Source of the DNA: Escherichia phage vB_EcoM_KWBSE43-6
Length of the DNA stretch: 64,000 nucleotides
Direction: 5' to 3' (one strand)
Sequence record: NC_048186.1
The notes below the pieces were generated by a model, which was given only the letters and a program-made list of their open reading frames with translations, had not been told where the DNA came from and ran no database searches. Shown here piece by piece: positions 1-64,000 of the stretch. The translations under genes were made by a program, and so were the position numbers. Position 1 is the first letter of the stretch, and the number at the start of each line of letters is the position of its first letter.

Positions 1-1083
1 CAGGATACGCTTGGCAACGCTCGTACCCGTGATGTCATGGCCGGACCAACGAACACGGTTATTGCTGATGTCAACCAGGCCTGTCGCAAATTTCTCAATC
101 GCTTCGCGCGGCTTCATCAACGTATACGCCAGTTTGATGTCACGAGATTTAATCGCTTCAACGATTCGGTCATACGACTGGTGGCTGGTCGTGATCGTTT
201 CCGGTTTGCCATCGATGACAATAACGACGCTCTCCGGCAGGATCATGATCTGATGTTCGTTCAGGAACACACTCAGCTCTTTATCGCCGAATTCAGCCTT
301 GGTCTGTTTGTCACCGATTTGCTGTGTTTCTTTCAATTTTACTTTGAAAGTCACGGATGACAGCGCCAGACGCAGGGTGCGACCGAGGATGCTGTCGTAA
401 TAACCAACCCGGCGGCGGGCGTCCATGGAGCCGCGCATCGGATACGTGTCTTCGTCAGGTAAAATAACCGTGATCTCGGAAGTCTCACCTTTGTGACCAT
501 CAACCAGAGCAGATGCCACTTCGGCCAGCGCAACGATTTTATCGCCGTCATTTTTAGAATTCAATTTGTCGGAAGACTCAGACGGTTTCAGCTGATCGCG
601 CGCGATCATAGCCGCTTTGATCCCAGCATAACTGCTGTCGTCCGTATAGCGCAAACACAGGAATTGGTTGTGGTTCTCCATGAACTTGCCGACATACCAC
701 TCTTCGTCGTCTTTTTCATATACAGCCACGCCGCCTTCCAGGACTTCGAATTCTTTCGTGGCGTCCGATTCTTTAATCGGTGAAATGACGGTGATGTTGT
801 TTGCTTGTTTGATGATACGGACCATCAGCGCACGGGCGATAGTTTTGGTGCTGACGCCATAAGCCGATGCCAGGTTGGTGTTGCTTTCCCCGGCGTGGCT
901 CTGAGACTGGATCAGTTCGATCTGTTCGGTTGTCAGCGATTTCAGAGAAGCCGGGTCAACCCCCAGCTCTTGGTCGGACACACGCTGTACCATTGAGCGA
1001 GGAACGCCCAATTCGTTAGCGATAGAATTCTGGCTTTTGCCATCCTTCAACATCCGTAAAATACTTTTTTCGGTAGCAGTCAT
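1..1083 (-). CDS. rIIB-like protein, partial (ORF continues beyond window start; not in ORF track because no in-window stop)
   Basis: Manual translation of reverse strand from ATG at 1083-1081 gives an uninterrupted ORF to position 1 (MTATEKSILRMLKDGKSQNSIANELGVPRSMVQRV...); two HTH-like segments; sits immediately downstream of rIIA as in T4 rIIA-rIIB. Confidence 0.55.
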   Translation of the reverse strand, partial: MTATEKSILRMLKDGKSQNSIANELGVPRSMVQRVSDQELGVDPASLKSLTTEQIELIQSQSHAGESNTNLASAYGVSTKTIARALMVRIIKQANNITVISPIKESDATKEFEVLEGGVAVYEKDDEEWYVGKFMENHNQFLCLRYTDDSSYAGIKAAMIARDQLKPSESSDKLNSKNDGDKIVALAEVASALVDGHKGETSEITVILPDEDTYPMRGSMDARRRVGYYDSILGRTLRLALSSVTFKVKLKETQQIGDKQTKAEFGDKELSVFLNEHQIMILPESVVIVIDGKPETITTSHQSYDRIVEAIKSRDIKLAYTLMKPREAIEKFATGLVDISNNRVRWSGHDITGTSVAKRIL

Positions 1084-1116
1084 CTTGTAGTTCCCACTTT
1101 GTGTTAGACGGGGCTA

Positions 1117-3873
1117 TTATGCCCCGAGAATACGTTTTGAAATAGCGGCGAAGAAACCCTCTTTGTCTTCTTCAATCGGGTTCTGAGCCACAGGCGTATA
1201 CGTCGCCATCAGATGTTTTAGCAAGTTATGGCAATCGACGCGATACCGGTTATATTTCTTTTGGGTCTGCGAAATAGAACGTGTCCAGCTGATTTCGCAA
1301 TAACCGTTGGTTTTCAGCAATTCATTGATGCTGGAAAACAATTGAATCATACGCGCCTGCCCATGGCGGTATTGGTCAAAGTTCTTTTTGATACTAACAT
1401 GGAAATTTAATTTTTCCATCGCCTCGTTAAGATCTTTGACGCCAGATAATCCTTTCTTGTTCTTACTGATTTCCTTCAGATAATCCCATTCAGTTTCCGG
1501 GATTAATTCAATATTATTCTTATCCAGCTGGGATATTCTATCCTTCAGATAAGCAAACTTTTCTGGGATACCTTCGTGAGATTTGGCCAGAAGTGACTCC
1601 GCATACGGGATACGGTTTATGATACAACGAGTTTGCTTTCTTAATGCTAACAGTTCCCGGGCATTCTTAGATTTGAAAGACGGCATATGGCGTTTCAATA
1701 ACATTTCAAATACCGCATCAATTGGCACGAACACTTCCGGGAACTTTTTCATCATCGGAACCGATTTACGGCGGGCAAGGATGACTTTCTTATGGAAGTT
1801 CATGAACCCAAATATGTTGTTCCCCTCATCGTCCATAGGAGTGTTGTGCATACATTCCAAAATGCTCCGGGCAACGTATTCATTAACACGTTTTCCACGA
1901 ATATCATGGATGCTGTTAGTTCCTGATATCTCAATATAAACAATTTGCTTACCAGAATCAATGATACTGGAGATATCTTCAGCAGATAATTCTTTATCCT
2001 TATAGAAACTGAAACGGAACCCTTCGTATGCAAACATCCCTGGATCTTTTTCGACCGGGGGCTTCACATACTGCATATCATGCATGAAGTAAACTTCACT
2101 TGGCACGAGGATTTCCGAAATAACTTCGTAAAACTTATCGGCAAATACCAAATGGTCAATAGTTGTCTCTTGTTTACCAACCCAAGATTCAAAATAGGAT
2201 TGAAGCTCTTCGTGATTCTTGTATGCGCCTTTATGGTTTTGCAATAAATTGCGATTGGTCAGCAAAGAATCATTGGGCTTAACAACGATAACAACATCAT
2301 GATTATTTCGCGCCGTCCTGATTTTCAGATTACGGGCGCGGCTGGAGTTATCGATAATAATAGCAACAGATTTTTTCTCACCAACCCAACCATAAACGTC
2401 ATTCAGCATGAGTGAATCCTTGGTTTCCCAATACCCGGCATCCCAATATATTTCAAGGTAATAAGGATTCCCGGCAGTACGGAATGGAGCGTCAACATCG
2501 ATGTTACGTTCTATATCAGGGGTGCCGTTGTAAACATATTTCCCTTTGTAGAAGCGGGTATCAGCCGGGAAGTCCCGCTCCATCATTTTGCGGAAACCGC
2601 TACCGAACATGTTGGTGAATTCGTCTTTCTTCATATACAACGCCAGCGGGCCTTTGCTGGACGCCAGGTTGAGTTCGGAAATCTTTTCCTGCATAATTTT
2701 ATTCGCCACTTTCTTGAACTGGCGATTCAGGGTTTCGCGAGTGTACTCATCGTAAGACAAGTCTTCACGAGATGGTGGGACATTAAGCTCACCGAGTTCA
2801 AAGAAGGTATAGGATGTCGGGAACTTTTCCAGAATAGAAGAAACGTCTTGTTCCAGTTGTTCCAGATCAATAGGGTATGACACCCCGCCCATGACCGCAT
2901 AGTGGGTATTCCCCGTCCCCTTCGGCTGGATATAGGTATTCCCCACCCGGTTGTTAAAACTGATGTCTTCCCAATCGAAGTTGTATGAGTGATTCGTGAC
3001 TTTCGGGCGCTCGTTGGGCTTCATAACTTTACCAAGACGGATCAGCTCTTCTTCAAACGCACGGAAACGACTGTTCTTGACCGGGACTTTCACAGACAAA
3101 CCATTCCATTCATCTGTGTCTTCCGGCGCAGGTTCGCGGGTTTCTACGTTTTTTGTCACCAGGTCAACGGTCGGGATACGGTTCCCGTTCAGATACATCA
3201 GGAAGCGATAGATCTTCCCTTCATAGCGGGATTCAACAGTGAATGAATCCGACACAGAGAAAGGTGATTTGGAACCCAGACCGAACGCGCCGATCTGGCC
3301 ATCATCGTCTTCTTTGGTACTGTTGAACAAAGTGGTATAAAGCCCAGGGGAACGGATGATTTCGCCATCTTGGGTTTTAAAGACCAATTGTCCACCATAA
3401 TACGAAGAGAAATCGGGCACACCCAGGACTTCAGAACCTTCTGGGATTTCGTCTTCTTTGACGACCATGTTGCCCGCCAGAAGCACTTCATCTTCACGGG
3501 CCAAAATAGGTTCACCCATGATCTGTTCCAGCGAAAGGCCGATACCCCAGTCTTTGATTTCCAGCCATGGCTCGTAATCGTCCGGGAGATGGACTTCTAC
3601 GGGAATGTTAGAAGGAGCCAGATACTTACTGTACAGTTGGGGCATCGGGGACAGAGAGGCGTAATGAGACGGCATCCAGCGCTGTAAACGGTTACGCATG
3701 TTGTGAGCGTCAATCGCATTACAAACGGTCTCACGAAGCGCCGCCGCTTCTTTATAACGATAAAGGCTGGAGAACAACGTTTCAAATAACTTATCGGTCA
3801 TTTTGACGTTGAACACATTACCAGATATAGATGATGAAGAGCGGACGAAGTGCTCTGACTTGCGCATTTTCAT
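1117..3873 (-). CDS. rIIA: rIIA-like protein (GHKL/HATPase-like N-terminal region)
   Basis: 918-aa ORF; motifs LRETVCNAIDAH and GAFGLGSKSPF match the conserved T4 rIIA ATPase-like motifs as recalled; start ATG at 3873 with weak SD. Confidence 0.75.
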   Translation of the reverse strand: MKMRKSEHFVRSSSSISGNVFNVKMTDKLFETLFSSLYRYKEAAALRETVCNAIDAHNMRNRLQRWMPSHYASLSPMPQLYSKYLAPSNIPVEVHLPDDYEPWLEIKDWGIGLSLEQIMGEPILAREDEVLLAGNMVVKEDEIPEGSEVLGVPDFSSYYGGQLVFKTQDGEIIRSPGLYTTLFNSTKEDDDGQIGAFGLGSKSPFSVSDSFTVESRYEGKIYRFLMYLNGNRIPTVDLVTKNVETREPAPEDTDEWNGLSVKVPVKNSRFRAFEEELIRLGKVMKPNERPKVTNHSYNFDWEDISFNNRVGNTYIQPKGTGNTHYAVMGGVSYPIDLEQLEQDVSSILEKFPTSYTFFELGELNVPPSREDLSYDEYTRETLNRQFKKVANKIMQEKISELNLASSKGPLALYMKKDEFTNMFGSGFRKMMERDFPADTRFYKGKYVYNGTPDIERNIDVDAPFRTAGNPYYLEIYWDAGYWETKDSLMLNDVYGWVGEKKSVAIIIDNSSRARNLKIRTARNNHDVVIVVKPNDSLLTNRNLLQNHKGAYKNHEELQSYFESWVGKQETTIDHLVFADKFYEVISEILVPSEVYFMHDMQYVKPPVEKDPGMFAYEGFRFSFYKDKELSAEDISSIIDSGKQIVYIEISGTNSIHDIRGKRVNEYVARSILECMHNTPMDDEGNNIFGFMNFHKKVILARRKSVPMMKKFPEVFVPIDAVFEMLLKRHMPSFKSKNARELLALRKQTRCIINRIPYAESLLAKSHEGIPEKFAYLKDRISQLDKNNIELIPETEWDYLKEISKNKKGLSGVKDLNEAMEKLNFHVSIKKNFDQYRHGQARMIQLFSSINELLKTNGYCEISWTRSISQTQKKYNRYRVDCHNLLKHLMATYTPVAQNPIEEDKEGFFAAISKRILGA

Positions 3874-3940
3874 AACGAAGAAGTCCTATCAGTTTCAAAG
3901 GGATTACACAGAGGTATGATACGTGAAGGTCGTTCAATTG

Positions 3941-3963
3941 AAAAAGCCCCTGAGAAGGGGCTT
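3941..3963 (-). terminator. rho-independent terminator-like hairpin
   Basis: GC stem (agcccct/aggggct) followed by T-run on the minus strand. Confidence 0.5.
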
Positions 3964-3972
3964 TAGTTCATA

Positions 3973-4314
3973 TTATCCAATGAGTGATGCTCGGAAGTCA
4001 AAGGTCGGGCGCGTCGCCCCCGGTTCCAGCACTTCTTCCAGATAACCGACATATTGTTTGACAACTACAGTCGGCTCGGCACGATTGGGCTTGGTTGCAC
4101 TCAGATCCAGAAGGCTGGAAGCCACCTGCTCTACAACAGTGCGCTTGATCTCAAAATGGTAGCGGCTCCCGAAGGCGGCGATCTTGACTTCATTAATTTT
4201 GAAGTCAGACAATTCACTGCTGTTCAACGTACCGATATTCAATTGTGAGCGCAGATGCTCAACAATGTTAGAATAAATGTACTGCGGTGTGATCAGCTGT
4301 TCAATAGAACTCAT
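3973..4314 (-). CDS. hypothetical protein
   Basis: 113-aa ORF, normal composition, in co-oriented early gene array. Confidence 0.5.
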   Translation of the reverse strand: MSSIEQLITPQYIYSNIVEHLRSQLNIGTLNSSELSDFKINEVKIAAFGSRYHFEIKRTVVEQVASSLLDLSATKPNRAEPTVVVKQYVGYLEEVLEPGATRPTFDFRASLIG

Positions 4315-4488
4315 AATATATCCTCTAAATTTCGGGTTCAGGTTTACTTAATCGAGCGAGTTCGGCTCGAAGATACAGAATTTCGTCGGCCATCTGTTTC
4401 CCTTCACCAAACATGACATGACACTTTACCTTCCTCGGCTCCCCTTCAGATATTTCGAGGAGCCGTTCTTCTGTTAAGGTGTCATCAC

Positions 4489-4707
4489 TCATTTACTCTT
4501 CCTTTTGTTCTTTCCATGCGTTTTGGCTTTCTTCGGTCGTTTCACCGATGGTCGACCATGGCCCGGCGTTCCCGGCCCTGAATTGTTGGAATACCAAATA
4601 TCATCACCGCGATGACGTGATTCCTGATAACTACGCGCCAATGCTTGTTCTGCACTGATAACAGCACCAGCCATAGCAATGGCAACTAATGCCTTTTTGG
4701 AATTCAT
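4489..4707 (-). CDS. small protein with N-terminal hydrophobic/signal-like segment and basic C-terminus
   Basis: 72-aa ORF MNSKKALVAIAMAGAVISA...; stop overlaps next gene start. Confidence 0.45.
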   Translation of the reverse strand: MNSKKALVAIAMAGAVISAEQALARSYQESRHRGDDIWYSNNSGPGTPGHGRPSVKRPKKAKTHGKNKRKSK

Positions 4708-5147
4708 TATAATTCTCCTTTGGCGGCATAGGACAACGCCTTGGCGATCATCACAGCCAACTGCATAGAACCATAGTCAAAATCACGTTCCACTAATGCT
4801 CTGATTTCATCACGAGATTGGACTTCTGGACAATTTTTGCTCTGTCGGCGTTCTTCCTGATCGATTAGATCGCGCAGCATCAGACCAGTAAAAGAATATT
4901 CGTCAAAGTTTTCCAGATACTTCTGGATGTTAGAAGCGACGGGAGTTGGTTTCTGTGCTTCTGGTTCTTTCAGCGCCGCCACGATAGCATCAATATCCCA
5001 CAAAGGATTCAACATCAACAATAGGTTGACAGTCTTTCCTGACTCCGAAGTCGGATTCTTTCCCAGTACATTGTACAGGGTCTTCAAGGTTTTGTCAAAT
5101 GTGAGAACCACTTGTGTAAGTTCTTCATAAGTTGGTTTGGTAGGCAT
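4707..5147 (-). CDS. hypothetical protein
   Basis: 146-aa ORF, start/stop coupled with neighbours. Confidence 0.55.
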   Translation of the reverse strand: MPTKPTYEELTQVVLTFDKTLKTLYNVLGKNPTSESGKTVNLLLMLNPLWDIDAIVAALKEPEAQKPTPVASNIQKYLENFDEYSFTGLMLRDLIDQEERRQSKNCPEVQSRDEIRALVERDFDYGSMQLAVMIAKALSYAAKGEL

Positions 5148-5536
5148 TAGCGTTTGCTCCGGCGTTTGTTATTCATTTTAGTAGCCTGGCGTTTGTGGGA
5201 AGCGGTTCCACAAAGACGAGGCGGCTTTTGGTAACGAGCATCTTTCATCATCTGACGCTCGTCTCGGGATGTTTCAATAAAATCATTGTCATCTAATTTG
5301 CGCCTTGACTTCAGGCTGTTGATAAGCTGCTTCACATCAAATTCAGAACAGATTTCATCCAGAATCACGATGCGCTTGTCGTTCTCTTCAAGACGTGCCA
5401 GTTCACGAGCTGACATATGATCTTCGATCGAAATCTGCTTTATTTCCCATTCCGGATGAAGATCTTGTAATGCGGCCTTCATGATAATACTGTGGTGACC
5501 GCCCCCGATGATCACGATCTTTTTGGGTTCTGACAT
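5147..5536 (-). CDS. hypothetical protein
   Basis: 129-aa ORF. Confidence 0.5.
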   Translation of the reverse strand: MSEPKKIVIIGGGHHSIIMKAALQDLHPEWEIKQISIEDHMSARELARLEENDKRIVILDEICSEFDVKQLINSLKSRRKLDDNDFIETSRDERQMMKDARYQKPPRLCGTASHKRQATKMNNKRRSKR

Positions 5537-5601
5537 GATGTTGCTCCAAAGAAAAGGGATAGAGCAATAATACCCTATCCCTGTTTATTGAAGAATTAAG
5601 T

Positions 5602-6021
5602 CTATTCAGCTTGCGTGTAGTTCAAATCGCCGCGCAGATCCTGAATAGGCTGGCCGCCAACTGCCATGATATAGATGGTGTTGATAGTTTCGAACCACGT
5701 CAGTTCGTTAACGTCTTTGGTGTACGGCGTCACTGGAATAGAAGTTTTGACTTCGTTCGTTTCAGTCAGCGGGTGTGCTTCAACCAGAGTAAGGATAGCG
5801 CAGCGCCCAGACGGATGGATAATACCTTCTTTAAACAACACGATCTTTTTGCGAGGATAGGATGCTTCCCCCAGGCATACGGCAAGATGGTGGATCATTT
5901 CTGGCCGGGTTAATAGAGTATCATTCCTGATGATACCTTGTTTAACAGCTGAGATAACGATCTCGTCCAGAATCGCCTGTTGTTGGTGAAGACTCATAGA
6001 TTCGGTAAGTTTTACGCCCAT
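5602..6021 (-). CDS. hypothetical protein
   Basis: ORF track 5602..6090; likely true start MGVKLTESM at 6021 with AAGGG SD upstream, avoiding overlap with upstream gene. Confidence 0.5.
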   Translation of the reverse strand: MGVKLTESMSLHQQQAILDEIVISAVKQGIIRNDTLLTRPEMIHHLAVCLGEASYPRKKIVLFKEGIIHPSGRCAILTLVEAHPLTETNEVKTSIPVTPYTKDVNELTWFETINTIYIMAVGGQPIQDLRGDLNYTQAE

Positions 6022-6025
6022 GATA

Positions 6026-6589
6026 TTACCCTTTGAAGTTAATCGGAGCCTGAACACCAGATTCAAAAGCTGCCTGGGTATGGCTATCACTTACAACCTG
6101 GCAGGTCTTTTCCAGATCCAGACGCGGGAAACCAAACATTCCAGCCACGATGTTGCCCGGGAACTGCTGGAGCCGGGTCTCGTACAACTGGCACGCATCG
6201 AGTTTTTTGGTCTGGCTGATACGGAATTCATCACGGCCCGCGCTGATTACGATCTGGATTTCTTTATACAGAGATGAATCGAACTGAATGTTCTGTTCCT
6301 GGATCCATTGCATCACCGCTTTGGAACCGTCGGCGCCATAGCGGCCTTCAAATGTTCCCTTGATGACTTCCTTCAACCCGTTCTTGTACATGTCCGGGAT
6401 TTGCGCCGTGTCCTGCACTTTCATAGTATAAGAACTCAGATAGTTCTCCGAGTCCTTGTTGAACTTCTTAACATTGTTCTCCAGCTTGTTAAAACCGTTG
6501 AACGTGCTGATAAGAAACCCGGCGATGATTGCGATCAAACCAACGGTAGCACCGACGACGATAAGAGAAGAACTGATACTTTTTGACAT
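6026..6589 (-). CDS. membrane-anchored protein (single N-terminal TM helix)
   Basis: 187-aa ORF with hydrophobic N-terminus SSLIVVGATVGLIAIIAGFLI. Confidence 0.55.
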   Translation of the reverse strand: MSKSISSSLIVVGATVGLIAIIAGFLISTFNGFNKLENNVKKFNKDSENYLSSYTMKVQDTAQIPDMYKNGLKEVIKGTFEGRYGADGSKAVMQWIQEQNIQFDSSLYKEIQIVISAGRDEFRISQTKKLDACQLYETRLQQFPGNIVAGMFGFPRLDLEKTCQVVSDSHTQAAFESGVQAPINFKG

Positions 6590-6605
6590 TTGTGTAGCCT
6601 CTTGT

Positions 6606-7697
6606 TTAGAATGGGAAACGACGATTTAGACTAAAATTATATGGCCCAGCGCCAAGATAGAATAATACACCGAACGGCACACAACCGAGTAAAGACACGA
6701 TCAGGGCTTCCCAGGTCTTCAACTCACGCCATTTCAGATAATCCATCTCCTTCATAGACACCCGGTTGTAGCCCTTGCTGATATTGGTAGCGACTTCTTG
6801 GAAGACTGCTATTCCCATGGGCTGTCCAGTAAGGGATAATCCATTGCGGGAATGCAACTCCATGTTGTTCATGCCATCTGCAAAAGATGTGCTCTTGCCC
6901 CAATTTATCTTCATATCCTTGGTGATATCGGTAACTACGATGACGTCATTCTTCTTGCCGCCCGCCCATGCATACACCAGCCCCTGGAAATATTCAATCG
7001 GCTGGCCTGAAGTTATCACCCAAACGATGTTCACCTGGCGCTCGGCACCCAGAGTTTTCAGAACGCCGTTCAAATAATCATTCCAGTAACCGACAGGAAG
7101 ATTCAAACCAGACATGTTCAAAACCCGGTTGACACGATAGTAATCATAGACCTTTGGGTACGCCGGAATATAATCTTTGAACTTCTCGGCAAACTGTTCA
7201 TCCGAACGGGAGAATAATGAATCCCTGTTTCCAAGAACGTAGTTCTGATACGGATGATCTTGTGCAGCTGGCTCCCCGATCTTCACCTGTGCCCAGCGCG
7301 GCGGCTGGCGCAAACCTTGTCGGTCTATACGCTTAATGGTCAGATCACCGACGGTCGTGTGAACATCCCAGTCAACGTCATAATCATGCTCGTCACAATA
7401 GATCGGGACACAGGACTGGTTGCCTTTACTATCCGTTGAACATGTCTGGCCGCATTGATACTGGTGCTCACACGAGACCTTTTCCCGAGTCTTGCCAGTC
7501 ACATAACCATTAAGGATTTCCACGTCAGCGGCACTCCCCAAGGAGAATGCTGCGTATGCACCCGCTTGTATCAGGCAAGACAAACCAACCCCGATAAGGG
7601 TCGTATAGACCGTCTCCTTAACGTTGTGGTCGGCCTGGTGTCTGACTATGAACGCAACCGCCATTGCCAACGGCAGGATGAAAAAGAGATAGATCAT
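6606..7697 (-). CDS. membrane protein with N- and C-terminal TM segments and Cys-rich central region
   Basis: 363-aa ORF; ATG at 7697 confirmed; hydrophobic ends. Confidence 0.55.
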   Translation of the reverse strand: MIYLFFILPLAMAVAFIVRHQADHNVKETVYTTLIGVGLSCLIQAGAYAAFSLGSAADVEILNGYVTGKTREKVSCEHQYQCGQTCSTDSKGNQSCVPIYCDEHDYDVDWDVHTTVGDLTIKRIDRQGLRQPPRWAQVKIGEPAAQDHPYQNYVLGNRDSLFSRSDEQFAEKFKDYIPAYPKVYDYYRVNRVLNMSGLNLPVGYWNDYLNGVLKTLGAERQVNIVWVITSGQPIEYFQGLVYAWAGGKKNDVIVVTDITKDMKINWGKSTSFADGMNNMELHSRNGLSLTGQPMGIAVFQEVATNISKGYNRVSMKEMDYLKWRELKTWEALIVSLLGCVPFGVLFYLGAGPYNFSLNRRFPF

Positions 7698-8083
7698 AAT
7701 ACACCATCCACGAGTTGGGCTTTCGTCATACCCAACAGTTGTTCTTTGTGTTTTTCATCCGCGCCGTTGGCAACCAAGAGCGCCCAACGTTCTTCATGGT
7801 ACTTCGGGTCCATGGCTTCATCAAACGATAGGTGATGGCGAAACATGATTGAGGCCACAGAATGAAGATTGTGCGCGGTTGCTCTTTGCAAAGTCCGAGT
7901 TGCTGTGATATGCTGTTTTTGATACTCAACGCCCATAAGACGCAATTCACGAATAATACGAATTGGTGACAAATCACCTTTCTCGTAAAGTTCTTTGATA
8001 CGCGATTTCTTAGGGTGTAATTGGCCGTCTGTTTCTTTCATGAACAAATCGTACAAATATTCGACATATTCTGTGTGAGTCAT
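7694..8083 (-). CDS. hypothetical protein
   Basis: 129-aa ORF overlapping next start by 4 nt. Confidence 0.5.
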   Translation of the reverse strand: MTHTEYVEYLYDLFMKETDGQLHPKKSRIKELYEKGDLSPIRIIRELRLMGVEYQKQHITATRTLQRATAHNLHSVASIMFRHHLSFDEAMDPKYHEERWALLVANGADEKHKEQLLGMTKAQLVDGVL

Positions 8084-8163
8084 AATTTTGATCCTTAGCG
8101 ATAAAAAGGGAACGAGCCAAATATAAGCCCATTCCCTTTATTGAAGAAATTGGTATTGCTCAG

Positions 8164-9381
8164 TTATTTCTTCATCAATGACATCAGATTAACACTCTTC
8201 CCAACAGGGGCGGTCTCCTGTTTGCGTTCAATACGCTCTTCAAGTTCCCAACGTGTTCCCTTCTGTAGATGCCAGATATGTAGGGGAACGCCCGTCTCAA
8301 AGAACACAGGCATCTTCCACTTCTGGACGCCTGGGACGTGCCCTGCGGGAGCCTTCTCACATAACAGGGTATCTGGTAGCCAAAGTGAACGCGCCTCCCA
8401 GAGTGCCGCGCAGGAGTACTCCGGCCAAATGCGTTCCATGTAGTCGATTTCGTCCCAGGTACGCTCCGCATCCCACCCGATATAACGAGTGTTCTTCAGA
8501 CGGAAGAATTTCTTCAACCAACACGCGCCAGAGGTCTCAAAGTTCAGACGGTTGATGAACGTCAGGTGACCGAATTCTTCAACGCATTCATGGAATGCCT
8601 TTTCCAAATCGGCTTCCAGGATGTCACACTCTTCATCGGTGATAGGACAGCCGTCGATCTTTTTCTTCCCGTGTTTGGTCACCCAATCATCACGGTTAGA
8701 AAGGAACGCCGCGCCGTTGCGGTTCGATTCGCTACCTTCACGGTCACGCAGCATGAAGCCAGGGACATCGATTTCCCACATGTTACCGAACACCATGTTC
8801 AGGGCTTCCAGGAAGTTCCAGGCGCTCAGACGGCCGAAGTATTTCCAGGACATTGCCGTGTCCCACAACTCAGTAAACTGGTCTTCTTTCATGGTGCATT
8901 CCAGCATCCAACGAAAAGAATCCATCTGAGTTTTACCGCCCAGCCAATCCACATAGGACTGAACACATGGGATCATCTTGGACTTGCGGTAGCGGCAATC
9001 AGTATCGAAGCGCATGCGTTCAAAGTTCAGATTATACCAGTCCGAGAAGCGCTGCATTTCTTCTTTGGTCTGCGGAGGAACCGGGAACTCAGAGTAGATT
9101 GTCCACGGGCCGATCGCATTATAGCAGCAACCCCAAAGAAACGCCATCCAGATCTTGCGCTCGATCTTTTCCAGATTGGTGAGGCCTTCTGTGACTTCAA
9201 TAGCATAATCCATCAGACGCATCTGCTGGTTGTGCTCTTCAGTATAGGACAGCGCTTCTACCCACGCCTTGAGCAGATACATCCGGTTCTCAGGCTTGCG
9301 GTAGTCAACCTTCAGATCAATCGGGTACTTCCATTGCTCAGGGGCTTTATACCCCTGCGGCATTTTAGATAAATGTGCCAT
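8164..9381 (-). CDS. hypothetical enzyme; candidate DNA base-modification transferase (aGPT-pyrophosphorylase-like placement)
   Basis: 405-aa ORF, ATG at 9381 with AAGGA SD; adjacent to P-loop kinase gene; functional call is by context only. Confidence 0.35.
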   Translation of the reverse strand: MAHLSKMPQGYKAPEQWKYPIDLKVDYRKPENRMYLLKAWVEALSYTEEHNQQMRLMDYAIEVTEGLTNLEKIERKIWMAFLWGCCYNAIGPWTIYSEFPVPPQTKEEMQRFSDWYNLNFERMRFDTDCRYRKSKMIPCVQSYVDWLGGKTQMDSFRWMLECTMKEDQFTELWDTAMSWKYFGRLSAWNFLEALNMVFGNMWEIDVPGFMLRDREGSESNRNGAAFLSNRDDWVTKHGKKKIDGCPITDEECDILEADLEKAFHECVEEFGHLTFINRLNFETSGACWLKKFFRLKNTRYIGWDAERTWDEIDYMERIWPEYSCAALWEARSLWLPDTLLCEKAPAGHVPGVQKWKMPVFFETGVPLHIWHLQKGTRWELEERIERKQETAPVGKSVNLMSLMKK

Positions 9382-9384
9382 ACA

Positions 9385-9765
9385 TTAATCCTTTTCGCCG
9401 ACGGAACTTGAAAGTTCTTCATCTCCAGGATGAGGCTGAACTGGCTCCAGTTGCACTTGATCTGCGGTGACCGGGCCGAATGCAGAGTTCCAGATATCGA
9501 CAAAGCGTTTGTCAGAAGTAACAACCCACATACGCTTGGCTTTATTGGAACGGTCAGCAATGAACGCCTGGGCATTGGCGTTAGTACGGACGAGACCGAC
9601 TTGGCGCCACTGACCAAAATCTTTAGACGCCGGGTTAGTGTTCAGCTGAAACTGTGGGATAACCCGGTTGTCTTCCGGATAATAACGGACAGCATTGATC
9701 ATCTTGGCATCGCCCTTATAATCAATAGCGATAGCCACGGCATCGCGGGGAATCAAAATTTTCAT
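9385..9765 (-). CDS. hypothetical protein
   Basis: 126-aa ORF. Confidence 0.5.
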   Translation of the reverse strand: MKILIPRDAVAIAIDYKGDAKMINAVRYYPEDNRVIPQFQLNTNPASKDFGQWRQVGLVRTNANAQAFIADRSNKAKRMWVVTSDKRFVDIWNSAFGPVTADQVQLEPVQPHPGDEELSSSVGEKD

Positions 9766-9766
9766 C

Positions 9767-9970
9767 TCATTTCCTTAAAAATAATTTATAGACAACAGGT
9801 ATCAAGAACGATAAGAAGCCGAACCAGTAAACCACATTCATGGTTTTCTTTTCTGCTTCTGATAGATCAATGAAACCATAATGATATACTATCATGGTTA
9901 ATAATGAGGCTAAACAAGTGATCGCCCCGACCAATAAAATTGCATCCAACCACTTGTTGTTCATCTTCAT
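9767..9970 (-). CDS. small membrane protein (two predicted TM helices)
   Basis: 67-aa ORF, hydrophobic segments. Confidence 0.5.
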   Translation of the reverse strand: MKMNNKWLDAILLVGAITCLASLLTMIVYHYGFIDLSEAEKKTMNVVYWFGFLSFLIPVVYKLFLRK

Positions 9971-10851
9971 TTCCTCAACATCATAGCCAGCACGTTAGAA
10001 CTTTTGGACAGCTGTTTCTTTTCATCAGCAGTCTTCTTGACAGTCGGGCGGCGGGTAGCCTTTTCCGGTACGCGATGCGCCAGCGGGTCTGAACCACCAA
10101 CTTCGCGTGTCATTGGATGGTCTTCGCAATACTTATAGAATTCTTTGAAGACGAACCCAGCGTCACGGACTTCATTGATGATCATGTGATGAATGGCATT
10201 GCCAATGACCCACAGCGGTGCGTCGAATGGCAATTGGGCAACTTCGCTGCCAACGCCGTTCTTTTTGTAGAGGACGTCCTGACCGCTGTATGAATCTACA
10301 ACGACATCCCAGCCCGCCGCCGCCATTTCAGATTTAGACTTTTCAAATTCTTTCTGATAAGACTCATTCCGAGTCCAGCCCGAATCCCCGGCTTCTTTAC
10401 CAGAACGCCCACGGATACGAGCATCATACTGATAACGATCCGGATACGTGAAGTACAACAGCGCCAGTTGCTCAATAGGATAATTGGCAAACAGCCATTC
10501 TGGACGCCATTTATCAGACAGCATCAACGGTTCACCCTCACAGACGAGCGTATATCCCGCGCTGAGATGTTCTTTGACCAGTTCGCGGGCGATATCACCA
10601 GAACCTGTCGCGGCATGGATAGCGTCCATCGAGGTCCACGAGGCAAGACCGGATTTGTTTGACGCAGTATACTGGCCGACAAACATTAATTTCAGTTCAT
10701 CAAAGGCCAGGCCAAACAGGCGCGTTTTATCGCCGATGGTATAAGTGACCTCGCGCGGCTCGAGGCGAGTACGCAGCCATTCTATGAACTGTACCACACG
10801 AGTGCCCTTGCCCGTGCCGCTTGTGCCTTTGATTACAATCAGTTTTGACAT
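9967..10851 (-). CDS. P-loop kinase; candidate 5-hydroxymethyluracil DNA kinase
   Basis: 294-aa ORF; Walker A GTSGTGKGT near N-terminus; ATG at 10851 confirmed. Confidence 0.55.
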   Translation of the reverse strand: MSKLIVIKGTSGTGKGTRVVQFIEWLRTRLEPREVTYTIGDKTRLFGLAFDELKLMFVGQYTASNKSGLASWTSMDAIHAATGSGDIARELVKEHLSAGYTLVCEGEPLMLSDKWRPEWLFANYPIEQLALLYFTYPDRYQYDARIRGRSGKEAGDSGWTRNESYQKEFEKSKSEMAAAGWDVVVDSYSGQDVLYKKNGVGSEVAQLPFDAPLWVIGNAIHHMIINEVRDAGFVFKEFYKYCEDHPMTREVGGSDPLAHRVPEKATRRPTVKKTADEKKQLSKSSNVLAMMLRK

Positions 10852-11222
10852 TAGTTGTCATCCTCAATACGCCATGATACACCGCCAAGCCAAGGCGACC
10901 AGAATACAGCGACCTTCTGGCGACCATATTCTTCGAATTTCACTTTATAACGGTCATCGAAGTCATAGAAAATTTCATCTTCTTCAGAACGTAATAAAGA
11001 ATCTACTGCTAATGAATGAAATTTCTGAGCTGCTCCAACGGGAGTAGGAGTTTCCATCCCCCTGATATAATTGTTTACAGCCGAAACGATCGGATGTACG
11101 ATGCTTTTCGCGGAAACTACAGGCTGAGTTGTAACTTTCAATTCGTTAGACACTTCAGACTCCTTGACGGACAAATTGGTAATGTGCAACCAGGCGGTCA
11201 ACGACTTCTGTAAAATTTTCAC
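10851..11222 (-). CDS. hypothetical protein (start uncertain)
   Basis: 123-aa ORF overlapping upstream gene by about 68 nt. Confidence 0.4.
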   Translation of the reverse strand: MKILQKSLTAWLHITNLSVKESEVSNELKVTTQPVVSAKSIVHPIVSAVNNYIRGMETPTPVGAAQKFHSLAVDSLLRSEEDEIFYDFDDRYKVKFEEYGRQKVAVFWSPWLGGVSWRIEDDN

Positions 11223-11946
11223 GCAGATAGTCGAAGTGGTTGCGGCCTTCTACTGGTTTAACATATATCATATTTTCTGAATCCGAAAGATCCAGTTTTT
11301 CATAATTCCCCTGAGGAACGAAGATGCTGAAAACATTGTTCCAGATGCACGGGTCGACATATTTCGGATTGTCGTCAATCAAAACATCGCCAGCAACCAT
11401 GTGCTTTTCATCCGTGCTGATGAAGCCATTGAAGATGTTCGGGAACTTGCCATACACGAACTGACGTTTGCTGCGTTCGTGCTCGGGTTCACATTTGGTG
11501 ACAGCAACAAATTCCACCATTTCAAACTTCATGAGCAGCGCATCATGCAAGTTGTTCAAGAACTCTACCGCACCGGGCAACGGCTGCATACGGGAGTACA
11601 GATCAGGTTGGCGCCAAAAGTCCATCGGGTCGCGTCCGTTTGACATATAATGGGTCTTACCGCCGATACTGACATATGAATGTGACCATGCCGGATGAGC
11701 ACGTTCACGCATCAGGATTGCCAAATCACCCGCATGGTTCATATAACATTGCTTGGTGATCGGCTGGAATTTAGCAGGGCCAACAATCCCGTCCGGGAGA
11801 CTTGCTTGGGCTTCCAGGTTTCCGTCATTAAACCATTTGACCCAAGGCGATAGACTATCGACGATTGTCAGATCAACGTCCACCAAAACCCGGTACAGGC
11901 CTCCGACCTTTGAGTTCATATCGTATAGGCAAGTCAGGTTGTTCAT
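11155..11946 (-). CDS. HAD-superfamily hydrolase-like protein (possible nucleotidase/phosphatase)
   Basis: 263-aa ORF; DxDxT-type motif VDVDLTIVD near N-terminus. Confidence 0.5.
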   Translation of the reverse strand: MNNLTCLYDMNSKVGGLYRVLVDVDLTIVDSLSPWVKWFNDGNLEAQASLPDGIVGPAKFQPITKQCYMNHAGDLAILMRERAHPAWSHSYVSIGGKTHYMSNGRDPMDFWRQPDLYSRMQPLPGAVEFLNNLHDALLMKFEMVEFVAVTKCEPEHERSKRQFVYGKFPNIFNGFISTDEKHMVAGDVLIDDNPKYVDPCIWNNVFSIFVPQGNYEKLDLSDSENMIYVKPVEGRNHFDYLRENFTEVVDRLVAHYQFVRQGV

Positions 11947-12302
11947 TTATCTTCCTCCACTTTATCATATCCTGTCGCTTTACAACCATCAGCCTGGCAG
12001 TCGCCATACAGGACAACCATGGAGTCTTTTACGAAAGTAGAACAATGATACAGCTCCGTCGTTGGATCGCTGTCATCGTAATTGCAAACGGTCTGGATCG
12101 GGCCGGGAGTAGTACCCTGGAGGGCGGCATGTGCTTTAACCATGTCATCCATTTTGGTCTGAGCCTGGTCTTGGGTGAAGTCCGGCCCGCTGAGATCTGG
12201 TGTGTCCAAGAGAGCAGAGCAAGCAGACAGAGACACTGACAGAGTGAACGCCAGCATGATTTTGTAGAACAGAACGGTTTTATTGAGTTTCATCTTAATC
12301 AC
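11943..12302 (-). CDS. putative lipoprotein
   Basis: 119-aa ORF; signal peptide followed by lipobox-like LSAC. Confidence 0.55.
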   Translation of the reverse strand: MIKMKLNKTVLFYKIMLAFTLSVSLSACSALLDTPDLSGPDFTQDQAQTKMDDMVKAHAALQGTTPGPIQTVCNYDDSDPTTELYHCSTFVKDSMVVLYGDCQADGCKATGYDKVEEDK

Positions 12303-12359
12303 CTATTTTTGTCAAAGGGAAACAACAAGGGGAATTATATCCCCCTGTCGGTTATTGAA

Positions 12360-12647
12360 TTAGTGAGAAGCCAAAGAATTATTGTGGTCTACCATAAATT
12401 GGTAGTTGCCACCGAATTTTTTGACCGCATCAATCTCGTGTTGTCCCCATTGATATTGGTAACGCTGGAACAATTCTCCTGGCACAACTTCAATCTCAAA
12501 CTCAAAGAAGCAGTCTTGGCAGAGAACTTTCCCTTCTTCAGTGAAAGATTTTGCTATCAAAAGCGTCACGTCCGGGCCGGGTCTTCCAAATATATACAAA
12601 TATGGATTCCCCAAAACCACTTCATTACCACGTTGATCAACAATCAT
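12360..12647 (-). CDS. hypothetical protein
   Basis: 95-aa ORF directly downstream of DNA polymerase. Confidence 0.45.
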   Translation of the reverse strand: MIVDQRGNEVVLGNPYLYIFGRPGPDVTLLIAKSFTEEGKVLCQDCFFEFEIEVVPGELFQRYQYQWGQHEIDAVKKFGGNYQFMVDHNNSLASH

Positions 12648-12650
12648 TTT

Positions 12651-15647
12651 CTACCCCTTTTTACCCATCATCGCTAATAAATTGACCCGACGTTTGTGAG
12701 ACCAGCCAACGACCGTCAGTATAGACTGGATCGGTTCGATGAATGACTTCTCAAATGCCGTGTTGTAATCCACCCATTTCGCCATATCCAATTCTTCGGG
12801 GAAGAACTCTGGATAGGCGAAATAGTTCTGACCGAATGGATTACCAGCTTTCAGCAGAACAATGTTGACTTTATCGCCAGATTCTATTAACGGTAAATCG
12901 AGTTCTTCATGTTTCTCCACCAGGCGATTGTAGCCGACGCATGCCTTTGCAGCAAAGTGCGCCCCAGAGATAAAGGATCCGTCAGGAGCCACGCACTTCT
13001 CAATATCAGAGACACCTGATGCCTTCGCAATATCATCGACGCTCAGTTTCATGTACTCATCTTTATACGTCTTGATGAGGTCTTGGACTTCGCTTTCCGT
13101 GCCTAAAAGAATGCGCTCATAGCACTTGATGAGACGTTCACGACACCATTCTGGCGTTGTTGATTTACGCGCCTCAAGACCTTTGAATTTGATCTTCGGC
13201 TTCTCATATTTGATGCCTTCACTGTCATAGACAGCCATGCAATACATCTTCTTGGCACGCCATACTGCAGCAGACGCAATGACTTCACGCTCCCAAACCA
13301 TGCGCTGTTCGTAGCCATTCATCGTATTGCAGAGCATCTGCGCCCATTCATTGGTCTTGGGCTGGTAATTCTCCTTGATCCATTGGTCGATATTATCAAC
13401 GAGTTTGTGGTGATCAGTTTCTCCTTCCCACAATTTCTTGACCAGGCGCTCGATACAGATATAGTTCGAGTCCGTGTCCCCCGCGATAACATAATCCAGG
13501 CCGCTGGTCCCGCACAATCCGTTAAGATAATCGTCAGTGTAACGTTTGTTCCACTTATTGATCAACTGCCCTGAAGTTGTAATCGCTTCCGCAATGTTGA
13601 GGTTAAAGTATTCTTTAAACCAGACGTTAGAGATTGCACCATAACCTGCGTTCATCAAGATCTTCAGACCTTGCTGTAACGTGTCTTGGGCAACGCCAAG
13701 GTCTTCCCATTTGTGCATCACTTCGGACAGGTGATCAAGGTCGATGTTTTTGTGCTCTTCATACCAGTCTTGGTCAAAGTAGCGGGATTTCATCGCGGAT
13801 TCAAGGTGGAAGTCACCCTTAGACATTTCCTTACACCAGCCCGCCCATTGCTCATACTTCAGACCCTTGGCCTTCTCACCTTTACGGTCAGCGTAAATGC
13901 CGCGCATGATCTCAGAGAGGAAGGACATTTTCTCATTACTGAAGAATTGAACGTTTGGTGTAAACGACACGTTGTAACGCACGAGGGTTTCAAACCGGAA
14001 TTCACCCAGGGCAACCAGTTCATCTACAACCTGTAGGCGTTCATCAATCGCGCGGAGCAGTTTGTCATGAAGATTCTTCATATGGCGACGTTTATGCATC
14101 GGCGTCGTCATATCATTCATCTTGACAGCAAGCTCTTCACACATGGCTTCAATGATTTCACGACGGGTGTGTTTATCACCGATAATCGTTTCAGGCCCGA
14201 GGTTGTACTGCTGAATGATGTGTGGGTACAGGGAGTTCAAGTCCTCTGAGAAGACCCAATAATAGATCCCTGGCGCCACTTCCATGACATATGCGCCTTC
14301 AAAGTTTGTCGGCCCATCATAGACGCGCTGGACTTTGGGAACAATCCCCTTTTCGTACAGCTTGTAATAACACATGGCCAACCATGGCGCTACCGTGCCC
14401 AAACCGTCTTCAAAGTTAGATTTGGTGCGATACGCCAGGACAAACATCAGCTGAATGAGACGCAGTTTTTGTTCCAGACGCCAGACGAGTTTGACGTCCT
14501 TAATACCATACCGGGTGTGCTTACAATAATCGTTGAAATACAGATCAAACAGTGATTTGCTCTCACTGTAATCCATCTTCTTCTCACCGAGTTCGCAATA
14601 TGCAATCCAGTCCAAAGAATATCTTTCACGTGTGGTGTACGTGTGCTTCTTATAGACCTGCAGGTAATCCAACATAGGACAACCAACGAACTGATAAGTC
14701 GTGATGTCACCTTTCTTATCCCGGATGATGCGCTTTTTTATCTTACCCCAAGGACTCAGGCGATTAGTGTCGGCTTCACCCAATACTTGCATACAGCGTT
14801 CTACCAGATACGGGCTATCGAATTGCTCAATGTTCCAGCCTGTCCAACCGTCAAAGGCCCGCGCTTCCCAGTAATCAACAAATGACCGCAGCAGATCTTG
14901 TTCGGTGGTGAACTCTTGATATTCTACTTCCAGACCACCGATCTCTTCATCATTTGGGTCATATTTGAACTTATGGCGATCCTTAGAACACGGCATCCCC
15001 CAGACCATATATTTGTTATTGGTCAGATCCTGGAGCTGAATGAGCGTAATCGGGAATGCCGCATTCATGTTCTGGGTGATCTTACCATTTGCGTCAATAA
15101 TGGGGAACTGGTCGGTCACGTTGTTGGAGATAAAGGAGCCGGGGAAATGCTCGCGGACGAACGCATGGTTGGCCAAGATACGTTTATGGAACTGACGGAC
15201 GCGCGCCGCGCTCCCTTTGAACGTCTGTAGTTCTATCGTCGGGTGCGGGAATGGACCTTTAGTCATCTGCCCATCGACCCATCCTGCAGAGAACACTTCG
15301 ATATCAAGATTGGCGATATGAATGTTGTTGTAATCTGGCTGAATCGTACCGGGGAAACTGTGGGCGATGAATTGGTAGGCATAGTCAGTCTGACCGTATA
15401 TCGCCGCGCCTTCTACATCCTTGTATTCCTCCATATAGTTGTCGGCGTCACGCATAGACGCAAACTTTTTAGAAATCAGAGGTTCGTTCAACAGGCCGAC
15501 TTTTTCAACATTAGAATAATCAGCCGTGGGTAAATACAGAGTGGGTTCGAATTTCTTTTTGAGCATGCGACGGTTGCCCATGTCATCTGCAATTCGAACT
15601 AACAGGTCGTTGCCTTGCCGGGCGACGTTAGTATAGAAAACAGTCAT
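12651..15647 (-). CDS. DNA polymerase, family B (T4 gp43-like)
   Basis: N-terminus MTVFYTNVARQGNDLLVRIADD aligns with T4 gp43 as recalled; motifs DIEV (exo), DLNSLYPHI, KILMNAGYG, YVIAGDTDS; true start ATG at 15647 with GGAGA SD (ORF track extends to 15830). Confidence 0.9.
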   Translation of the reverse strand: MTVFYTNVARQGNDLLVRIADDMGNRRMLKKKFEPTLYLPTADYSNVEKVGLLNEPLISKKFASMRDADNYMEEYKDVEGAAIYGQTDYAYQFIAHSFPGTIQPDYNNIHIANLDIEVFSAGWVDGQMTKGPFPHPTIELQTFKGSAARVRQFHKRILANHAFVREHFPGSFISNNVTDQFPIIDANGKITQNMNAAFPITLIQLQDLTNNKYMVWGMPCSKDRHKFKYDPNDEEIGGLEVEYQEFTTEQDLLRSFVDYWEARAFDGWTGWNIEQFDSPYLVERCMQVLGEADTNRLSPWGKIKKRIIRDKKGDITTYQFVGCPMLDYLQVYKKHTYTTRERYSLDWIAYCELGEKKMDYSESKSLFDLYFNDYCKHTRYGIKDVKLVWRLEQKLRLIQLMFVLAYRTKSNFEDGLGTVAPWLAMCYYKLYEKGIVPKVQRVYDGPTNFEGAYVMEVAPGIYYWVFSEDLNSLYPHIIQQYNLGPETIIGDKHTRREIIEAMCEELAVKMNDMTTPMHKRRHMKNLHDKLLRAIDERLQVVDELVALGEFRFETLVRYNVSFTPNVQFFSNEKMSFLSEIMRGIYADRKGEKAKGLKYEQWAGWCKEMSKGDFHLESAMKSRYFDQDWYEEHKNIDLDHLSEVMHKWEDLGVAQDTLQQGLKILMNAGYGAISNVWFKEYFNLNIAEAITTSGQLINKWNKRYTDDYLNGLCGTSGLDYVIAGDTDSNYICIERLVKKLWEGETDHHKLVDNIDQWIKENYQPKTNEWAQMLCNTMNGYEQRMVWEREVIASAAVWRAKKMYCMAVYDSEGIKYEKPKIKFKGLEARKSTTPEWCRERLIKCYERILLGTESEVQDLIKTYKDEYMKLSVDDIAKASGVSDIEKCVAPDGSFISGAHFAAKACVGYNRLVEKHEELDLPLIESGDKVNIVLLKAGNPFGQNYFAYPEFFPEELDMAKWVDYNTAFEKSFIEPIQSILTVVGWSHKRRVNLLAMMGKKG

Positions 15648-15725
15648 TGTATTCTCCAGGTTATCCGTGCCGTTAGCACGTTCCCATAATTTAGCCGAGG
15701 AGGGTTCATTGACCAAGGAGTTTAT

Positions 15726-16298
15726 ATGGCAATCCCCTTGGTAAGCATGATTCCTGGCGCTTTGAAACAGCTCTGGAATCTGGGAACTGATTTGATTCAA
15801 TATAAGCGGGAAATTGTAAGCGCCAAGCACGATGTCAAGTTAGAAGCGATCAAATCGTCTTCCGACTGGGAACTATCTAAGATCACAGAAGTTGGTGGTT
15901 CTTGGAAAGATGAATTCTGGACTATCGTTCTTGCTATCCCCGCGATCCTCGTTATGTTAGCTCCAGTTGTGGAACTGCTTTTGTTCCCCGGTGAATATCA
16001 TAAAGGGGATTTCATCAAAGCAGTAGTCGGTGGCATGCAAGCCCTGGATACCGCGCCTGATTGGTATACTGCTTCATTATTGACAGCAATTAGTGCATCA
16101 TTCGGTATCAAAGGCTACAACCACTTTAAAAGCAACAGCCGCAAGGCGCAAGCTGTCGATGCCCTTAAACAATTCGGCGTCAAAGTGGTTAGCAAAGATC
16201 CCACTGTTGTTACTCAGTCGGGTTCTCCCGATCTTGAGTCTGCTCCCCCAGCTGGGTCTACTGCGACCTCTGGTGCGTGGCCTGATCTGAAGAAATAA
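15726..16298 (+). CDS. membrane protein, hypothetical
   Basis: 190-aa ORF with central TM segment; divergent from polymerase gene. Confidence 0.5.
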   Translation: MAIPLVSMIPGALKQLWNLGTDLIQYKREIVSAKHDVKLEAIKSSSDWELSKITEVGGSWKDEFWTIVLAIPAILVMLAPVVELLLFPGEYHKGDFIKAVVGGMQALDTAPDWYTASLLTAISASFGIKGYNHFKSNSRKAQAVDALKQFGVKVVSKDPTVVTQSGSPDLESAPPAGSTATSGAWPDLKK

Positions 16299-16305
16299 GG
16301 TTCAA

Positions 16306-16329
16306 GGGGCTTCGGCCCCTTTCTTTTGG
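16306..16329 (+). terminator. rho-independent terminator
   Basis: aaggggcttcggcccctt followed by tcttttg. Confidence 0.6.
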
Positions 16330-16338
16330 TGTTAAGGA

Positions 16339-16551
16339 ATGGATGTGGTAAACAAGAGATTGCTCGTCACCCAGGGCGGGGCGACGATAGTAAGAGGCCG
16401 GATTTATGAACAAACTAAACTCGGCTCACACAAAACTAGACTGAAAGTGAAAGCGCCAGATGGTGGTTGGCCCACAAATGTCATTGTTCCCGATGGTCTC
16501 TTAGAACGAGGGTTCGCGACATATCGAGGGGCAGAGTTCAAAATTTATTAA
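16339..16551 (+). CDS. hypothetical small protein
   Basis: 70-aa ORF. Confidence 0.4.
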   Translation: MDVVNKRLLVTQGGATIVRGRIYEQTKLGSHKTRLKVKAPDGGWPTNVIVPDGLLERGFATYRGAEFKIY

Positions 16552-16645
16552 AATATTTATTGAAAAACTTTACTTCTTCAATAACTGACGTATACTTCAA
16601 ATTGTAGTACGAACAAACAACAAATTGAAGAGAAGGAAATACATC

Positions 16646-17173
16646 ATGAAAATTTTAGCAGAAACCGCAAACAAAAACACAGTTTTGTCTGATGCAGGTG
16701 AAGGCCACGTTTTCGGTAACTTCTTCGGTGCTGTGGAAGGCGACAAAATTTCTGCTGGGCGTTACATGGTCGTATATCATCCTATCATGAAAGGCGTTCG
16801 CCAAGAGATGAAACAAAAATTTGACTCCTACGTTGACGCCATGCAGTTCTTCCTGTTCCAGAAGCGCCATGAGCGTTTTGTAGAAGCCAAAGACGCCGGG
16901 CTGGACGATGCAACTGCCGAACTGATTGCCGAAGGAAAAATGACTCTTGAAGCCGCTCTGGGCGATATGGATATGGACGCCGAAGCACATTGGATTGAAT
17001 ATTCCGCATATCAGAACGAATGCGAAGATGATCCGGAAGATGACGGGTTTGATCCAGATCTCCACGGCGGCGAAGACGACAATACCCCTCCTCTGGAAAT
17101 TCTGATGGCAGGTGGTCAGGCCGCTTGGGAATGGCAGAACGAGAAAAATGCCTGGCTGGATAGCCGCCTCTAA
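16646..17173 (+). CDS. hypothetical acidic protein
   Basis: ORF track 16625..17173; ATG at 16646 preceded by GAAGGAAA SD. Confidence 0.55.
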   Translation: MKILAETANKNTVLSDAGEGHVFGNFFGAVEGDKISAGRYMVVYHPIMKGVRQEMKQKFDSYVDAMQFFLFQKRHERFVEAKDAGLDDATAELIAEGKMTLEAALGDMDMDAEAHWIEYSAYQNECEDDPEDDGFDPDLHGGEDDNTPPLEILMAGGQAAWEWQNEKNAWLDSRL

Positions 17174-17231
17174 TATCAGGTAAAGCCCCTCCGGGGGCTT
17201 CTTCCCCAAATTTGAAATGTAGGACTATATC

Positions 17232-17774
17232 ATGACAATACCTAAAACTGCTGTGCGCCTTGCAGTCGAGCCTCTCTTATCACAGGCTGAAGACGCCGCT
17301 GTCATCTCGGCGAACAATATTATTGCCAAAGTGATGACGGATCTTGAATCCCATGGGTGGGACATTAACAAAGCTGCTCCCTGGCCGTCGTCTGTTGGGA
17401 TTCGTTTAGGGCATCCCGATTATAATAAGATGAAGTCAAAGCACACTCTGTATCACTCCCTGGTGAAAATCGTGTCTTCAACATATCAACCGGGACAACC
17501 TGAGATTGTCAAGGCGGATGAAGACCGCCAAAAACGTTTCATTGAAGAAGCCCGCCGGAATGCGGCGTTGCAATATGAGTCGTTCATCTGCAAACTGGAA
17601 GACAAAATCGGAGGGCACAGCGCTGCTACCCTAGAAGGTTCTCATGTCTGGGGATATTCAATCCTGACAGTGACAACCCCAGAGGGAATTCAGCGCTGGA
17701 AGACACAGACGATTGTTAACGTCTCTGTCCTGGGCAAAATCTTCAACCAATATCCTACTCGTCGGGTGAAATAA
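17232..17774 (+). CDS. hypothetical protein
   Basis: 180-aa ORF. Confidence 0.55.
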   Translation: MTIPKTAVRLAVEPLLSQAEDAAVISANNIIAKVMTDLESHGWDINKAAPWPSSVGIRLGHPDYNKMKSKHTLYHSLVKIVSSTYQPGQPEIVKADEDRQKRFIEEARRNAALQYESFICKLEDKIGGHSAATLEGSHVWGYSILTVTTPEGIQRWKTQTIVNVSVLGKIFNQYPTRRVK

Positions 17775-18145
17775 TGAAAAATTTTGCAGAAGAACTTCAA
17801 GACCATATCGATAAGGCGAAGTCTTGGAATGCCATGGGTAACGTAGAAAAGGCTGTTGACATCTTCGTGAAGGCGTTAAAGAAAGATCTGATAACACAAG
17901 CCAAACATGGAGTTGAAATTGATGACATGGGTTATGTTGTCGGTAGTCAATCATTCGACAACATCTATGCGGCATTTCACCAAGCATATAAATCCCCTCA
18001 TTACCCGACCGATTTTCAAGTCAAGAAGTTCAAGAATCTGTTGAGAGCCAGGTTGTTAGACGAAGGACTGAAGTTTGAATTAAGGAAGGATGAACGCACG
18101 GATATTATTACCATGAAATTCACTGTCCACTCTGACAGCATCTAA
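17774..18145 (+). CDS. hypothetical protein
   Basis: 123-aa ORF, start overlaps previous stop. Confidence 0.55.
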   Translation: MKNFAEELQDHIDKAKSWNAMGNVEKAVDIFVKALKKDLITQAKHGVEIDDMGYVVGSQSFDNIYAAFHQAYKSPHYPTDFQVKKFKNLLRARLLDEGLKFELRKDERTDIITMKFTVHSDSI

Positions 18146-18146
18146 A

Positions 18147-18172
18147 AGAAGGGGCTTTCGCCCCTTTTCTTA
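18147..18172. terminator. bidirectional terminator hairpin between convergent genes
   Basis: aaggggctttcgcccctt with T-runs on both strands. Confidence 0.6.
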
Positions 18173-18622
18173 TTCCCAGAAATCATCGTCATCATCGACT
18201 TCCGCCAATTCAGTATCCAGATCTTCATCCGAATACTCCGGCAATTTACCATTCTGTTGCAGGTAAGCGATCTCATCATCTTCCAGCTGCAGGTCGGTGG
18301 CGATAAAAAGTGCATCGCTTTCTTCGTCATGCTCAATGCTGTACGACGTATATTCCATGCCCTGAACGGTAATGATGATGCTGGTCGGATCATCGGGGTC
18401 GACGTGTGCCTCGAAAGGAACTCCATCAATCGGAGCGTCTTCCAGGAAAGTTGCCAGGGCGATAGCAGCACGAACAACGTCGGTGCCTTCTACGGACGCA
18501 TAGATCTCTTCAGCGCCAGTTTCCCCGCGCTCAAAAAACTCTATGGTTGTGCCGTCTTGAACGCCAGTCCATATTGGAGCGTCCAGTATTGATTCAGATT
18601 CGAATAAAGTGGAGATTGCCAT
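18170..18622 (-). CDS. hypothetical acidic protein
   Basis: 150-aa ORF, poly-Asp C-terminus. Confidence 0.5.
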   Translation of the reverse strand: MAISTLFESESILDAPIWTGVQDGTTIEFFERGETGAEEIYASVEGTDVVRAAIALATFLEDAPIDGVPFEAHVDPDDPTSIIITVQGMEYTSYSIEHDEESDALFIATDLQLEDDEIAYLQQNGKLPEYSDEDLDTELAEVDDDDDFWE

Positions 18623-18654
18623 GTCAGTGATCCTCAGTGTGGATTATGGGGTAT

Positions 18655-19122
18655 TTAGGCTTCCCCCGTCCGCACCGCGATACCAGATTTGTATAACACC
18701 ATCTCAACAATCATCGTATCGTCTAGAGAAACAACAGAGTCATAACCCATATCCATCAAAGCACGAGCATTTTCATGAACAGTACCCGGAGGAATATCCA
18801 ATTCCCTCATCTTGTCTTCCCAAACGGATACATTATTGGAATGTAGGACCAGAGTTCTCCGAGGATTCACCCTAAAGACAAGAACATGTGGTTCACCAAA
18901 CTGGCGATAACGAGTAGCATTTTCCGCATACTGAAGAGCGACTTCTGGTTTTCCTGACAGATAGAACCCCGGCCCCATTGTCCCGGCGTCAGTCTGTCCA
19001 AACTTCTTAAAGTCGAATTCATCAAAAACAACATTGGATCCATGATACAACTCCAAATTTGTCATATCTGGGACGGCATCATGATAAAAGAATTCCAAAA
19101 AGGTTTTCATAAAATACCCCAT
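18655..19122 (-). CDS. hypothetical protein; possible ADP-ribosyltransferase-like fold
   Basis: 155-aa ORF; N-terminal YHGS motif followed by GPGFYLS; weak motif-level resemblance only. Confidence 0.4.
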   Translation of the reverse strand: MGYFMKTFLEFFYHDAVPDMTNLELYHGSNVVFDEFDFKKFGQTDAGTMGPGFYLSGKPEVALQYAENATRYRQFGEPHVLVFRVNPRRTLVLHSNNVSVWEDKMRELDIPPGTVHENARALMDMGYDSVVSLDDTMIVEMVLYKSGIAVRTGEA

Positions 19123-19150
19123 ACGGATTGTATGGGGTATTTAGGAGGGA

Positions 19151-19303
19151 TCAGTTACCACCAGGACAGAACACGTTCCCGCAGAGAGGACCGCCATCAT
19201 TATCTCTGCGACCACAAGTGCTACAGAAACCACCATAATTCGGCTTCTGCTTGAGTGGAGAAACGGTTTTCTGTTGTTGAGGGACGACTTTCTTTATTTT
19301 CAT
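19151..19303 (-). CDS. small Cys-rich (zinc-ribbon-like) protein, 50 aa, not in ORF track
   Basis: Manual translation MKIKKVVPQQQKTVSPLKQKPNYGGFCSTCGRRDNDGGPLCGNVFCPGGN; ATG overlaps stop of upstream PLP-enzyme gene (ATGA coupling). Confidence 0.45.
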   Translation of the reverse strand: MKIKKVVPQQQKTVSPLKQKPNYGGFCSTCGRRDNDGGPLCGNVFCPGGN

Positions 19304-20670
19304 TCAGGTTTAAACTCATTCACAGGAACATTTTCAGGGATAACCAACTCAGGACATGCTGCCTTCATCGGTTCTACATACGGCTTACTACCAACGATCC
19401 AGAACAGAGAGTTCTCGTTCAACAACTCTGGTTTGTGTTCCTGGATCCACGTCATTACCTTGCCTTCATAGCGAGGATGAAGTTCAATGTCACCCCATTG
19501 GTATTCCATCAGATCGTTGTAACGAACCCAATTGGTGGTGTGCAAATCCCAGTGATGAACATTAAAGCGCGGAGAACCATCCGCTCTCTCCAGTTCTTTC
19601 GGGTCGTAACGACCTAACAGGCCAAGCAGTGAAACGCTCTTAGGGGACTGCGGAGCGTCCTTCTTACCATACAGATAATCCGGGTTGTCATGATAATGGC
19701 GAGTGAAGTCCACAATGTGCGGTAAATTGGCATATTCACCAATAATGCGCAGACGACTTTCAATGAAGTCAAGGCGATTAGGACCGATGCCGATCAGGTA
19801 CACATTTTTCAGATTCGGTTTCGGGTGCATTGCCAGGCCCGTCAGGATACTGGTGCAAGAGTTGCATGAACCCGCCGGGATGATCAGATCAGTAATATGA
19901 TCCGGAATGTTGGCGACCTGTTCACCACCCAGCATATGGAATCCAGCGATGCGCTCCGGGGAATGCAATTTATGGTCCAGAGTGATCCCATACTCCAGAT
20001 AATACGCCTTTGGATTCTGTTGTTCAATCAGCTTCTTACAGCGAGGCTGAATGGTGCTGTTATAACCAGAACCGACGAAATTGAAGACGCTACCGAACCA
20101 TGCCGACATTGCTACCATGTCATGGTTCATGCAAGTGGTTGGCTTGGTTGCACCCAAGACTGTAGTCGTATGCCCGCCGAAGTGCCGAGAGACTGCCGTC
20201 GCCATAGGGGACTGCGGACTACCAACGACAGTACCATGGATGATATCGGGGGAGCCTCCGGCTTTCAGATGCTCAACCATGAGCCAGATAGCCTGACGGA
20301 GTTTGCTGCCGTTGATACCCTGTTGCCCGTTTGCATAGTTGGACAGCGGCGCGAAGTAATCTTCACGTTTGAACCAAACCTGTTGGTTGGTTACGGGGTT
20401 TGCAACGAGTTCACACGGGGTGTGTTTGTAGAGATAATCTTCCCAGTGAACCAGGTTGCGGTCTAGAGAAAGAGTTTTGAAGATAGTTTTGTTGTGATGT
20501 TGAGAGATAATACCCCCCATCGACGATTCTTCCTTTAACGCATCGCTGACAAATTCTTCAAGGATATCTTGGTTGATACTACTTTCACAGCTTTGGACTG
20601 TAAATGGAGTTGTATTTGTTTCAACAACAGTTTTGATGTCATTTAAAAGTTTCTGGGTTTTATCGTTCAT
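19300..20670 (-). CDS. PLP-dependent enzyme-like protein; candidate DNA hypermodification enzyme
   Basis: 456-aa ORF; ATG at 20670 with GGAGA SD; Gly-rich segments and Lys-containing motif GINGSKLRQ suggest a fold-type II PLP enzyme, motif-level only. Confidence 0.45.
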   Translation of the reverse strand: MNDKTQKLLNDIKTVVETNTTPFTVQSCESSINQDILEEFVSDALKEESSMGGIISQHHNKTIFKTLSLDRNLVHWEDYLYKHTPCELVANPVTNQQVWFKREDYFAPLSNYANGQQGINGSKLRQAIWLMVEHLKAGGSPDIIHGTVVGSPQSPMATAVSRHFGGHTTTVLGATKPTTCMNHDMVAMSAWFGSVFNFVGSGYNSTIQPRCKKLIEQQNPKAYYLEYGITLDHKLHSPERIAGFHMLGGEQVANIPDHITDLIIPAGSCNSCTSILTGLAMHPKPNLKNVYLIGIGPNRLDFIESRLRIIGEYANLPHIVDFTRHYHDNPDYLYGKKDAPQSPKSVSLLGLLGRYDPKELERADGSPRFNVHHWDLHTTNWVRYNDLMEYQWGDIELHPRYEGKVMTWIQEHKPELLNENSLFWIVGSKPYVEPMKAACPELVIPENVPVNEFKPE

Positions 20671-20739
20671 TCTATTTCTCCTGTAGACATTGGCATATCA
20701 TAGCGTATCTACAGGAGTATAGAAAAGGAGAATCTCGAT

Positions 20740-21348
20740 CTACTTCTTCAGAAAAGAAAGTAGACGACGGAAGAATGACTGTTTAGGATTCGATACCGGA
20801 TCTTTTCCAACTACGGAGTCAGTGCTTTTTACGGCACACTTTATCTCTAAAATTGTTTTATTCAAATCAGAGCTATCAACAACAGTCGGTTTCACCGGGA
20901 CTTCACGACTACGAACCATGGTTTCATAGTCGCGGGCGATCTCAATGTATTTCCGGCGCTCAGTGAAGAAATCAACTGCTTTCACTTTCCGGCGGCGGGC
21001 ATGAGAACTCTCTTCACCATAGTAGTCGTAATTGTTACGAACCATCCAGTTTACCGCTTGTTCAAACGTGTTGAACACCAGCATGGGAATACCGTCGCCT
21101 TTCTCAATACAATCCAGTGAAGAGTACCCGACGATGACGGTCATACCTTTCTGGAACAACTTACAGGGGATGGCGTTACCGGGAGTGTTGCGGTCGCGCG
21201 GGACGATATGATCTTCACGGTGAACAAAGTTCGGATACAAGAACTCATTGAGAGTTCCTTTGTAGCCCTTATATGTGTACATACGGACGAATGGAGGAAC
21301 GTCAACTACCACTTCGTTCAGTTCCCAGATAGTAACATTGCGCATCAA
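20740..21348 (-). CDS. hypothetical protein
   Basis: 202-aa ORF. Confidence 0.5.
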   Translation of the reverse strand: MMRNVTIWELNEVVVDVPPFVRMYTYKGYKGTLNEFLYPNFVHREDHIVPRDRNTPGNAIPCKLFQKGMTVIVGYSSLDCIEKGDGIPMLVFNTFEQAVNWMVRNNYDYYGEESSHARRRKVKAVDFFTERRKYIEIARDYETMVRSREVPVKPTVVDSSDLNKTILEIKCAVKSTDSVVGKDPVSNPKQSFFRRLLSFLKK

Positions 21349-21415
21349 TATTTCCTCAAATCAATGTTAGGGGTTTAACGGTTAAATTTTAAACCCCTTT
21401 GTTTGATTGAACAAA

Positions 21416-21934
21416 TTAGATGGTGTTCATATACAATGGTACTACTTGCTCAGCGATGAGAACGATCTCATTAATAGTAAAATCACCACCATAAGAATAC
21501 AACTTCATCTGCGCCCCGTTGGTTGCGAGGTTCCCTGCTTTGTCTACACTGAAAAATGTAATAAAGGAAAGTGTATCCGGTGGGGGTACGCTAGAATCAC
21601 GGCTTTTAGATAACTGGTTACCAGTAGAACCGACAAAATCCAATAGCATTGTCCTGTTGGCAGTAGAACCTGACCATGATCCGATTATATTCACTTTAAC
21701 AGGTAATATAGAGTCTACAGGAAATGCATGGAATTTATGATCAGAAAGTTTGAAGAAAGGAGATAAACCAGTTACAGATGCAGGATGGGGAGTTTTACCA
21801 TCCAATAAAGTCAACAAATCTACTCCGGTACTCCCGGCAGGTAAAGATGCAGTAAGCCCAGAAAATCTTACTTCTACTTTTATACGATGTGTCTGCAGCA
21901 TATTTCCCAAATATGGAGAAATTAAAATAGCCAT
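21416..21934 (-). CDS. hypothetical protein
   Basis: 172-aa ORF. Confidence 0.5.
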   Translation of the reverse strand: MAILISPYLGNMLQTHRIKVEVRFSGLTASLPAGSTGVDLLTLLDGKTPHPASVTGLSPFFKLSDHKFHAFPVDSILPVKVNIIGSWSGSTANRTMLLDFVGSTGNQLSKSRDSSVPPPDTLSFITFFSVDKAGNLATNGAQMKLYSYGGDFTINEIVLIAEQVVPLYMNTI

Positions 21935-21942
21935 AATTCCTC

Positions 21943-22179
21943 CTACGAAACTATTATAACAGAGTTAGCAGACGTTCCTTTAACCCAGCCAATGGTTGGT
22001 GGGGTAAGGACGATGATATTACCCTGATAAATGATATGAGATGCCGCCCCGGAAACGGGCGTCGTGGGGTTGTCGCACAAATACACGGAACCTTGAGTCA
22101 CTTGTAGTGTTTTCAAAGATGTGCCGTCAGAGACTTGAGTCCATGTACTCGCATCTAGAACTATTTTGGCAGTAGCCAT
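21943..22179 (-). CDS. hypothetical small protein
   Basis: ORF track 21943..22356 overlaps a tRNA; true start MATAKIV at 22179 with GGAGG SD. Confidence 0.5.
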   Translation of the reverse strand: MATAKIVLDASTWTQVSDGTSLKTLQVTQGSVYLCDNPTTPVSGAASHIIYQGNIIVLTPPTIGWVKGTSANSVIIVS

Positions 22180-22230
22180 AATACCCTCCAAATACAAGAC
22201 AATGGTATTGTTATTTATACCAACAAAAAA

Positions 22231-22256
22231 GAAGCCCGGTATCCTTACCGGGCTTT
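22231..22256 (-). terminator. rho-independent terminator downstream of tRNA cluster
   Basis: agcccgg...ccgggct stem followed by T-run on minus strand. Confidence 0.55.
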
Positions 22257-22307
22257 GATAAAGACCAAAATCACATGGCCTATTCGCAGTTATGCTACAC
22301 AGATTAT

Positions 22308-22381
22308 TGGAAGGAGCACCAGGATTCGAACCTGAGATCATGGGATCAAAGCCCATTGCCTTACCGCTTGGCTATGCTCCT
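22308..22381 (-). tRNA. tRNA-Gln (anticodon UUG), CCA encoded
   Basis: Manual cloverleaf: acceptor AGGAGCA/TGCTCCT, D-loop GCCAAGCGGTAAGGC, anticodon loop CUUUGAU, T-loop TTCGAAT. Confidence 0.8.
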
Positions 22382-22541
22382 AAAATTGGGAGAGGTACGC
22401 CAGAGTCGAACTGGAAACAGTATTTGACTGGATTATTTGCATTTAGGCCAGTCATCCCCTGTCTTTTGATCTCCACCCCATCTGCGGCCTGGTGCCGGAT
22501 GCACCCAACATTCAGGTTGCGGGAGAACATACCCCTTAATT

Positions 22542-22625
22542 TGGTGAGGGAGGATGGATTCGAACCACCGAAGCCGAAACACCTGATTTACAGTCAGGCC
22601 CATTTGACCACTCTGGTACTCCCCC
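22542..22625 (-). tRNA. tRNA-Tyr (anticodon GUA), long variable arm, CCA encoded
   Basis: Manual fold: anticodon arm CCTGA-CUGUAAA-TCAGG, long variable arm, T-loop TTCGAAT. Confidence 0.75.
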
Positions 22626-23043
22626 GAATTTGGACGGGCTTCTCACCCGATTGTGCATTTGATCTGCCGTAGCCCAACTCCCCGCGTCGTAACGCCGATT
22701 GGTTAACTGGCACCAGTGCCTTCTGGTGTGATCCCTTGGAACTTTACAGGCTTCGCGCCAAACCATTTCTGGTAGTTGGGGCATCGTTTCCGATGTAGGG
22801 TTCCCCCATTTTAACACAGCTGGCTGCAACGCTTACTGTGTTTGTATCAGAGTGTCCGGTGTAGCATTCCGTGAGGTGCGCACTACTGTAGCCTCTACAC
22901 TCTGAATTTGTATGAAGTGGGAATCACTCTCCTGGGTGTCTGTATCCTGCGGCCTTACATTGGCAGCTATCGCGCGATTCGCACTTCCGAAGGCGCTTTG
23001 AGACACTCCACTTCAATTTGATGATGCCACACCACGTCTGGTT

Positions 23044-23114
23044 TGTTGAATCCAGGATTCGAACCTGGGATACCTGCCTTACAGGCGAGTCGCTTTGCCT
23101 CAGCGTTATTCAAC
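23044..23114 (-). tRNA. tRNA, identity uncertain (anticodon loop CUGUAAG, possibly GUA; one mismatch in anticodon stem)
   Basis: Acceptor GTTGAAT/ATTCAAC, T-arm CCAGG-TTCGAAT-CCTGG; anticodon stem imperfect, could be a pseudo-tRNA. Confidence 0.5.
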
Positions 23115-23239
23115 TGGCACCAATTTGGTGGGCGTTACTTTCGTCGGTTTCAGATTCCGTTCGGCTATTGGACGTTGTTCCAAAGAACTTGTCGGTCGCG
23201 TACTTCGTGCTTACTCGCTTTCGTTTCACACCCATTGTC

Positions 23240-23315
23240 TGGCGATGGTGGCAGGACTTGAACCTGCGACATATGGATTAACAGTCCACCGTTCTACCGA
23301 CTGAACTACACCATC
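23240..23315 (-). tRNA. tRNA-Asn (anticodon GUU), CCA encoded
   Basis: Acceptor GATGGTG/CACCATC, D-arm GTTCAGTCGGTAGAAC, anticodon loop CUGUUAA, T-loop TTCAAGT. Confidence 0.8.
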
Positions 23316-23322
23316 ATCAATT

Positions 23323-23409
23323 TGGCGGAAAGTCTGAGATTCGAACTCAGGGGGCATTACACCCGACGATTTTCAAGACCGTTGCCTTAAACCGCTCGGC
23401 CAACTTTCC
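23323..23409 (-). tRNA. tRNA-Ser (anticodon UGA), long variable arm, CCA encoded
   Basis: Acceptor GGAAAGT/ACTTTCC, D-loop GCCGAGCGGTTTAAGGC, anticodon loop CUUGAAA, variable arm CGGGTGTAATGCCCC. Confidence 0.8.
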
Positions 23410-23415
23410 TTTGTA

Positions 23416-23501
23416 TGGTGGAAGATACAGGATTCGAACCTGTGCAACCTTTCGGTTGTACACCTTAGCAGGGTGCTGCAATACCGCTCTGCCAATCTTC
23501 C
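23416..23501 (-). tRNA. tRNA-Ser (anticodon GCU), long variable arm, CCA encoded
   Basis: Acceptor GGAAGAT/ATCTTCC, anticodon loop CUGCUAA, long variable arm, T-loop TTCGAAT. Confidence 0.75.
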
Positions 23502-23692
23502 TATTTATTCGCTTCTATGGCTCGAAGTTGCTTCTCAGCGTCTTCTTTGGATTCATGTGTTCCCAAAACCTTTGTTTTGGTATGGTCCAACACAACCCAA
23601 TGATCACCACGCTTTTCAACAAACTCAACAATTTCTTTGTTGTCAGTCGCAAGACCATCCCATTCAGTTAAGAACTCACCGAACGTTTTCAT
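23501..23692 (-). CDS. small hypothetical protein embedded in tRNA cluster
   Basis: ORF track 23501..23719 (non-ATG start); likely start MMKTFGEF at 23692; protein-like composition. Confidence 0.5.
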   Translation of the reverse strand: MKTFGEFLTEWDGLATDNKEIVEFVEKRGDHWVVLDHTKTKVLGTHESKEDAEKQLRAIEANK

Positions 23693-23919
23693 CATACTCA
23701 CCAATCGTTTATTGAACAACTGGTTTATTTAGGTGCTCCCGAGGCGGTATTTTAATCCCGCGATCCCATCTCGCCTGCCGTAGACCAGAGCTTGTTGGCA
23801 GTCCAACAAATTTGGCGGGGTCTGAGGATTTTCACCTCACCTGCTGGATTGGCCTCCAGCCGTTCTCTCTGGGGACTCGCCGTCCGGACAGCTATCCCTT
23901 AAACTATCGCCCCTTAATA

Positions 23920-23995
23920 TGGTGATCCTGATTGGTTTTGAACCAATGACCAATCGATTATGAGTCGACTGCTCTAACCACTGAGCTACAGGACC
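23920..23995 (-). tRNA. tRNA-Met/Ile-type (anticodon CAU), CCA encoded
   Basis: Acceptor GGTCCTG/CAGGATC, D-arm GCTCAGTGGTTAGAGC, anticodon loop CUCAUAA, T-loop TTCAAAA. Confidence 0.75.
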
Positions 23996-24007
23996 AAAAT
24001 CTTTTAA

Positions 24008-24118
24008 TTCATATTGTCGTGGACAATACCAAGACAGAGGGTTGGAATCTCTTATCCTATAGCGACCCATAAACCGTTTGATCAGTCCGGCCTAAAGGAT
24101 TACCCACGACAATATGAA
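24008..24118 (-). ncRNA. structured element: 15-bp perfect inverted repeat enclosing about 80 nt
   Basis: ttcatattgtcgtgg (24008-24022) is the reverse complement of ccacgacaatatgaa (24104-24118); no ORF; shares 11-mer ATCTCTTATCC with the element at 25175-25295. Confidence 0.35.
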
Positions 24119-25174
24119 CTGTTTACTCTTTGGTCTGGGGGAGGATTTACCTCCCCCATTCCTCCCGGTTTGGGCAGCGATCTCTCACTCAACCAGGGCG
24201 CCGGCAAATTTTAGATCAATTCTACAGGTTTGTAACCGCGCTGTCGCCAAGTCATGTTGCTTCTCCTATCATTATTTGACCGCACATATGGCGGGCCGGG
24301 TTGTAATAGTTGAGTTGTGAACAACCAAGGGCTGCTAGACCTTTTATCCCGTTTGCGCATGATCAGTTCATGCGAGTCTTATCAAGCACCTTACGGCAAC
24401 TCTTCTGGATGTCATCGCCCTGCTGCCAGGCTCATCCCAGGAGTTTATTTTTCCAGGGCTTTCCACTTACAAGTCTTAACCAGACCGGGATACGGGCTTG
24501 TAAGATCGGGTTGGACACAACTTTGAGGACACTGACGACGTCTACTAGTCACCCATAACTGATATTCGGATGCCAGTATCCTCAAAGTTGCAACCAATGT
24601 CGCAACTCGCAGCTTCCATACAGAAGCAACTTGTCCTCTAACGCTCGGACCAAACGAGGCTGGCTGGTTGATTCAGAGCCGCTGGTTGCTCCAGCAAGCA
24701 TGGGTTGATAGCCCGGCAACATAGAATCACCCAAAGATGAAGAACACTCAGTGGTACAAGCCAGGGATACCAATTTCAGGTCCTTTGCGAGTTCTTTAAT
24801 GCTCTTCATTTTGTGAACTTGAGAATACTATACCTGTCTCGGGTTTCCCCTTAGTACGGTCACTCATTGTTCGTCACACCAGGGAGCTACCCTTGATGGC
24901 CCGCTTATTTTGAGTTGTTCCTGGTGCCCACCAGTGTCCGGAATGTATAGGCATCGCAGTCTACAAGGCACTGATCTTTTTCGCCCAGCGCTCTCTCAAG
25001 TTCACAAATCGAAGTGCCCTGACTCAACAGTTGTGGCCCAACATATTGTTATCGTCTACCGGGCTGGCCGTCCACTTTGTAGATCAACCTTTGGGTTTAA
25101 GATAAATTGTCAAGGCACTTCGATTTGGGTGCCCTTCACCTGCCAGGGATCAGGGCTGATGGCAAGACTTCGCT

Positions 25175-25295
25175 CACATCTGGGAGGTATCTCTTATCCG
25201 GATTCGAACCGGATTTATCCTGGCAGAGGAATCTAACCCCTTCACCTTGTCTTCACAAGGACGGTCAACAGACCTCAAGATACCTCCCAGATGTG
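25175..25295 (-). ncRNA. structured element: 18-bp perfect inverted repeat enclosing a T-arm-like hairpin (tRNA-like fragment)
   Basis: cacatctgggaggtatct (25175-25192) vs agatacctcccagatgtg (25278-25295); internal ATCCGG-TTCGAAT-CCGGAT on the minus strand; no canonical cloverleaf. Confidence 0.35.
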
Positions 25296-25299
25296 GAGC

Positions 25300-25390
25300 C
25301 GTTTTAGGGAGTCGAACCCAAATGCTCGGCCAGCGCTGACCTTACATCCCACCTGACTTAGGCAACCCACCTCTGCTTACTCAGGAGCTT
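25300..25390 (-). ncRNA. tRNA-like fragment or tRNA pseudogene (T-arm GGG-TTCGACT-CCC, 3-prime ...GGCTCCA)
   Basis: T-loop motif present but no matching 5-prime acceptor strand found by hand. Confidence 0.25.
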
Positions 25391-25419
25391 ATCCCCTTTA
25401 GACAGTCAGATATAACGGC

Positions 25420-25510
25420 TTTGGGATTGGAGGGAGGAATCGAACCTCCCAGGGTGCTCCCCAAATCAGGGGCTGGCTCACGCCTGAAACCTGTTTAAGC
25501 ACCTGCTCCG
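25420..25510 (-). ncRNA. tRNA-like fragment or tRNA pseudogene (T-arm GGAGG-TTCGATT-CCTCC followed by ...CCCA)
   Basis: T-arm plus CCA-like end, but acceptor and anticodon arms not canonical. Confidence 0.25.
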
Positions 25511-25829
25511 CTCATTGTCGGCGGGAGATTATTAATCACACCCTCCCGCCTATTTTAGTGCGCCGAATTTTGTTATGAGGAATCGGAAGACCTCACTGAC
25601 TTATAGGCTATTACGCCGCCATCAGAACTACATCATCGTTTGCATTTATCTTTGTGGTCAGTTTCTAAAAACCCGCAAAGTCGCGCACAACGAGAACGAA
25701 AACCTGTTTGAGCACAAGACGCCATGTCCTGGATCACATCGAAGTGTTTGTCTAATGCCCAAACAGCTTTTCGCTTCAGTGGGTTAACTATACTTTGTTA
25801 ACCCTTATTGACAAAACTTTAAATTATTT

Positions 25830-25925
25830 TGCGGTGGTCGGAATCGAACCGACAGCTGGTTGAGCGCAGAGTCTTAGGAGAAGGTGCTAACCCGACCATC
25901 ACCAGCAAGCGTCGCACGGGACGCC
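25830..25925 (-). ncRNA. tRNA-like fragment or tRNA pseudogene (T-arm GTCGG-TTCGATT-CCGAC)
   Basis: T-arm present; remainder does not fold into a cloverleaf by hand. Confidence 0.25.
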
Positions 25926-26431
25926 TATCCTCGTCTGCCTATGTTCGCACACCATTCCTGTGCGTTCACCGCAATCTAATTTACCGGAACTTACGCATCC
26001 AGCCTCGCCCTGTTGGCGCTCCTAGAATCCGGGAAGACAGTAGGAACAATTATGTTACCAACAGGAAACCTTTGTGTTGCCCTTTGACGCAACATTATGA
26101 ACCCTCTTTAGAAGACTCATAATGTTGTCGGTGTGATGAGGATTACCAGCCCTCGACCTTCCCATCGTGCGGTGTCGACTCGCCGCCGGGATGCTCTCGT
26201 TCCTCTCCTGTAGATCGATATCAGGCAACCAACAGTGGTAACTTTCTGAGCTAATCACACTTTCAACAGGGAGTTTCGTTCTCCGACGGTCAGTGCGTCC
26301 ACTAACACCAGCAGGGTTACTGCGCTGCCTCTATTCACACAAGCCCCTGAGACTAGGGATTAACTGGTTTCGGGTTCAAGCCTACTCCCACTGTGCTGTT
26401 TCCCTTGAAATTTTATGATACTGCAACACGG

Positions 26432-26605
26432 CTAATTTGAAAAGTCCTCTCCTCTTGAGCAACAGGACCTGAAATCCTGCGGCGAACCTCTGCTCAAAAC
26501 CCGGTGCGCTATCGAAGGCGCTTTGCCAGAGTAAACATCGGGTGTTCCTAGGAGAGTGAAGGCCATCCCGATGATGAGGATAAGGAGTAACGCTATGATT
26601 ATCAT
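26432..26605 (-). CDS. small hydrophobic membrane peptide, 57 aa, not in ORF track
   Basis: Manual translation MIIIALLLILIIGMAFTLLGTPDVYSGKAPS...; strong SD GGGAGGG 7 nt upstream of ATG. Confidence 0.45.
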   Translation of the reverse strand: MIIIALLLILIIGMAFTLLGTPDVYSGKAPSIAHRVLSRGSPQDFRSCCSRGEDFSN

Positions 26606-26662
26606 ACTGTTCCCTCCCTTCCATGCAACTTACTTTACTGTAATTCTGTATTGAATAAAGCG

Positions 26663-27232
26663 TTATTTTACCACAGAAAACTTCACAACCTTCTCTAGGA
26701 TAAACACATATTCCTGAGCAGCTGAATTCGACATATAATGCGTAGACGGAATAGAATGTGAATTCGTTGTTTCGCCCAGATTAACGCGGTCACACCAGCC
26801 ATTGATGGCATTACCGTAGAAGCCGATGATCGCAACGAAGTAGATGCGCTGGCTTTCTGGTTCCAGAACATAGTTGATCGTGAACGCAGTGTCCGTGCGG
26901 ACGGCTTCCAGTTTGATCCCAATACGACATTCCGGCATGTTGGGACGAACATATAAATGACGGAAGCGGTCGCGGCGGGCGGTGGAAGATTGTTCCAGTT
27001 CGTTGCGGAACTCACTCGTGACGTCGATGTTAAATGAAAAGGTGTTGTGTTTCATATCGGAACGAGCAAGGGAAACCGCATTGTCGATAACGCGACGGAA
27101 ATTTACCCCTTTATTTGTCAGGAGTTTAACTTCCTCAGCAATTGTCGTCAAAGAAATTTTGGTGGCTTGTTGTCCTTCATATTTTTCTAACAAAGGAATG
27201 ACGTGTTTCATAACTGCGGTGTTAATGTGCAT
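26663..27232 (-). CDS. hypothetical protein
   Basis: ORF track 26663..27271; likely start MHINTAV at 27232 with GAGGA SD. Confidence 0.55.
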   Translation of the reverse strand: MHINTAVMKHVIPLLEKYEGQQATKISLTTIAEEVKLLTNKGVNFRRVIDNAVSLARSDMKHNTFSFNIDVTSEFRNELEQSSTARRDRFRHLYVRPNMPECRIGIKLEAVRTDTAFTINYVLEPESQRIYFVAIIGFYGNAINGWCDRVNLGETTNSHSIPSTHYMSNSAAQEYVFILEKVVKFSVVK

Positions 27233-27539
27233 AATAAGATCCTCTTGTAGAATTGAAATAAACGCCATCATTATAATAGAACGATTGTTATTGAATATTG
27301 GTCTCTAAATTACAGGAGTGTTTTATTAATAGGCAGAAACTACTTTTCTAACACATCTCTAGACTGTATGCTAACGCTGTGCCCTTCGAGTTGTGAGTGT
27401 CAACGAACAACGAGAAGCAGCCTCCCTGGCTGTGGAAGGGTGCCAGCCCGCACAGGGCGGTCTTACGAGCGAAGCGAGTTGATTAATATATTTGATAATA
27501 ACGCGCGCGAGAGTAAATTCCTTTCTCTGTCTTCAACAG

Positions 27540-27546
27540 CTAAATA
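27540..27546 (+). promoter_or_regulatory. late-promoter-like motif CTAAATA
   Basis: Motif about 40 nt upstream of the baseplate wedge start; same heptamer recurs upstream of at least nine other plus-strand structural genes. Confidence 0.35.
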
Positions 27547-27586
27547 TCTCCAACACCATATTCAAACTTGTGTGACGGAGATCAAC

Positions 27587-29368
27587 ATGGCTACACAAAC
27601 AGTTCCTTCACTCGACGTCAGGGCTTTCGAATACATTATCAAGCAGCGTATGAAAGCTGATCCGACCTTCAAGGATTATGACTTTGAAGGATCTGGTCTC
27701 AGTGCTATCATCCGTCTGCTCGCCTCTGACGCGAATGCTATCGGCTTTATGCAAAACATGCTGAACGGAGAGAGTCACCTCCAATCAGCCCAACAACGTT
27801 CTAATGTTGGTTTGTCATCTGCATTCTTGTCGTACACTCCTGAGAACTATCAGGCGGCGTATATGTATGCAAATGTTAAAGTCACTCCATATGACGCGAC
27901 GACAGCGCCAAGCGAAATCATCATGGATCGCAAGGTTATGTTTGTTGGGGCCAAAGATGGGAAGTCTTACAACTTCACCGTTGAGAAGCCTGTGTCCACA
28001 ACCCTGCGACCAGAAGGATATTATCTTTTTGAGAATGTAAAACTCATTCAGGGTGATTGGCTTTACAAAACGTATGATGTTGAAGGTAGCGCGATCAGTA
28101 CATACAAGATCCCATCTACTAATGTAGATATCAACCATCTGGTTGTCAACGTGCAGGAATCTGAGACTTCTGATGTTTCTTACACATTTGATCGTTATAA
28201 CAGTCCGTTTGATCTGAATCAATACGCTCGTCTTTATTTCGTGGAATTGGGACTTGATGGCTTCTACACTTTTGAATTTGGGGATGGTTATATTTGCCGT
28301 CGTGTTGAAGACGGGAACGTCGTGTTCTTGCAGTATCTGGAGACTTCCGGCGCGGACGGCAACGATATCACTTCAGTTTCATCCGCGACTGCAATCGCTG
28401 GGAACAACCTGGTGGATATCGAACTCGTATCAGAAAGAAGTGCAGGCGGTACTGATCCAGAGTCCATAGAGGATACCAAGCGTCTTGCCCCTCTGAGCTA
28501 TCAGGCGGATGGTGCAGCGGTGGCCGAAACAGACTATGCCTACCTGACAGAGAAACTCTTCTCGAACGTTCTACGGGCTAAAGGCTATGGTGGAGATACG
28601 CTCAATCCACCGGACCCTGGTTATGTTTACATCGCGGTAATCCCAACAGTTGGTGAAACACTTTCCGATGCTGAGAAAGCCGATATCGTGTCTACCCTTG
28701 ACAAATACAATGTCGGTTCTATAACTCCGAAGGTTGTGGATGCTGAAGTCACATATATCCAGGTCAATACCACGATATTCTGGGATCCAACTGCTACAGC
28801 GTATGCTGAAGACGGTTTGAAAACTCTTGTCAAGAAAGGTGTAGTCACCTGGGGAACCAATAATCTTGACAATTTTGATGAGCTGTTTGACAAAGAAGTT
28901 TTGCAAAACGCCATAACAGATATGGAGCGTTCCATCGTTTCCAATATTACTTCTGTCGCATACAAGCGTCACTTCAAACCAGAATATGGTGTTCTTGACA
29001 GCTTCACGTTTGATTTCGGTCGTTCCATCAAATCTGGCTCGGTTGTTATCAACGGGTTCAAGCCGCTTCCAGCTGAAGTTGACTTCACTTATTACATCCG
29101 GGATGTAAATGGTGTTCTCAATATGTACAAGGTCAGCACTTCTGATACGACGAAGGAATATCTGGTGCAGGCTGTTGGTGTCGTTGATTATGCGAATGGC
29201 GTCGTTGAACTTCAGCAGATCACAGTGTCAAACTATGATGAAGGCGGCGCGGCGATTGTCGTGTCTCCGGAAGGATTAAACCAGAACATCCAGGTTACAT
29301 CCAATCAGGTTCTTCGTATTGGTGATGTGACCGTAGACGCGGAGGTCCGCTATGTCCAAAGATCTTAA
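27587..29368 (+). CDS. baseplate wedge protein (T4 gp6-like)
   Basis: Start MATQTVPSLDV with GGAG SD (ORF track start 27368 is an upstream extension); motif DYDFEGS matches the T4 gp6 N-terminal region as recalled. Confidence 0.7.
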   Translation: MATQTVPSLDVRAFEYIIKQRMKADPTFKDYDFEGSGLSAIIRLLASDANAIGFMQNMLNGESHLQSAQQRSNVGLSSAFLSYTPENYQAAYMYANVKVTPYDATTAPSEIIMDRKVMFVGAKDGKSYNFTVEKPVSTTLRPEGYYLFENVKLIQGDWLYKTYDVEGSAISTYKIPSTNVDINHLVVNVQESETSDVSYTFDRYNSPFDLNQYARLYFVELGLDGFYTFEFGDGYICRRVEDGNVVFLQYLETSGADGNDITSVSSATAIAGNNLVDIELVSERSAGGTDPESIEDTKRLAPLSYQADGAAVAETDYAYLTEKLFSNVLRAKGYGGDTLNPPDPGYVYIAVIPTVGETLSDAEKADIVSTLDKYNVGSITPKVVDAEVTYIQVNTTIFWDPTATAYAEDGLKTLVKKGVVTWGTNNLDNFDELFDKEVLQNAITDMERSIVSNITSVAYKRHFKPEYGVLDSFTFDFGRSIKSGSVVINGFKPLPAEVDFTYYIRDVNGVLNMYKVSTSDTTKEYLVQAVGVVDYANGVVELQQITVSNYDEGGAAIVVSPEGLNQNIQVTSNQVLRIGDVTVDAEVRYVQRS

Positions 29369-30203
29369 TAACGGACATCTGGGCGTCAAATATGAGACGC
29401 CGTTGTTCTACCAGAACGATTTCCCTCTGTTCATTGAGTTCATGGATACGTTCTTCAATTGGCTGTATCGCCAAAACGGTTTCACTGAAGAAGAAATCCT
29501 TGCTTACCTGGCGGACACCAGTTGGCTGAATCCGGCTAGTGACGCCAGCCCGCTGATGCAGCTGGTAGACCTGAAGATACAGAAGACGCCCGGTACTGCT
29601 GTGCGTGATATGCTCCTCGACAAATATCTGGTCAGGACATTTGAGCAAATGATGGCGCTTGATACTGAAGAATTGTTGGACTCTGATGGGCGTCCTCTAT
29701 TTTCACCTGAAGACAAGAATTCAAGTATTGATGCCTGGTATAAAGAATTCGGGTTTCAAAGAACGGTTGACAAATCTTTTCCTGAATTTGGGTTCTTTGT
29801 ACCAGAAGGATCTGATGGTCTTATTACAGCGGATGGCAACCAGTTCTCGGTTTATATCGAGGGAACGCGCCGCCGGACATTAGATCACACCCGCTGGCTG
29901 AAATTGTTGAAGCATATCTATAAAATACGGGGAACGCAGAAAGCAATAGAATTGTTCTTCTGGATTTATTTCGGTGTTCCAGTTACTGTATATTATCCGA
30001 AAGAAGATTTGGCTGGTTTGGATGCTAACTTTGATTGTGATGGTGAAGTTGGTCTTCGTGATGATTACTACTATGACGAATACACATATGTCATAAGAAT
30101 ACCTGGCGACGTCGCAGATTTCGAAGGTGTATTCGATCGCGTGTTCCGTCAACACTTCCATCCATCTGGTTTCAAAGTATTCCTCGAAAGCACTAGGAGT
30201 TAA
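29352..30203 (+). CDS. baseplate/tail structural protein, hypothetical
   Basis: 283-aa ORF overlapping the end of the gp6-like gene; placement in baseplate module. Confidence 0.5.
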   Translation: MSKDLNNGHLGVKYETPLFYQNDFPLFIEFMDTFFNWLYRQNGFTEEEILAYLADTSWLNPASDASPLMQLVDLKIQKTPGTAVRDMLLDKYLVRTFEQMMALDTEELLDSDGRPLFSPEDKNSSIDAWYKEFGFQRTVDKSFPEFGFFVPEGSDGLITADGNQFSVYIEGTRRRTLDHTRWLKLLKHIYKIRGTQKAIELFFWIYFGVPVTVYYPKEDLAGLDANFDCDGEVGLRDDYYYDEYTYVIRIPGDVADFEGVFDRVFRQHFHPSGFKVFLESTRS

Positions 30204-30207
30204 GAAA

Positions 30208-31461
30208 ATGGCTGATTATCTGAGCAAATATACAGGCCAGCAGATAGATAGTATTCTAGATGCGGTCGATGGAAAACTGAACAAAACTGATGTCGTGAAC
30301 GATATCACGGTAGATGACGACCTGTCCCCGGCGTCAGCACACCTTACGTTCGTCTTAAAATCTGCTATCGATACAATGAACGATGTTTTGACCAACAAAG
30401 TTGTTCGTACCGATGGGCAAGAACAAACGATAAACGGGAAAAAGACTTTTGCGTCTGTTCTGAATGCAAATGGTGGCATCGTAGTCCCGGCCCAACGCTC
30501 TATAACGATCACGGATGAACCTGCGGCCAACACGGATGCGGTGAACCTCAGCATGTTGAAAAAACATGGGCTGAGCACTGTGGATTCCGTTGGTTCTGGT
30601 TCTGGTCTGAAGATTTCGTTGCTTTCCAATGGTTACAACAAATTGGAAGTCGATCTCTCTAATCTTGTCGTGAGGACAGACACAGCGCTCCCTCAATCGC
30701 TGGCTGTGTATTCACCCACAGGTGGGTCACAAATATGGTCTATGACAAGCCTGTTCAACAGTTTTTTCGCTGACACTCGTTTCAACGACTACGTGAAGGT
30801 CGTGGAATATGATTCAGATATGCTGAACATTGAAACGCAATTCACTAGCGTCAACAACCGCATAAATCTGAAACTGGATACTGCGACATATACGACGAAA
30901 ATGACCAGTCTGGATTCTCAGATAGCGAATTTACAATCTGGGAAAGTGGATAATACGACGTATACGGCGAAAATGACAAGCCTTGACAGTCAAATCAGCG
31001 GCCTGTCTACGAATAAAGTTGACAAATCGACGTATGACACCAAAATGGCTAGTTTAGACGGTCAAATCAGTGATCTGACTACAAACAAAGTCGATGTGTC
31101 GACGTACACTACTGATATGAACGCCTTGAATTTGGCGCTGGCGGGTTCGGTGAAATTGGCTAAAACCAACACCACCAGTGTTTCTGTCCCGGCTTCTGGT
31201 AGTGCTGCGTTACCTGATTTCACTTTGGTGAATCTGTGTCAAATTTTGATTACAGCCAAATGGGGTACATTGGTTGATACGTTCTTGGTCACAATGACGT
31301 ATGACGGTACTCTTCAGGCAACGTCATTGACACAAAAAAGTACGGCGGGGACTTTGTCGTTCGCAGGTTCTGTTGTTTCAGGTAAACTACGCCTGACAAT
31401 GACCAATGCTAATACAACAACCGCAGCATCTGTCGATTATTCACTTCGTGCTTCTTTCTAA
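30208..31461 (+). CDS. tail fibre protein with tandem 24-aa repeats
   Basis: Start MADYLSKYTGQQ with AGGAG SD; three and a fraction tandem repeats YTxKMTSLDSQIxxLxxxKVDxxT. Confidence 0.65.
   Translation: MADYLSKYTGQQIDSILDAVDGKLNKTDVVNDITVDDDLSPASAHLTFVLKSAIDTMNDVLTNKVVRTDGQEQTINGKKTFASVLNANGGIVVPAQRSITITDEPAANTDAVNLSMLKKHGLSTVDSVGSGSGLKISLLSNGYNKLEVDLSNLVVRTDTALPQSLAVYSPTGGSQIWSMTSLFNSFFADTRFNDYVKVVEYDSDMLNIETQFTSVNNRINLKLDTATYTTKMTSLDSQIANLQSGKVDNTTYTAKMTSLDSQISGLSTNKVDKSTYDTKMASLDGQISDLTTNKVDVSTYTTDMNALNLALAGSVKLAKTNTTSVSVPASGSAALPDFTLVNLCQILITAKWGTLVDTFLVTMTYDGTLQATSLTQKSTAGTLSFAGSVVSGKLRLTMTNANTTTAASVDYSLRASF
30889..31140 (+). repeat. tandem in-frame 72-nt repeat (about 3.5 copies) inside tail fibre gene
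   Basis: Copies begin at 30889, 30961, 31033, each starting tatacg/tatgac...aaaatg. Confidence 0.7.
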
Positions 31462-31468
31462 ATCTTAA

Positions 31469-31509
31469 ACTAAATACCCCTAGACGATTACATGTGCTAG
31501 GGGTATTTT
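31469..31509 (+). promoter_or_regulatory. CTAAATA motif embedded in a 12-bp leader hairpin immediately upstream of tailspike start
   Basis: aaatacccctag...ctaggggtattt stem ending 4 nt before ATG 31513; no SD between hairpin and ATG. Confidence 0.4.
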
Positions 31510-31512
31510 CAA

Positions 31513-34500
31513 ATGGCTAATAAACCCACGAAACCAAATTTTCCGCTTGGGCTTGAATCACAAGATCAATCCGTATTTCAAGAAGGTATTCTGAATAATG
31601 GTGTTGTAGAACATGGCCCAGATGCGGTAATGACTGTGCCAGAAACTCCTGACGCATCTGGGGTTCCTTCTGCTGTCCGTTATAACGAAGATGACGACCA
31701 GTTTGAAGGCTATTACAACGAAGGCGGTTGGTTGCCGCTTGGGGGTGGTAACGGTGGGCGCTGGGAACTCCTTCCGCATGCCCCCTCTTCCTTGTTACAG
31801 CTCGGTCGTGCATATCTGGTGGATAACACTGACGGTGCCTCTACGGTGGTTTTCCCTCCCCCTAAACGGGTTGGTGATAGCATCACTGTGTGTGACCTTT
31901 TTGGTAAATTCTCAACTTATCCTCTGACTGTTGACGGTAACGGTAAATCGATCTATGGCTCTGCGGATAGCATGACGATTTCTACCGATAACGTCAGCGC
32001 GACGTTTACGTGGACTGGTGAATCCCGTGGCTGGGTTATTACATCAGGCGTCGGTCTGGGACAAGGCCGGGTTTATAGTCGCGAAATTTACAGCCAAATT
32101 CTGTCAGCGACAACACCATCTATTACCCTGAGCACTCAACCATCTATTGTAGATGTGTATGTTGACGGAAAACGTTTGAAAGAATCCCTGTATACTCTCG
32201 ACGGGTATGAAGTTAAATTCGATCCGGCGCTGGCCTCTGGTTCTGATGTGCAGATTATTCAGTACATCCCAATTCAGCTCGGCGCGGGCGGTGGGGGTTC
32301 TGGTGGAACTGTAATCACCTGGGAATACAACGGCGGCTCAGCTATCGGCGGAGAAACCCAAATCGTGTTGGATGTGGTCGTGGACTCAGTATCTGAGATC
32401 TACATCCGTGGTTCCCGTCAACAGATAGGGCGCGGGTTCACATTTGATCCTGCCACCAGTACGATTACCTTGGCGGATGAACTGGATGCCGGGGATGACG
32501 TTGTCGTCGTTATCAACGGTGACCCAACGGTCTACAACCAAATAGATCGCACTCCTTGGGAAGTTGCTCGGGCGTTTAACGTCTCAAATAACAGCGTCAT
32601 TATGAGCAATGACAGGAATACTACCCTTGACGGGAAAACGATAGTATACGATATTAACAGTCAAAACTCTTGGGAAATTCCTGCTGGTATTCCTGTTGGC
32701 GCTAAAATATCAAGTGTTTCTTCAGGGATTCTTGTGTACACCCCTGGTAACGTCAGTGTCACATTGACATTGTTGACGACGGGTACTACTGTTCTGAAAC
32801 GCCTCGCCAATAGCAATTCTGGTAACGGCGGTGATATGGTTCTTTACAAAGCATCTTCAAATGCTGTGGAAAGAGCTATTTCTATGGCGTTGAAAGATTT
32901 TGTAAACCTCCATGATTATTATCTGTCTTCTGATAACGGAGATTGGTATCCTGCATTTAACAGGGCTTTCCAAGATTCCCAAAATATTTTAGTTCCTTAT
33001 GGTTCTCATGTTGTCAAAACCACGGTTGTTCCACCATCCAATTCAAAAATAATTGGTCTTGGGGAAGCCAGTATCGTTAAATCACCAGATGCGATTGACG
33101 CCGCCGCCACAAACCTCGTTACCGTGTTTCGGGCTACTGGTTCAGATAATATATTGATTTCTGATATTACAATAGATGGTGGTGTTAACGAAGTCAACAC
33201 CGCCAAATCCTTTACACGAACTGTAAGGTTCATTAATTGTACCAACGTGTCGTTGCTGAGGGTTCGAGTATTAAACAACGCGGATTGGTCGACATCGTTC
33301 GAAGGCGGTCATGACTTTACGGTGAAGAATTATTACCAAAGATCGTATCGTTATCAGAACACTGCTATCAATTTGAATGGTGGACGTGATGGCCTACATT
33401 TCATGGATTGTTATAATGTGAATGCAGACGGCCTTGACATAGAATCTGGTGATGATTGCGTGGGTATCACCACTACTGGTACAGATCTTGAAAATATCAC
33501 GATTCGTAACCTGTGGGGTTCATCCAATATTGCTTCTCTCGTTATTTTTAACGAAGAAAAAGATTCTAACGATGTGTACTATTCAGCTAATGTCACTGGA
33601 TTGAATATTAGTGGTATCAGGATCAAGAAAGGCGGCAACGCTCGAAATATCGTCAGGGTTATAGGATACGGTGCCAACACCCAAATCAAAGATGTTTCAA
33701 TCTTGGATGTAAGGGGAAAAGCCTTTAACTCTTATGGTATTTGGGTGCAAGGTAGCGTTGACCATCCAGTAGACACAGTACACATAAGCAATTCAGACGT
33801 TGGTTCACAACAGGCCCACGGCGTTCTGTTGCAGAATATAAAACGTTTGTCCGGTAACGTCTATGGTTATTATGAGGGTGTGAATTCTTCCGCTTCATTT
33901 GTTGGTGTGAACATGGTTTCGATCACTGGTGCGATGTTCACTCCAGGTTCTAGAAGTTCTTACGGGTATGGTGTACAAGTTCTGACCAGTAAAGATATCG
34001 TGCTGACACCTGATATCGAAAGTTGCGGCGCTGGGTTGTTCAGCTCTGCTTCTGGGGGTAATTTACGAATAGTAAACTGTGATGGTGTAACCATACCTTA
34101 TGGCCGTGCCGTCGGGGACGTGGCTGTCAGCTATTGGGGTATCAACTTCGGTGGAAATACAAATTTAGACGTGGGTCTGGAATTCGTGTTTGGTGGGTTT
34201 ACCAACTCGTCTCTCCCGAACTCTTATTATTTAAAAGCCCCAGCAGTTGATATCAAATGGAAAGAAGCGTCTGACGGGACTGTGACTATGAGTATCGCTC
34301 GTGGCGCCAGTATAGTCAGAAACAGCCAAGGCAATTTTACAATAACGTTCAACAATGATATGCGCAGTACATTGTTTTCTTGGCAGGCGACCGCCTATCA
34401 CAATGGCGCGTTACGTTTAGTTCGTCTTGCTTCTGCTGTGGGGACTAAAACGATGACGATACAAGTAACGGATACGGCAAATGCCGCGACGTTCGCTGAT

Positions 34501-34542
34501 TTTATAGAATTGAAAGCGTTTAACACTGCTACAGGATCTTAA
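31513..34542 (+). CDS. tailspike / tail fibre protein with beta-helix (pectate-lyase-like) repeats
   Basis: 1009-aa ORF; Gly-rich linker GAGGGGSGG; repetitive NxSGIRI / DVSILDV beta-helix-like coils. Confidence 0.75.
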   Translation: MANKPTKPNFPLGLESQDQSVFQEGILNNGVVEHGPDAVMTVPETPDASGVPSAVRYNEDDDQFEGYYNEGGWLPLGGGNGGRWELLPHAPSSLLQLGRAYLVDNTDGASTVVFPPPKRVGDSITVCDLFGKFSTYPLTVDGNGKSIYGSADSMTISTDNVSATFTWTGESRGWVITSGVGLGQGRVYSREIYSQILSATTPSITLSTQPSIVDVYVDGKRLKESLYTLDGYEVKFDPALASGSDVQIIQYIPIQLGAGGGGSGGTVITWEYNGGSAIGGETQIVLDVVVDSVSEIYIRGSRQQIGRGFTFDPATSTITLADELDAGDDVVVVINGDPTVYNQIDRTPWEVARAFNVSNNSVIMSNDRNTTLDGKTIVYDINSQNSWEIPAGIPVGAKISSVSSGILVYTPGNVSVTLTLLTTGTTVLKRLANSNSGNGGDMVLYKASSNAVERAISMALKDFVNLHDYYLSSDNGDWYPAFNRAFQDSQNILVPYGSHVVKTTVVPPSNSKIIGLGEASIVKSPDAIDAAATNLVTVFRATGSDNILISDITIDGGVNEVNTAKSFTRTVRFINCTNVSLLRVRVLNNADWSTSFEGGHDFTVKNYYQRSYRYQNTAINLNGGRDGLHFMDCYNVNADGLDIESGDDCVGITTTGTDLENITIRNLWGSSNIASLVIFNEEKDSNDVYYSANVTGLNISGIRIKKGGNARNIVRVIGYGANTQIKDVSILDVRGKAFNSYGIWVQGSVDHPVDTVHISNSDVGSQQAHGVLLQNIKRLSGNVYGYYEGVNSSASFVGVNMVSITGAMFTPGSRSSYGYGVQVLTSKDIVLTPDIESCGAGLFSSASGGNLRIVNCDGVTIPYGRAVGDVAVSYWGINFGGNTNLDVGLEFVFGGFTNSSLPNSYYLKAPAVDIKWKEASDGTVTMSIARGASIVRNSQGNFTITFNNDMRSTLFSWQATAYHNGALRLVRLASAVGTKTMTIQVTDTANAATFADFIELKAFNTATGS

Positions 34543-34543
34543 C

Positions 34544-34780
34544 ATGAATATAAATTGTGTTTTTGTGAAAGACGAAATTCCCCTTGAGAAACAAGATGAC
34601 TTTTTGAAATTATTTTTGGAAAGAATATCATTGGAATTCTCTGATGTCGTGATAACGGCAGAATGGGGAGACGATGAAACTGCTGTCGTTTCAGAGGATT
34701 GTTCTGATTACGTCAAAGCAAATTATCAAAGATTTGTAGACGGTCTTAAACAAGACCTCATTATTTTCGATTATTTCTAA
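34544..34780 (+). CDS. small acidic hypothetical protein
   Basis: 78-aa ORF starting 2 nt after tailspike stop. Confidence 0.45.
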   Translation: MNINCVFVKDEIPLEKQDDFLKLFLERISLEFSDVVITAEWGDDETAVVSEDCSDYVKANYQRFVDGLKQDLIIFDYF

Positions 34781-34819
34781 ACTAAATACCCCATATTGGT
34801 AACGCCTTATGGGGTATTT
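34781..34819 (+). promoter_or_regulatory. CTAAATA motif embedded in an 11-bp leader hairpin immediately upstream of tailspike start
   Basis: aaataccccat...atggggtattt stem ending 4 nt before ATG 34823; no SD; near-identical architecture to 31469-31509. Confidence 0.4.
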
Positions 34820-34822
34820 CAA

Positions 34823-37402
34823 ATGGCCAGAAACATAGAAGAAATTTTCGGTGGGGTAGTCGTAGCACCACACCAGATCCCGTTCACGTACACTTCAACA
34901 AACGGTGGGGAAACTTTTATATCTCTGCCATTTTATCCCATCACCGGGTTCGTTACTATCAACGGTGGTGTACAGGTCCCTCTTGACAATTTCGAAATAG
35001 ACGGAAACACATTAAATCTTGGTCGAGAACTGGATCCAAGTGATGTTGTGTTCTGTTTGTTCGATAAAATCATGTCACCTCAAGATGCCAGTAACAACGC
35101 AGTTCGAGTTTATAAATTCATCTCTGTTGGAGGAGAAACGGAATTCACTCCAGATTTTACGGCGTATGGTGTCCAATCTCTTTATATCAATGGGAAATAC
35201 CAAATAGCTGGTGAGGATTACACATATTCTAAGACAGATGGGAAAGTTTCTTTTACTACCCCATTAGTTACTGGAGTATGGGTTGCAGCTGAGATGAACA
35301 TAAAGCAAAATATCCCCGCTTTAGCTGGCAATAATGGCGCATCACAAATCGGAACAGAATCAGGGCAAAATGTTCAATTAGAACTCGATTCATTCCGTAA
35401 TTTGTTCGGGGAATATGGGTTTAGCATGATAGGGCAAACCACATATCAAGGATTGAGGAATTATAACGGCAATTCCAATTATATGATGATATATGGTAGA
35501 TCCTATCTTCTAGATGGTGGTCATGGTATATTTGATTTAGTTCCTGGCGGTAATGCCATGACAACCCCTGACGATGATTGTGTGCATATTCGAGATACGT
35601 TGGGGCGGTTATGGCGTCGTAGATTTGAAGACAATGTCATAAGAATGAGCTGGGCGGGTGCTAAAAACCAATTAGAAACATCATCACCACAAGATGATGC
35701 TTTCAGGAACTGCCTGCTTGCGGCCAAATCGTTGTCTCCTACTGGTTATCCACAATCAATCATTAAAGGATTAGACCGTGGTGTAGTTTATCTTGCAGAG
35801 CGGCATTATATCCGTTGTGGTAATTTCCCTGAATATATGGCGTGGAAATTGCCACCTACTGGTGGTGGTGACCGTTTTGGGCTGGATCTGCTGTGTGCAT
35901 TGGGAGAAGGGGCGGGGTTCTTTATCGTCCAAGCTAATAACCCATTGTTGCGCGTCCGGGTAGACAACACTGGTATCCCATTCAATGTTTCGAATTATAC
36001 TGATGCCCAACTTGTGAGTATAGTTGAGAACAATTATATCTTACGTTTGGAATCAATGGTGAACGCTCCGGAATTCGACGTTCATCCAGGTAATTATCCC
36101 GGTACTGTTCTTTACAGCACGGGTAAAAAGGATTATTCTGCAGTAACTGCACAATGGCCTGATTTGGTCCAAGTCTTACCGTCTATACAGAACGTCGGTA
36201 ACGCGGTGTTTAACATAAAAAACTGTGGTCGAGATTTTATGTTAACCAATACTGGGGCTGGGTTGGGTCATTTTCATTCCGTTTGGTCACAAAATAACCG
36301 ACTCCCTGGTTATATATCGAACTGCTATGATTTAACGATGACATATGAAGATTATGTCCCACACAACGAAACATCTGGTGGATTGATATTTAGTGAATGT
36401 GGCACTCTTTCTTTAGAAAATATTTTGATTGGCGCAGGTGGGGTAGGACATTTGTGTATATGGGATTGCCGTAACGTCCATATGAACCGTCATATCTCTA
36501 TATGTGGTAATACCACTTGGGCTGCATCTAACCAAGTAGATGATCTTTATGCTTTAGAAATTTGTAACTCCGAAGTTCATATGAGCGGCGTGCATGCTCA
36601 AAACTCTGGTAAATTCGCACGTGTAGGATTCAATTCACAATTAACGGTTGATCACCTTACTGCATGGGATGTTTCAAAATTATTCTTGATGACGAATGAT
36701 TTGACTAAATTGAAATATCGTGGGCAGCGGCAGGCTGTTACAGGGGACCCGAGCCGGATTTATGTGACATCAGGATTCGCTCAAAACCTTAACGCATCTC
36801 AGTTCGGTTGGGCTTGTGCTCCTGTAATAGAAATCGACAGCACAGTTAACGGTGATTTCAAATTTTATTGGAATTGCTGGACCAATAACGTTCATGCAGG
36901 GTATGGATCTGAATCTGAAGCAAATCTTGCTATTATTAGCGTGGCTTCTACAAGTTCTACAGGATCTGTGTCATTCGGCGAAGACGCTAAATTGGAAGGT
37001 AATACGACGAACTACGTCCTTCGTCTTGCAAACAAAAACCAATTGGGGAAAGTGCGCACTCGTCAAACATCTTTCTGTCGTGTACGTTATACCAATGACA
37101 ACTCACAGTCATCTTTTGCAATGCGCGAAGCTGCTCATGACAATGGAACTACTGTGATCCCTATTGACGGAACAACATACAGCTATCCGTACCGCAGACC
37201 TGCTAAATATTTCGTATCTTTAAACGTCCCTGCTGGTGGTGGTTCATGCTCAGTGACATTAAACGGTATGACGATTTTCCAAACTACGGTAGTCGGGACA
37301 CATGGTATAGTTATTGAAATGAAATACCAAGAAACCGTCGTGTTTACGTCATCCAACGTTACTGTATCGAATGCGCAGTGGCGTTATATTTTGGAGGAAT
37401 AA
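34823..37402 (+). CDS. tailspike protein (beta-helix)
   Basis: Start MARNIEEIFGG (ORF track start 34796 is an upstream extension); large beta-rich repetitive protein in tailspike array. Confidence 0.7.
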   Translation: MARNIEEIFGGVVVAPHQIPFTYTSTNGGETFISLPFYPITGFVTINGGVQVPLDNFEIDGNTLNLGRELDPSDVVFCLFDKIMSPQDASNNAVRVYKFISVGGETEFTPDFTAYGVQSLYINGKYQIAGEDYTYSKTDGKVSFTTPLVTGVWVAAEMNIKQNIPALAGNNGASQIGTESGQNVQLELDSFRNLFGEYGFSMIGQTTYQGLRNYNGNSNYMMIYGRSYLLDGGHGIFDLVPGGNAMTTPDDDCVHIRDTLGRLWRRRFEDNVIRMSWAGAKNQLETSSPQDDAFRNCLLAAKSLSPTGYPQSIIKGLDRGVVYLAERHYIRCGNFPEYMAWKLPPTGGGDRFGLDLLCALGEGAGFFIVQANNPLLRVRVDNTGIPFNVSNYTDAQLVSIVENNYILRLESMVNAPEFDVHPGNYPGTVLYSTGKKDYSAVTAQWPDLVQVLPSIQNVGNAVFNIKNCGRDFMLTNTGAGLGHFHSVWSQNNRLPGYISNCYDLTMTYEDYVPHNETSGGLIFSECGTLSLENILIGAGGVGHLCIWDCRNVHMNRHISICGNTTWAASNQVDDLYALEICNSEVHMSGVHAQNSGKFARVGFNSQLTVDHLTAWDVSKLFLMTNDLTKLKYRGQRQAVTGDPSRIYVTSGFAQNLNASQFGWACAPVIEIDSTVNGDFKFYWNCWTNNVHAGYGSESEANLAIISVASTSSTGSVSFGEDAKLEGNTTNYVLRLANKNQLGKVRTRQTSFCRVRYTNDNSQSSFAMREAAHDNGTTVIPIDGTTYSYPYRRPAKYFVSLNVPAGGGSCSVTLNGMTIFQTTVVGTHGIVIEMKYQETVVFTSSNVTVSNAQWRYILEE

Positions 37403-37404
37403 TA

Positions 37405-37704
37405 ATGATTAAAGCAATCAAAGGGGATTTCACTGCTGTAACTTCAGTAGGAGAAATTTCATATCAATACGCTACTGTCCAGACTTTTCGGGGAGATGCA
37501 ACGAGCGTGACCGTAGATGTATTTCTTTCCGATCGCTGGATTATCCAACGGGACGGGATCAATGTGGTAGATGATACTGCGCCTGGATTTTTCAAATCTG
37601 TACAGTTTGCTCCTGATTGGCAGAGCAGTTTGAATATCATAGATCAGGCTTATGAATATTTGAAAAGTCTTCCAGAGTTTTCAAATTCTACTGATGTTGT
37701 ATAA
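37405..37704 (+). CDS. hypothetical small protein
   Basis: Start MIKAIKGDF with GGAGG SD. Confidence 0.5.
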   Translation: MIKAIKGDFTAVTSVGEISYQYATVQTFRGDATSVTVDVFLSDRWIIQRDGINVVDDTAPGFFKSVQFAPDWQSSLNIIDQAYEYLKSLPEFSNSTDVV

Positions 37705-37738
37705 AGTTAAGGGGGCTAGACCCCCTTAACTTATTTTT
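37705..37738. terminator. bidirectional terminator hairpin
   Basis: agttaagggggctagacccccttaact followed by tatttttc. Confidence 0.65.
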
Positions 37739-37976
37739 CTATTTGTACAACAATCCCGTTTTCTTTTAAAACAGCTTCCAATTGCTCAATATGTAGCCTT
37801 AAATTTGAGTAGACGGTCGCTGCGATCAAAATTTCTTCACTTAATTTAACAGGTGAGTGAAGTGCGTCTATGTTAAAATTTCCTCCTGACGCAATAACTT
37901 TTCCATCTTCGTTAAATGTGTAGATGCAAGGATCTGGTTTATTTTTCTTAATCTTTATCAGTATTTCTTGTTTCCC
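37731..37976 (-). CDS. small protein on opposite strand within tailspike cluster
   Basis: ORF track 37731..38096; likely start MGKQEILIK at 37976 with GGAGA SD; flanked by bidirectional terminator. Confidence 0.45.
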   Translation of the reverse strand, partial: GKQEILIKIKKNKPDPCIYTFNEDGKVIASGGNFNIDALHSPVKLSEEILIAATVYSNLRLHIEQLEAVLKENGIVVQIEK

Positions 37977-38049
37977 CATGATACATATCTCCAGCTGACT
38001 ATGATTTGTACAAACATTGTACCCGAAACCGTTCGTTTGGAATAATACA

Positions 38050-38056
38050 CTAAATA
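38050..38056 (+). promoter_or_regulatory. late-promoter-like motif CTAAATA
   Basis: Located 39 nt upstream of ATG 38095. Confidence 0.35.
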
Positions 38057-38094
38057 CAAGAATCAAGCCACAGAAAAACAACAGGAGATTCATC

Positions 38095-40098
38095 ATGAAT
38101 CCGCAATTTAGTCAGCCCGGTGGTTCCGTCTCTAAAGACGTGAACAAACAATCTATCGCACGTGTATTCTCTAAGAAAAAGAGTGATATATCATATTTGA
38201 AAGTTGGTTCTAGCGTTAATGGTTATGCTGTGCTATTCGAGCCGACAACCCAAACGTGTTGGTTTAGAGGGACTGCAACAGGTAATACAGTTTCTTGGAC
38301 TATCAACAATGATATCATGACTTTAGTGACTTCGGGTGGTTCCTTCACTCTGAACAAAGCCCAAGTTTGGGATTCTGTTACACTTTCCGGTGGAAATGCG
38401 ACGAGTTTGATCGGAACACCTTCTGGTGGAACGTTAGCTAATCTGTTATTACGGACTGTGTCTCCTGCTGAATTCGGATTAGAAAACGATCCAACAGGAG
38501 TCAAAGCAGATAAAAATACCATGGCTGTTCAAAAGGCTATTCGTTACCTGAATTCTTTGGGTGGTGGACGTCTCTTGTTCCCTACTGGGCAATACACATT
38601 TTGCTATGGAATTTGGTTGTTTGACAACATTCTGATCGATCTGAACGGTAGCATCTGTACTTTCAAAAACGCAACTTTTCCATTACGCAGTCGGGCATGT
38701 TTTGTTATGGGTTCTTCTTATGAAGTCAACCGTGACAAGGCTATGAGTTTTTATGATGACGGCACCTACATCAACAACCCAAACCCGACCAATACAGCAT
38801 ATGTGAATTTGCCGTTGGGAACGTTTTTGCGTGACAATGTCAATAAAGCGGAAATCAAAAACGCGCATATAATGAATGGGCATATCAAAGCCACGTTTGA
38901 TTCCCCTACTGCAAACGGTGCTTATGCAATAAATATGGCAAATGCGATGTATTGCACAGCACATGATTTATTCTTTACTGGATTCACAGAAGCCATAAAC
39001 ATGGGTTCGGATACTGGTTCTGAAACTCCGTCTTGCCATGGTTGTCTGGCTCATGATCTTTATATCGTTCAGCCTGACCAAAATAAAACTTATTATTCAA
39101 TTGGTTTTATTTCAAACTCCACCAACTGTTCCATTCAACGGGCGATACAATATCTGCCTTGCGCCGCCGGGACAGAGAACGGGTCGGGTGTGGCTACTAA
39201 CGTCGTTGAAGATTGTATTATAGAGGACATATTCATACCTTCTTTGGGTATTACGCAATCTTCTGAAGGGGTTCTTTTAAACAACGCAAAAGGATGTGTT
39301 GTGAGGAACATTTGTGTCCGAAACTGTAAAGTGGTGGTGGCTGTTTATTATGTCAGCACCAGCTATATCAGTGCTGACAAATGGAATCATATTTCTGGCA
39401 TAACTGGCCAAGGCACAGTTGCATTGATCGCAGTGCGCGGAAAATATACCACATTTACCGGATTCGCTGCGGATTCAACGACGCCGTATGAAATATATTT
39501 CGGGACTACAAACGGATCTAACAACCGTATTGAACAAGAACCGGCTAGTATGTATTTCACAGAGACATCAACGGTCAAACAATATTGGTATTGCAATAAC
39601 AACTACATCAAAGGATGGGTCGTCAAATATCTGTATTTGCGGCCAATGAATACACTGGTGAATGACAAATCTGTTGCATTCAACTGGAACATGAACAAAT
39701 CCGTGTCAGCCAACGATGACACCACGTTGTATTTCTTATGGGAAGTTCCTCCGTCCGTGAAGGCTATAAAGGCGGTCAAACTTTTCGCATATTACAATAC
39801 CAACGCAGTGGCTAAAGGAAGTAATATCAAAATAGAAGTTCGTAGGATGATAGCGTTTGATGGTAACGCTAACACGTTGCCGTACATAGAACCTGCCATT
39901 GGTGCAACTTCTACAGCAACGGTGGATCAACAGAATATAGCCATGAGCGCGGTTCATTCCGATACGGTTAGTCCCGGCATGGTAGTAACTGGCGATACTA
40001 CGAATGGCCTGTCGAATAGTGTTGACATTTTGGTTACGTTTGCCAACACGTCCAAAAACTCTTTAATGAAAGAAATGGAAATTACATACCTGGGGTGA
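38095..40098 (+). CDS. tailspike protein with conserved N-terminal module shared with 40429 gene
   Basis: Start MNPQFSQPGGS with AGGAG SD; N-terminal ~90 aa similar to the next tailspike (QTCWFRGTATG vs QTCWYRGTATG). Confidence 0.7.
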   Translation: MNPQFSQPGGSVSKDVNKQSIARVFSKKKSDISYLKVGSSVNGYAVLFEPTTQTCWFRGTATGNTVSWTINNDIMTLVTSGGSFTLNKAQVWDSVTLSGGNATSLIGTPSGGTLANLLLRTVSPAEFGLENDPTGVKADKNTMAVQKAIRYLNSLGGGRLLFPTGQYTFCYGIWLFDNILIDLNGSICTFKNATFPLRSRACFVMGSSYEVNRDKAMSFYDDGTYINNPNPTNTAYVNLPLGTFLRDNVNKAEIKNAHIMNGHIKATFDSPTANGAYAINMANAMYCTAHDLFFTGFTEAINMGSDTGSETPSCHGCLAHDLYIVQPDQNKTYYSIGFISNSTNCSIQRAIQYLPCAAGTENGSGVATNVVEDCIIEDIFIPSLGITQSSEGVLLNNAKGCVVRNICVRNCKVVVAVYYVSTSYISADKWNHISGITGQGTVALIAVRGKYTTFTGFAADSTTPYEIYFGTTNGSNNRIEQEPASMYFTETSTVKQYWYCNNNYIKGWVVKYLYLRPMNTLVNDKSVAFNWNMNKSVSANDDTTLYFLWEVPPSVKAIKAVKLFAYYNTNAVAKGSNIKIEVRRMIAFDGNANTLPYIEPAIGATSTATVDQQNIAMSAVHSDTVSPGMVVTGDTTNGLSNSVDILVTFANTSKNSLMKEMEITYLG

Positions 40099-40101
40099 TT
40101 T

Positions 40102-40347
40102 ATGCAAAATTCGGCTATGCGTGATGCGTTATCTCTATTTTATGCTTTATACGACTATTTGGTAAACAAAGTGGAATTGACAGAAACAGAAGAATCTGTC
40201 AAATCTAAAATAGAACAAGATATGGGGATACGTTGTGATGATTCATTGGATGAGCAAATCCTACAACTGCAATCAGAACTAAACCAAGCAGTTGAAGAGG
40301 GAGAACGTCACCAAATCTTAGATAATGTGGTTGAACTTTTGAAATAA
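40102..40347 (+). CDS. small helical hypothetical protein
   Basis: 81-aa ORF followed by terminator. Confidence 0.45.
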   Translation: MQNSAMRDALSLFYALYDYLVNKVELTETEESVKSKIEQDMGIRCDDSLDEQILQLQSELNQAVEEGERHQILDNVVELLK

Positions 40348-40349
40348 CA

Positions 40350-40375
40350 AAGCCCCTTCGGGGGCTTTTCTTTTG
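40350..40375 (+). terminator. rho-independent terminator
   Basis: agccccttcgggggct followed by tttcttttg. Confidence 0.65.
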
Positions 40376-40381
40376 AACAAA

Positions 40382-40388
40382 CTAAATA
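40382..40388 (+). promoter_or_regulatory. late-promoter-like motif CTAAATA
   Basis: Located about 40 nt upstream of ATG 40429. Confidence 0.35.
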
Positions 40389-40428
40389 CAAGGAGACATT
40401 GTTAGAAAAACAACATGAGGAACCACCC

Positions 40429-42705
40429 ATGAAAACGCAATTTAACCAATCACAAGGCTCAACTTCACGTGAGACGAATAAAGAAGCGATTGCTCGCATC
40501 TTTGGTCTCAAGAAGTCTCAAGTCGGATATCTGTCAACAACCACTCCAATTGATTCGTATGTCATATTGTTTGACAAAGAAACTCAGACGTGTTGGTATC
40601 GAGGTACAGCAACAGGTACTCCAATTTCTTGGAATGTCAATGGTGAATCATTATCTTTGACAACTAATTCTGGAACTTCTATATTAACTAAATCTAAACC
40701 ATGGGATGAATTGAATCAAAAACTATCATCACCACAAGGATTTGGTGCGATAGGCAAATTTTCTTCTTTGATTAATTTAAGAAATCATGAACCCACATAC
40801 CCTGGCGAATCTGTGATTTTAGAAAGAATAGCGTCTGGGAAACCGACAGTTAACGTAGTGCTAAGGCATGATCCTACTGATACCACGTCTGTGGATGACG
40901 ACATAAGCATATTTGTTACACCTGGTGGTGCTCGTTGGAAATTGGATATTAGTGATGGTTATGATATGAGACTGGCAGGGGTTAATGTTGATGGTACAAA
41001 CTTTTCCTCTGCTTTAAATAAAATAGTCAGTGTCATTATTTCAAAAATAGTAGCTAATGGGCGGGTAAATAATGTTGCTCGTCGCATAAAAGTTGTCCCG
41101 ACAAATTTTTTATGTCAATTCTTTTTAACTGATCCTGTTGATTTACCATCAATCGTGTCATGTTCTTTTTATGGGTCACCATTCATAGAATCACAAAACA
41201 TGACGGGACTCTATTCTTTCAGAATAGCCAACCAACCGTTCAGCACGTTGACCAAGGCTATGATGCAAGCAGAAACTTCGTGGCCTAATGGCCCGTTAAA
41301 CCAAGTTATCGGGAATAAAGTTATAAATTCAGGGGATGGCGGGAGAATAACTTTAAGGGGACCCGGATTTTCAGATGGTGTCCCAAGGATAGGTGTTATA
41401 TTAGGTAATGATGTGACCACAGATAAAGACGTGAGGGATTGTAGCGTAGAAGATATGAATATCTTCGGCTTCGACGCTTCTCATACGTTGGGTGGCTATT
41501 TTACCTTTATGGCAGGCTTCCGGAATTGTAACTTCTCGCGTTGTAATGTTGGTATGCGATTACCAAATATCACTGGAAACGCTGGGGAAAGAATGTGGTA
41601 TGATTCTTGCACTTTTGGTAACATGACAAGCCATGCATTACACGTATTTGGGGCTGGTACGTATAGCTTGGTCAACACTTCCATAGACTTCATAGGCGGG
41701 GATATGTTCCATTATGGATCTGATTCTTCTGTGTCTATAGAATTTATTTCAGGCCATATAGAAGGTATACAAGGGTATGATGCCGCGAAAGATACTCCGA
41801 CGAACTATTCTCAGGCCAGGGTTCATATCCATTCTGCCGTTCTGAGAGATCCGAGACAAGGAAGCGGCCAATACAGGGGTATAAGGCAACGTTGGTCTTG
41901 CCCTTCTTCTTCATTTGGGCAAGGACTTTCCGTAATAGACGAATCTATTTCCCCCGGAATGGAGAATACAAAACCGAACACTGCATATCCGTGCTTTATG
42001 GGTAGTCCAAGTAATACTGGTGTTTACATAGAAACCCCGCGAACTGCTAACCGGGGAACGCCGTGGTTGAACAGCTATAGTGATTCTTGTTCCAAGAGAA
42101 TAAATCCGACATATTTCTTTATAACTTCGGCGGGTACTGGGGAGTTAGGTCAGAGTCAATTAGTGTTGGATTATAACTTTTCATACACCAAAACTGGGGA
42201 TGGAATAGTAGAATATGGTGTAGTCGGTGACGCGGATGCAGATGGATTTATACCGTTCAAGATTACTTGTAATGATGTCAATACAGTCATTAATTTGTTC
42301 TGTAATAACCGATCTAAAGCCACCAACGGAAACAAGCCTTTATGGGGAGCTTGCTCAGTTAAATTGGCGAATTCCGTGGGTGATGTCATGATCGCTCCAC
42401 TTAGGGCAACATATTTAGGTTCTACTATCACGTCGATATATAATGACACCACGAAGACGGTAACAAGTACGTTAAATCCTGTTCTTCGTTCAACAAACGT
42501 GGGAGTTGCTCTTAACCTTAGAGATCTGTTGAACGGAAGCGGACTAACAACTAATGACTATCAGGCGACTTATCCTCGATATGTTACTGGTTACTACCAG
42601 GGCAATGATTTCTTTGTCCCCGGTTTCCGCCTTTGGAATTTCACAGGAACCATATATTTGAAATTGCCTATTTGGTGGTTCGAAGGTGATAACTTTGGAG
42701 CATAA
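40429..42705 (+). CDS. tailspike protein with conserved N-terminal module
   Basis: Start MKTQFNQSQG with GAGGAA SD; shares N-terminal module with 38095 gene; Gly/Ser/Asn-rich beta-helix-like body. Confidence 0.7.
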   Translation: MKTQFNQSQGSTSRETNKEAIARIFGLKKSQVGYLSTTTPIDSYVILFDKETQTCWYRGTATGTPISWNVNGESLSLTTNSGTSILTKSKPWDELNQKLSSPQGFGAIGKFSSLINLRNHEPTYPGESVILERIASGKPTVNVVLRHDPTDTTSVDDDISIFVTPGGARWKLDISDGYDMRLAGVNVDGTNFSSALNKIVSVIISKIVANGRVNNVARRIKVVPTNFLCQFFLTDPVDLPSIVSCSFYGSPFIESQNMTGLYSFRIANQPFSTLTKAMMQAETSWPNGPLNQVIGNKVINSGDGGRITLRGPGFSDGVPRIGVILGNDVTTDKDVRDCSVEDMNIFGFDASHTLGGYFTFMAGFRNCNFSRCNVGMRLPNITGNAGERMWYDSCTFGNMTSHALHVFGAGTYSLVNTSIDFIGGDMFHYGSDSSVSIEFISGHIEGIQGYDAAKDTPTNYSQARVHIHSAVLRDPRQGSGQYRGIRQRWSCPSSSFGQGLSVIDESISPGMENTKPNTAYPCFMGSPSNTGVYIETPRTANRGTPWLNSYSDSCSKRINPTYFFITSAGTGELGQSQLVLDYNFSYTKTGDGIVEYGVVGDADADGFIPFKITCNDVNTVINLFCNNRSKATNGNKPLWGACSVKLANSVGDVMIAPLRATYLGSTITSIYNDTTKTVTSTLNPVLRSTNVGVALNLRDLLNGSGLTTNDYQATYPRYVTGYYQGNDFFVPGFRLWNFTGTIYLKLPIWWFEGDNFGA

Positions 42706-42706
42706 T

Positions 42707-42961
42707 ATGTATACCATACATAAAATTCCTTGTGACATAGTCTACAATTCTTTGTTAGAGCATCATAAGTTTTTCATATCTTTAAAGAAAGATTTGGCAA
42801 AGCGTATTAAGAATTCTACGTCAGGATTCAAATATGAAAATTTCAAATTTTGTTATGACAAAGATGATGTAAATCAATATTATCTAAAATTAGATTCAAA
42901 ATGTCGTGACTTTGAAACCCAATTAAACGAAATTTGGTTTCATTCAGTACACCAACAATGA
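42707..42961 (+). CDS. hypothetical small protein
   Basis: ORF track 42686..42961; ATG 42707 has GGAG SD. Confidence 0.4.
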   Translation: MYTIHKIPCDIVYNSLLEHHKFFISLKKDLAKRIKNSTSGFKYENFKFCYDKDDVNQYYLKLDSKCRDFETQLNEIWFHSVHQQ

Positions 42962-42971
42962 GGATTATGGT

Positions 42972-43232
42972 ATGAAATTTAGTATAATTGAAACAGAAGT
43001 TAACCCAGGTTCTGAACTAAGGAATTTCTTAGTCGTTCCTGCAGGAAGTGAAAAAGAAACCGAAGACAATTGGATTCTTTCTTTCAAACATGATTCTGTC
43101 GATACTTTGCAAGAAACCGCTTCTCGTTATCTCATCGCATTCGGTGTCTTGTCCTCGTTGTCACTCAGTTTAGACAACACTGCTATTGTTGAATTGGTGA
43201 AAACTTTAGATAACACTTCAGTTTCAAGTTGA
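42972..43232 (+). CDS. hypothetical small protein
   Basis: 86-aa ORF followed by terminator. Confidence 0.45.
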   Translation: MKFSIIETEVNPGSELRNFLVVPAGSEKETEDNWILSFKHDSVDTLQETASRYLIAFGVLSSLSLSLDNTAIVELVKTLDNTSVSS

Positions 43233-43238
43233 TGCAAT

Positions 43239-43265
43239 TAGCCCCCTCGGGGGCTTTATTCTTCA
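43239..43265 (+). terminator. rho-independent terminator
   Basis: agccccctcgggggct followed by ttattcttc. Confidence 0.6.
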
Positions 43266-43286
43266 TACGATGGGTTGTGTGGTATA

Positions 43287-43293
43287 CTAAATA
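43287..43293 (+). promoter_or_regulatory. late-promoter-like motif CTAAATA
   Basis: Located 35 nt upstream of ATG 43328. Confidence 0.35.
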
Positions 43294-43327
43294 ATTCCAA
43301 GACAAAACTCTATAGATGGAGTACAAA

Positions 43328-46300
43328 ATGCAACAATTGAATCTTAACCGCCGCCCTTATTGGGACGACTGGAATCCAGAGAAGCGTTTCAGCCGCATCC
43401 TGTTCCGCCCAAATCCAATCAAAGTACAGACTCGTGAGCTGAACCAGCTGCAGACTATCCTACAGGATCAAATTGAGAAGATCGGTAATCATCTTTTCAA
43501 AGACGGTTCCATGGTAATCCCAGGCGGTTTGACTATTACCAATTCGGCTGTATCCATGAAGTTCCAGCTGGCGGGTGGGAGCGAATTCACCGACCTGGAA
43601 GGCATTCAAGAACTGTACGTGATTGGCAAAGACAACAACGCCAAGGCCCGTGTATTGTCTCTGGAACGCTACACCAGCGAACCGGATATGATGTTCTGTA
43701 TCCTGGAAATGACCGAGTCCGGCACTGCCGATGGATTCAGCCCGAACGATAATCTATACTTCAACACTTATGATGTGAATGATAACTTCATCCGTATCGG
43801 TTATGGTGTTGCACAGACTGTCGGTGGCTCTATTGTTGCTCGGATGACCAAAGGCGTCTATTTCGTTCGTGGGTTCTTCCTCGACGTTGACGATGATATG
43901 TTGGTTGTCAACAAATATGCAAATAACACCAGCCATCGCGTCGGGTTCAAAGTTACTGAAGAAATCGTGACTGAAGAGCAAGATAGTAGTCTGTTCTCCA
44001 ATGCCCAGGGTACACCGAACACCAAAGCGCCGGGCGCTCATCGCCTTCGTTTGGATCTGAGTCTTCAGGCGTTTGATTATGACGCAGAAGTCGAAGATTT
44101 CGTTGAGCTGGCGAAGATCAAAGACGGTAAAATCCAGTCTATGGTCACCCAATCGACGTACAATATCCTCGAAGACACTATGGCCCAGCGCACCTATGAG
44201 CAAGCTGGTGACTACAACGTGTCTACTCACCAGATCGACCTTCGCGAACACCTGAAAGAAAACAACAATGGTGGGGTATATACTCCGGCCGAAGGTGGCG
44301 ATGAAAGCAAACTGGTTGCGGTAATGAAGCCGGGCATTTCTTATGTCCGTGGTCGTCGTATTGAGAACGTCGGGGAAGAACTCGTCGTCATTGATAAGGC
44401 GCGTGATACAGACCTCCTGAACAACACGCCAGTTGCTGTAGCGACAGGTAATTTCCTGACGACCAAGAACTCTAAAGGTGTTCCTGTTATCAGCCGTAGT
44501 ATTCGCTACAAATTGCTGAATGCTTCTGGTGTTACCCAAGCGACTGCCCTGTGTATCTCCGCCGACCGTACCGGGACGGAATTCCGTCTGTATATGCGTG
44601 ACCTGGTCGTCACTGGTGATATGAGCACGGTCACCAAAGTCGCTTACGAAGAAAGCGGGACCACGATGTTCTCGGCAGCGTTGGAAACTAATCAGTTCTC
44701 ACAAAGTTCATCTATGGATCTCATATTTGAACTGCCTGTCTTTGGCGTGAAAACTTTGGCTCCGACCGGAACGATTGATATCAACTACACCGTCTTGCGT
44801 TCTTACAAAATTACGCTGGATGCGTCAGGTAACGGTTCTATATCTGCACCGCTGGGATACAGTTTTTCTCCGGAATTCTCACTCTACTCCGGAGCGAAAT
44901 CTGACGGAACCGCCGCCCAGATCGATATCTCCAGCAGCCTGTCTCTGACCGGGACACCAGTTGGGTCGGCTCTGCAGATTTCCCTCGGTTCCGGTAATGC
45001 TCTGCAATCTATCAACCTGTTGGCGCTGATGGTACGCACCACTGCTATCATCAAAACCAAAACTGTTACGACTGCTACTGAGACTGTGATCTTCACCAAC
45101 CAGGCCAGCATCCAGCTTGCGAACCATGACGGCTACAAATTGACTTCCGTCAAAAATGCCAATGGTGCTGACGTGACCTCTAACTTCACTCTGGATGGCG
45201 GGCAGCGTGATGCGGCGTACTACAAGTCCAGTCTGATATCGGCCACTGGAGCCATTTCAGGCGCGTATACCGTGGAATACACGTATTTCGCTCACAGTAC
45301 TGGTGACTTCTTTACCGCTGATTCGTATACTTCTATTGATTACAAATCAATCCCGAATTATACGTCGAGCACGTCGGGTACAGTGTATGGTCTGGCCGAC
45401 AGTATAGACTTCCGCCCTAAAATCACCAATGGTGCGTCTGATACTGATATGGTGCGGCCTAACACGGCGATCATCATGGACGTTGAATATTATCTGCCTC
45501 GCATTGATGCTGTGTACCTGGCAGACAACGGCGTTTTCAACGTTGCTCGTGGTATCAGTTCGAACAACCTGGCGGCTCCGGCTATTCCAGCAAACGCCAT
45601 GCGTTTGTACGAACTGTTGATTCCCCCATATACTCCGGATATTGACGATATTCAGATCCGTACTATCGACAACCGCCGCTACACAATGCGGGATATCGGT
45701 AAGCTGGACACCCGTATATCGAACGTCGAGTATTACACAACACTGTCTCAGCTGGAATCTTCGGCTATGACTCAGCAAGTATTCGACCCGGTAACAGGCA
45801 ACCCACGTTACAAAAATGGTATCGCTGCTGATCCGTTCAAAGACTTTCGTCTGATTGATGATCTGTCTTCCGACTGGATGGGTTCCGTAGACACCGACAA
45901 TGGTCGCCTGCGTCCGTTTGTACAACAAAACGCGATTGACCTGGTTCCGGATGGGTGGGACAAGGTTATGGACGGTATGGTCGTGTGCAAATACACACCG
46001 GAAATTTCTGTTAATCAGGAATATGCGACGACGACGATCAACGTCAACCCATATGCTGTGTTTAACTGGACGGGGTTCCTCAAACTCAATCCGACAACAG
46101 ATTACTGGTTTGAAAACTACTACGTTGCCCCTCGTGTTATCAACGAGACGATCAATACCCGTGGTGCTGTCCAAGAAGGTACGGTTTATGGTACATGGCG
46201 GACTGTGTCTGTATCTGAGCGGGTATGGGAACCGCACGGCGCGGGCGGCGTATGGTGGGGATATCGTTATAGAACCACTGTGTCTACACGTGATGTTTCG

Positions 46301-48166
46301 ACTTACACGTACACGGATACAACCACCACTTCACTTTCTGGCGAACAGATTGTTGAAACTCAGGTTATTCCGTACATGCGTTCAATCGAAATCAACTTTG
46401 ACGCCAGCGGCCTGCGCCCGTTCACCAGAATGTATGCATTCTTCTCTGGTCGGGATGTGAATCTGTACTGCAAACCGAACGGCGGGGCATATGGTGCACC
46501 GTTGACGACGGACGCCAACGGTAATCTGAAAGGTGTATTCAAAGTTCCGCAGAATAACACCATTAAATTCAATACTGGTGACAACGTCTTCCGGTTAACT
46601 GACAGCCCGACTGATAGCAAGTCTGCTGATGATACTCTGACGAATGCCGAGATTGTTCATAAGTCCTTTGGTAAGAAACAAGGTATCCAGAAGACCTATG
46701 TTAACACACGTGTCCTGGGTTATACTGTATCGACTAAATCTGAAACAACTTCGTCTGAAGCCGTTGTTGGTCAGTGGCGTGATCCTATCGCACAATCTTT
46801 CATGGTGGCGACCAGCATCGGTGGTGAATACATTGAAGGTGTGGAAGTGTTCTTCTCAAGCAAATCACGTGATGTTCCAGTAACTCTGGAAATCCGTGAG
46901 ATGAGCAATGGCCTTCCGGCAAGTACTGTTATCACCCGGAAAACTTTGAACCCGTCTGACGTCAAAGTATCGAATGACTCTTCCCTCGGGACGAAATTCA
47001 CTTTCGATTATCCAGTATATCTGCAGGCTGGCACAGAGTTTGCTATCGTTCTTCTGGCTAACACCCAGGATTACAATGCTTACATTGCAGAAATGGGTAA
47101 AAAGAATTTGCTGTCGAACGAATATATCGCCAAACAACCGTATACTGGCGTGTTCTTCACCTCGTCAAACGGTTCAACCTGGTCTCCAAACCAAATGGCG
47201 GATATGAAATTCCGTGTGTATCGCTGTAATTTTGCTGCTGCCGACAACGTGGTGACATTTACTCCGAACGCCGGGCCTAAAATCCGTCCTCTTGGTCTGA
47301 ACGTGTTGAACTGCGTCAACGGTTCTACTGTGGTCACAGTTTACGCACCGGGCCATGGTCTTGTTGCGGGCAACTCTGTGACGTTGTCAGAACTGACGGG
47401 CGGCTGCGGCTTTACCGCAGAGCAACTGAATAAAGTTCACACTGTCACGGATGCGAGCTATACTTCATTCAAGATTGATGTTGGCGCAGCTGCGGACAGC
47501 GATGGACAGATTGGTGGTGAAGACGGTTCTTTCTTGGGCAATTACCTGGTAGATATGTTCTATGCCAGCGTGACCAATTCAGCCCTGGAAGGTTCTATAT
47601 TGAAACTGGAATACCGTTATCGTGATTCTACTTCCAATTCTATGTCTGATTGGGCTGAGTTTGAATCTGATACTGATGTTCCTTTGCCAACAGAAGGTAT
47701 TTATCGTCAGGCTGGGGATTTCCAGGTAAGAGCCACCATGACTCGCAGCGCGAGCAATGCGTACACGGCACCAATGATTGATGGTGATGACTTAACCGTG
47801 GTTCTCAACTCGCATGGCGTAGATCCTTTCGAGGACGTTTTCCGCTATGTGACCAAGGACGTAAGTTTTGACAACCCGTGTACAACTTTGAAAATGTACT
47901 TCGGCGCGATGTTGCCTTCTCAGTCCACCATGACTGTACAGGTCAAACTTCTGCGCCCAGGGCAAGAAATGGATTCGATCGAATGGGAAACGGTTACGCC
48001 GAATTCTCCTCTGGTCAACGATGGTTCCGCATTCTTTGAATATGAATACGATAAGACCGTCGACAGCAGCAGTCCATTTTCAGCCCTGAAAGTCAGAGCA
48101 TTAATTCGCGGAAGCCGGATAGCCCCACCTTCCTGCAAAGATTTCCGCTTGATTGCTCTGGCATAA
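43328..48166 (+). CDS. very large virion structural protein (about 1612 aa), baseplate or fibre component
   Basis: Uninterrupted ORF; start MQQLNLNRRPYWDDWN with GGAG SD; Thr/Ser/Gly-rich beta-type composition; position between tailspikes and neck genes. Confidence 0.65.
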   Translation: MQQLNLNRRPYWDDWNPEKRFSRILFRPNPIKVQTRELNQLQTILQDQIEKIGNHLFKDGSMVIPGGLTITNSAVSMKFQLAGGSEFTDLEGIQELYVIGKDNNAKARVLSLERYTSEPDMMFCILEMTESGTADGFSPNDNLYFNTYDVNDNFIRIGYGVAQTVGGSIVARMTKGVYFVRGFFLDVDDDMLVVNKYANNTSHRVGFKVTEEIVTEEQDSSLFSNAQGTPNTKAPGAHRLRLDLSLQAFDYDAEVEDFVELAKIKDGKIQSMVTQSTYNILEDTMAQRTYEQAGDYNVSTHQIDLREHLKENNNGGVYTPAEGGDESKLVAVMKPGISYVRGRRIENVGEELVVIDKARDTDLLNNTPVAVATGNFLTTKNSKGVPVISRSIRYKLLNASGVTQATALCISADRTGTEFRLYMRDLVVTGDMSTVTKVAYEESGTTMFSAALETNQFSQSSSMDLIFELPVFGVKTLAPTGTIDINYTVLRSYKITLDASGNGSISAPLGYSFSPEFSLYSGAKSDGTAAQIDISSSLSLTGTPVGSALQISLGSGNALQSINLLALMVRTTAIIKTKTVTTATETVIFTNQASIQLANHDGYKLTSVKNANGADVTSNFTLDGGQRDAAYYKSSLISATGAISGAYTVEYTYFAHSTGDFFTADSYTSIDYKSIPNYTSSTSGTVYGLADSIDFRPKITNGASDTDMVRPNTAIIMDVEYYLPRIDAVYLADNGVFNVARGISSNNLAAPAIPANAMRLYELLIPPYTPDIDDIQIRTIDNRRYTMRDIGKLDTRISNVEYYTTLSQLESSAMTQQVFDPVTGNPRYKNGIAADPFKDFRLIDDLSSDWMGSVDTDNGRLRPFVQQNAIDLVPDGWDKVMDGMVVCKYTPEISVNQEYATTTINVNPYAVFNWTGFLKLNPTTDYWFENYYVAPRVINETINTRGAVQEGTVYGTWRTVSVSERVWEPHGAGGVWWGYRYRTTVSTRDVSTYTYTDTTTTSLSGEQIVETQVIPYMRSIEINFDASGLRPFTRMYAFFSGRDVNLYCKPNGGAYGAPLTTDANGNLKGVFKVPQNNTIKFNTGDNVFRLTDSPTDSKSADDTLTNAEIVHKSFGKKQGIQKTYVNTRVLGYTVSTKSETTSSEAVVGQWRDPIAQSFMVATSIGGEYIEGVEVFFSSKSRDVPVTLEIREMSNGLPASTVITRKTLNPSDVKVSNDSSLGTKFTFDYPVYLQAGTEFAIVLLANTQDYNAYIAEMGKKNLLSNEYIAKQPYTGVFFTSSNGSTWSPNQMADMKFRVYRCNFAAADNVVTFTPNAGPKIRPLGLNVLNCVNGSTVVTVYAPGHGLVAGNSVTLSELTGGCGFTAEQLNKVHTVTDASYTSFKIDVGAAADSDGQIGGEDGSFLGNYLVDMFYASVTNSALEGSILKLEYRYRDSTSNSMSDWAEFESDTDVPLPTEGIYRQAGDFQVRATMTRSASNAYTAPMIDGDDLTVVLNSHGVDPFEDVFRYVTKDVSFDNPCTTLKMYFGAMLPSQSTMTVQVKLLRPGQEMDSIEWETVTPNSPLVNDGSAFFEYEYDKTVDSSSPFSALKVRALIRGSRIAPPSCKDFRLIALA

Positions 48167-48449
48167 ATAAAATTGAAATGGCGGGGGATTCCCCCGCCCT
48201 CTTGAGAGGATATGTGTATGCGTGGAATGAAAGTACAGGGGCACGCATCAATGGTACGCAGTAGCTCTTGCCCCGGAGCAATCATCTGCACTGACCATGT
48301 TGCTGGAATGGCGGCGCTTCGGTCTCGCCAAGATACTGAACAAAGAGAGGCTAAGATTGCTGCGCAATCGGCCCAAATTGATCAGCTTGAAGCAACCGTT
48401 AAAATGTTGGCAGAAAAACTCGGGATTACAATCCCGGACGGGGGCGAAA

Positions 48450-48788
48450 ATGACAACGCAGAATAACAGCTTGTTTAATGTTAAGGAAATCTTGACTGCT
48501 GCCGTTGCATCTCTATTGGTCTCTTCTGCGACATTCGTATGGTTTATGGGTGGATTAGAAAACCGTGTGAATGTTCTGGAAAAAGACTCTGGGAAAGTTG
48601 ACCAGATTTTGATAAAGGTTAATGATCTCAGCGAAAGAATGGCTGTCATGAACAACGATATATCCTACGTTAAACAAAACATGACTGAATTGAAATTAAA
48701 CAGCAGCAGCCTTTCTGACGACGTTAGAACATTGCGCCTGACTGTTTCAGATCTACAGCGCAAGGAGGGTGATAATGGCCGTCAATAA
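48450..48788 (+). CDS. hypothetical protein with TM segment and coiled-coil
   Basis: ORF track 48297..48788; likely start MTTQNNSLFNV; hydrophobic LTAAVASLLVSSATFVWFMGG. Confidence 0.4.
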   Translation: MTTQNNSLFNVKEILTAAVASLLVSSATFVWFMGGLENRVNVLEKDSGKVDQILIKVNDLSERMAVMNNDISYVKQNMTELKLNSSSLSDDVRTLRLTVSDLQRKEGDNGRQ

Positions 48789-49527
48789 GATTCGGGACAA
48801 AGATTCATTTATGAATTATGTCCTTCGTAAATTGGGTGCGCCTGTCATCCAAATCAACCTCGACAAAACACAAGTTGAAGACGCGGTTGATGATGCTTTA
48901 CAGAAGTTTTGGGAGTACCATCGCGACGGTAGCCAAGATGCATTCTTCCTTTACCAGGTGAAGCAGGAAGACATCGATAAAGGATATATCACCTTTCCAG
49001 AAGATATCGATGACGTTGTCGAAGTTATCCAAGGGCCACCAATTGAATCTATCGGTAACTGGGCAACCCCCCAGTGGCAGATGGCTCAGGCGATGTTAGT
49101 GCCCAAAGCTGCTTTGGTATCTATCCGTCTTATCGATTATGTCTCTATGCAGCAGCGCCTTTCCGATATCACCAGCGTCCTCAATGTCCGCAGGGCATTC
49201 GTCTACAAGAAATTCCAGCGCCGTCTGTACCCTCAATTCTCAGCTGTTATCGACGAAGTCCTGGCGTTCAAGTGCTACCAGAACATCGACCCCACAGCGG
49301 AAGAGAACACAGAAGCATGGAATGACATGTGGCTGAAGGCTTATGCGACCGCATTGGTAAAACGCCGCTGGGCGGAAGTGCTCAAAAAGGCCCGAGGCAT
49401 CCGTCTCCCTGGCGGGATAGAACTGGATGGCGATAGTATGTTCAGCGAGGCCGAGGCCGAGATCGAGCGCCTGGAAGAAGAACTGCGTACTGGTCAGCAG
49501 TATCCCATCGACTTCTTTATGGGATAA
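48775..49527 (+). CDS. neck protein (T4 gp13-like by position)
   Basis: Start MAVNKIRDKD with GAGGG SD; synteny with gp13-gp14-gp15-gp16-gp17 order. Confidence 0.5.
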   Translation: MAVNKIRDKDSFMNYVLRKLGAPVIQINLDKTQVEDAVDDALQKFWEYHRDGSQDAFFLYQVKQEDIDKGYITFPEDIDDVVEVIQGPPIESIGNWATPQWQMAQAMLVPKAALVSIRLIDYVSMQQRLSDITSVLNVRRAFVYKKFQRRLYPQFSAVIDEVLAFKCYQNIDPTAEENTEAWNDMWLKAYATALVKRRWAEVLKKARGIRLPGGIELDGDSMFSEAEAEIERLEEELRTGQQYPIDFFMG

Positions 49528-49529
49528 CA

Positions 49530-49558
49530 AAAAGCCGGGGTTTCCCGGCTTTCTTTTA
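49530..49558. terminator. bidirectional terminator hairpin
   Basis: agccggggtttcccggct with T-runs on both strands. Confidence 0.6.
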
Positions 49559-49768
49559 GAGTTTGATATCCCGAGGGCCGGGTAGCGCAGTCGCCTGAAT
49601 ATACCCATCATGGACGTTATTACTGTCCCACCATTCAATGAAGTCATTCCCGTCAGATTGTTTTACCAAACCGACGATATCATAATCACCACCTGCAATT
49701 TTAGCATCCACACAGATGATTCTTACTCGACTTCCATCACGAGTTTCTTTGATATCTTCTACTTGCAT
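49556..49768 (-). CDS. small protein on opposite strand within neck module
   Basis: 70-aa ORF MQVEDIKETRDGSRVRIICVDAK... with protein-like composition, bracketed by terminator and late promoter motif. Confidence 0.4.
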   Translation of the reverse strand: MQVEDIKETRDGSRVRIICVDAKIAGGDYDIVGLVKQSDGNDFIEWWDSNNVHDGYIQATALPGPRDIKL

Positions 49769-49789
49769 TCATCAATTCCTCAATAGAAT

Positions 49790-49796
49790 TAAACAT
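49790..49796 (+). promoter_or_regulatory. late-promoter-like motif CTAAATA
   Basis: Located 32 nt upstream of ATG 49828. Confidence 0.35.
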
Positions 49797-49827
49797 CGAC
49801 TAAATACCTTCAAAATTGAGGGTATAG

Positions 49828-50471
49828 TCATGGCCACTTCAAAATATTTCAACTACACGAACCACCAAGGCACGCAGAAGTTAATTGATGACCTCGTGGT
49901 GGAGATGATACAATTACGTGGGATCGACGTCAAGTATATTCCACGCGCCATTTATGAAAAATACCCAATTTTAAACGAAGCCGAACATCGTTTCGACCAG
50001 GCGTTTGATATTGAGGTCTATATGCAGGATTATCAGGGCTTCAACACCCAAATGTGGGAGAAGTTCGGTGGTATCCAGCTACAAGATGAGGTGACATTTA
50101 CTATCGCCCGTCGCCGCTTTGCGGAAGTTATTGGTAACGGACCAGGACTGGATCAACAACCTCAGGAAGGGGATCTCATTTATCTTCCGATGGCGAATAA
50201 AATATTCAAGGTCAATAACCCGAATAATGACGAAGACTTCATGCAATTCGGTAAATGGTACACGTATTCATTACCATGTACCTTGTTCCAGTATGGCAAC
50301 GAAGACTTCGATACTGGTGTCCCTGAAATTGATGATATTGATAAACGTCTTCAAGATCTTGAAGGTGATGGGGTTTACCAGGATGCTACTCTCCAAACAG
50401 ACAACCAGTTTGCTGATGAGATCGAAGAAGATCTGGCCCCCAATAATGTCAAAATAGATTTTGGAGAATAA
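49828..50471 (+). CDS. neck protein (T4 gp14-like by position)
   Basis: Start MATSKYFNYT with GAGGG SD (ORF track start 49716 is an upstream extension). Confidence 0.5.
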
Positions 50472-50473
50472 CC

Positions 50474-51172
50474 ATGAGACCTTTTCAGAATTATTTTTAC
50501 CATGGTTCACTCCTGAAATATATCCATGTGTTCAACGCTATTATGTCTGACGTTCAGGTGAAAACTGAGCGCGGTCTTATGAAAGTCCCGTTACACATGG
50601 CTATTGGTCGTCGTAATGACCTGAACCGAAATGTCCCAGCGAATGCATTACCATTTGCGACGATGTCTTTCGGTCAATTTGAAATCAATAAACAGGTAAC
50701 GAATTCGTATCACAACAAATTGGCGACTAATACTGCGACGTCTAAGCAACGAATTCCAATCATCATCGACTTTGAATACAATGTGCGTACAAAGAAGATG
50801 AATGAAATGCTTCAGATCCTCGAACAGATTTATTCTGTTTACACTCCTTCAATAGATTGCCAGATAAAGGACAACGAAACGCTCAAGCAGGATCAGGTTG
50901 TGAAGATCCAATTGATGAGCCATACGATGTCAGATAACTGGGAAGGGGATGCTGCTGAATCTCCTCATGTCGATTGTAATTTCATGTTTCAGCTTCATGG
51001 TGCTATCTATGGCTGGGATTATTGGGTTGATGACGGTTCCGGTACTGGTGATCCAAACGTTATCAAGGAAATAATTATCGAAATGTCTACTGATTTGAAT
51101 ACACCGTGGACGGAATTGCCTCTTTGGTTTACTGTTGACAAAGACGGCGTCCACCATCCAGAGGATGATTGA
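50474..51172 (+). CDS. tail completion / sheath stabiliser protein (T4 gp15-like by position)
   Basis: 232-aa ORF between neck genes and terminase. Confidence 0.5.
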   Translation: MRPFQNYFYHGSLLKYIHVFNAIMSDVQVKTERGLMKVPLHMAIGRRNDLNRNVPANALPFATMSFGQFEINKQVTNSYHNKLATNTATSKQRIPIIIDFEYNVRTKKMNEMLQILEQIYSVYTPSIDCQIKDNETLKQDQVVKIQLMSHTMSDNWEGDAAESPHVDCNFMFQLHGAIYGWDYWVDDGSGTGDPNVIKEIIIEMSTDLNTPWTELPLWFTVDKDGVHHPEDD

Positions 51173-51174
51173 TT

Positions 51175-51861
51175 ATGTCTAATATGTCGGAACGTTTGTT
51201 ACAGACCTTAGATGCTGTCTCAGCACGAGATGAGGTTGCTCAAGATGCGATGAAGAAAACCGCATTGAAGCCCGGTGTTGATTATGATGAAGAAACGGGG
51301 GAGTGGTTAGGTGATCCCCCGGAAGGGTATCAAGGATTCGAGATGCCACCATCATTGTCTGAAGTCGCATCAAAAGAATCAAAAGTTCCTGAATACGAGG
51401 ACACTGACGCCACGACTGACTACAAACGTATTCGTGACACCACATATGCTATGCAAGAAGCCACGATGTTCATGATGGGCAAGGCCGCTGAACTCGCCGC
51501 TTCTACAGAGGCTCCTCGTGCATTCAGCGTCTTCCGCGAGCTGGGTGAACTCATGCGTGGTCTCAATAAAGACTTGATGGAAAACCAGAAAACCATCAAG
51601 GATGTTACTCGCGACAAAGAACCGCCGGGACAGACCACCGTTGAGGTTTCTGAAGATGAAAATGGAACGACTACAGTCAAAGTCGGTAAGACTGCTCGTT
51701 CGTCCAGAGATCTTCTCCAGATGATTGAGAAAGTTCGACGTGATGCCGAAGCCAATCGAAATTCTCGCGTCAACCCCGATGAAGAAGTAATTGACGTCGC
51801 GGAAGAACCAAAACAGGAAGATAAGTCAGAGGGCGAGGACAATGGCGTATCCGAAGCGTGA
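51175..51861 (+). CDS. terminase small subunit (T4 gp16-like by position)
   Basis: ORF track start 51169 is a TTG codon; ATG at 51175 with GAGGA SD; acidic C-terminus; immediately upstream of and overlapping the large terminase. Confidence 0.55.
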   Translation: MSNMSERLLQTLDAVSARDEVAQDAMKKTALKPGVDYDEETGEWLGDPPEGYQGFEMPPSLSEVASKESKVPEYEDTDATTDYKRIRDTTYAMQEATMFMMGKAAELAASTEAPRAFSVFRELGELMRGLNKDLMENQKTIKDVTRDKEPPGQTTVEVSEDENGTTTVKVGKTARSSRDLLQMIEKVRRDAEANRNSRVNPDEEVIDVAEEPKQEDKSEGEDNGVSEA

Positions 51862-54052
51862 AGTCGAATATGCCCCGGTCAAGACGGGGTTTAAAATTGA
51901 AGACGTCAAATTGCGTATGGACCAAACGTTCATGCGCAAGCCGACTGTGCGTGCTCCTCGTGTTGAATTAGTCCTTACTGATGAGCAAGAAGATGAATAT
52001 GTCAAGTGTGCCATGGACGCACACTATTTCGCTGCGAACTATTACAAGATCACCACTATCGACCACGGCTTCATCTTGTTCGATATGCATGATTATCAGA
52101 AGCAATTGTTCCATGATTTCCAGGATCATCGATTCAATGCTGTCGTACAGGCTCGTCAGTCTGGTAAATGTGTTCGGGGCGACTCTGAAGTTTATGTTTA
52201 CGATACTCTCAGCCAGGAAGAGTTCTCTATCACCATAGAGGAGCTTCACAGCCGCTTCGAGGACGTTAACCATGCAGAGCCGTTGAATACCATTGGCAAA
52301 CACAATAAGTTCGTAGATAGCCGCTTCGGCAAACGATACTTTGTGAAGTCTGATAGTGGTTGGGTTCCTGTAATAGCAGCACACAAGACAAAAGAATATG
52401 CAGAATATGTGGTAAAAACTGAAAGTGGTCGGACGATTCATGTCGCGGACGAACATCTATTCTTTAATGAATATAATAGTGAGGTTTTCGCCAAAGATCT
52501 GGAAGCCGGGGATGCCATCATGACGCAAGATGGCCTTGAATGTATTTCTGAAATTTGGGAAACCGGCGAATCTCACCACATGTTTGACCTCCAGGTGAAA
52601 TCATCTGAGCAGCGTTATTACACCAATGGGTTCCTGAGCCATAATACGACAGTGGTGGCGGCATTTCTCCTCTGGTACGCGATGTTCAACTCTGACAAAG
52701 AGATCGCGGTTCTTGCGAACAAAGAGAAACAGGCTATTGAAATCCTGGATCGTATTCGTAAAGCATATCAGGACATGCCATTCTTCGTCCAGCAAGGTTG
52801 TGAGAAATTTGGTTCAACCCTGATTGAATTCGAGAACGGTTCGAAGATCTTTGCATACGCGACTTCCTCGGACTCCATCCGTGGTCGTTCTGTATCTCTC
52901 CTGTATGTGGACGAAGTCGCATTCATCGAAAACGACTTTGAATTCTGGGAATCAACTTTCCCGGCGATCGCCCAGGCAGAGACTTCGAAGTGTATCCTCA
53001 CCAGTACACCAAAAGGTCAGCGCGGGCTGTTTTACGACATCGTCACGAAGGCGAACCCAGAACATCCTCAATACAACGACTTCAATCTTACGGAAGTTCC
53101 TTGGTACAGGGTTCCGGCGTACACCAAAGACCCGAATTGGGAATCCAAACAACGTGCCAAACTTGGCGACGCTCGTTTCGATCAGGAATTCGGTATCAAG
53201 TTCCGTGGTTCTGTCGGTTCATTAATACCGTCGAAATGTCTGGACAAGATGACATCCAAGTTGTATCAGGAGCCGAATGAGTTCACCAAAATCTACAAAC
53301 CCTTTGACAAAACCAGAACATATTTTGGTATTGCGGATACAGGCAAAGGGGTTGAGGGGGACTACTCTGTGCTGACCATATTGGACATCACGGAATATCC
53401 TCATACGATTGCAGCCAAATACCGGAACAACACGATACCGCCGATGATGTATGCATACACGATTGCCGATATGTGTACTCAATACGGTGAATGCCCTGTG
53501 CTTGTAGAGACCAACAATGATGTTGGTGGCCAGGTGATCACAATCCTGTATCAAGAAATTGAATATCCGGAAATCGTGTTTACATCAACGGACAATAAGG
53601 GTACTGGTAAGAAGATCGGCGGTCGTCGTCCTGAACCAGGGATCAACACCAACAAGAAAGTTCGCTCTATCGGTTGTGCTAACCTGAAAGCACTTATCGA
53701 AAGAGAGATGTTGGTAATCGAAGACCAGGATACGATTGATGAACTGAGTACGTTCGTGTTTACTGGGACCCGCTATGAGGCCGATCAGGGTTGTCATGAC
53801 GACTGCGTTATGCCACTTGTTTTATATTCATGGGCTGTAAAACAGGAATGGTTCAGTGATTTAACTGATACCAGCATTTCTCGAGATATGCGCGGTCGTA
53901 TGAATGCGATGGAGCAACACCAAGTCCTCCCGTTTGGGGGCAAATTTACTGGTGATACCCCTCATGAAGTACAGCATATGCCGGGCTTTGGGGGTGTGAA
54001 TGTATTTGATGAACGTTCTGGGATGTCAATGGAAGAGTGGTTCAAGAACTGA
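51842..54052 (+). CDS. terminase large subunit (T4 gp17-like) interrupted by a mini-intein
   Basis: Start MAYPKREVEY; Walker A reads RQSGK|C...HN|TTVVAAF, rejoining to RQSGKTTVVA like T4 QLGKTTVVA as recalled; downstream LLYVDEVAFI resembles T4 MIYIEDCAFI. Confidence 0.9.
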   Translation: MAYPKREVEYAPVKTGFKIEDVKLRMDQTFMRKPTVRAPRVELVLTDEQEDEYVKCAMDAHYFAANYYKITTIDHGFILFDMHDYQKQLFHDFQDHRFNAVVQARQSGKCVRGDSEVYVYDTLSQEEFSITIEELHSRFEDVNHAEPLNTIGKHNKFVDSRFGKRYFVKSDSGWVPVIAAHKTKEYAEYVVKTESGRTIHVADEHLFFNEYNSEVFAKDLEAGDAIMTQDGLECISEIWETGESHHMFDLQVKSSEQRYYTNGFLSHNTTVVAAFLLWYAMFNSDKEIAVLANKEKQAIEILDRIRKAYQDMPFFVQQGCEKFGSTLIEFENGSKIFAYATSSDSIRGRSVSLLYVDEVAFIENDFEFWESTFPAIAQAETSKCILTSTPKGQRGLFYDIVTKANPEHPQYNDFNLTEVPWYRVPAYTKDPNWESKQRAKLGDARFDQEFGIKFRGSVGSLIPSKCLDKMTSKLYQEPNEFTKIYKPFDKTRTYFGIADTGKGVEGDYSVLTILDITEYPHTIAAKYRNNTIPPMMYAYTIADMCTQYGECPVLVETNNDVGGQVITILYQEIEYPEIVFTSTDNKGTGKKIGGRRPEPGINTNKKVRSIGCANLKALIEREMLVIEDQDTIDELSTFVFTGTRYEADQGCHDDCVMPLVLYSWAVKQEWFSDLTDTSISRDMRGRMNAMEQHQVLPFGGKFTGDTPHEVQHMPGFGGVNVFDERSGMSMEEWFKN
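52169..52645 (+). mobile_element. mini-intein (159 aa, Hint domain, no endonuclease domain evident) in terminase P-loop
   Basis: Begins with Cys (CVRGDSEV), ends with HN followed by Thr +1 residue; block F-like MFDLQV...YYTNGFLSHN; removal restores the Walker A motif. Confidence 0.8.
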
Positions 54053-54055
54053 TCA

Positions 54056-54062
54056 CTAAATA
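54056..54062 (+). promoter_or_regulatory. late-promoter-like motif CTAAATA
   Basis: Located 43 nt upstream of sheath ATG 54105. Confidence 0.35.
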
Positions 54063-54104
54063 TCTTTCAAATTGAGCGAAACTCTACCGAGAAGGAATAA
54101 TATT

Positions 54105-56000
54105 ATGGCAACTACAAGCTTCAGCGTTGCGCCGTCTGTACAGTGGACCGAGCGCGATGCCACGCTTCAGACATCTCCGTCCGTTGTTGTTCAGGGCGCG
54201 TCTGCTGGTAAATTCCAATGGGGTGAAGTAGAATTGCCCGTGTTGGTTACTAGCGGTGAGACTGGTCTGGTGAAGAAATTCTTCAAACCGAATGATGATA
54301 CTGCAATCGACTTTCTGGTCATCGCTGACTTTTTGTCGTACAGTTCTGCTGCATGGGTGACCCGTATCGTCGGCCCTACTGCCAAGAACGCCGTGACTAA
54401 AGGTCAGAGCGCTATCCTCATCAAAAACAAACTGGACTTTGAGACCGCAAGTCCTTCGGCTTCTATCACGTGGACTGGTCGTTATCCCGGTTCCCTGGGC
54501 AACGATATTGCCGTTAACATCTGTGATGCAGCGTCATTCCCAACCTGGGAATTCCGTAACAACTTCGCCTATGCTCCTCAGGCTGGTGAATTCCACGTTG
54601 TTGTTGTGGATAAAGTTGGCCGTATCACCGATTCTTCCGGCGCTGTCGGTCAGGTTGATCGTATTTCTATTTCTGGTACTGCTACCGCCGCTGGCGCCAT
54701 CACAGTAGCAGGTGAATCTGTTGCGTACCTGCAGACGGATACCCCAGCAACTCTGGCGGCTAAAATCGGCCTGGAGATGGAAGCACTGACTGATGTTTAT
54801 TCGAGCGTTGTTGTGAAATCGAATACCGTCATTCTGACCCACAAAGCTATCGGCCCGCAGCCTGTTACCACCGTGGTTCCTGATGCCAATGGTCTGACTG
54901 GGACTGCGATCATCACCACTGTTGGCGCATCCGGTACGATCATTGAGAAATATGAACTGATGCAGAATACCCAGGGTTCTAAAAAATCCGACGGCGCGAA
55001 CGCATATTTCAAAGATGTTATCAACAATACTTCGAATTGGGTTTACACCTTCACTAATGCCCTGGCGGCAGGTGTAGTTGAACTCGAAGGTGGTGTTGAT
55101 GATTACGACGTCAACCGTGTCGCTGCTATCGAAGCCCTGAACAACGCCGAAGCATACGATGCCAAACCTGTGTTTGCATACTGCGAAGAGCTGATTGAAC
55201 AGCAGGCGATCATCGATCTGTCGACTAACCGTAAAGACACAGTGTCCTTCGTGTCGCCGCTGCGTGATGTTGTAGTCGGCAACCGTGGTCGTGAAATGGA
55301 TGATGTTGTGGCTTGGCGTGAAAGCCTGGTGCGCGATTCTTCCTATTTCTTTATGGATGACAACTGGGCATACGTTTACGACAAGTACAACGACAAAATG
55401 CGCTGGATCCCGGCGTGTGGTGGTACTGCAGGTCTGTGGGCGCGTACTATTGAGATTGCTGGTATCTATAAGTCCCCGGCGTTCCATAACCGTGGCAAAT
55501 ACAACAACTACAATCGTATGGCATGGTCCGCGTCTTCTGATGAACGTGCTGTGCTGTATCGCAACCAGATCAACAGCATCGTCACCTTCTCCACAGAAGG
55601 CATCGTGCTGTACGGTGATAAGACTGGCCTGACCCGCCCGTCAGCGTTCGATCGCATTAACGTGCGCGGCCTGTTCATCATGGCTGAACAAAACATCGCT
55701 GCCATCGCCAAATACTATCTTGGTGAAAACAACGATGCGTTCACTCGCAGCCTGTTTAGCAACGCCGTTCGTCCTTATATTCGCCAGCTGGCCAACATGG
55801 GCGCGATTTATGACGGTAAAGTGAAGTGCGACGAAGACAATAACCCGGCTGAAGTTATTGCTGCCAACCAGATGGTTGCTGGTATCTGGCTGAAACCAGA
55901 ATACAGCATTAACTGGATTTATTTGGATTTTGCTGCCGTTCGTCCGGACATGGAATTCTCGGAAATCGAATCCGGCGGCGGTATTGTCGCAGCGTCATAA
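54105..56000 (+). CDS. tail sheath protein (T4 gp18-like)
   Basis: Start MATTSFSVAP with GAAGGAA SD; about 631 aa; conserved position upstream of tail tube. Confidence 0.8.
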   Translation: MATTSFSVAPSVQWTERDATLQTSPSVVVQGASAGKFQWGEVELPVLVTSGETGLVKKFFKPNDDTAIDFLVIADFLSYSSAAWVTRIVGPTAKNAVTKGQSAILIKNKLDFETASPSASITWTGRYPGSLGNDIAVNICDAASFPTWEFRNNFAYAPQAGEFHVVVVDKVGRITDSSGAVGQVDRISISGTATAAGAITVAGESVAYLQTDTPATLAAKIGLEMEALTDVYSSVVVKSNTVILTHKAIGPQPVTTVVPDANGLTGTAIITTVGASGTIIEKYELMQNTQGSKKSDGANAYFKDVINNTSNWVYTFTNALAAGVVELEGGVDDYDVNRVAAIEALNNAEAYDAKPVFAYCEELIEQQAIIDLSTNRKDTVSFVSPLRDVVVGNRGREMDDVVAWRESLVRDSSYFFMDDNWAYVYDKYNDKMRWIPACGGTAGLWARTIEIAGIYKSPAFHNRGKYNNYNRMAWSASSDERAVLYRNQINSIVTFSTEGIVLYGDKTGLTRPSAFDRINVRGLFIMAEQNIAAIAKYYLGENNDAFTRSLFSNAVRPYIRQLANMGAIYDGKVKCDEDNNPAEVIAANQMVAGIWLKPEYSINWIYLDFAAVRPDMEFSEIESGGGIVAAS

Positions 56001-56005
56001 GACAC

Positions 56006-56033
56006 CAAACCCCGCTTCGGCGGGGTTTTACTT
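56006..56033 (+). terminator. rho-independent terminator
   Basis: aaaccccgcttcggcggggttt followed by tacttcgg. Confidence 0.55.
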
Positions 56034-56068
56034 CGGGGTAAATAATATCGGCAACCCGGAGATTTGAA

Positions 56069-56524
56069 ATGATATTTGCATACAAAATTGAAATGATATC
56101 TAACAACAAGGTCTACATCGGTGTGACCAATGATCCGCAAAGGCGATATGAGCAACATTTGGCCAATGCATTTCAATATAATGTTGAAAGTGAATTGTAT
56201 GATGCCATGCGCAAATATGGGGCTTCCGCTTTTACTTTCGTGATTATTGCTCAAACCGATGAAGTCCACAAATGGGAATTGGAAAAGCAATTAATTGCTC
56301 AATACGATTCTTATGAATTGGGCTACAACATGAATAAAGGCGGTAACGATGGAAGTCATCTGGTTGGTAAAGCTGCTGCTAAATTGACCTCCACTGGAGA
56401 ACATATTGGTATGGTCTCATTAATTGATCCACGTTGGGATCTCTGTGAGATTGAACCAGTACGGAACAATGTTGATCATGGCTTTGATCTCAGTAAATTG
56501 ACGATCAAAAGATTAACAGACTAA
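56069..56524 (+). CDS. GIY-YIG family endonuclease (Seg-like free-standing homing endonuclease candidate)
   Basis: N-terminal YKIEMISNNKVYIGVTNDPQRRYEQH and downstream YNMNKGG match GIY-YIG motifs; inserted between sheath and tube genes. Confidence 0.7.
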   Translation: MIFAYKIEMISNNKVYIGVTNDPQRRYEQHLANAFQYNVESELYDAMRKYGASAFTFVIIAQTDEVHKWELEKQLIAQYDSYELGYNMNKGGNDGSHLVGKAAAKLTSTGEHIGMVSLIDPRWDLCEIEPVRNNVDHGFDLSKLTIKRLTD

Positions 56525-56558
56525 TTAGAATTGTGTAACTCTTTTTGGAGAATGTATA

Positions 56559-57092
56559 ATGGCTACAGTAAATGAATTTCGCGCGGCCATGTCACGTGGG
56601 GGCGGCGTTCAACGTCAGCACCGCTGGCGTGTGACTGTAAACTTCCCGGCATTCGTAGCGGGTTCTGACACCATTCGTGACGTATCTCTGTTGGCTGTAA
56701 CAACCAACACCCCGACAGGCCAGCTGGGTGAGATTCTCGTTCCGTGGGGTGGCCGTGAACTGCCGTTCCCTGGCGACCGTCGTTTTGAGGCTCTGCCTGT
56801 AACGTTTATCAACGTTGTGGACAACGCCCCGTACAACGCATTTGAAATCTGGCAGCAGTATATCAACGGCAGCAACAACAACCGTGCGTCTGCTAACGCA
56901 GATGATTATTTCCGTGACATCATCATGGAACTGCTGGATGCTAACGACAACGTCACCAAGACCTGGACGCTGCAGGGCGGCTGGCCTCAGAACCTCGGTC
57001 AGCTGGAACTGGATATGTCTGCTATGGACTCCTATACTCAGTTCACTGTTGACCTGCGTTACTTCCAGGCCATTTCGGACAAGTCTCTCTAA
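56559..57092 (+). CDS. tail tube protein (T4 gp19-like)
   Basis: 177 aa; C-terminal GWPQNLGQLELD resembles T4 gp19 LWPTNVGELQLD as recalled. Confidence 0.8.
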   Translation: MATVNEFRAAMSRGGGVQRQHRWRVTVNFPAFVAGSDTIRDVSLLAVTTNTPTGQLGEILVPWGGRELPFPGDRRFEALPVTFINVVDNAPYNAFEIWQQYINGSNNNRASANADDYFRDIIMELLDANDNVTKTWTLQGGWPQNLGQLELDMSAMDSYTQFTVDLRYFQAISDKSL

Positions 57093-57160
57093 CGTTACAC
57101 GTGGTGGGGGAATTTATTTCCCCCTCACTAATTACAAGAAAACGTTGAGGACATATAATC

Positions 57161-58843
57161 ATGGCATACGGCAAAGGTTTCTTTGGTCTGTTCAGCGGCG
57201 GCGGTTTAGTTGACGCCAAAGTTGACACGGACAAATATGTCCAGAGTCAAGAAGAGAAGCTGCTTTCAAAAGCGACTGTTGTAGCTCTGGACGACGCTCA
57301 GGATGGTTCAGTCATCCTCCAGGGCGGGGCCAACACTTACAATTATGTTGGTGTTGAGAGCGAGCTGCTTAATGTCAAACAGCTTGTTGAAGAATATCAG
57401 TCCATGGCTCAGCAGCCTGAAATCCGCAAAGCGGTGGACATCATTATTAACGACGTTGTCACCTGCGAAGAAGATGAAACGCCGGTTACTATCAATCTCG
57501 ATAAAGTTGAAGGCATCAGTGAAGATTTGAAAGAACAAATCACAGAATGCTTCAAAGAGATTATGAATTTGCTGGACTTTGACGACACTGCGTATCAGAA
57601 GATGCGTAAATGGTATGTTGAAGGCCGTCAGGCATATCATGTTGTAACTGACCCGACCAAGCCAGGTAACGGCATTCAGAAGCTGGTCATGCTTGATTCT
57701 CGTTGCATCCGTCCAGTATACGTCGTTGAGAAAACGATGCGAGAAGGCGGCATCGAGGCAATCGAAAAGGTCACTCTCAAGTATTACTACAATCCGAACT
57801 ACAACCGCAACCAATTCACTGGTCAATCTGGGACATCTCAGAACTTCCAGCCGTCTCAACAGGAACTGGTATTTGACGAAGAAAGTATCGTCTATGTTGA
57901 TAGCGGTGAAGATCCTTTGGCAAATGGTGTTGTTCCCGGTCTGCTGAACCCTGCTATCCGCCCGCTCAACAACCTGGTTACGGTTGAGGATGCGACGGTA
58001 ATTTACGCCATCACCCGTGCTCCAGAAAAACGTGCATTCTATCTGGACGTCGGTACTCTCGGTAAGAAATCTGCCGAAGAATACATGACTATGATGATGG
58101 GTAAATTCAAAAACCGTCTGGCGTTTGACCGCAGTACTGGTAAGATTACGGGCAACAGCCATCTGATGGGGATAGCTGAGGACTATTGGTTGCCTCGTCG
58201 TGAAGGTCAGAACGCCACTGAGATTTCAACAGTCGGTGGTGGCGACCAATTAGGACAGATGGACCACGTCAATTACTTCCTTGAAAAACTGTATAGCTCT
58301 CTGTTTATTCCAAAGAGTCGTATCCAGGAAGAAGGGAGCATCAATATTGGCGGTTCTAATTTGGCTGAGATCACCCAGGAAGAACTGCGGTTCAACAAAT
58401 TCTGCGCAGGTTTGCGCCGTCGTTATTCTAAATTCTTCTCTGAATTTTTACGTCGTCAGTTAATTTTGAAAAAGATTACTGACGAACAAGATTGGGTTGA
58501 AAAAATTCAACCGTTCGTTACGTTTGAATTCACCTCAGACAGTTTTATCCGTGAACAGCAAGAAAATGAAATGCTTGCTGGTCGTCTGAGCGCCCTGACC
58601 GGGATTGAGCCTTATATCGGAACATTCTTCTCAATTGATTACGCGATGCGGAACATTATGCGTATGTCTGATGAAGAAATTAAGGCCCAGCAAGAGAAGA
58701 TCAAAGAAGAAAAAGATAAAGGAATGTATCCGAAGGTTCAGGCTGATGAGAGTGGTGGATTTAGTGGACAAGATGTTAGCCCGCTGAAATGGCGACCTGA
58801 AGTTATCCCTTTCCAGGGTACACCCGGCGGAGTAGAAGAGTAA
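57161..58843 (+). CDS. portal vertex protein (T4 gp20-like)
   Basis: 560 aa; segments RKWYVEGRQAYHVV and AITRAPEKRAFYLDVGTL...EDYWLPRREGQ resemble T4 gp20 as recalled. Confidence 0.85.
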   Translation: MAYGKGFFGLFSGGGLVDAKVDTDKYVQSQEEKLLSKATVVALDDAQDGSVILQGGANTYNYVGVESELLNVKQLVEEYQSMAQQPEIRKAVDIIINDVVTCEEDETPVTINLDKVEGISEDLKEQITECFKEIMNLLDFDDTAYQKMRKWYVEGRQAYHVVTDPTKPGNGIQKLVMLDSRCIRPVYVVEKTMREGGIEAIEKVTLKYYYNPNYNRNQFTGQSGTSQNFQPSQQELVFDEESIVYVDSGEDPLANGVVPGLLNPAIRPLNNLVTVEDATVIYAITRAPEKRAFYLDVGTLGKKSAEEYMTMMMGKFKNRLAFDRSTGKITGNSHLMGIAEDYWLPRREGQNATEISTVGGGDQLGQMDHVNYFLEKLYSSLFIPKSRIQEEGSINIGGSNLAEITQEELRFNKFCAGLRRRYSKFFSEFLRRQLILKKITDEQDWVEKIQPFVTFEFTSDSFIREQQENEMLAGRLSALTGIEPYIGTFFSIDYAMRNIMRMSDEEIKAQQEKIKEEKDKGMYPKVQADESGGFSGQDVSPLKWRPEVIPFQGTPGGVEE

Positions 58844-58855
58844 AAATTTTATCAA

Positions 58856-58862
58856 CTAAATA
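58856..58862 (+). promoter_or_regulatory. late-promoter-like motif CTAAATA
   Basis: Located 28 nt upstream of ATG 58890. Confidence 0.35.
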
Positions 58863-58889
58863 TAGAAAATTAACTTCGGAGATACAATC

Positions 58890-59054
58890 ATGAGCGCGAT
58901 CGATATTGTTCGAGCCGTACTGGATGGTGACATCGAAAATGCCACGGCAGAATGTGGTATGGAACTTGATGCCCGCCGTGAAGAACTGATTGCTCAGGGT
59001 ACAGAATACGTTCTGAATTCCCTGGGTGACGATCTCAGCACTGGCGCGGAATAG
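58890..59054 (+). CDS. small acidic protein, 54 aa (prohead core protein candidate), not in ORF track
   Basis: Manual translation MSAIDIVRAVLDGDIENATAECGMELDARREELIAQGTEYVLNSLGDDLSTGAE; GGAG SD; position matches T4 gp67/gp68 slot. Confidence 0.45.
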   Translation: MSAIDIVRAVLDGDIENATAECGMELDARREELIAQGTEYVLNSLGDDLSTGAE

Positions 59055-59063
59055 GTGATTAAT

Positions 59064-59372
59064 ATGGAAATCAAAGAAATTGCCACGTTCGCTGATTTCC
59101 TGGCTTCCCGCATGGACGAACAGAAAGTCATCGATAAAGTGAACGCAAAAGGTAAACGCCGTCGTCGTTTAAAATGCGCTCCTGGATTCAAACTTTCCGC
59201 TGATGGTTCTCGTTGTGAAGTCATGAACGCCAGCGAGCGTCGTACCCGTAAACTGGGCAACCGGAAAGCCATACGCGCTAAAAAACGTATGGGCCTGGGG
59301 TATGAACGCAAAGTGGAGCGGCGTAAAAAGAAAGCCATGAAGTTCCGTAAAATGATGGGACTGAGCAAGTAA
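59064..59372 (+). CDS. basic prohead core protein candidate (gp68-like by position)
   Basis: Start MEIKEIATF; highly basic C-terminal half. Confidence 0.45.
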   Translation: MEIKEIATFADFLASRMDEQKVIDKVNAKGKRRRRLKCAPGFKLSADGSRCEVMNASERRTRKLGNRKAIRAKKRMGLGYERKVERRKKKAMKFRKMMGLSK

Positions 59373-59379
59373 GGAGCAA

Positions 59380-60048
59380 ATGATGAAACTGTTGCGTGAG
59401 ATCACGGCGATAGGAAAGGAACTTCAGATCGGGGAAGCGCAAACTTCCACTGGTGGGAAGGCCATGTTCATCGAAGGTCCGTTTGTGATGTGTAACCAGG
59501 TTAACCGCAACGGGCGCAACTACGACCTTGAAAAAGTCGGTCGCCCTGCTGTGGAAGCATATGACCGGGAATACATTCAAGATCGTCGCGCAATCGGTGA
59601 ACTCAAGCATCCTGACTATCCATTTCCTGATATCGAACATGCCGCCCTCAAAACCGAGTCACTCGTGTGGCAAGGCAACAATGCAATCGGGCGGGCGCGT
59701 ATTTTAAACACCCCCAAAGGTCAGATCATCCGTGCTCTGGCTGATGCGGACTTCAACCTGGCTGTCTCTACACGTGGCCTGGGTGAGACAGTAGAAGTTA
59801 ACGGCTATGATGACGTCAAGCCGGGCTTCATGCTTACCGCTGTTGATGCTGTCGACCGTCCTTCTGGACAAGTTTGTTATGTAAAAGCGGTTCACGAATC
59901 TGTAGACTGGCAACTTGATGAATCCTCTGGTATCTGGATGCCTCGGGACATCAAAGGTCAGGTTGTAGACAATCTGGTTAAACACAATAGCCAGCTTGAA
60001 GACGACTTCCTGCGCCGTCTTGATTTAGCTCTTAAAAAATTGGGTTGA
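59380..60048 (+). CDS. prohead core protease (T4 gp21-like)
   Basis: 222 aa; QVNRNGRNY and GELKHPDYP...GRARIL...STRGLG resemble T4 gp21 as recalled. Confidence 0.85.
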   Translation: MMKLLREITAIGKELQIGEAQTSTGGKAMFIEGPFVMCNQVNRNGRNYDLEKVGRPAVEAYDREYIQDRRAIGELKHPDYPFPDIEHAALKTESLVWQGNNAIGRARILNTPKGQIIRALADADFNLAVSTRGLGETVEVNGYDDVKPGFMLTAVDAVDRPSGQVCYVKAVHESVDWQLDESSGIWMPRDIKGQVVDNLVKHNSQLEDDFLRRLDLALKKLG

Positions 60049-60058
60049 TTTCAGCTCA

Positions 60059-60065
60059 CTAAATA
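60059..60065 (+). promoter_or_regulatory. late-promoter-like motif CTAAATA
   Basis: Located 29 nt upstream of scaffold ATG 60094. Confidence 0.35.
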
Positions 60066-60093
60066 CTGAAAAATCGTTCAGAAGGAAATTATC

Positions 60094-60954
60094 ATGAAAC
60101 CTGAATTACAAAAACTGTTTGAGGGCGTTAATGGCCTCAGCACCGAGTTCCTGGACAAAGTGAGCGGTCTGATGGAGGCTAAAGTCGGCGAAGCCCGTCT
60201 TCAGGCTATCCAAGAGACTGAACATGTTGCCCACCAGGAACGTCTGAAACTGGTGGAAGCGCATCAGCAAGAAATCGCTAACCTGAAAGAAACTCATATT
60301 CAGGAAGTGGCGACCAAAGTTGATGCATTCCTGAATGCCGTGGTTGAAGAATGGGCGAACAAAAATGCTCCGGCTATTGACGCTACCATCAAAACCGAAG
60401 CGGCTGAAAAATTCCTGTCTGGTATGGTCAACGTGCTGAAAGAAGCCAACGTTGAATTTACTGTAGACACCGACGGCCAGATCGCGGCCCTGACTCATCG
60501 TCTGGCGGAAGCAGAAAAACGTGCAAACGTTTCTGAATCCGAGCTGAAACAGATCCGTGAACAAGAAAGTGTCCGCCAGCGCAATAACGTCATTGACGAA
60601 ATTTGCGAAGGCATGGTCAGTACCAAAAAAGAAGTCGTTGTTGGCCTTCTGGAAGGTATTCAATTTTCTGACGCCTCTTCCTTCGGCGCTCGCGTTCGCA
60701 CCTTCCGCAACCTGGTAGAAGGTAACAAAGACGACTTTACTGACAAAGTCGGTAAAGACAACGAAGGCGGTAAATCTTCTGATGATCAGGAAAAAGACAT
60801 CAAAGAAGGCAAAAAACAGAAAAAAGAAGGCGACGATGACGATGATGACGACAACGACAACGACGATGACCCTGATGAAACCGACAAAGAACTGAAAGAG
60901 TCGGTCAGCCGTCAGCTGGAAGAATACCGTCGTATGCGTGGTCTGAAAGGCTAA
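60094..60954 (+). CDS. prohead scaffolding core protein (T4 gp22-like)
   Basis: 286 aa, coiled-coil, highly acidic poly-Asp C-terminal stretch; between protease and major capsid genes. Confidence 0.75.
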   Translation: MKPELQKLFEGVNGLSTEFLDKVSGLMEAKVGEARLQAIQETEHVAHQERLKLVEAHQQEIANLKETHIQEVATKVDAFLNAVVEEWANKNAPAIDATIKTEAAEKFLSGMVNVLKEANVEFTVDTDGQIAALTHRLAEAEKRANVSESELKQIREQESVRQRNNVIDEICEGMVSTKKEVVVGLLEGIQFSDASSFGARVRTFRNLVEGNKDDFTDKVGKDNEGGKSSDDQEKDIKEGKKQKKEGDDDDDDDNDNDDDPDETDKELKESVSRQLEEYRRMRGLKG

Positions 60955-61048
60955 ATTTTGCAGCCACAGCCCTCTATAAAAGGGGGCTTGATTTTGAACG
61001 ACTAAGTAATTTCAACTTAACTGAATATCAATGTAAGGAATGAGCATC

Positions 61049-62371
61049 ATGGCTAAGAAACTTGTTACTGAACAAATGCGCGAAACGTGGCTGCCGGTTC
61101 TGAATGAAGAATCCAAATCTATTCAGCCGCTGTCTGCCGAAAACGTCGCGGTTCGCCTGCTGCAGAACCAGGCCGAATGGAACGCCAAAAACCTGGGCGA
61201 ATCCGAAGCGCCGGGTTCTCTGAACACCACTGTCGGTAAATGGCAACCGGTTCTGATCGATATGGCAAAACGTCTGGCGCCGATCAACATCGCGATGGAC
61301 TTCTTCGGCGTTCAGCCGCTGTCTGGTCCGGACGGTCAGATCTTCGCACTGCGTGCTCGCCAGGGCGTTGCTGACGGTTCTAACACCCAGCAGTCCCGTA
61401 AAGAACTGTTCATGCAGGAAGCCGATTCCGGTTATTCTGGTGACGGTACTGTACAGGCTGGCGACCCGTCTGGCTTCACCCAGGCTGAGATCGAAGGTTC
61501 CGGCGCTGGCACCACCACCATCGGTAAAGGTATGCCGTCGACCGACGCTGAACTGCTGGGCTCTCCGTCCAATCCGTGGGCGCGTGTTGGTATCACCGTT
61601 CAAAAAGCGACCGTTACTGCGAAATCTCGCGGCCTGTACGCTGATTACAGCCACGAACTGCGCCAGGATATGATGGCGATCCACGGCGAAGACGTGGACA
61701 ACATTCTGTCCGACGTGATGGTAACTGAAATTCAGGCGGAAATGAACCGCGAATTCATCCGCACCATGAACTTCAGCGCAGTGCGTTTCAAAAAATTCGG
61801 CACCAACGGTATCGTAGACATCGCTCAAGACATCTCCGGTCGTTGGGCGCTGGAAAAATGGAAATTCCTGACCTTCATCCTGGAAGTTGAAGCGAACGGT
61901 ATCGGCGTCGACACCCGTCGTGGTAAAGGCAACCGTGTTCTGTGTTCCCCGAACGTAGCGTCCGCGCTGGCAATGTCCGGCATGCTGGATTACGCTCCAG
62001 TTCTGCAGGAAAACACCAAGCTGGCGGTTGACCCGACTGGTCAGACCTTTGCGGGCGTTCTGTCCAACGGTATGCGCGTCTATATCGACCCGTATGCAGT
62101 AGCAGAATATATCACCCTGGCGTACAAAGGCGCAACTGCGCTGGATGCTGGTATCTTCTTCGCACCTTACGTGCCGCTGGAAATGTACCGTACCCAGGGT
62201 GAAAGCACCTTCGCACCGCGTATGGCGTTCAAAACCCGTTACGGTATCTGCGCGAACCCGTTCGTACAGATCCCGGCGAACCAAGACCCGCAGGTATACG
62301 TTACTGCCGATGGCATCGCCCAAGACAGCAACCCGTACTTCCGTAAAGGTCTCATCAAATCTCTGTTCTAA
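61049..62371 (+). CDS. major capsid protein (T4 gp23-like)
   Basis: ATG 61049 with AAGGAA SD (track start 61040); AMDFFGVQPLSGPDGQIFALRA, TAKSRGLYADYSHELRQD and FKTRYGICANPF resemble T4 gp23 as recalled. Confidence 0.9.
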   Translation: MAKKLVTEQMRETWLPVLNEESKSIQPLSAENVAVRLLQNQAEWNAKNLGESEAPGSLNTTVGKWQPVLIDMAKRLAPINIAMDFFGVQPLSGPDGQIFALRARQGVADGSNTQQSRKELFMQEADSGYSGDGTVQAGDPSGFTQAEIEGSGAGTTTIGKGMPSTDAELLGSPSNPWARVGITVQKATVTAKSRGLYADYSHELRQDMMAIHGEDVDNILSDVMVTEIQAEMNREFIRTMNFSAVRFKKFGTNGIVDIAQDISGRWALEKWKFLTFILEVEANGIGVDTRRGKGNRVLCSPNVASALAMSGMLDYAPVLQENTKLAVDPTGQTFAGVLSNGMRVYIDPYAVAEYITLAYKGATALDAGIFFAPYVPLEMYRTQGESTFAPRMAFKTRYGICANPFVQIPANQDPQVYVTADGIAQDSNPYFRKGLIKSLF

Positions 62372-62389
62372 TCGGACAGCTGATCTGAA

Positions 62390-62420
62390 TCAAACCCCGC
62401 CATGTGCGGGGTTTTTCTTT
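62390..62420 (+). terminator. strong rho-independent terminator after major capsid gene
   Basis: aaaccccgccatgtgcggggttt followed by ttcttt. Confidence 0.75.
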
Positions 62421-62470
62421 ATACACCCTCAGTGTTATTATATTATGGTCTATCACTGAGGAAACAAAAC

Positions 62471-62716
62471 ATGAATCTGTCAGGAGCAGCAATTGATGTT
62501 CTATACCAACTTTTCTGGTTTGGGCCAAGAGAAGCTGGTGAAATTCCGTCTAAATCTGGTGAGTTGGAATTGTTGTCTAAAGGGTTGTGCGAAAGATTAG
62601 ATCTGGTTTCTACACCCAAAGGCAAAGATACTCATCTCTGCGTTTTGACTCCAAATGGTTACATCCAATCCCGCGCTCTTTTCTTCCATTCCAACAAACA
62701 GGAAATCAAATCATGA
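62471..62716 (+). CDS. hypothetical small protein
   Basis: ORF track 62402..62716; ATG 62471 with GAGGAA SD. Confidence 0.5.
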   Translation: MNLSGAAIDVLYQLFWFGPREAGEIPSKSGELELLSKGLCERLDLVSTPKGKDTHLCVLTPNGYIQSRALFFHSNKQEIKS

Positions 62717-63033
62717 GTATTCAATTAACCATTTCTTCCCTGATCCCAGCGTTCGGCAGCAATCTGGAACAAATCACTTACATCCGTAATCGGCTGGAAG
62801 ATGTGGCGTTCCAATTGGGGTATGTGGAACCTCCTCGGGAAGTAAAAGAAGCGGAGGATGCTGCGGCACCTTCCAACCTCATCGATGCGTATGATGAAAT
62901 CGGGCGTAAAACGAACGTTGTCATACAGCAAATTTTTGAATATATCGGGTTTATAGAAAACGCGCTGGGGAATTCTTACCACCCCCAGTCTGATTCGGTT
63001 AAGGAAATTGTTCCAACATCTAATGGTATTTAA
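62713..63033 (+). CDS. hypothetical protein
   Basis: ORF track 62587..63033; ATG 62713 overlaps previous stop (ATGA). Confidence 0.5.
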   Translation: MSIQLTISSLIPAFGSNLEQITYIRNRLEDVAFQLGYVEPPREVKEAEDAAAPSNLIDAYDEIGRKTNVVIQQIFEYIGFIENALGNSYHPQSDSVKEIVPTSNGI

Positions 63034-63035
63034 AG

Positions 63036-63062
63036 AGAGGGCGCAGTCGCGCCCTTTTATTT
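63036..63062 (+). terminator. rho-independent terminator
   Basis: agggcgcagtcgcgccct followed by tttatttg. Confidence 0.6.
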
Positions 63063-63071
63063 GGGGGTTTT

Positions 63072-63320
63072 ATGTACTCAAATATTTCAAACTCTGAAGC
63101 CCTGTCTTTGGCTAAACGATACCATTGCTTCAAGTCCCGCGCCGGGCATTCCTGGGATAAAAAGGCGTGGATCAAGCAATTACAGATACAAATAGAGATA
63201 ATGGAATCTCTATCCACTCAGTGCGGAAATAACCCATTCGCTGCCCGTTGTCTTGAACAAGAGTATGCAACTCTTAAAATGCAACTGAACACTGCGATGT
63301 CACACGTTTTGCACTCTTAA
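63072..63320 (+). CDS. hypothetical small protein
   Basis: 82-aa ORF. Confidence 0.45.
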   Translation: MYSNISNSEALSLAKRYHCFKSRAGHSWDKKAWIKQLQIQIEIMESLSTQCGNNPFAARCLEQEYATLKMQLNTAMSHVLHS

Positions 63321-63378
63321 CTTTTCAATAAACAGATTTCAATTATTATTCACCCACAATCTAAACGAGGAACAACTG

Positions 63379-63585
63379 ATGGCCCGCGAAGACAATTCAC
63401 AGATTTCTACCAACGCCAACTCAACCTTCAATGAGTGGCACAACACCCTTGAGCGCGTAGCACGTTCTCAAGGTGGTTCAGCTGCTGACGCCGATGCCTG
63501 GCGTGAAGATTATGACAATGGCAAGACTCCGCGCCAGGCATGGGAAGACGAATGGGGATGGGAAGATGCAGACACTAATTCGTAA
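63379..63585 (+). CDS. hypothetical small acidic protein
   Basis: 68-aa ORF. Confidence 0.45.
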   Translation: MAREDNSQISTNANSTFNEWHNTLERVARSQGGSAADADAWREDYDNGKTPRQAWEDEWGWEDADTNS

Positions 63586-63796
63586 AATCTTTCTGGATAA
63601 AAAGGGGATGGAATCAAAGGTCGAAATCATCACGACTCAAAAATTGTTTGAGAAAGGTGAAACTCGATACTATCTTAATGTGTTCCTTTACCTTCCAGAA
63701 TGCAGCCTGAACCGCGATATTACCCAACCGGATGGAACTGTGGTCCGTTGGGAAATAGCCAAACAGGAAGATGTTGAAAAAGACATATCACTTTGA
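63566..63796 (+). CDS. hypothetical small protein
   Basis: ORF track 63473..63796; likely start MQTLIRKIF overlapping previous gene end. Confidence 0.45.
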   Translation: MQTLIRKIFLDKKGMESKVEIITTQKLFEKGETRYYLNVFLYLPECSLNRDITQPDGTVVRWEIAKQEDVEKDISL

Positions 63797-63810
63797 AGCG
63801 AGATCTATAT

Positions 63811-64000
63811 CATGACAAATAAATTCATTTTTCTGGACGTTCGCGGTAAACGATTCTTCAAAACCGATCTGGACGAAAAGACAGAAGGGTTCCAGGGGCG
63901 ATTATCATATTTGTTGCCGACAGGCGATATCGACACCCAAAGATATGTGGCGGATGTACGGGATCTCCTGGATTGTGGTTGGGTTGAAATTCCTAACCCC
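63811..64000 (+). CDS. hypothetical protein, partial (continues beyond window end; not in ORF track)
   Basis: ATG at 63811, open to the window edge (MTNKFIFLDVRGKRFFKTDLDEK...). Confidence 0.4.

Follow-up and report, generated by a model that had tools for sequence, protein, structure and literature searches.

The window analysed here, a stretch of 64,000 nt to which all positions refer, contains four genes in tandem at 31513-42705 on the + strand. We consider it highly probable (about 0.9) that these genes are a Taipeivirus tailspike (tsp) cluster that builds a branched receptor-binding complex of the CBA120 type and is prone to exchange of its parts. The encoded proteins, referred to as P1 to P4, and the small protein s2 are each identical in sequence to a RefSeq protein from Escherichia phage vB_EcoM_KWBSE43-6, which belongs to the genus Taipeivirus (Ackermannviridae) and was published in 2019. 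With its four genes the cluster is of the standard Ackermannviridae kind; it was already known, and the same interpretation has been published for the family (PMC8432352, PMC11721090), so in this respect nothing is new.

A tailspike cluster between baseplate genes and vriC

A preliminary description, made from the raw sequence, had placed four large tandem genes at this position, and they are present as + strand open reading frames. The predicted lengths of P1, P3 and P4 (1009, 667 and 758 aa) were correct, whereas P2 is 859 and not 860 aa long: its start is the ATG at 34823, the preceding codon at 34820 is CAA, and this start agrees with the deposited protein. Upstream of the cluster are three baseplate/tail genes (27368..31461, + strand) encoding a T4 gp6-like wedge subunit, a second wedge protein and a putative tail protein, which also follow one another in this order in the annotations of the phages Bullseye, UPM 2146 and Menlow, with 92-96% nucleotide identity. 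The downstream flank is a gene (43316..48166, + strand) for a VriC-like protein of 1616 aa (Pfam DUF4815, E 8e-59) which has at least 99% protein identity to its counterparts in Bullseye, UPM 2146 (where it is annotated as VriC) and Menlow. Bullseye, UPM 2146, Menlow and May all have this gene order of three baseplate genes, tsp4, tsp2, two further tsp genes and vriC. A tailspike cluster located between three baseplate genes and vriC is a defining trait of the family (PMC11721090), and the KWBSE43-6 cluster is found in exactly this position.

P1 and P2 resemble the CBA120 spikes TSP4 and TSP2

P1 (31513..34542, + strand; exact match to YP_009822509.1) is a TSP4 orthologue consisting of a baseplate anchor, a docking scaffold and a GH28-like beta-helix body, and shares 98.8% identity with gp207 of UPM 2146 along the entire protein. 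In phmmer searches, residues 1-339 (31513..32529, + strand) matched residues 1-336 of the CBA120 TSP4-N structures 7rej/7rfo with E 3e-141. This part contains the anchor domain and the T4 gp10-like docking domains XD1, XD2 and XD3, the combination that defines a TSP4-type spike. Residues ~340-423 (32530..32781, + strand) are likely an internal D1-like head domain, as indicated by alignments and by phrog_7992: P1 276-423 aligns with residues 99-246 of CBA120 TSP2 and also with Gp49 of Shigella phage B2, and phrog_7992 matches P1 1-414 with its positions 1-411 and the N-termini of P3 and P4 with its positions 328-392. A direct HMM test for the head domain on P1 was not significant.

P2 (34823..37402, + strand) is a TSP2 orthologue with an XD2-XD3 docking N-terminus, a neck, a beta-helix body and a C-terminal beta-sandwich. 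Residues 2-178 matched residues 1-176 of CBA120 TSP2 (6w4q) with E 8e-73, and in the AlphaFold model residues 18-83 and 94-161 each form a beta-domain, both of which were matched to TSP4-N by Foldseek. P2 has the XD2-XD3 N-terminus of a TSP2-type spike. The similarity to 6w4q ends at residue 178, and in the model XD3 is followed by a low-confidence linker and helix and then directly by the body. From both observations, P2 appears to be without the D1 head present after XD3 in CBA120 TSP2. P1 277-335 and P2 102-160 are weakly similar (59 residues, 27% identity, E 6e-4).

P3 and P4 share an N-terminal head module

The other two genes encode short tailspikes. P3 (38095..40098, + strand; exact match to YP_009822514.1) consists of a head module and a pectate-lyase-like beta-helix body, and P4 (40429..42705, + strand; an exact match to a KWBSE43-6 protein annotated as 'tail spike protein') of a head module, a small domain, a neck helix, a beta-helix body and a C-terminal beta-sandwich. 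That they have a common N-terminal segment of about 90 aa and different C-terminal bodies had been proposed from the sequence, and pairwise BLASTP bears out both points: residues 1-95 of P3 (38095..38379) and P4 (40429..40713, both + strand) align without gaps at 42/95 identities (44%, E 4e-26), and beyond these residues no segment scored better than E 1. The motif xQFxQxxGSxSxxxNKxxIARxF ... QTCW[FY]RGTATG can be read in this alignment.

Residues 1 to ~90 of both proteins match the head of CBA120 TSP1/TSP3 (6nw9, 5w6f and 4oj5; E 4e-8 to 1e-6), and both heads also match gp63.1 of phage G7C (4qnl). P3 and P4 have the TSP1/TSP3 head, or Orf210 N-terminal part, typical of short spikes. The two bit scores of each protein are close (35.4 versus 30.5 for P3 and 32.2 versus 31.8 for P4) and both heads are basic (pI 9.5 for P3 and 8.8 for P4), which does not discriminate between TSP1 and TSP3 as the counterpart of either protein. 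The family profile of the P4 head further aligns with residues 159-346 of CBA120 TSP2 (E 2e-16). Two head types, MNPQFSQ... and MKTQFNQ..., recur in dozens of database proteins. In UPM 2146 and Menlow, the head of the fourth spike has 62-73% identity to the P4 head and that of the third spike ~50% to the P3 head.

Four unrelated beta-helix bodies

All four bodies are right-handed beta-helices. In P1, residues 556-729 (33178..33699, + strand) form the core of a GH28-like parallel beta-helix, recognized by Pfam PF00295 above the gathering score (E 1.7e-6). Pfam searches gave no beta-helix match for P2, P3 or P4, and no curated enzyme family for P2 or P4. The P3 family profile, however, matches the beginning of the beta-helix in the Sf6 tailspike and in polygalacturonases (E 5e-8 to 1e-6), and PF12708 is matched by 13 of the 33 members of the P3 family. 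The AlphaFold model of P4 (pLDDT 87, pTM 0.78) matched CBA120 TSP4dN (Foldseek E 3e-19), the Klebsiella K2-2 tailspike (E 3e-17) and several Klebsiella depolymerases. The earlier assignment of the proteins to the beta-helix type is thereby borne out for P1 by Pfam GH28, for P3 by its family profile and for P4 by structure prediction.

No significant similarity was detected between any two bodies, the weak P1/P2 stretch being N-terminal to them, nor in pairwise alignments of pairs other than P3/P4 and P1/P2. Among Klebsiella phage spikes, each body has its own set of similar proteins. The P1 body is 43% identical to proteins of jumbo phages, and the P2 body 97.6% to that of Bullseye (96.5% for the whole protein), a phage of K. 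quasipneumoniae ATCC 700603, and 65% to those of siphophages of K53/ATCC 700603 hosts. P3 shows 72% identity along its entire length, the head as well as the body, to spikes of N4-like Klebsiella Gamaleyavirus phages, and P4 69% to proteins of the 46-kb phages S16a/c and 33% to the phiK64-1 K11 depolymerase; for the P3 and P4 bodies, no close Ackermannviridae relative was found in the phage collection. Having four mutually unrelated bodies, each with its own Klebsiella spike relatives, is consistent with the several polysaccharide specificities proposed in the preliminary description.

The body relatives are named for, or were grown on, K53-, K57-, K56/KN3- and K11-type hosts, and judged from these homologies the probable substrates are Klebsiella-type (group 1) capsules or O-antigens. 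This suggests that KWBSE43-6, an E. coli phage, targets Klebsiella-type capsules, as has been shown for phiHS2. Lysis by KWBSE43-6 was seen on one E. coli strain and on none of the 19 Klebsiella strains (PMC6563267); a host is known for at most one of its four specificities.

Mosaic structure of the cluster

KWBSE43-6 belongs to the same genus as 0507-KN2-1, Menlow, May, UPM 2146, Bullseye and phiHS2 and has identical synteny, with flanks of 92-97% nucleotide identity; its P1 corresponds to the UPM 2146 protein and its P2 to the Bullseye protein, but it differs from these records in its combination of four bodies. In no single record of the phage collection was this combination found, the best coverage of the cluster being 43%. 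Nucleotide comparison of the cluster with four relatives (UPM 2146, Bullseye, Menlow and May) revealed conserved islands that end at positions 32573-32767, 35296-35377, 38284-38301 and 40632 of the window, with conservation resuming at 34772, 38070, 40346 and 43236 (43236-43240 in all four relatives). At the protein level, database matches restricted to the N-terminus stop where matches restricted to the body start, at residues ~163-200 in P2, ~86-123 in P3 and ~82-110 in P4. The body relatives are spread over sipho-, podo-, jumbo and N4-like phages and prophages, and the metagenomic protein P0061 carries a P4-type head (78% identity) on a P3-type body (85% identity). The conserved N-terminal islands, the bodies replaced relative to the four relatives and the P0061 hybrid agree with the domain swapping suggested earlier for this locus. 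As a mechanism, the conserved N-terminal modules and the sequence just upstream of each could serve as homology arms, between which recombination would swap cassettes with other phages, each made up of the body and whatever small gene follows it.

Small genes linked to spike bodies

Directly after P1 lies s0 (34544..34780, + strand, 78 aa), which was found only together with an identical P1 body (UPM 2146 and cp21, 98.7%). P2 is directly followed by s1 (37405..37704, + strand, 99 aa, GGAGG ribosome-binding site; phrog_18037, function unknown) and P3 by the acidic s2 (40102..40347, + strand, 81 aa; phrog_19895). In tblastn searches of 50,697 phage records, all seven matches of s1 were directly downstream of P2-body homologues and all eight matches of s2, which came from Gamaleyavirus and siphophages, had a P3-body homologue 7 nt upstream. 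Both genes also occur in Klebsiella prophages, s1 beside a P2-type body (38% identity, E 1.5e-17) and s2 beside a P3-type body (41% identity, E 2e-7). Both thus lie directly downstream of a receptor-binding gene and co-vary with its C-terminal part, and they remained linked to their body families as these moved among Ackermannviridae, siphophages, lambdoid prophages and, in the case of s2, N4-like podophages too. Two putative small genes after P4, s3 (84 aa) and s4 (86 aa; together 42707..43232, + strand), had no relative in the phage collection.

The P1-s0-P2-s1 unit ends in an intrinsic terminator (37704..37732, + strand; a T run after a 12-bp stem that includes 6 GC pairs), the P3-s2 unit in a bidirectional one (40349..40368; T runs on both strands, 8-bp stem that includes 5 GC pairs) where the conserved island preceding P4 begins, and the P4 unit and the variable region in a third (43240..43255, + strand). 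Between the P2 cassette and P3, an ORF of 121 aa with a hydrophobic N-terminus is located on the opposite strand (37731..38096, - strand) and is 75% identical to an annotated Bullseye gene in the same location.

Small proteins encoded downstream of fibre genes, such as Tfa of lambda, Mu and P2 and gp38 of T4, are tail fibre assembly proteins. Like these, s1 and s2 are downstream of, and co-vary with, a receptor-binding part, but their partners are beta-helix spikes and not fibres. They matched no Pfam family at all, only PHROGs of unknown function, and are not assigned to a Tfa or chaperone family. By analogy with Tfa, we tentatively propose that s1 and s2 might be body-specific partner proteins of beta-helix spikes, most likely trans-acting folding or assembly factors. 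On four phage backbones unrelated to one another, the two genes were seen alongside the P2 and P3 bodies.

Discussion

Docking domains of TSP4, TSP2 and TSP1/TSP3 have been shown experimentally to build the branched complex of CBA120 (PMC8825819), and the docking parts of all four KWBSE43-6 spikes were matched to CBA120 spikes. These homologies support the branched complex that had been proposed, and they suggest how it may be assembled. P1 trimers would bind the baseplate through the N-terminal anchor domain and display the three gp10-like docking domains XD1-XD3. P2 would dock onto P1 via its own XD2 and add another XD3 platform, and P3 and P4 would dock via their N-terminal heads of ~95 residues, one of them on XD3 of P1, the other where P1 and P2 join. 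The terminal beta-helix would differ from spike to spike, and each would bind and cleave a surface polysaccharide of its own. The assembly order, enzymatic activities and substrates are predicted here from homology.

The KWBSE43-6 cluster shares with that of the Kuttervirus CBA120 (Plattner 2019; Chao 2022, PMC8825819) the TSP4-like anchor protein AD-XD1-XD2-XD3, the TSP2-like XD2-XD3 N-terminus, two short spikes with a TSP1/TSP3 head, four unrelated beta-helix bodies and the location between baseplate genes and vriC. It differs in gene order (tsp4-tsp2-x-y versus tsp4-tsp3-tsp2-tsp1), in the seeming lack of the D1 head in P2, in the small genes after each spike and in its bodies, which resemble Klebsiella capsule depolymerases, whereas those of CBA120 are O-antigen glycosidases of E. 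coli and Salmonella. In the G7C-type adsorption apparatus found in N4-like phages (gp63.1/gp66; Gamaleyavirus; Gp48/Gp49 in Shigella phage B2), the same head docks a short spike on gp10-like domains of a longer one, and P1, P3 and P4 match 4qnl and 9d83/9d84; that apparatus belongs to podoviruses and has two spikes, whereas KWBSE43-6 is a myovirus with four.

Four independent tailspikes, each on its own baseplate site and without a scaffold centred on P1, the arrangement of simpler multi-spike phages, would accommodate the deviation of P2 from the model system. We consider this arrangement very improbable, as the XD docking domains are kept in P1 and P2 at very high significance, the only known role of the P3/P4-type head is docking onto XD domains (PMC8825819), and a preprint describes a branched tailspike complex, seen by electron microscopy, in another E. 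coli Taipeivirus. We give hardly any weight to an origin of the P3/P4 N-terminus by recent tandem duplication at this locus with subsequent C-terminal divergence, in place of an old, position-specific docking module. The genes are adjacent and similar only at the 5' end, as such a duplication would leave them, but the heads are only 44% identical, each has closer orthologues at the equivalent position in other phages (62-73% for P4, ~50% for P3), the two head types recur widely, and the unrelated bodies each have relatives in other phage families.

Less remote, though still unlikely, is that at least one body is a non-enzymatic binder or a relic, leaving fewer than four functional specificities. 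The narrow host range of one E. coli strain (PMC6563267) and the absence of curated enzyme families among the Pfam matches of P2 and P4 speak for it; against it, all four reading frames are intact, the modelled P2 and P4 bodies fold confidently, P4 is homologous to the phiK64-1 protein named a K11-specific depolymerase in UniRef, and the P2 body is nearly identical to that of Bullseye, a phage that grows on Klebsiella.

The reading of the cluster as branched, multi-specific and swap-prone is supported, yet it is the textbook description of the family, and it illustrates that a first-pass reading of raw sequence can recognise an Ackermannviridae tailspike cluster. A domain-level map is now given for the KWBSE43-6 spikes, in three of which no conserved domains had been reported (PMC6563267). 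The mapped cassette boundaries are natural junctions for chimeric spike engineering in Taipeivirus phages.

Beta-helix spikes are generally thought to fold alone or with a C-terminal intramolecular chaperone, so external, cassette-linked helpers would add something new to spike biology and engineering. No helpers of the s1/s2 type were found described in the literature searched; an earlier description is possible. If s1 and s2 are needed for spike folding, they should be carried along in swap designs and in recombinant depolymerase production.

The tailspike cluster and its genomic surroundings

Four long open reading frames (ORFs) follow each other on the plus strand between positions 31513 and 42705, as the preliminary description had stated: P1 (31513-34542, 1009 aa), P2 (34823-37402, 859 aa), P3 (38095-40098, 667 aa) and P4 (40429-42705, 758 aa). 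Only the length given for P2 (860 aa) was off by one, with a CAA codon preceding the ATG. P1, P3, P4 and the small ORF after P3 (s2) are residue for residue the RefSeq proteins of KWBSE43-6, and the same applies to P2 when read from its ATG; RefSeq names them tail protein (P1 and P3), tail fiber protein (P2) and tail spike protein (P4). By megablast, the window groups with Klebsiella Taipeivirus phages. Korf et al. (2019; PMC6563267) described KWBSE43-6 as a founding member of the genus Taipeivirus, with the adsorption cluster as the main site of variation among its relatives. According to that study, gp148 has a polygalacturonase domain, and no conserved domain was recognised in the spike-like genes behind it.

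The cluster is flanked upstream by three baseplate/tail genes and downstream by a gene for a VriC-like DUF4815 protein of 1616 aa (43316-48166), which shares at least 99% of its residues with the protein annotated as VriC in phage UPM 2146. The gene order of cluster and flanks is unchanged in the related phages Bullseye, UPM 2146, Menlow and May, and this arrangement is a defining trait of the Ackermannviridae (2024 review, PMC11721090). A fifth tailspike was ruled out, as no such ORF is present from the baseplate genes to vriC. The locus is an ordinary one for the field: a known type, the Ackermannviridae tailspike cluster, in a genome already published and annotated. Elsewhere in the window, seven tRNA genes (Gln, Tyr twice, Asn, Ser twice and Met) are clustered on the minus strand at 22308-23995; of the two tRNA-Tyr(GTA) genes called, one is just 71 nt long.

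Strong terminators are located at 37704-37732, 40349-40368 and 43240-43255. Naming the small ORFs after P1 and P2 s0 and s1, and the two after P4 s3 and s4, these positions suggest three predicted transcription units: P1-s0-P2-s1, P3-s2 and P4-s3-s4. Matches to sigma-70-like promoters in the region were discarded, being at chance level (31 found, 30.6 expected). Between the P2 cassette and P3, the minus strand contains a 121-aa ORF (37731-38096) with a hydrophobic N-terminal segment MMNLLLFFCGLILVFSVLF. An annotated Bullseye gene in the same place is 75% identical to it. Its exact sequence was absent from the protein collection searched, so this ORF may have another annotated start, or no annotation, in the KWBSE43-6 record.

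Beta-helix bodies

Residues 556-729 of P1 match GH28 (E 1.7e-6), the sole Pfam match among the four proteins. As P2, P3 and P4 gave no Pfam or NCBIfam match, even with E values up to 10, evidence for their fold was taken from models and family profiles. An AlphaFold model of P4, built from a 52-sequence alignment (pLDDT 87, pTM 0.78), was matched by Foldseek to TSP4dN of the Kuttervirus model phage CBA120 (E 3e-19), the Klebsiella K2-2 TSP, Kp7 gp52, Depo32 and further spike depolymerases. The P3 family profile (33 relatives) matches the Sf6 tailspike where its beta-helix begins (E 5e-8), as well as an exo-polygalacturonosidase, a pectate lyase and mannuronan epimerases, and 13 of the 33 relatives match PF12708. 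The precomputed domain PF27114 is listed on many relatives. GH28 in P1, the P4 model and the P3 profile together bear out the description of the proteins as beta-helix type, and therefore all four are beta-helix spikes.

N-terminal docking parts

A BLASTP comparison of P3 and P4 confirmed the common N-terminus of about 90 aa that had been reported for these two proteins, as residues 1-95 of both align without gaps (42/95 identical, E 4e-26), and also their differing C-terminal bodies, with no significant similarity beyond this head. P1 and P2 have a single weak stretch of 59 residues in common (BLASTP, E 6e-4), and pairwise protein comparison detected no common segment in the remaining pairs.

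In searches against known structures, P1 residues 1-339 hit the crystallised anchor and T4 gp10-like docking domains XD1-XD3 of CBA120 TSP4 (7rej/7rfo; E 3e-141), and P2 residues 2-178 hit the N-terminal part of the full-length TSP2 of that phage (6w4q; E 8e-73). The AlphaFold model of P2 contains beta-domains at 18-83 and 94-161, both matched by Foldseek to TSP4-N. In CBA120, the roles of these parts have been tested by experiment: TSP4 anchors the complex, TSP2 attaches to TSP4 via XD2, XD3 of TSP4 is the binding site of the TSP1 head, and the TSP3 head binds the TSP2:TSP4 complex only (PMC8825819).

The module of P3 and P4 matches the N-terminal head domains of CBA120 TSP3 (6nw9, 5w6f) and TSP1 (4oj5), G7C gp63.1 (4qnl) and Shigella phage B2 Gp48 (9d84). 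Neither bit score nor charge gave a clear-cut assignment of P3 or P4 to TSP1 versus TSP3. The P4 family profile also aligns with an internal head region of CBA120 TSP2 (residues 159-346, E 2e-16) and with TSP4dN, and positions 328-392 of a TSP4-like PHROG match the N-termini of P3 and P4. By these alignments the module is the general head domain of the spike family, and only the two short spikes begin with it. With an HMM of the module, neither P1 nor P2 gave a significant internal match. PHROG and PDB alignments, which are indirect, make an internal head likely for P1; P2 probably has no head domain, and in its model XD3 seems to be followed by a linker helix and the body, with nothing between.

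Mosaicism of the spikes

Full-length alignment of P1 with UPM 2146 gp207 gives 98.8% identity, whereas in Menlow the match is confined to residues 1-412. Likewise, P2 is 96.5% identical to a Bullseye protein, whereas only residues 1-164/189 match in the other relatives compared. For P3 and P4, only the heads match at protein level in Bullseye, UPM 2146 and Menlow. Nucleotide similarity to the relatives ends at 32573-32767, 35296-35377, 38284-38301 and 40632 and restarts at 34772, 38070, 40346 and 43236. The change from hypervariable to highly conserved sequence is a sharp boundary at the terminator at 43240-43255, beyond which Taipeivirus phages with completely different spikes next door have VriC-like proteins that share at least 99% identity. 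The sequences directly upstream of the ATG of P1 (31492-31512) and P2 (34802-34822) are nearly alike (ggggtatttt-caa-ATG and ggggtattt-caa-ATG), which suggests a conserved translation initiation region as part of the conserved islands.

Among database proteins, body-only matches start where N-terminal-only matches stop. Relatives of the bodies occur in other types of phage: in N4-like Gamaleyavirus spikes (72%, full length) and siphophage JD001 (43%) for P3, in the 46-kb phages S16a/c (69%) and podophage KN3-1 (38%) for P4, in siphophages that carry K53 in their name or were grown on ATCC 700603 (65%) for P2, and in jumbo phages (43%) for P1. In the metagenomic protein P0061, a P4-type head is followed by a P3-type body. 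The proposal that the locus is prone to domain swapping is well supported by these sequence comparisons, namely conserved N-termini with replaced bodies, body relatives in other families and the P0061 join. It agrees with published analyses (PMC8432352) and with a 2026 preprint in which the Orf210 N-terminal domain is listed as the anchor domain shared most widely. The observation in the preliminary description is correct, and its interpretation is supported.

Small ORFs linked to spike bodies

One small ORF, or two in the case of P4, follows each of the four spike genes. Those after P2 and P3, s1 (37405-37704) and s2 (40102-40347), come immediately after the spike body. All seven relatives of s1 in 50,697 phage records (Bullseye, 90%; six siphophages, 46-47%) are directly behind P2-body homologues, and all eight s2 matches, from six distinct phages (two Gamaleyavirus, four siphophages), are 7 nt behind P3-body homologues. 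Corresponding loci are at 6043-6258 (L006), 8008-8247 (L004, OY979416.1), 5472-5738 (L007) and 5184-5456 (L009). The deposited features of OY979416.1 (Klebsiella phage vB_Kpl_K57alpha1.2) are out of register with its sequence: 'pseudo' CDS with names such as RIIB and HNH endonuclease cover, on the opposite strand, an intact ORF for a 667-aa spike. These names under the P3 match were therefore discarded. Klebsiella lambdoid prophages repeat both pairs (s1 38%, E 1.5e-17; s2 41%, E 2e-7), with the start of the small gene overlapping the stop of the spike gene. The linkage thus extends over Ackermannviridae, siphophages and lambdoid Klebsiella prophages for both genes, and for s2 also over N4-like Gamaleyavirus.

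Within the genus, co-transfer of the small genes could be a simple by-product of recombination between conserved heads, which leaves their retention across unrelated backbones unexplained. Our preferred guess, a tentative one with a probability of about 0.3, is that s1 and s2 are body-specific assembly factors. The two families (phrog_18037 and phrog_19895) are unrelated to each other and are PHROGs with no assigned function, and no description of such a role for small genes of this kind was found in the literature searched. As a single case, the TSP2 of phage May, which contains the intramolecular chaperone domain PF13884, is not followed by a small ORF. The ORF s0 was found only with an identical P1 body, so that body linkage is trivial for s0. 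For s3 (84 aa) and s4 (86 aa), which follow P4 at 42707-43232, no relatives were present in the 50,697 phage records or beside the S16a body homologue, and the cassette rule is therefore not extended to P4. The slot before vriC is occupied by a different small ORF in every relative.

Host of KWBSE43-6

Korf et al. (2019; PMC6563267) observed lysis of a single E. coli strain by KWBSE43-6, and no lysis of any of 19 Klebsiella strains. phiHS2 sets a precedent for Klebsiella-like spikes in a Taipeivirus of E. coli, and this phage requires the group 1 capsule (Klebsiella-like K47) of E. coli HS. By analogy, we infer that the single host of KWBSE43-6 may carry a Klebsiella-like group 1 capsule.

Follow-up and report, generated by a model that had tools for sequence, protein, structure and literature searches.

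Two small genes lie on the minus strand among the late plus-strand genes of Escherichia phage vB_EcoM_KWBSE43-6, and on balance we favour a joint reading in which both are genuine and separately transcribed, each from a putative promoter of its own. ORF A, in the tailspike cluster, would be a passenger of a mobile tailspike cassette, and ORF B, in the neck module, a core gene that forms an antisense unit. The window, that is, the whole 64,000-nucleotide stretch of record NC_048186.1 that was analysed, covers the late plus-strand half of a ~158-kb Taipeivirus-like phage of the Ackermannviridae. Both genes are already annotated as hypothetical proteins and their arrangement is ordinary phage genome architecture. 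As the original prediction stated, the two minus-strand frames are present in gaps between plus-strand late genes, and selection specific to their frames identifies both as real genes.

Korf et al. (PMC6563267) described KWBSE43-6 as a phage of E. coli that comes nearest to the Klebsiella 0507-KN2-1-like group and varies mostly in the receptor-binding cluster. The DNA of the neck region is 96-99% identical to that of Klebsiella Taipeivirus genomes, and the tailspike region matches these genomes only in patches. Two promoter-like motifs, CTAAATAcCcc and TTCAAT-N14-TATAAT, have been named for Ackermannviridae (PMC7283392). CTAAATA is enriched in the window, with 16 matches against 6.2 expected, a count reached in 0 of 100 shuffles. 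Copies at 34782, 38050 and 49800 on the plus strand each stand directly 5' of a late gene:

34782..34791, plus strand: late-promoter motif CTAAATACCC, at the left boundary of the cassette also found in Klebsiella phage Bullseye_ER20
38050..38056, plus strand: late-promoter motif CTAAATA, belonging to the tailspike gene that comes next (ATG at 38095), within the ORF A upstream region
49800..49809, plus strand: late-promoter motif CTAAATACCT, between ORF B and the gp14-like gene

The plus-strand late-promoter motif that had been proposed to lie beside ORF B is therefore real, given this copy and the enrichment of CTAAATA. The motif scan of the window found no minus-strand CTAAATA near ORF A or ORF B, and TTCAAT-N14-TATAAT is likewise absent 5' of both genes (for ORF A, none within 2 mismatches). 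The window as a whole is enriched in this second motif, with 22 matches when up to 2 mismatches are allowed and 9.2 expected. Its best copies, which have the extended form TTCAATAA, are found in the early half of the window at the minus-strand positions 5567, 8120, 12334, 21386, 23691 and 27270. A literature search for Ackermannviridae transcriptomes (RNA-seq) or virion structures returned nothing usable.

The coordinates first proposed for ORF A, 37731-37976, place the gene correctly and end 3 nt short, the true end being 37979. The GGAGA ribosome-binding site assigned to it is confirmed at its expected place.

37731..37979, minus strand: ORF A coding sequence, 82 aa, 9.1 kDa, pI 6.1
37988..37992, minus strand: GGAGA Shine-Dalgarno sequence of ORF A, 8 nt 5' of the ATG
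37980..38096, minus strand: in-frame upstream extension of ORF A (121-aa form), judged non-coding

The open frame spans 37731-38096 (121 aa), and the supported start is the ATG at 37979-37977. The product is 100% identical to HOV43_gp211 of vB_EcoM_KWBSE43-6, which has 82 aa in RefSeq. In Bullseye_ER20, the only phage record to share the gene, a weaker GGGT stands at the place of the Shine-Dalgarno sequence. The annotation of that phage gives a longer version of 120 aa, and it could be argued that ORF A is truly a membrane-anchored protein of 121 aa starting at 38096, as the frame is open to this point in both phages and the added N-terminus is hydrophobic. However, the 27 nt just 5' of the internal ATG are scrambled between the two phages (TNHSQLEICI versus VQSQTAGYNI in translation). 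Beyond them, the DNA is ~98% identical backbone, in which the next tailspike gene has its late motif, A-rich leader and Shine-Dalgarno sequence. The hydrophobic stretch is accounted for by this overlap, since its Leu- and Phe-rich codons are the antisense of that leader and Shine-Dalgarno sequence. Moreover, no Shine-Dalgarno sequence precedes 38096, the start there would overlap the tailspike ATG, the homologues of ORF A have no such extension and RefSeq takes the 82-aa form. For these reasons we regard the 120-aa annotation as an over-extension and the membrane-anchored form as very unlikely. The annotation is clarified to this extent: the start of ORF A is fixed, the long form is argued to be an artefact, and a passenger gene is separated from a core gene.

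Minus-strand open frames as long as ORF A or ORF B are common by chance in this region, and the status of both as genes is based on evolutionary evidence instead of frame length. Over the 82 codons, ORF A differs from its Bullseye_ER20 counterpart at 51 of 249 bases, and ~30 of the changes are synonymous. The resulting dN/dS is 0.11 (dS 1.08), compared with 0.29-2.5 in the other five frames; for ORF B, dN/dS is 0.055-0.20. Sequence comparison thus places both genes under purifying selection, and the frames are conserved, as had been expected of real genes. That either or both are chance open frames in intergenic DNA is a reading favoured by the sheer number of similar frames; it is barely credible in view of purifying selection specific to the frame in both cases, homologues in unrelated phages and, for ORF B, a confidently predicted fold.

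ORF A is nonetheless very rare. By tblastn it was found in 1 of 50,697 phage records, that of Bullseye_ER20, and this is also the only one of 44 phage records sharing the adjacent conserved tailspike N-terminus that has the gene. A word-indexed search of 5.8 billion proteins matched ORF A to itself only. A HMMER profile scan of 1.84 billion cluster representatives returned P0001 (the same protein) and two true relatives, P0035 and P0042, and profile search gave a further one, P0061, which is a paralog of P0035. Besides Bullseye_ER20, only three relatives are found among ~15 billion proteins searched via cluster representatives.

P0035 is encoded on three 4-kb contigs (L003-L005) that resemble the Seifer/YMC16-like 58-kb Klebsiella siphophages; on L003 it is the last gene in an operon of small genes, with P0061 immediately 5' of it. 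At L003:2437-2965, the ORF A family takes the form of two tandem overlapping paralogs of 103 aa and 83 aa, preceded by genes for a predicted membrane protein (58 aa) and a zinc-ribbon-like protein (85 aa). P0042 comes from a lambdoid phage contig, where its gene stands just 5' of ninB and no tailspike is close. A search of 5,426 complete E. coli genomes matched the ninB flank but not P0042 itself, and tblastn of P0042 against the phage collection gave no match. Within the window, neither ORF A nor ORF B has a paralog.

The composition of ORF A is deviant, with a GC content of 33.3% against 46.1% for the window and 42% and 40% for the neighbouring genes. Members of its family are also lower in GC than their surroundings elsewhere (48% versus 53.5% on L003; 39% versus 52% on contig L006).

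The profile search also gave matches made of multiple stretches, which would make ORF A a WD40-repeat protein. They were set aside as chance similarity. The two that were read (P0057 and P0059) are WD40-repeat proteins in which the match is one motif of ~15 residues (FNEDGKVIASGGN versus FSPDGKTLASGG), and ORF A, at 82 aa and mostly helical after residue 48 in a low-confidence model, lacks several tandem WD40 blades.

The surroundings of ORF A include the following features:

34823..37402, plus strand: tailspike gene, 859 aa from the ATG, in the cassette shared with Bullseye_ER20
37405..37704, plus strand: p99, a 99-aa gene (phrog_18037) invariably found behind this type of tailspike
37704..37732, both strands: hairpin terminator common to the p99 gene (plus) and ORF A (minus)
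38016..38021, minus strand: candidate -10 box TACAAT (TATGAT in Bullseye_ER20), 36 nt before the ORF A ATG

The block 34772-38301 takes in the late motif, the tailspike gene with p99, and the hairpin with ORF A, and reaches ~70 codons into the next tailspike gene. It is 86.8% identical to Bullseye_ER20, compared with ~93% for the genome backbone, and the tailspike-cluster DNA on either side of it is unrelated to that phage. Measured against Bullseye_ER20, omega across the block is 0.024 for the tailspike gene, 0.12 for p99 and 0.11 for ORF A, all indicative of purifying selection. The C-terminal part of the tailspike is common to siphophages. On L003-L005, the ORF A homologue (46% identity) converges on a p99 homologue (52.5%) and on the C-terminal part of a tailspike (73% over 319 aa). 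The convergent trio of tailspike, p99 and ORF A is hence common to Taipeivirus and to unrelated Seifer-like siphophage contigs. Siphophages of the genus Webervirus have the same tailspike type with p99 and without ORF A.

We propose a cassette in the order late promoter, tailspike, p99, hairpin and then ORF A on the opposite strand. Its functional unit would be the tailspike together with p99, and ORF A, AT-rich and accessory, would occupy the outer end of this mobile late cassette as a passenger at the convergent junction, carried along when the cassette moved. The presence of p99 behind the same tailspike type in three unrelated lineages suggests, by synteny, that it is a tailspike-specific helper. 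ORF A is classed as a moron-like accessory passenger because it is rare, travels with the tailspike and p99, and is missing from other genomes that have this pair.

Linkage in two unrelated lineages could instead mean a functional tie rather than hitch-hiking, with ORF A as a partner of the tailspike and p99, for example an assembly or regulatory factor for that receptor-binding module. The recurrence of the trio in Taipeivirus and the Seifer-like contigs, in spite of only 46% identity between the ORF A proteins, and the similar omega of ORF A and p99 (0.11 and 0.12) would fit such a role. The Webervirus genomes, which do without ORF A, speak against it, as do the homologue 5' of ninB in a lambdoid phage, the position of the L003 homologue at the end of a small-gene operon with a paralog just upstream, and the location of ORF A on the opposite strand, where it has no late motif. 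We consider a partnership unlikely. The passenger reading is the simplest one that the comparisons allow, and ORF A is nonetheless kept intact by purifying selection.

Modular tailspike or depolymerase cassettes are familiar from Ackermannviridae and from Klebsiella phages, the CBA120 TSP1-4 cluster being an example. The present cluster is similar in that each tailspike has its own late motif (31470, 34782, 38050 and 40382), and in that another Taipeivirus has one of the units in full and siphophages have the distal part of it. Known descriptions of such cassettes concern the tailspikes and not small linked genes such as p99, p81 and ORF A. The tailspike cassettes of Klebsiella phages can now be said to carry small linked genes, p99 always and ORF A sometimes, and engineering of host range by tailspike swap would move or lose them.

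Several further observations concern the tailspike cluster. CTAAATA stands just 5' of every tailspike gene and of the gene for a 1616-aa virion protein (31470, 34782, 38050, 40382 and 43287), and since each gene has its own copy, the cluster is a row of separate late units, not a single operon. A small plus-strand gene directly follows each of two tailspike genes, namely p99 (37405-37704) and p81 (phrog_19895, 40102-40347). The tailspike encoded at 34823-37402 is similar in its C-terminal part to those of phages infecting K. quasipneumoniae ATCC 700603 (Bullseye, Bubbly_ER22, LHC_ER2, KX1 and P700603). KWBSE43-6 itself was isolated on E. coli and formed no plaques on the 19 Klebsiella strains tested (PMC6563267).

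The hairpin between p99 and ORF A has a predicted folding energy of -19.5 kcal/mol on the plus strand and -20.2 kcal/mol on the minus strand (z -4.0 and -5.4), with a good U-run on the plus strand only. The candidate -10 box of ORF A has a poor -35 and was not reported by the consensus promoter scan. ORF A may be expressed from a weak promoter of its own that overlaps the late promoter of the next tailspike gene. Its protein is predicted to be soluble, with no signal peptide and no membrane segment. A structural model built from a two-sequence alignment reached a pLDDT of 45, unusable for fold search, and shows at this low confidence a beta-hairpin followed by a long helix. The family gave nothing meaningful against Pfam, PHROGs, NCBIfam or in a profile search of PDB sequences. 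For both ORF A and ORF B, Pfam, PHROG and NCBIfam gave no nuclease domain (HNH, GIY-YIG, LAGLIDADG or T5orf172), and neither locus matched an Rfam family. The ORF A product may be a soluble cytoplasmic protein with an accessory role in host interaction, a proposal in which we have low confidence.

Morons of lambdoid and other tailed phages are extra genes with their own expression signals, placed between conserved genes. ORF A resembles them in being present in very few close relatives, in being AT-rich compared with its surroundings, in lying between two conserved late genes and in ending at its own hairpin (-20.2 kcal/mol on the minus strand, where the U-run is poor). Three of the four features of a moron, namely patchy presence, deviant composition and an own terminator, were accordingly found. 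Unlike classical morons, ORF A came inside a larger tailspike cassette and not as a single-gene insertion, its promoter is a candidate only and, KWBSE43-6 being virulent, there is no lysogen to benefit from it. The suggestion that the antisense genes are moron-like insertions therefore holds for ORF A, on the strength of its occurrence in 1 of 44 related records, its GC content (33% versus 46%), its hairpin and the mobility of its cassette. It fails for ORF B, which is a core gene. A comparison of presence and absence across phages, which had been proposed as a check, separates the two in the same way: ORF A is patchy (1 of 50,697 records) and ORF B occurs in 288 records and in four genera.

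ORF B lies exactly at the coordinates first proposed and encodes 70 aa:

49556..49768, minus strand: ORF B coding sequence, 70 aa, 7.8 kDa, pI 4.5; PHROG 4466
49776..49781, minus strand: GAGGAA Shine-Dalgarno sequence of ORF B, 9 nt from GAGG to the ATG, conserved in relatives
48775..49527, plus strand: gp13-like neck gene, converging on ORF B
49830..50471, plus strand: gp14-like neck gene, diverging from ORF B

The protein matches phrog_4466 over its full length (E 1.4e-41, residues 1-70 on profile positions 1-70); PHROG 4466 is a phage family with no assigned function, of which ORF B is a member that differs in nothing. By tblastn it matches 288 phage records, which are Ackermannviridae-type genomes wherever examined. 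The gene is antisense between gp13-like and gp14-like genes in Menlow (Taipeivirus), Maynard (Kuttervirus) and RC-2014 (Limestonevirus), and is present, unannotated, at the same position in phiEa2809 (Nezavisimistyvirus). An IMG/VR contig of 158,607 bp (L012) carries it at 100% identity. More distant relatives of the domain, in Vibrio phages, occur in other contexts. Judged by this distribution, ORF B is a core gene of enterobacterial Ackermannviridae and not an insertion, and it fails as a moron since it is found in so many records at a position fixed in four genera.

An alignment of 33 ORF B proteins has 29 invariant columns. The AlphaFold2 model (pLDDT 91.7) is an all-beta small barrel, for which Foldseek found nothing significant in the PDB and only uncharacterised phage proteins in BFVD. 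For neither ORF A nor ORF B was there a match to a family, PDB sequence or fold that would give a function. As modelled, the ORF B product, a small acidic beta-barrel, most likely binds another cytoplasmic protein and would not be part of the virion. The proteins of both genes are candidate small host-interaction proteins.

Two features on either side of the gene bear on its expression:

49905..49933, minus strand: sigma70-like promoter candidate TTGACG-17-TATCAT, antisense in codons 26-35 of the gp14-like gene
49531..49552, both strands: bidirectional hairpin terminator between the gp13-like gene and ORF B, an annotated terminator in Menlow and Maynard

The promoter candidate matches 10 of 12 consensus positions. 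It is kept in Taipeivirus and Kuttervirus; in Limestonevirus the first base of the -10 box is changed (AATCAT), and in phiEa2809 the site is absent. As the site is within coding sequence, its conservation is confounded with constraint on the gp14 protein. At the third positions of gp14 in 20 distinct sequences, codons 34-36 are invariant and codon 33 is the same in 19 of 20; the -35 box falls within these codons. Such invariance agrees with additional constraint at the DNA level and is modest support, given that other short invariant runs exist and informative sites are few. The hairpin has predicted energies of -15.7 kcal/mol on the plus strand and -18.0 kcal/mol on the minus strand, with U-runs on both.

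Both ORFs had been described as bracketed by bidirectional terminators. This description did not survive: one strong hairpin goes with each ORF, at the 3' end and shared with the converging gene, and no terminator was found 5' of ORF A or ORF B.

We propose that ORF B makes up an antisense unit by itself, flanked by the gp13-like and gp14-like genes. The sigma70 RNA polymerase of the host would start at TTGACG-17-TATCAT inside the 5' end of gp14, and the transcript would then run antisense over the gp14 start and the late promoter, through ORF B, to the bidirectional hairpin. The same hairpin would also terminate the late transcript that finishes with gp13, which explains why gp14 carries its own late promoter; at CTAAATACCT, late transcription would begin anew and read into the gp14-like gene and those that follow it.

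A nuclease-like gene of the T5orf172/MUG113 type, 238-309 aa long, separates gp14 from ORF B in some Kuttervirus- and Limestonevirus-like genomes (L019:753-1469 and L021:540-1469, and also on L020, L022 and L027). It is on the ORF B strand, which makes a two-gene antisense unit, and its product has CapR and zinc-ribbon repeats; in Kuttervirus it ends 31 nt 5' of ORF B. By its gene order, this arrangement agrees with an antisense unit whose start lies towards gp14 and which mobile genes have exploited.

Homing-endonuclease-type insertions occur in the late regions of T4-like phages. The nuclease-like gene of Kuttervirus, in the same antisense slot beside ORF B, is like such insertions; ORF A and ORF B themselves, with no nuclease domain, are unlike them. 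The neck module of Ackermannviridae thus has a conserved antisense slot with a bidirectional terminator, used by ORF B and by nuclease-like mobile genes. This slot splits the late operon and could serve as a safe insertion site.

Genes of interacting virion parts tend to remain neighbours. By this argument from adjacency, the position of ORF B between two neck genes, fixed across four genera, could be explained if it were a late-made factor for neck assembly or head completion, or a minor virion protein. The gene is, however, on the opposite strand, where it has a sigma70-like promoter candidate upstream instead of CTAAATA; the related domains of Vibrio phages sit in other contexts; and ORF B evolves faster than gp14 (dN 0.096 versus 0.016, compared with IME250). 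A structural role is in our view improbable.

Somewhat less probable again is a unit that acts mainly at the level of RNA, in which antisense transcription would delay or tune the late operon from gp14 to terminase. A start near 49900 is predicted to give ~130 nt of transcript antisense to the 5' end, ribosome-binding site and late promoter of gp14. The protein itself is strongly conserved, however (29 invariant columns, omega ~0.06-0.2), and so an RNA-only role would not be the whole story; nor does the site match any Rfam family.

A still more speculative proposal joins the two levels, with ORF B as an early protein throughout the family that uses its Tudor-like barrel to bind a host hub, for example the beta subunit of RNA polymerase, in addition to an antisense hold on the gp14-to-terminase operon. 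We give it very little credence. If true, it would amount to a two-level timing switch conserved across enterobacterial Ackermannviridae. Known Tudor/SH3-like barrels with which ORF B may be compared are PipX, the RNA-polymerase-interacting domains of CarD and Mfd, and the KOW domain of NusG. The reading of ORF B that we retain is that of a core gene in its own antisense unit, encoding a small protein that probably acts in the cytoplasm.

Two minor observations were made elsewhere in the window. Seven tRNA genes are clustered on the minus strand at 22311-23995 (Rfam RF00005, 41-76 bits). The gene for the large terminase subunit (51842-54052) encodes an insert at approximately residues 123-228, where the Walker A region reads GK|CVRGD...FLSHN|T. 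The insert matches the Pfam intein splicing domain below threshold (28 bits against a cut-off of 35.8), and its sequence and position at Walker A suggest a mini-intein.

Follow-up and report, generated by a model that had tools for sequence, protein, structure and literature searches.

VrlC of a Taipeivirus-like Escherichia phage is a homologue of the baseplate tripod protein of Staphylococcus phage 812

The window analysed here, 64,000 nucleotides of Escherichia phage vB_EcoM_KWBSE43-6 (NC_048186.1), comes from a Taipeivirus-like member of the Ackermannviridae. Its vrlC gene, at 43328-48166, encodes an ordinary member of the known VrlC/DUF4815 family and a homologue of the baseplate tripod protein of Staphylococcus phage 812. 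The product is probably the Gram-negative version, at 1.6 thousand residues, of a Herelleviridae baseplate protein known as the tripod in phage 812 (gp119) and as the pyramid in Listeria phage A511 (gp106), with the role proposed below; we infer that it acts as a trimeric peripheral baseplate tripod whose CBM-like domains would contact a conserved cell-surface feature.

The ORF listing of the window has a single plus-strand ORF at 43316..48166, 1616 aa from its first ATG, which is the longest in the window (the runner-up has 1062 codons). The second ATG, at 43328, is favoured as the start because a GGAG lies upstream of it and because it agrees with the annotated CDS boundaries in relatives; CDS 12001-16839 of phi1_146041 corresponds to positions 1-4839 of the query. 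The ATG at 43316 was dropped on the same two grounds. The predicted product has 1612 aa, a mass of 177.3 kDa, and a pI of 4.9, and at the base composition of the window the probability of 1612 stop-free codons by chance is about 2e-35. A sequence-only reading had described a single uninterrupted 4.8-kb ORF at 43328-48166, 1612 aa long and placed between tailspikes and neck genes, and all of this holds. The gene and its surroundings comprise the following features.

29352..30203, plus strand: baseplate wedge subunit of 283 aa, short and gp7-like (Pfam PF23786 at 3.4e-150).
31513-42705, upstream of vrlC: four tailspike/tail-fibre ORFs.
43240..43255, plus strand: terminator-like hairpin AGCCCCCTCGGGGGCT with a T-rich tail (consensus scan, sequence).
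43319..43322, plus strand: Shine-Dalgarno-like GGAG, with a spacer of 5-6 nt to ATG 43328 (direct sequence reading).
43328..48166, plus strand: VrlC/DUF4815 gene (ORF, CDS start in relatives, Pfam DUF4815, PHROG 358/877, PDB phmmer).
48180..48198, no strand assigned: perfect GC-rich hairpin GGCGGGGGATTCCCCCGCC, 14 nt past the vrlC stop codon.
48227..48466, plus strand: small conserved ORF of 79 aa with a coiled-coil C-terminus, directly after vrlC (tblastn).
48769-49527, downstream of vrlC: gp13-like head-tail adaptor 'Ad2' ORF.

The order of the module is thus gp6-like, gp7-like, tailspikes, vrlC, and the 79-aa ORF; the ORFs beyond 'Ad2' correspond in phi1_146041 to head closure 'Hc2' and the tail sheath stabiliser. 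The AGCCCCCTCGGGGGCT hairpin, a putative terminator, separates the tailspike cassette from vrlC, and the GGCGGGGGATTCCCCCGCC hairpin was scored as a terminator on the minus strand only (consensus scan). The T4-type late promoter TATAAATA is absent upstream of vrlC, and its one match window-wide is no more than expected by chance; sigma-70-like matches within the vrlC ORF are at background level in the consensus scan.

No frameshift or gene split was found in relatives by megablast, by tblastn, or among distant homologues. At least 80% of the gene is covered in one place in 252 of 258 phage records (megablast), and tblastn gives 416 records in which at least 80% of vrlC is covered; distant VrlC homologues are likewise one protein each, of about 1600 aa.

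Family membership rests on several searches. Pfam PF16075 (DUF4815) matches VrlC with 199.8 bits against a cut-off of 30 (E 8.3e-59), and it also appears in the precomputed annotation of the homologues listed, the best 120 of 864. A phmmer search of the PDB finds, at 4e-56, a 1152-aa DUF4815 chain of the Staphylococcus phage 812 baseplate, which occurs in 15 PDB entries and 81 chains. This chain is identified as the tripod protein gp119 because the gene order of Kayvirus S25-3 (wedge J, 852 aa, 173 aa, DUF4815 1152 aa, 52 aa, 640 aa, 123 aa, 458 aa) matches gp117-gp123 of 812 (PMC13433997). BLASTP aligns VrlC with the Kayvirus tripod at 4e-48 in four colinear segments, and in a five-way MAFFT alignment the two are colinear to both termini, down to the last residue. 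AlphaFold2 models of the two halves of VrlC (pLDDT 81 and 74) agree with this: in Foldseek, aa 1-900 match 9eui_Q at 1.8e-22 with a global TM of 0.21, and aa 640-1612 match 9euf_0 at 3e-36 with a TM of 0.48 over 918 columns. The global TM-scores are low (0.2-0.48) because domain arrangements differ; only 812 tripod chains match the models with high significance. The C-terminal model also matches the CBM22 tandem 4xup (probability 0.99 in Foldseek), a parallel to the CBM16/CBM61-like domains (base and fin) of the 812 tripod (PMC13433997), although a CBM-like fold is no proof of glycan binding.

The sequence-only reading had called the protein beta-rich and rich in Thr, Ser, and Gly, which the composition count (T 9.6%, S 8.6%, V 7.9%, G 7.3%) and AlphaFold2/DSSP bear out; the model is nearly all beta, with helical segments only at 32-56, 281-291, and 787-815. 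Six regions can be set against the tripod.

43328..43543, plus strand: aa 1-72, a conserved stretch at the N-terminus that holds the first long helix (aa 32-56).
43829..44434, plus strand: aa 168-369, beta-rich, aligned to Kayvirus tripod residues 71-267.
44456..45175, plus strand: aa ~377-616, beta-sandwich domains (pLDDT around 90, five-way MAFFT block map).
45359..47242, plus strand: aa 678-1305, core DUF4815 region, aligned to tripod residues 365-946.
47405..47722, plus strand: aa ~1360-1465, extra beta domain with no Kayvirus tripod counterpart (MAFFT).
47723..48163, plus strand: aa 1466-1612, C-terminal beta-sandwich (pLDDT 85-90).

The N-terminal segment is 33% identical over 72 aa to 812/Kayvirus tripod residues 3-70 and keeps 43-47% identity even in distant homologues. 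The core shares 27% identity with the Kayvirus tripod over 654 columns (BLASTP 4e-48); in the model it contains the long helix 787-815, CBM-like beta-sandwiches, and two long beta-hairpins predicted with low confidence at about aa 934-1007 and 1122-1152. The C-terminal beta-sandwich aligns weakly (BLASTP E 0.011) to residues 1016-1129 of the Kayvirus tripod, which presumably form its anchor/hook end, and domain 4 of the phmmer alignment, which covers this part, is also weak; the terminus itself carries the conserved motif P..KDFR.IALA. Three blocks of VrlC, about 460 residues together, are without an equivalent in the solved tripod (MAFFT): besides the extra beta domain, a block of about 90 aa (aa 75-165) is missing, and aa ~377-616 mostly missing, from the 1152-aa Gram-positive tripods. 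Pfam Phage_spike_2 over aa 1351-1421, which overlaps the extra beta domain, is not significant (E 0.063; 14.1 bits, below the cut-off of 25). No LysM family match is found in VrlC at E <= 0.1 (Pfam); a LysM-like hook may belong to phages of Gram-positive hosts alone and probably does not define the family.

VrlC is present in about 1700 isolated phage genomes, among them cyanomyophages, Herelleviridae, Ackermannviridae, and rhizobial and Vibrio phages. The protein of the window is 100% identical to database cluster P0001 and 99.8% identical to that of phi1_146041, and the Klebsiella relatives P01, Menlow, and 0507-KN2-1 cover vrlC fully at 96-97.6% nucleotide identity; relatives label the gene "VrlC", hypothetical, or tail protein. 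The adjacent tailspike cassette is at most 39% covered by any phage record and is hypervariable (also PMC10199534). Every 40-aa window of VrlC is 62-96% identical across Ackermannviridae of Klebsiella, Salmonella, Dickeya, and Erwinia. Judged from these alignments, VrlC is evenly conserved along its length and across hosts, and does not look like a strain-specific receptor binder.

Relatives place the protein in the virion. LIMEstone1 ORF157, encoded beside tailspikes, is a structural protein of 177.55 kDa identified by 21 peptides in mass spectrometry (PMC3296691), against the 177.3 kDa predicted here; Sajous1 VrlC (gp140) is one of the top five proteins by mass-spectrometry spectra (PMC10892097), and the proteome of PhiM12, too, contains abundant VrlC (PMC4621102). 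A 2024 review already proposes VrlC as the Ackermannviridae baseplate "prongs", which are directed away from the head, towards the cell (PMC11721090). The literature searched contained no cryo-EM structure of an Ackermannviridae baseplate and no experimental study of VrlC/VriC; for this family we infer where VrlC sits, that it is trimeric, and what it does.

In the proposed role, VrlC would homotrimerise via its helical spine, dock by the N-terminal apex of the trimer on a peripheral baseplate element, and form the prong-like structures beneath Ackermannviridae baseplates. Variable tailspikes would first bind and cut capsule or O-antigen; a conserved cell-surface feature would then be met by the CBM-like beta-sandwich domains of the VrlC trimers. 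The trimers would next rearrange, as in 812, to help hold the baseplate to the cell and to stabilise or trigger its post-contraction state. The 283-aa gp7-like wedge subunit is offered as a candidate docking partner. Homologues of the 812 arm scaffold gp117 and arm segment gp118 were not detected near vrlC by BLASTP, so the docking mode may differ from that of 812; the Kayvirus arm scaffold gives nothing significant against the 283-aa neighbour and the 417-aa one at 30208-31461 (E >= 0.5, BLASTP only), and PDB sequence searches with these two proteins give no match.

The product of the 79-aa ORF (48227-48466) probably co-assembles with VrlC or serves as an assembly factor. The ORF is present in 281 Ackermannviridae records (tblastn); the annotation given to it in Ag3, Maynard, Magnus, and others reads 'virion structural protein'. 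Similar small ORFs lie 3' of vrlC in Vibrio D506, Stenotrophomonas BUCT608, phiM9, and Kayvirus S25-3; homology to the Gram-positive small ORFs is weak (12% identity). It is likely the positional counterpart of A511 gp107 and Kayvirus ORF114, and a VrlC partner.

A bolder joint reading, rather unlikely as a whole, makes the VrlC trimer of 1.6 thousand residues a conserved second-step adhesin and trigger in Ackermannviridae and other Gram-negative myophages. An RBP/TssK-shoulder-like N-terminal domain would dock on loops of the gp7-like wedge protein, which would be unusually short and TssG-sized, to form the prongs; after clearance of capsule or O-antigen by exchangeable tailspikes, the CBM-like domains would bind a conserved envelope structure, and 812-like refolding of VrlC would commit the baseplate to contraction. 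The three inserted blocks and the 79-aa protein would be Gram-negative adaptations.

It is rather unlikely that VrlC is purely architectural, enlarging and stabilising the baseplate, including the post-contraction lattice, and binding no host receptor. The even conservation across phages of differing hosts, with no variable tip, would suit such a role, as would the tripod-tripod contacts that stabilise the contracted 812 baseplate and the finding, cited in PMC11721090, that LPS alone triggers DNA release by the kuttervirus Det7. However, the models suggest that VrlC retains CBM-like and adhesin-like beta-sandwich folds, the homologues in 812 and A511 turn towards the cell wall and touch it, and the prongs face the cell.

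The sequence-only reading had proposed a scaffold with a gp7- or gp34-like role anchoring the multi-tailspike complex. This is supported in part: VrlC is probably a structural protein of baseplate type; a gp7- or gp34-like role is unsupported, since no similarity in sequence or fold to gp7 or gp34 is found by Pfam, PHROGs, PDB phmmer, or Foldseek, and a distinct gp7-like gene is already present in the window. We doubt, too, that VrlC anchors a branched tailspike complex, for instance as baseplate partner of the TSP4 anchor domain, which is still without an identified one (PMC8825819). The gene directly adjoins the tailspike cassette, a tripod fibre domain contacts RBP2 in contracted 812 (PMC13433997), and A511 immunolocalisation was read as receptor-binding gp108 bound to the VrlC homologue (as summarised in PMC4621102). 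In the solved 812 baseplate, however, the arm scaffold carries both the receptor-binding proteins and the tripods, and the tripods are not the anchor; most of the roughly 1700 VrlC phages (cyanophages, Herelleviridae) have no branched tailspike complex, and gp10-like branching adaptors are found in phages that are not known to have VrlC (PMC11721090). The anchor claim is left unsupported.

A host-range-determining receptor binder or depolymerase, or a bacterial 'virulence-associated' factor, is very improbable: database labels ('virulence-associated protein', 'adsorption associated tail protein', 'sialidase domain') and a mention of VrlC in a machine-learning depolymerase paper point that way, but no catalytic or beta-helix family (Pfam, PHROGs) and no enzyme among significant structural matches (Foldseek) is found, vrlC is conserved while host specificity varies, and the 'virulence' name is inherited annotation, not tested function. 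The name VrlC derives from a Dichelobacter nodosus genomic island. VrlC was likewise rejected as a tailspike or capsule depolymerase, as neither a beta-helix catalytic domain nor N-terminal gp10-like adaptor modules are found (Pfam, PHROGs, Foldseek) and vrlC is conserved where the neighbouring tailspikes vary.

The family and the prong proposal are already known, and importance at the level of the window is small because vrlC is a well-conserved, already annotated orthologue. VrlC nevertheless ranks among the most widespread large baseplate proteins, and for phage engineering vrlC is the conserved gene that bounds the exchangeable tailspike cassette on its right-hand side. Should VrlC prove to act as a conserved secondary adhesin or as a trigger, tailspike swaps alone could change host range only within limits.

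Among known systems, VrlC is absent from T4 and its close relatives (PMC4621102); its likeness to T4 gp7 (wedge core protein) and gp34 (fibre shaft) is that of large structural proteins of the baseplate/fibre module, without homology, and the gp7-like protein is encoded separately here. The A511 pyramid protein gp106, from a double-layered baseplate, and Deep-Blue gp176 and Vp4 gp120 ('Tail fiber/VrlC') of Bacillus phages belong to the same family (PMC4621102, PMC11406892) and have CBM-like C-terminal folds; the A511 facts come from secondary sources (PMC9863714, PMC11406892, PMC4621102). This type, too, has a small ORF downstream (gp107, or a 63-64-aa 'chaperone'), but it differs in its 1150-1170 aa, its Gram-positive hosts, and its attachment to the gp105 arm, and reorientation on adsorption is described for those phages only. 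The best fold match, 812 gp119 (PDB 9EUF/9EUI/9TIC, others; PMC13433997), shares with VrlC DUF4815, end-to-end colinearity, helical 'spine' segments, and several CBM-like beta-sandwich domains, and the Kayvirus tripod gene also lies in the wedge/receptor-binding module with a small ORF after it. VrlC exceeds 812 gp119 by about 460 residues, its three additional blocks lying at aa ~75-165, ~377-616, and ~1360-1465; the aligned parts are only 26-33% identical, and no gp117/gp118 arm proteins are detected adjacent to vrlC (BLASTP). Because the host is Gram-negative, the teichoic-acid and peptidoglycan contacts proposed for 812 cannot apply as such; a LysM-like peptidoglycan-binding role, as put forward for the hook of 812, is hardly plausible on the outer side of a Gram-negative outer membrane. 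The closest counterparts are the Ackermannviridae orthologues (VrlC/VriC) of ViI, CBA120, LIMEstone1 (ORF157), Sajous1 (gp140), 0507-KN2-1, and Menlow, which share 69-99.8% amino acid identity, equal length, and the position between tailspikes and neck genes, and are detected in virions.

The vrlC gene of the Escherichia phage vB_EcoM_KWBSE43-6 window (NC_048186.1) lies in a single open frame, 43316..48166 (+), the longest in the ORF listing of the window (runner-up 1062 codons); at the local base composition, the chance of a stop-free run this long is about 2e-35. The frame opens with two in-frame ATGs, the second of which, at 43328, has a GGAG 6 nt upstream and is exactly the CDS start annotated in close relatives, so the coordinates 43328-48166 and the length of 1612 aa assigned in the sequence-only reading are correct. 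The product (predicted mass 177.3 kDa, pI 4.9; T 9.6%, S 8.6%, G 7.3%) is almost wholly beta with three helical segments in AlphaFold2 models, and the description of an uninterrupted 4.8-kb, beta-rich, Thr/Ser/Gly-rich ORF holds. Its placement between tailspikes and neck genes is confirmed by four tailspike genes upstream and a head-tail adaptor downstream; in the close relative phi1_146041, the genes after the adaptor are annotated as head closure and then tail sheath stabiliser. The features of the region are:

27368-29368: gp6-like wedge gene, upstream
29352-30203 (+): short gp7-like wedge gene, 283 aa (PF23786, 3.4e-150)
30208-31461 (+): 417-aa protein (PHROG 3838)
31513-42705 (+): four tailspike/tail-fibre genes, upstream of vrlC
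43240-43255: terminator-like hairpin before vrlC
43328-48166 (+): vrlC
48180-48198: GC-rich hairpin after vrlC
48227-48466 (+): 79-aa ORF directly 3' of vrlC
48769-49527: gp13-like head-tail adaptor ORF, downstream of vrlC

The gene product almost certainly belongs to the VrlC/DUF4815 family. The window's VrlC matches DUF4815 in Pfam at 199.8 bits (cut-off 30), families of unknown function in PHROGs and, among PDB sequences, has one strong match (4e-56), a 1152-aa 'DUF4815 domain-containing protein / ORF65' that accounts for 81 chains across 15 Staphylococcus phage 812 baseplate entries. The 812 proteins comprise gp117 (arm scaffold), gp118 (arm segment), gp119 (tripod), gp121 (RBP1), a coupler, and gp123 (RBP2) (PMC13433997). 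The Kayvirus gene order (wedge J, 852 aa, 173 aa, DUF4815 of 1152 aa, 52 aa, 640 aa, 123 aa, 458 aa) corresponds to this gp117-gp123 set, and the solved homologue is thus the tripod protein. BLASTP aligns VrlC with the Kayvirus protein (4e-48) through N-terminal, central, and C-terminal segments in order, and a five-way alignment with VrlC is colinear up to both termini. AlphaFold2 models of the window's VrlC from 34-sequence alignments, covering aa 1-900 (pLDDT 81) and aa 640-1612 (pLDDT 74), have strong Foldseek matches to 812 tripod chains only (1.8e-22 for the first; 3e-36, TM 0.48 over 918 columns, for the second). Two long beta-hairpins, modelled with low confidence at about aa 934-1007 and 1122-1152, probably fold only within the trimer.

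vrlC is an ordinary, already annotated gene of a known, widespread family, and the window adds nothing special on the role of VrlC in Gram-negative phages. The source phage belongs to the Ackermannviridae and resembles the genus Taipeivirus. Megablast with vrlC returned 258 records (252 covering at least 80%), including about 35 Klebsiella myophages, such as P01, KP6, Menlow, KpS110, and 0507-KN2-1, at 96-97.6% nucleotide identity and 100% coverage, and lower-identity matches in Salmonella, Escherichia, Dickeya, Erwinia, and Serratia phages. Database labels include 'hypothetical protein', 'tail protein', 'VrlC protein', and 'virulence-associated protein', and an identical protein is already in a large protein collection (P0001). 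By tblastn, the family is present in 1692 isolated phage genomes, with hosts including Synechococcus (377), Staphylococcus (342), Bacillus (246), Salmonella (164), and Vibrio (73). Among the best 120 of 864 homologues, P0114-P0120 are a metagenomic DUF4815 subgroup about 2030 aa long (two with a precomputed PF16190 match) and show that modular growth of the family extends past its 1150-aa and 1600-aa versions.

VrlC proteins are tied to large, double-layered baseplates; cyanomyophages, ViI-like phages, and Gram-positive myophages have them, T4 does not, and the A511 member, gp106, is placed at the baseplate by immunolocalisation (PMC4621102). Trimers of gp106 are described as pyramids that reorient to face the cell wall (PMC9863714, PMC11406892). 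The 812 baseplate carries 12 tripod trimers docked on arm-scaffold loops (PMC13433997); these tripods refold extensively upon attachment. From the resemblance of VriC to baseplate proteins of A511 and phi812, a 2024 review proposed that this protein may make up the prong-like structures beneath Ackermannviridae baseplates (PMC11721090); our literature search turned up no experimentally solved baseplate of this family. Presence in virions is established in relatives by mass spectrometry, for the LIMEstone1 orthologue ORF157 (177.55 kDa, 21 peptides, tailspike-adjacent gene; PMC3296691) and for Sajous1, where VrlC is within the top five by spectra (PMC10892097). The sequence-only reading was right in its broad view that the gene encodes a structural protein of the baseplate.

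A VrlC homotrimer would form a tripod at the baseplate periphery, the 'prongs', and would dock via its conserved N-terminal apex. Once the tailspikes had cleared capsule or O-antigen, CBM-like domains would be presented to the cell surface, and a rearrangement like that of the 812 tripod would hold the baseplate in place and lend stability to its contracted form. This functional picture is moderately probable; taken together with the family assignment, it is likely.

Across Ackermannviridae of different hosts, VrlC keeps 62-96% identity in every 40-aa window, and these windows reveal no variable tip. The tailspike cassette, 31513-43327, is at most 39% covered by any phage record (best: Bullseye_ER20, cp21, and UPM 2146), and its G+C is 40-42%, versus 48-50% for vrlC and 46-50% for the flanks. 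vrlC is the conserved right flank of an exchangeable receptor-binding cassette, a position noted before (PMC10199534). Such even conservation beside variable tailspikes speaks against a strain-specific receptor binder, and is compatible with a structural role as well as with binding of a conserved envelope feature; a purely architectural role for VrlC is plausible. The gp7- or gp34-like scaffold anchoring a multi-tailspike complex, suggested in the sequence-only reading, is unsupported: no similarity backs the analogy, and the 812 architecture speaks against a tailspike anchor. It keeps a low probability, since VrlC might be the baseplate partner of the anchor domain of tailspike TSP4. A depolymerase, host-range, or 'virulence' role is contradicted by the absence of catalytic signatures and by the conservation pattern. 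The tailspike/tail-fibre products (1009, 868, 693, and 768 aa) have conserved N-terminal adaptors and diverge in their bodies; the first gene has a GH28-like match (1.7e-06), and the capsule specificities of the cassette may form a new combination. A 91-aa and an 86-aa ORF (42686-43232, +) separate the last of these genes from the 43240-43255 hairpin, and the 86-aa ORF has no Pfam match.

The 283-aa gp7-like and 417-aa proteins are candidate attachment sites for VrlC and/or the tailspike TSP4. The 283-aa wedge subunit is very short, similar in size to T6SS TssG; the LIMEstone1 counterpart of the 417-aa protein is a virion protein (50% peptide coverage) labelled 'fibritin (Wac)'. By BLASTP, neither of the two shows homology to the arm scaffold of 812. 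The 79-aa ORF begins MKVQGH, has a coiled-coil C-terminus, and is kept in 281 Ackermannviridae genomes, often annotated as 'virion structural protein' (Ag3, Maynard, Magnus). Vibrio D506, Stenotrophomonas BUCT608, rhizobial phiM9, and Kayvirus likewise have small coiled-coil ORFs after vrlC, so the 79-aa product may act as a conserved partner of VrlC. Pharokka-style annotations (e.g., phi1_146041) omit it in favour of an overlapping 164-aa ORF in a different frame. The window's 163-aa ORF (48297-48788, +) is probably called too long: PHROG 3961 (112 aa) covers residues 52-163 only, and residue 52 is an internal Met (about nt 48450), after which comes a hydrophobic stretch resembling a transmembrane segment. 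In Vibrio phage D506 a homologous 122-aa protein comes after the small ORF.

In A511, gp107 occupies the same position as these small ORFs. Tandem CBM22 modules match the C-terminal half of VrlC in Foldseek (probability 0.99), consistent with the 812 tripod, whose 'base' and 'fin' are CBM16/CBM61-like. Compared with the Gram-positive tripods, the 1.6-kaa VrlC has three added blocks, at aa ~75-165, ~377-616, and ~1360-1465.

Follow-up and report, generated by a model that had tools for sequence, protein, structure and literature searches.

Does the large terminase gene (terL) of Escherichia phage vB_EcoM_KWBSE43-6 encode a protein that is functional as translated, or a precursor that has to be spliced? 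The question arises in a window of 64,000 nucleotides (record NC_048186.1, one strand; all positions below are counted from its first letter), for which a first-pass annotation had proposed a mini-intein at 52169-52645 that begins with Cys directly after RQSGK and ends with His-Asn followed by Thr. Coordinates and boundary residues are exact when compared with the sequence and the ORF listing: the TGT codon (Cys) at 52169-52171 lies directly 3' of the codons for ...VVQARQSGK, and the CAT AAT codons (His-Asn) at 52640-52645 are followed by ACG (Thr) at 52646-52648, which gives an insert of 477 nt, or 159 aa. Conceptual deletion of the insert joins ...VVQARQSGK directly to TTVVAAFLLWYA, and the predicted junction peptide of the ligated terminase reads ...VVQARQSGKTTVVAAF...

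The interrupted terminase gene and its start codon

The product of terL is a T4-type large terminase with ATPase and nuclease domains, whose Walker A motif is whole once the protein is conceptually spliced. The precursor matches the PHROG family of the terminase large subunit (1e-54) and Pfam Terminase_6N (4.9e-17); the bit score is 62.7 for PF03237 (cut-off, 22) and a borderline 21.7 for PF17289 (cut-off, 22.6). It is encoded by a single uninterrupted ORF (51842-54052), with the intein halves not on two separate genes, and its C-extein holds the remainder of the ATPase domain and the RNaseH-like nuclease domain (Table 1). The gene order, namely neck, sheath stabiliser, terS (small terminase), terL and tail sheath, is the same in T4. 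The terS gene overlaps the start of terL by 20 nt, and the terS-terL junction of vB_EcoM_KWBSE43-6 contains no free-standing endonuclease gene, in contrast to the junctions of Bestiario and RC-2014.

At the DNA level, the terL region is 96-98% identical to that of about 45 Klebsiella phages of the genus Taipeivirus (Ackermannviridae), including phi1_175010, 0507-KN2-1, Menlow, May, Magnus and UPM2146, and 60-90% identical in more than 200 Ackermannviridae phages of Salmonella, Escherichia, Shigella, Dickeya, Serratia and Enterobacter. The window belongs to the genus Taipeivirus.

Two candidate start codons were compared. The 753-aa ORF of the first-pass annotation starts at TTG 51791; this start was rejected, being located inside terS, and the annotated relatives use ATG 51842. 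The latter codon, with GAGGA upstream, matches the start of the annotated CDS of Magnus and other relatives, and the resulting CDS of 2211 nt is 96-98% identical to the CDS of the annotated relatives. Because the start codon is ATG 51842, the expected masses have to be corrected to 84.6 kDa for the precursor (736 aa), 66.2 kDa for the ligated terminase (577 aa) and 18.4 kDa for the intein. Thus, the earlier estimate of about 18 kDa for the free intein stands, whereas that of about 68 kDa for the spliced product does not. Similarly, the insertion is real, but the excess over T4 gp17 (610 aa), previously put at about 150 aa, is 126 aa; the proper length comparison is that of the 577 aa of the spliced terL protein with the 578-580 aa of the intein-free Ackermannviridae terminases.

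Table 1. Position of the terL gene parts and of the adjacent terS gene in the window
Feature	Position	Strand	Basis
terS (small terminase)	51175..51861 or 51169..51861	+	ORF; position inferred from Magnus annotation
terL precursor gene, T4-type large terminase interrupted by intein	51842..54052	+	ORF, 736 codons + stop
N-extein, 109 aa, ends in first Walker A half (RQSGK, 52154-52168)	51842..52168	+	translation; alignment with intein-free TerL
Class-1 mini-intein, 159 aa, 18.4 kDa, Cys1...His158-Asn159	52169..52645	+	profiles, fold, Magnus annotation
Intein residues 31-50, loop after helix alpha1, poorly conserved, low-confidence	52259..52318	+	pLDDT 56-73
Block B, A93-D94-E95-H96	52445..52456	+	sequence, family alignment
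Block G, L156-S157-H158-N159	52634..52645	+	sequence, family alignment
C-extein, 468 aa, starts at Thr+1 = second Walker A half (GK/TT)	52646..54049	+	translation, alignment

Uninterrupted homologues and distribution of the insert

Empty sites were sought by tblastn with the conceptually spliced terL protein. The closest intein-free homologue described here is TerL of Erwinia phage Bue1 (Ackermannviridae, Nezavisimistyvirus), a 580-aa protein with 446 of 577 residues (77%) identical to the spliced protein, which reads ARQSGKTTVVAAFLLWYA without interruption, exactly as the predicted ligation product. More distant homologues are TerL of Vibrio phages D494 (580 aa) and YC, both with 54-55% identity, TerL of Ralstonia phage RSP15 (578 aa, 42% identity), and the T4-type gp17 of RB51 (610 aa, 32% identity over 86% of the length of the spliced protein). 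In all four homologues examined at the sequence level, Bue1, D494, RSP15 and RB51, the motif RQxGK-TT(V/I)VA is contiguous, which bears out the proposal that deletion of the insert regenerates a canonical P-loop, RQSGKTTVVA. The alignment with intein-free TerL proteins, which had been suggested as a check, revealed a clean in-frame indel placed precisely between the Lys and Thr residues of Walker A.

The intein is found at the same codon in every sampled enterobacterial Ackermannviridae TerL. Approximately 282 records contain a TerL with at least 60% identity and approximately 277 contain an intein with at least 60% identity, and the two counts are in rough agreement. No homologue was found that carries the segment and lacks the splicing residues: in all the Ackermannviridae copies examined the C1...HN/T signature is intact (Magnus, Bestiario, CBA120, RC-2014, phiMAM1 and 3M), and C1 and T+1 are also kept in SD25. 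Serratia phage 3M was initially a candidate for an intein-free genome by virtue of its one-piece tblastn match; it was rejected, as its 735-aa CDS contains the intein.

Such a distribution, essentially universal among the sampled enterobacterial Ackermannviridae and not accompanied by an endonuclease, is what one would also expect of a resident domain, and the insert might be a domesticated, inactive HINT insertion, with 159 residues that never splice out and that give the mature terminase a structural or regulatory domain. The same reading could draw on the replacement of the block B Thr by Ala. However, the insert parts the Walker A Lys from the Thr, which are contiguous in all intein-free relatives; C1, H96, D140, H158, N159 and T+1, which serve no purpose but splicing, are all conserved; and the homologous intein VidaL, with the same A-x-x-H block, does splice. 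We consider retention of the insert in the mature protein very unlikely.

Profile, alignment and structural evidence for a mini-intein

Of two curated intein models, NCBIfam TIGR01445 (intein_Nterm) recognizes the insert with 27.6 bits (cut-off, 24.5), whereas the match to Pfam Intein_splicing (PF14890; E=2.4e-8, 34.4 bits) falls 1.4 bits short of the GA threshold of 35.8. There is no PHROGs family for the intein alone. A single-sequence phmmer search against solved structures retrieved the gp41-1 intein (PDB 6qaz) as the best match (E=0.0027). A word-indexed search gave no more than two proteins similar to the intein, both of them free-standing intein entries, and the comparison was therefore run exhaustively over 1.8 billion representative proteins, with 776 relatives at E<=1e-3 and 368 at E<=1e-10. 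The host proteins of relatives are TerL, DnaB-like helicases and AAA/ClpB ATPases. An alignment of 61 relatives of the intein (A1) served as the basis for both a family profile and an AlphaFold2 model. The profile matches nine solved inteins at E<=1e-3, among them VidaL (1.1e-13), gp41-1 (1.7e-12), the consensus TerL split intein CatC (5.9e-11), Spl DnaX and NrdJ-1.

Comparison with the intein blocks, another check proposed at the outset, revealed the following splicing residues: (i) Cys1, the nucleophilic first residue of the intein, is kept in all aligned Ackermannviridae copies, (ii) block B has the form A-D-E-H with an invariant His96, (iii) block F contributes Asp140 and block G contributes His158 and Asn159, and (iv) Thr+1, the first residue of the C-extein, is T or S in the relatives. 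A point against the splicing reading is that threonine is the rarest +1 nucleophile. G64, T74, H96, D140, H158 and N159 are all invariant in the 61-member alignment. Conservation of Cys1 is claimed for phage genomes only, because the 22 contiguous metagenomic sequences in A1 were chosen by a 'GKC' pattern and their Cys1 is no evidence. A further such point is that block B departs from the canonical TxxH, the position of the Thr being occupied by Ala93 and the family-wide form being A-D-x-H; the experimentally active VidaL also has Ala here (CAFNH).

The AlphaFold2 model built with A1 (pLDDT 92.6, pTM 0.86) shows one all-beta HINT domain with a single helix (residues 23-32) and a predicted floppy loop at intein residues 31-50. 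In a Foldseek search of the PDB, the top 39 matches are all inteins (TM <=0.85), led, with probability 1.00, by VidaL, the best structural match, gp41-1, and the RecA, DnaB, TFIIB and RadA mini-inteins; the first non-intein, a BIL2 domain, has rank 40. As a single domain, the model aligns end to end with mini-inteins of 128-145 aa, and the extra approximately 20-30 residues correspond to helix alpha1 and the disordered loop. Neither LAGLIDADG, HNH or GIY-YIG profiles nor the model revealed an endonuclease domain in the insert, in agreement with the mini-intein call of the first-pass annotation.

Weak matches to PT-HINT (E=0.069) and Hint (E=0.099) could instead point to a domain of the BIL or PT-HINT-like type that performs autoprocessing only, i.e. 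cuts one junction and leaves the exteins unligated, so that the terminase would consist of two fragments. Both matches are far below their cut-offs (for PT-HINT, PF07591, 13.8 bits vs 27.7) and weaker than those to the intein models, and the nearest solved structures are true inteins. Moreover, the insert has the +1 nucleophile and the HN motif, and a terminase cut within its P-loop would be non-functional. These observations make autoprocessing extremely unlikely. A chance origin of the insert signal is excluded by the TIGR01445 match, the 776 relatives, the family profile and the Foldseek results. All the computational checks proposed with the first-pass annotation turned out in its favour. 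We conclude that the insert is a class-1 mini-intein; its splicing we infer. The searched literature contains no experiment on splicing of any Ackermannviridae TerL intein, and mentions there are confined to genome announcements.

Constraint, predicted splicing and known terminase inteins

Against Magnus and Bestiario, the dN/dS ratio is 0.02-0.06 for the intein and 0.01-0.04 for the exteins. Against CBA120, RC-2014 and phiMAM1, the synonymous sites are saturated and the dN of the intein is about twice that of the exteins; the amino acid identity of the intein is still 70-75%. Base composition is free of anomaly, with a GC content of 0.43-0.46 for the intein against 0.45-0.50 for its flanks, and gives no sign of a recent acquisition. 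The intein is an old, vertically inherited and functionally constrained resident, neither a recent invader nor a decaying relic.

The strong constraint on the plus-strand frame also bears on an uninterrupted ATG ORF of 162 aa on the minus strand (51968-52456), which would place the coding signal on the opposite strand. No Pfam family matches this ORF, and stop codons disrupt it in Magnus, Bestiario, RC-2014 and phiMAM1; we regard it as spurious and give opposite-strand coding next to no credence.

Purifying selection over the whole intein, together with its fixation across several genera in the absence of an endonuclease, might alternatively reflect a conditional intein, whose splicing is gated by the redox state of Cys1, temperature, metal ions or binding of a partner and which acts post-translationally as a timer of terminase activity and was kept on that account. 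Such roles have been proposed for ATPase-site inteins (PMC5050341, discussion). Nevertheless, purifying selection is equally expected without gating, since any splicing defect is lethal; the family member Bue1 manages without the intein; and the present analysis found no specific support for gating. A conditional intein is thus decidedly unlikely, and we likewise give a low probability to co-option of the intein as a switch under redox, temperature or partner control that would delay activation of the packaging ATPase.

The best explanation, and in our judgement a very probable one, is that a vertically inherited class-1 mini-intein resides in the Walker A motif (RQSGK/TT) of terL and splices to yield an intact terminase of 577 aa. 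In this pathway, translation would produce the 84.6-kDa precursor with an ATP-binding loop broken by 159 residues, and the HINT fold of the intein would juxtapose both splice junctions. The proposed steps follow the established chemistry of class-1 inteins: (i) Cys1 would attack the preceding peptide bond in an N-S acyl shift, (ii) trans-esterification would move the N-extein onto the side chain of Thr+1, (iii) Asn159 would cyclise with the help of His158 and Asp140, releasing the 18.4-kDa intein, and (iv) an O-N shift would restore a normal peptide bond. The resulting 66.2-kDa terminase would have an intact P-loop and be able to power DNA packaging.

In the precursor, the Walker A Lys and Thr residues are 159 residues apart, and therefore the ATPase activity and packaging should depend on splicing; both the splicing reaction and its necessity for packaging are read from the gene rather than observed. 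The TerL inteins of mycobacteriophages are concentrated at the P-loop and proved efficient at splicing when assayed in reporters (PMC5050341), which agrees with the view that packaging needs splicing. As the homing endonuclease is absent, the KWBSE43-6 intein no longer has the means of endonuclease-driven spread, and its persistence is probably due to the damage that an imprecise loss would do to an essential motif.

Inteins in the P-loop of terminases are a well-studied class, and the novelty implied by the first-pass annotation did not hold up. In Magnus (MN045230, CPT_Magnus_060), the same gene has an insertion of 159 codons at the same point; the intein is 98.7% identical at the amino acid level, and the same codons are annotated as a mat_peptide 'intein' within a "terminase large subunit precursor". 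The presence of an intein in the large terminase is mentioned in the genome announcement of Magnus (PMC6763660), and an intein interrupting the large terminase was reported in 2013 for Salmonella phages Maynard and Marshall (PMC3868846, PMC3853055). The Maynard/Marshall intein (entry P0001) is 84% identical and lies in the same gene at the same insertion point. Compared with these three phages, vB_EcoM_KWBSE43-6 shows only few substitutions and effectively contains the same element in another isolate. The call of an intein in terL is correct, yet the element has been known since 2013 in near-identical phages and is an ordinary feature.

More distant systems share some of its properties. The terminase of Campylobacter phage CP220 also has annotated intein signatures. 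The mycobacteriophage inteins TerL1-a/b and TerL6-f (Kelley et al. 2016, PMC5050341) are likewise inserted in the ATPase domain of terminases, at or next to the P-loop; they differ in belonging to other lineages with actinobacteriophage hosts, and several of them have active homing endonucleases or are class 3. The gp41-1 intein from cyanophage-like metagenomic DNA (TM-score 0.85, normalised to the target) is also an intein of a phage P-loop ATPase, in this case a helicase; unlike the KWBSE43-6 intein, with which it shares approximately 18% identity, it is canonically split (long IntN, short IntC), has Ser+1 and resides in another host protein.

AceL-TerL, GOS-TerL, Cat (PDB 6dsl) and VidaL (PDB 6vgv) contain HINT domains homologous to the KWBSE43-6 intein; those of the TerL type are located in phage large terminases, and the A/S-x-x-H form of block B is common to the group and the KWBSE43-6 intein. 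VidaL and the AceL/GOS-TerL homologues splice experimentally. In these split systems, two genes encode an IntN of 16-37 aa and an IntC of approximately 104-115 aa that act by trans-splicing with Cys+1, whereas the KWBSE43-6 intein is contiguous, predicted to splice in cis, and has Thr+1; it is a homologue of the naturally split TerL inteins but does not belong to them. Its loop 31-50 coincides with the split site after helix alpha1 of the atypically split inteins, for which the S2 split site has been described (PMC13014065). Among the 150 best of the 776 relatives, 114, from metagenomes, begin at approximately query residue 45 and represent naturally split forms.

As a modest alternative to the switch reading, the intein may correspond to the AceL/GOS-TerL split inteins as a mesophilic form that splices in cis and has Thr+1; if so, a cut in loop 31-50 could give a new atypical split intein working at 37 °C. 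AceL-TerL, GOS-TerL, Cat, VidaL and gp41-1 are established splicing tools of protein engineering, and the family thus already supplies such tools. The only use of the finding is a mild, practical one: cold-adapted, atypically split TerL inteins already serve in protein labelling, and the KWBSE43-6 intein is a relative of theirs that is contiguous and comes from an enterobacterial (37 °C) setting. For phage biology, the locus is one more case of a familiar pattern, inteins in the P-loops of essential phage ATPases, and raises no new question; the gene product should be annotated as a terminase precursor plus an intein, with a mature TerL of 577 aa and the start at ATG 51842.

Putative split inteins and related inteins at the terminase P-loop

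Comparison of the intein in the large terminase (TerL) precursor of the window with terminases of other phages revealed three related arrangements (see the table for coordinates). In Atu_ph07, an Agrobacterium jumbo phage, two neighbouring genes code for TerL: (i) the product of the first ends with ...RQLGK followed by ~42 aa beginning with Ser, and (ii) the product of the second starts with a segment of 110-120 aa resembling the C-terminal part of a split intein (IntC) and ending LSHN/TTVAAAYLLW (slashes mark predicted splice junctions). Both CDSs are annotated in the database only as 'terminase large subunit'. This pair looks like an example, from a cultured phage, of a natural, atypically split intein that is similar to the known GOS-TerL intein and lies at the P-loop site occupied by the window intein.

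The intein of Delftia phage PhiW-14 (junctions RQMGK/CVQGDTEI...ASHN/TTTVAAFLLW) shares the GK/T site with the window intein. Its reading frame contains two in-frame stop codons in succession ~53 residues in, and the gp17 CDS, as annotated, starts within the intein. The interrupted intein is either a further split intein or a sequencing or annotation problem in the record.

The terminase intein of Campylobacter phage CP220 is 30% identical to the window intein and is inserted three residues further upstream in the P-loop (...QPRQ/C...SHN/SSKSTT), with Ser as the +1 residue. This insertion point is an independent, neighbouring site in the same motif.

Features of the window and of the related phage loci
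Feature	Phage	Location	Remark
ATG ORF, 162 aa	window	51968-52456 (-)	antisense to N-extein/intein junction
Homologous intein	Delftia phage PhiW-14	L009:~1900-2810	GK/T site
Terminase with related intein	Campylobacter phage CP220	L010:78-2312	
Two adjacent TerL genes	Agrobacterium phage Atu_ph07	L011:1983-2354 and L011:2366-4174	different frames
'UvsX-like recombinase' CDS	Pseudomonas phage Deifobo	L012:2411-3682	IntC-like N-terminus
Homing-endonuclease gene	Klebsiella phage Bestiario	L013:630-1511	
Homing-endonuclease gene	Dickeya phage RC-2014	L006:809-1687	

IntC-like segments in other proteins

Among the 150 best metagenomic relatives of the window intein (P0003-P0152), 114 start at about query residue 45, and the N-terminal motif ...SDT-x-x-RKF[IV] recurs in them; therefore, IntC-first split forms predominate in this family. 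Several hundred additional residues precede the C-terminal intein part in P0014, P0018, P0037, P0054, and P0111. In P0008, there is a second intein, which bears LAGLIDADG. Among the host proteins of the relatives are TerL, DnaB-like helicases, and AAA/ClpB ATPases.

The initial segment of the Deifobo CDS is homologous to residues 64-159 of the window intein (31% identity), and a homing-endonuclease gene follows this CDS, in what looks like a 'fractured gene' arrangement.

Antisense frame and doubtful host names

The antisense ORF in the window was considered as a real gene and rejected as a chance ORF: it matches no family, and stop codons break it in relatives.

The host names of MN871475 (Pseudomonas phage Pa-sanjiao), OR844942 (Enterococcus phage Efm 3-10), and MG010123 (Staphylococcus phage SAJK-IND) do not fit their terL genes, which are of Kuttervirus or T4 type and nearly identical to their counterparts in Salmonella or E. 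coli phages. These entries are probably mislabelled or contaminated.

Endonuclease genes beside terL

In some Ackermannviridae that are otherwise nearly identical, a free-standing homing-endonuclease gene (293 aa, NUMOD3 motif) lies between the small terminase gene terS and terL; in Bestiario and RC-2014, it directly adjoins the intein-bearing terL. At the corresponding junction in the window, terS (ending at 51861) and terL (ATG at 51842) overlap and no homing-endonuclease gene is present. The neighbouring gene in these relatives raises the possibility that the endonuclease-less terL intein is mobilized by trans-acting (collaborative) homing.
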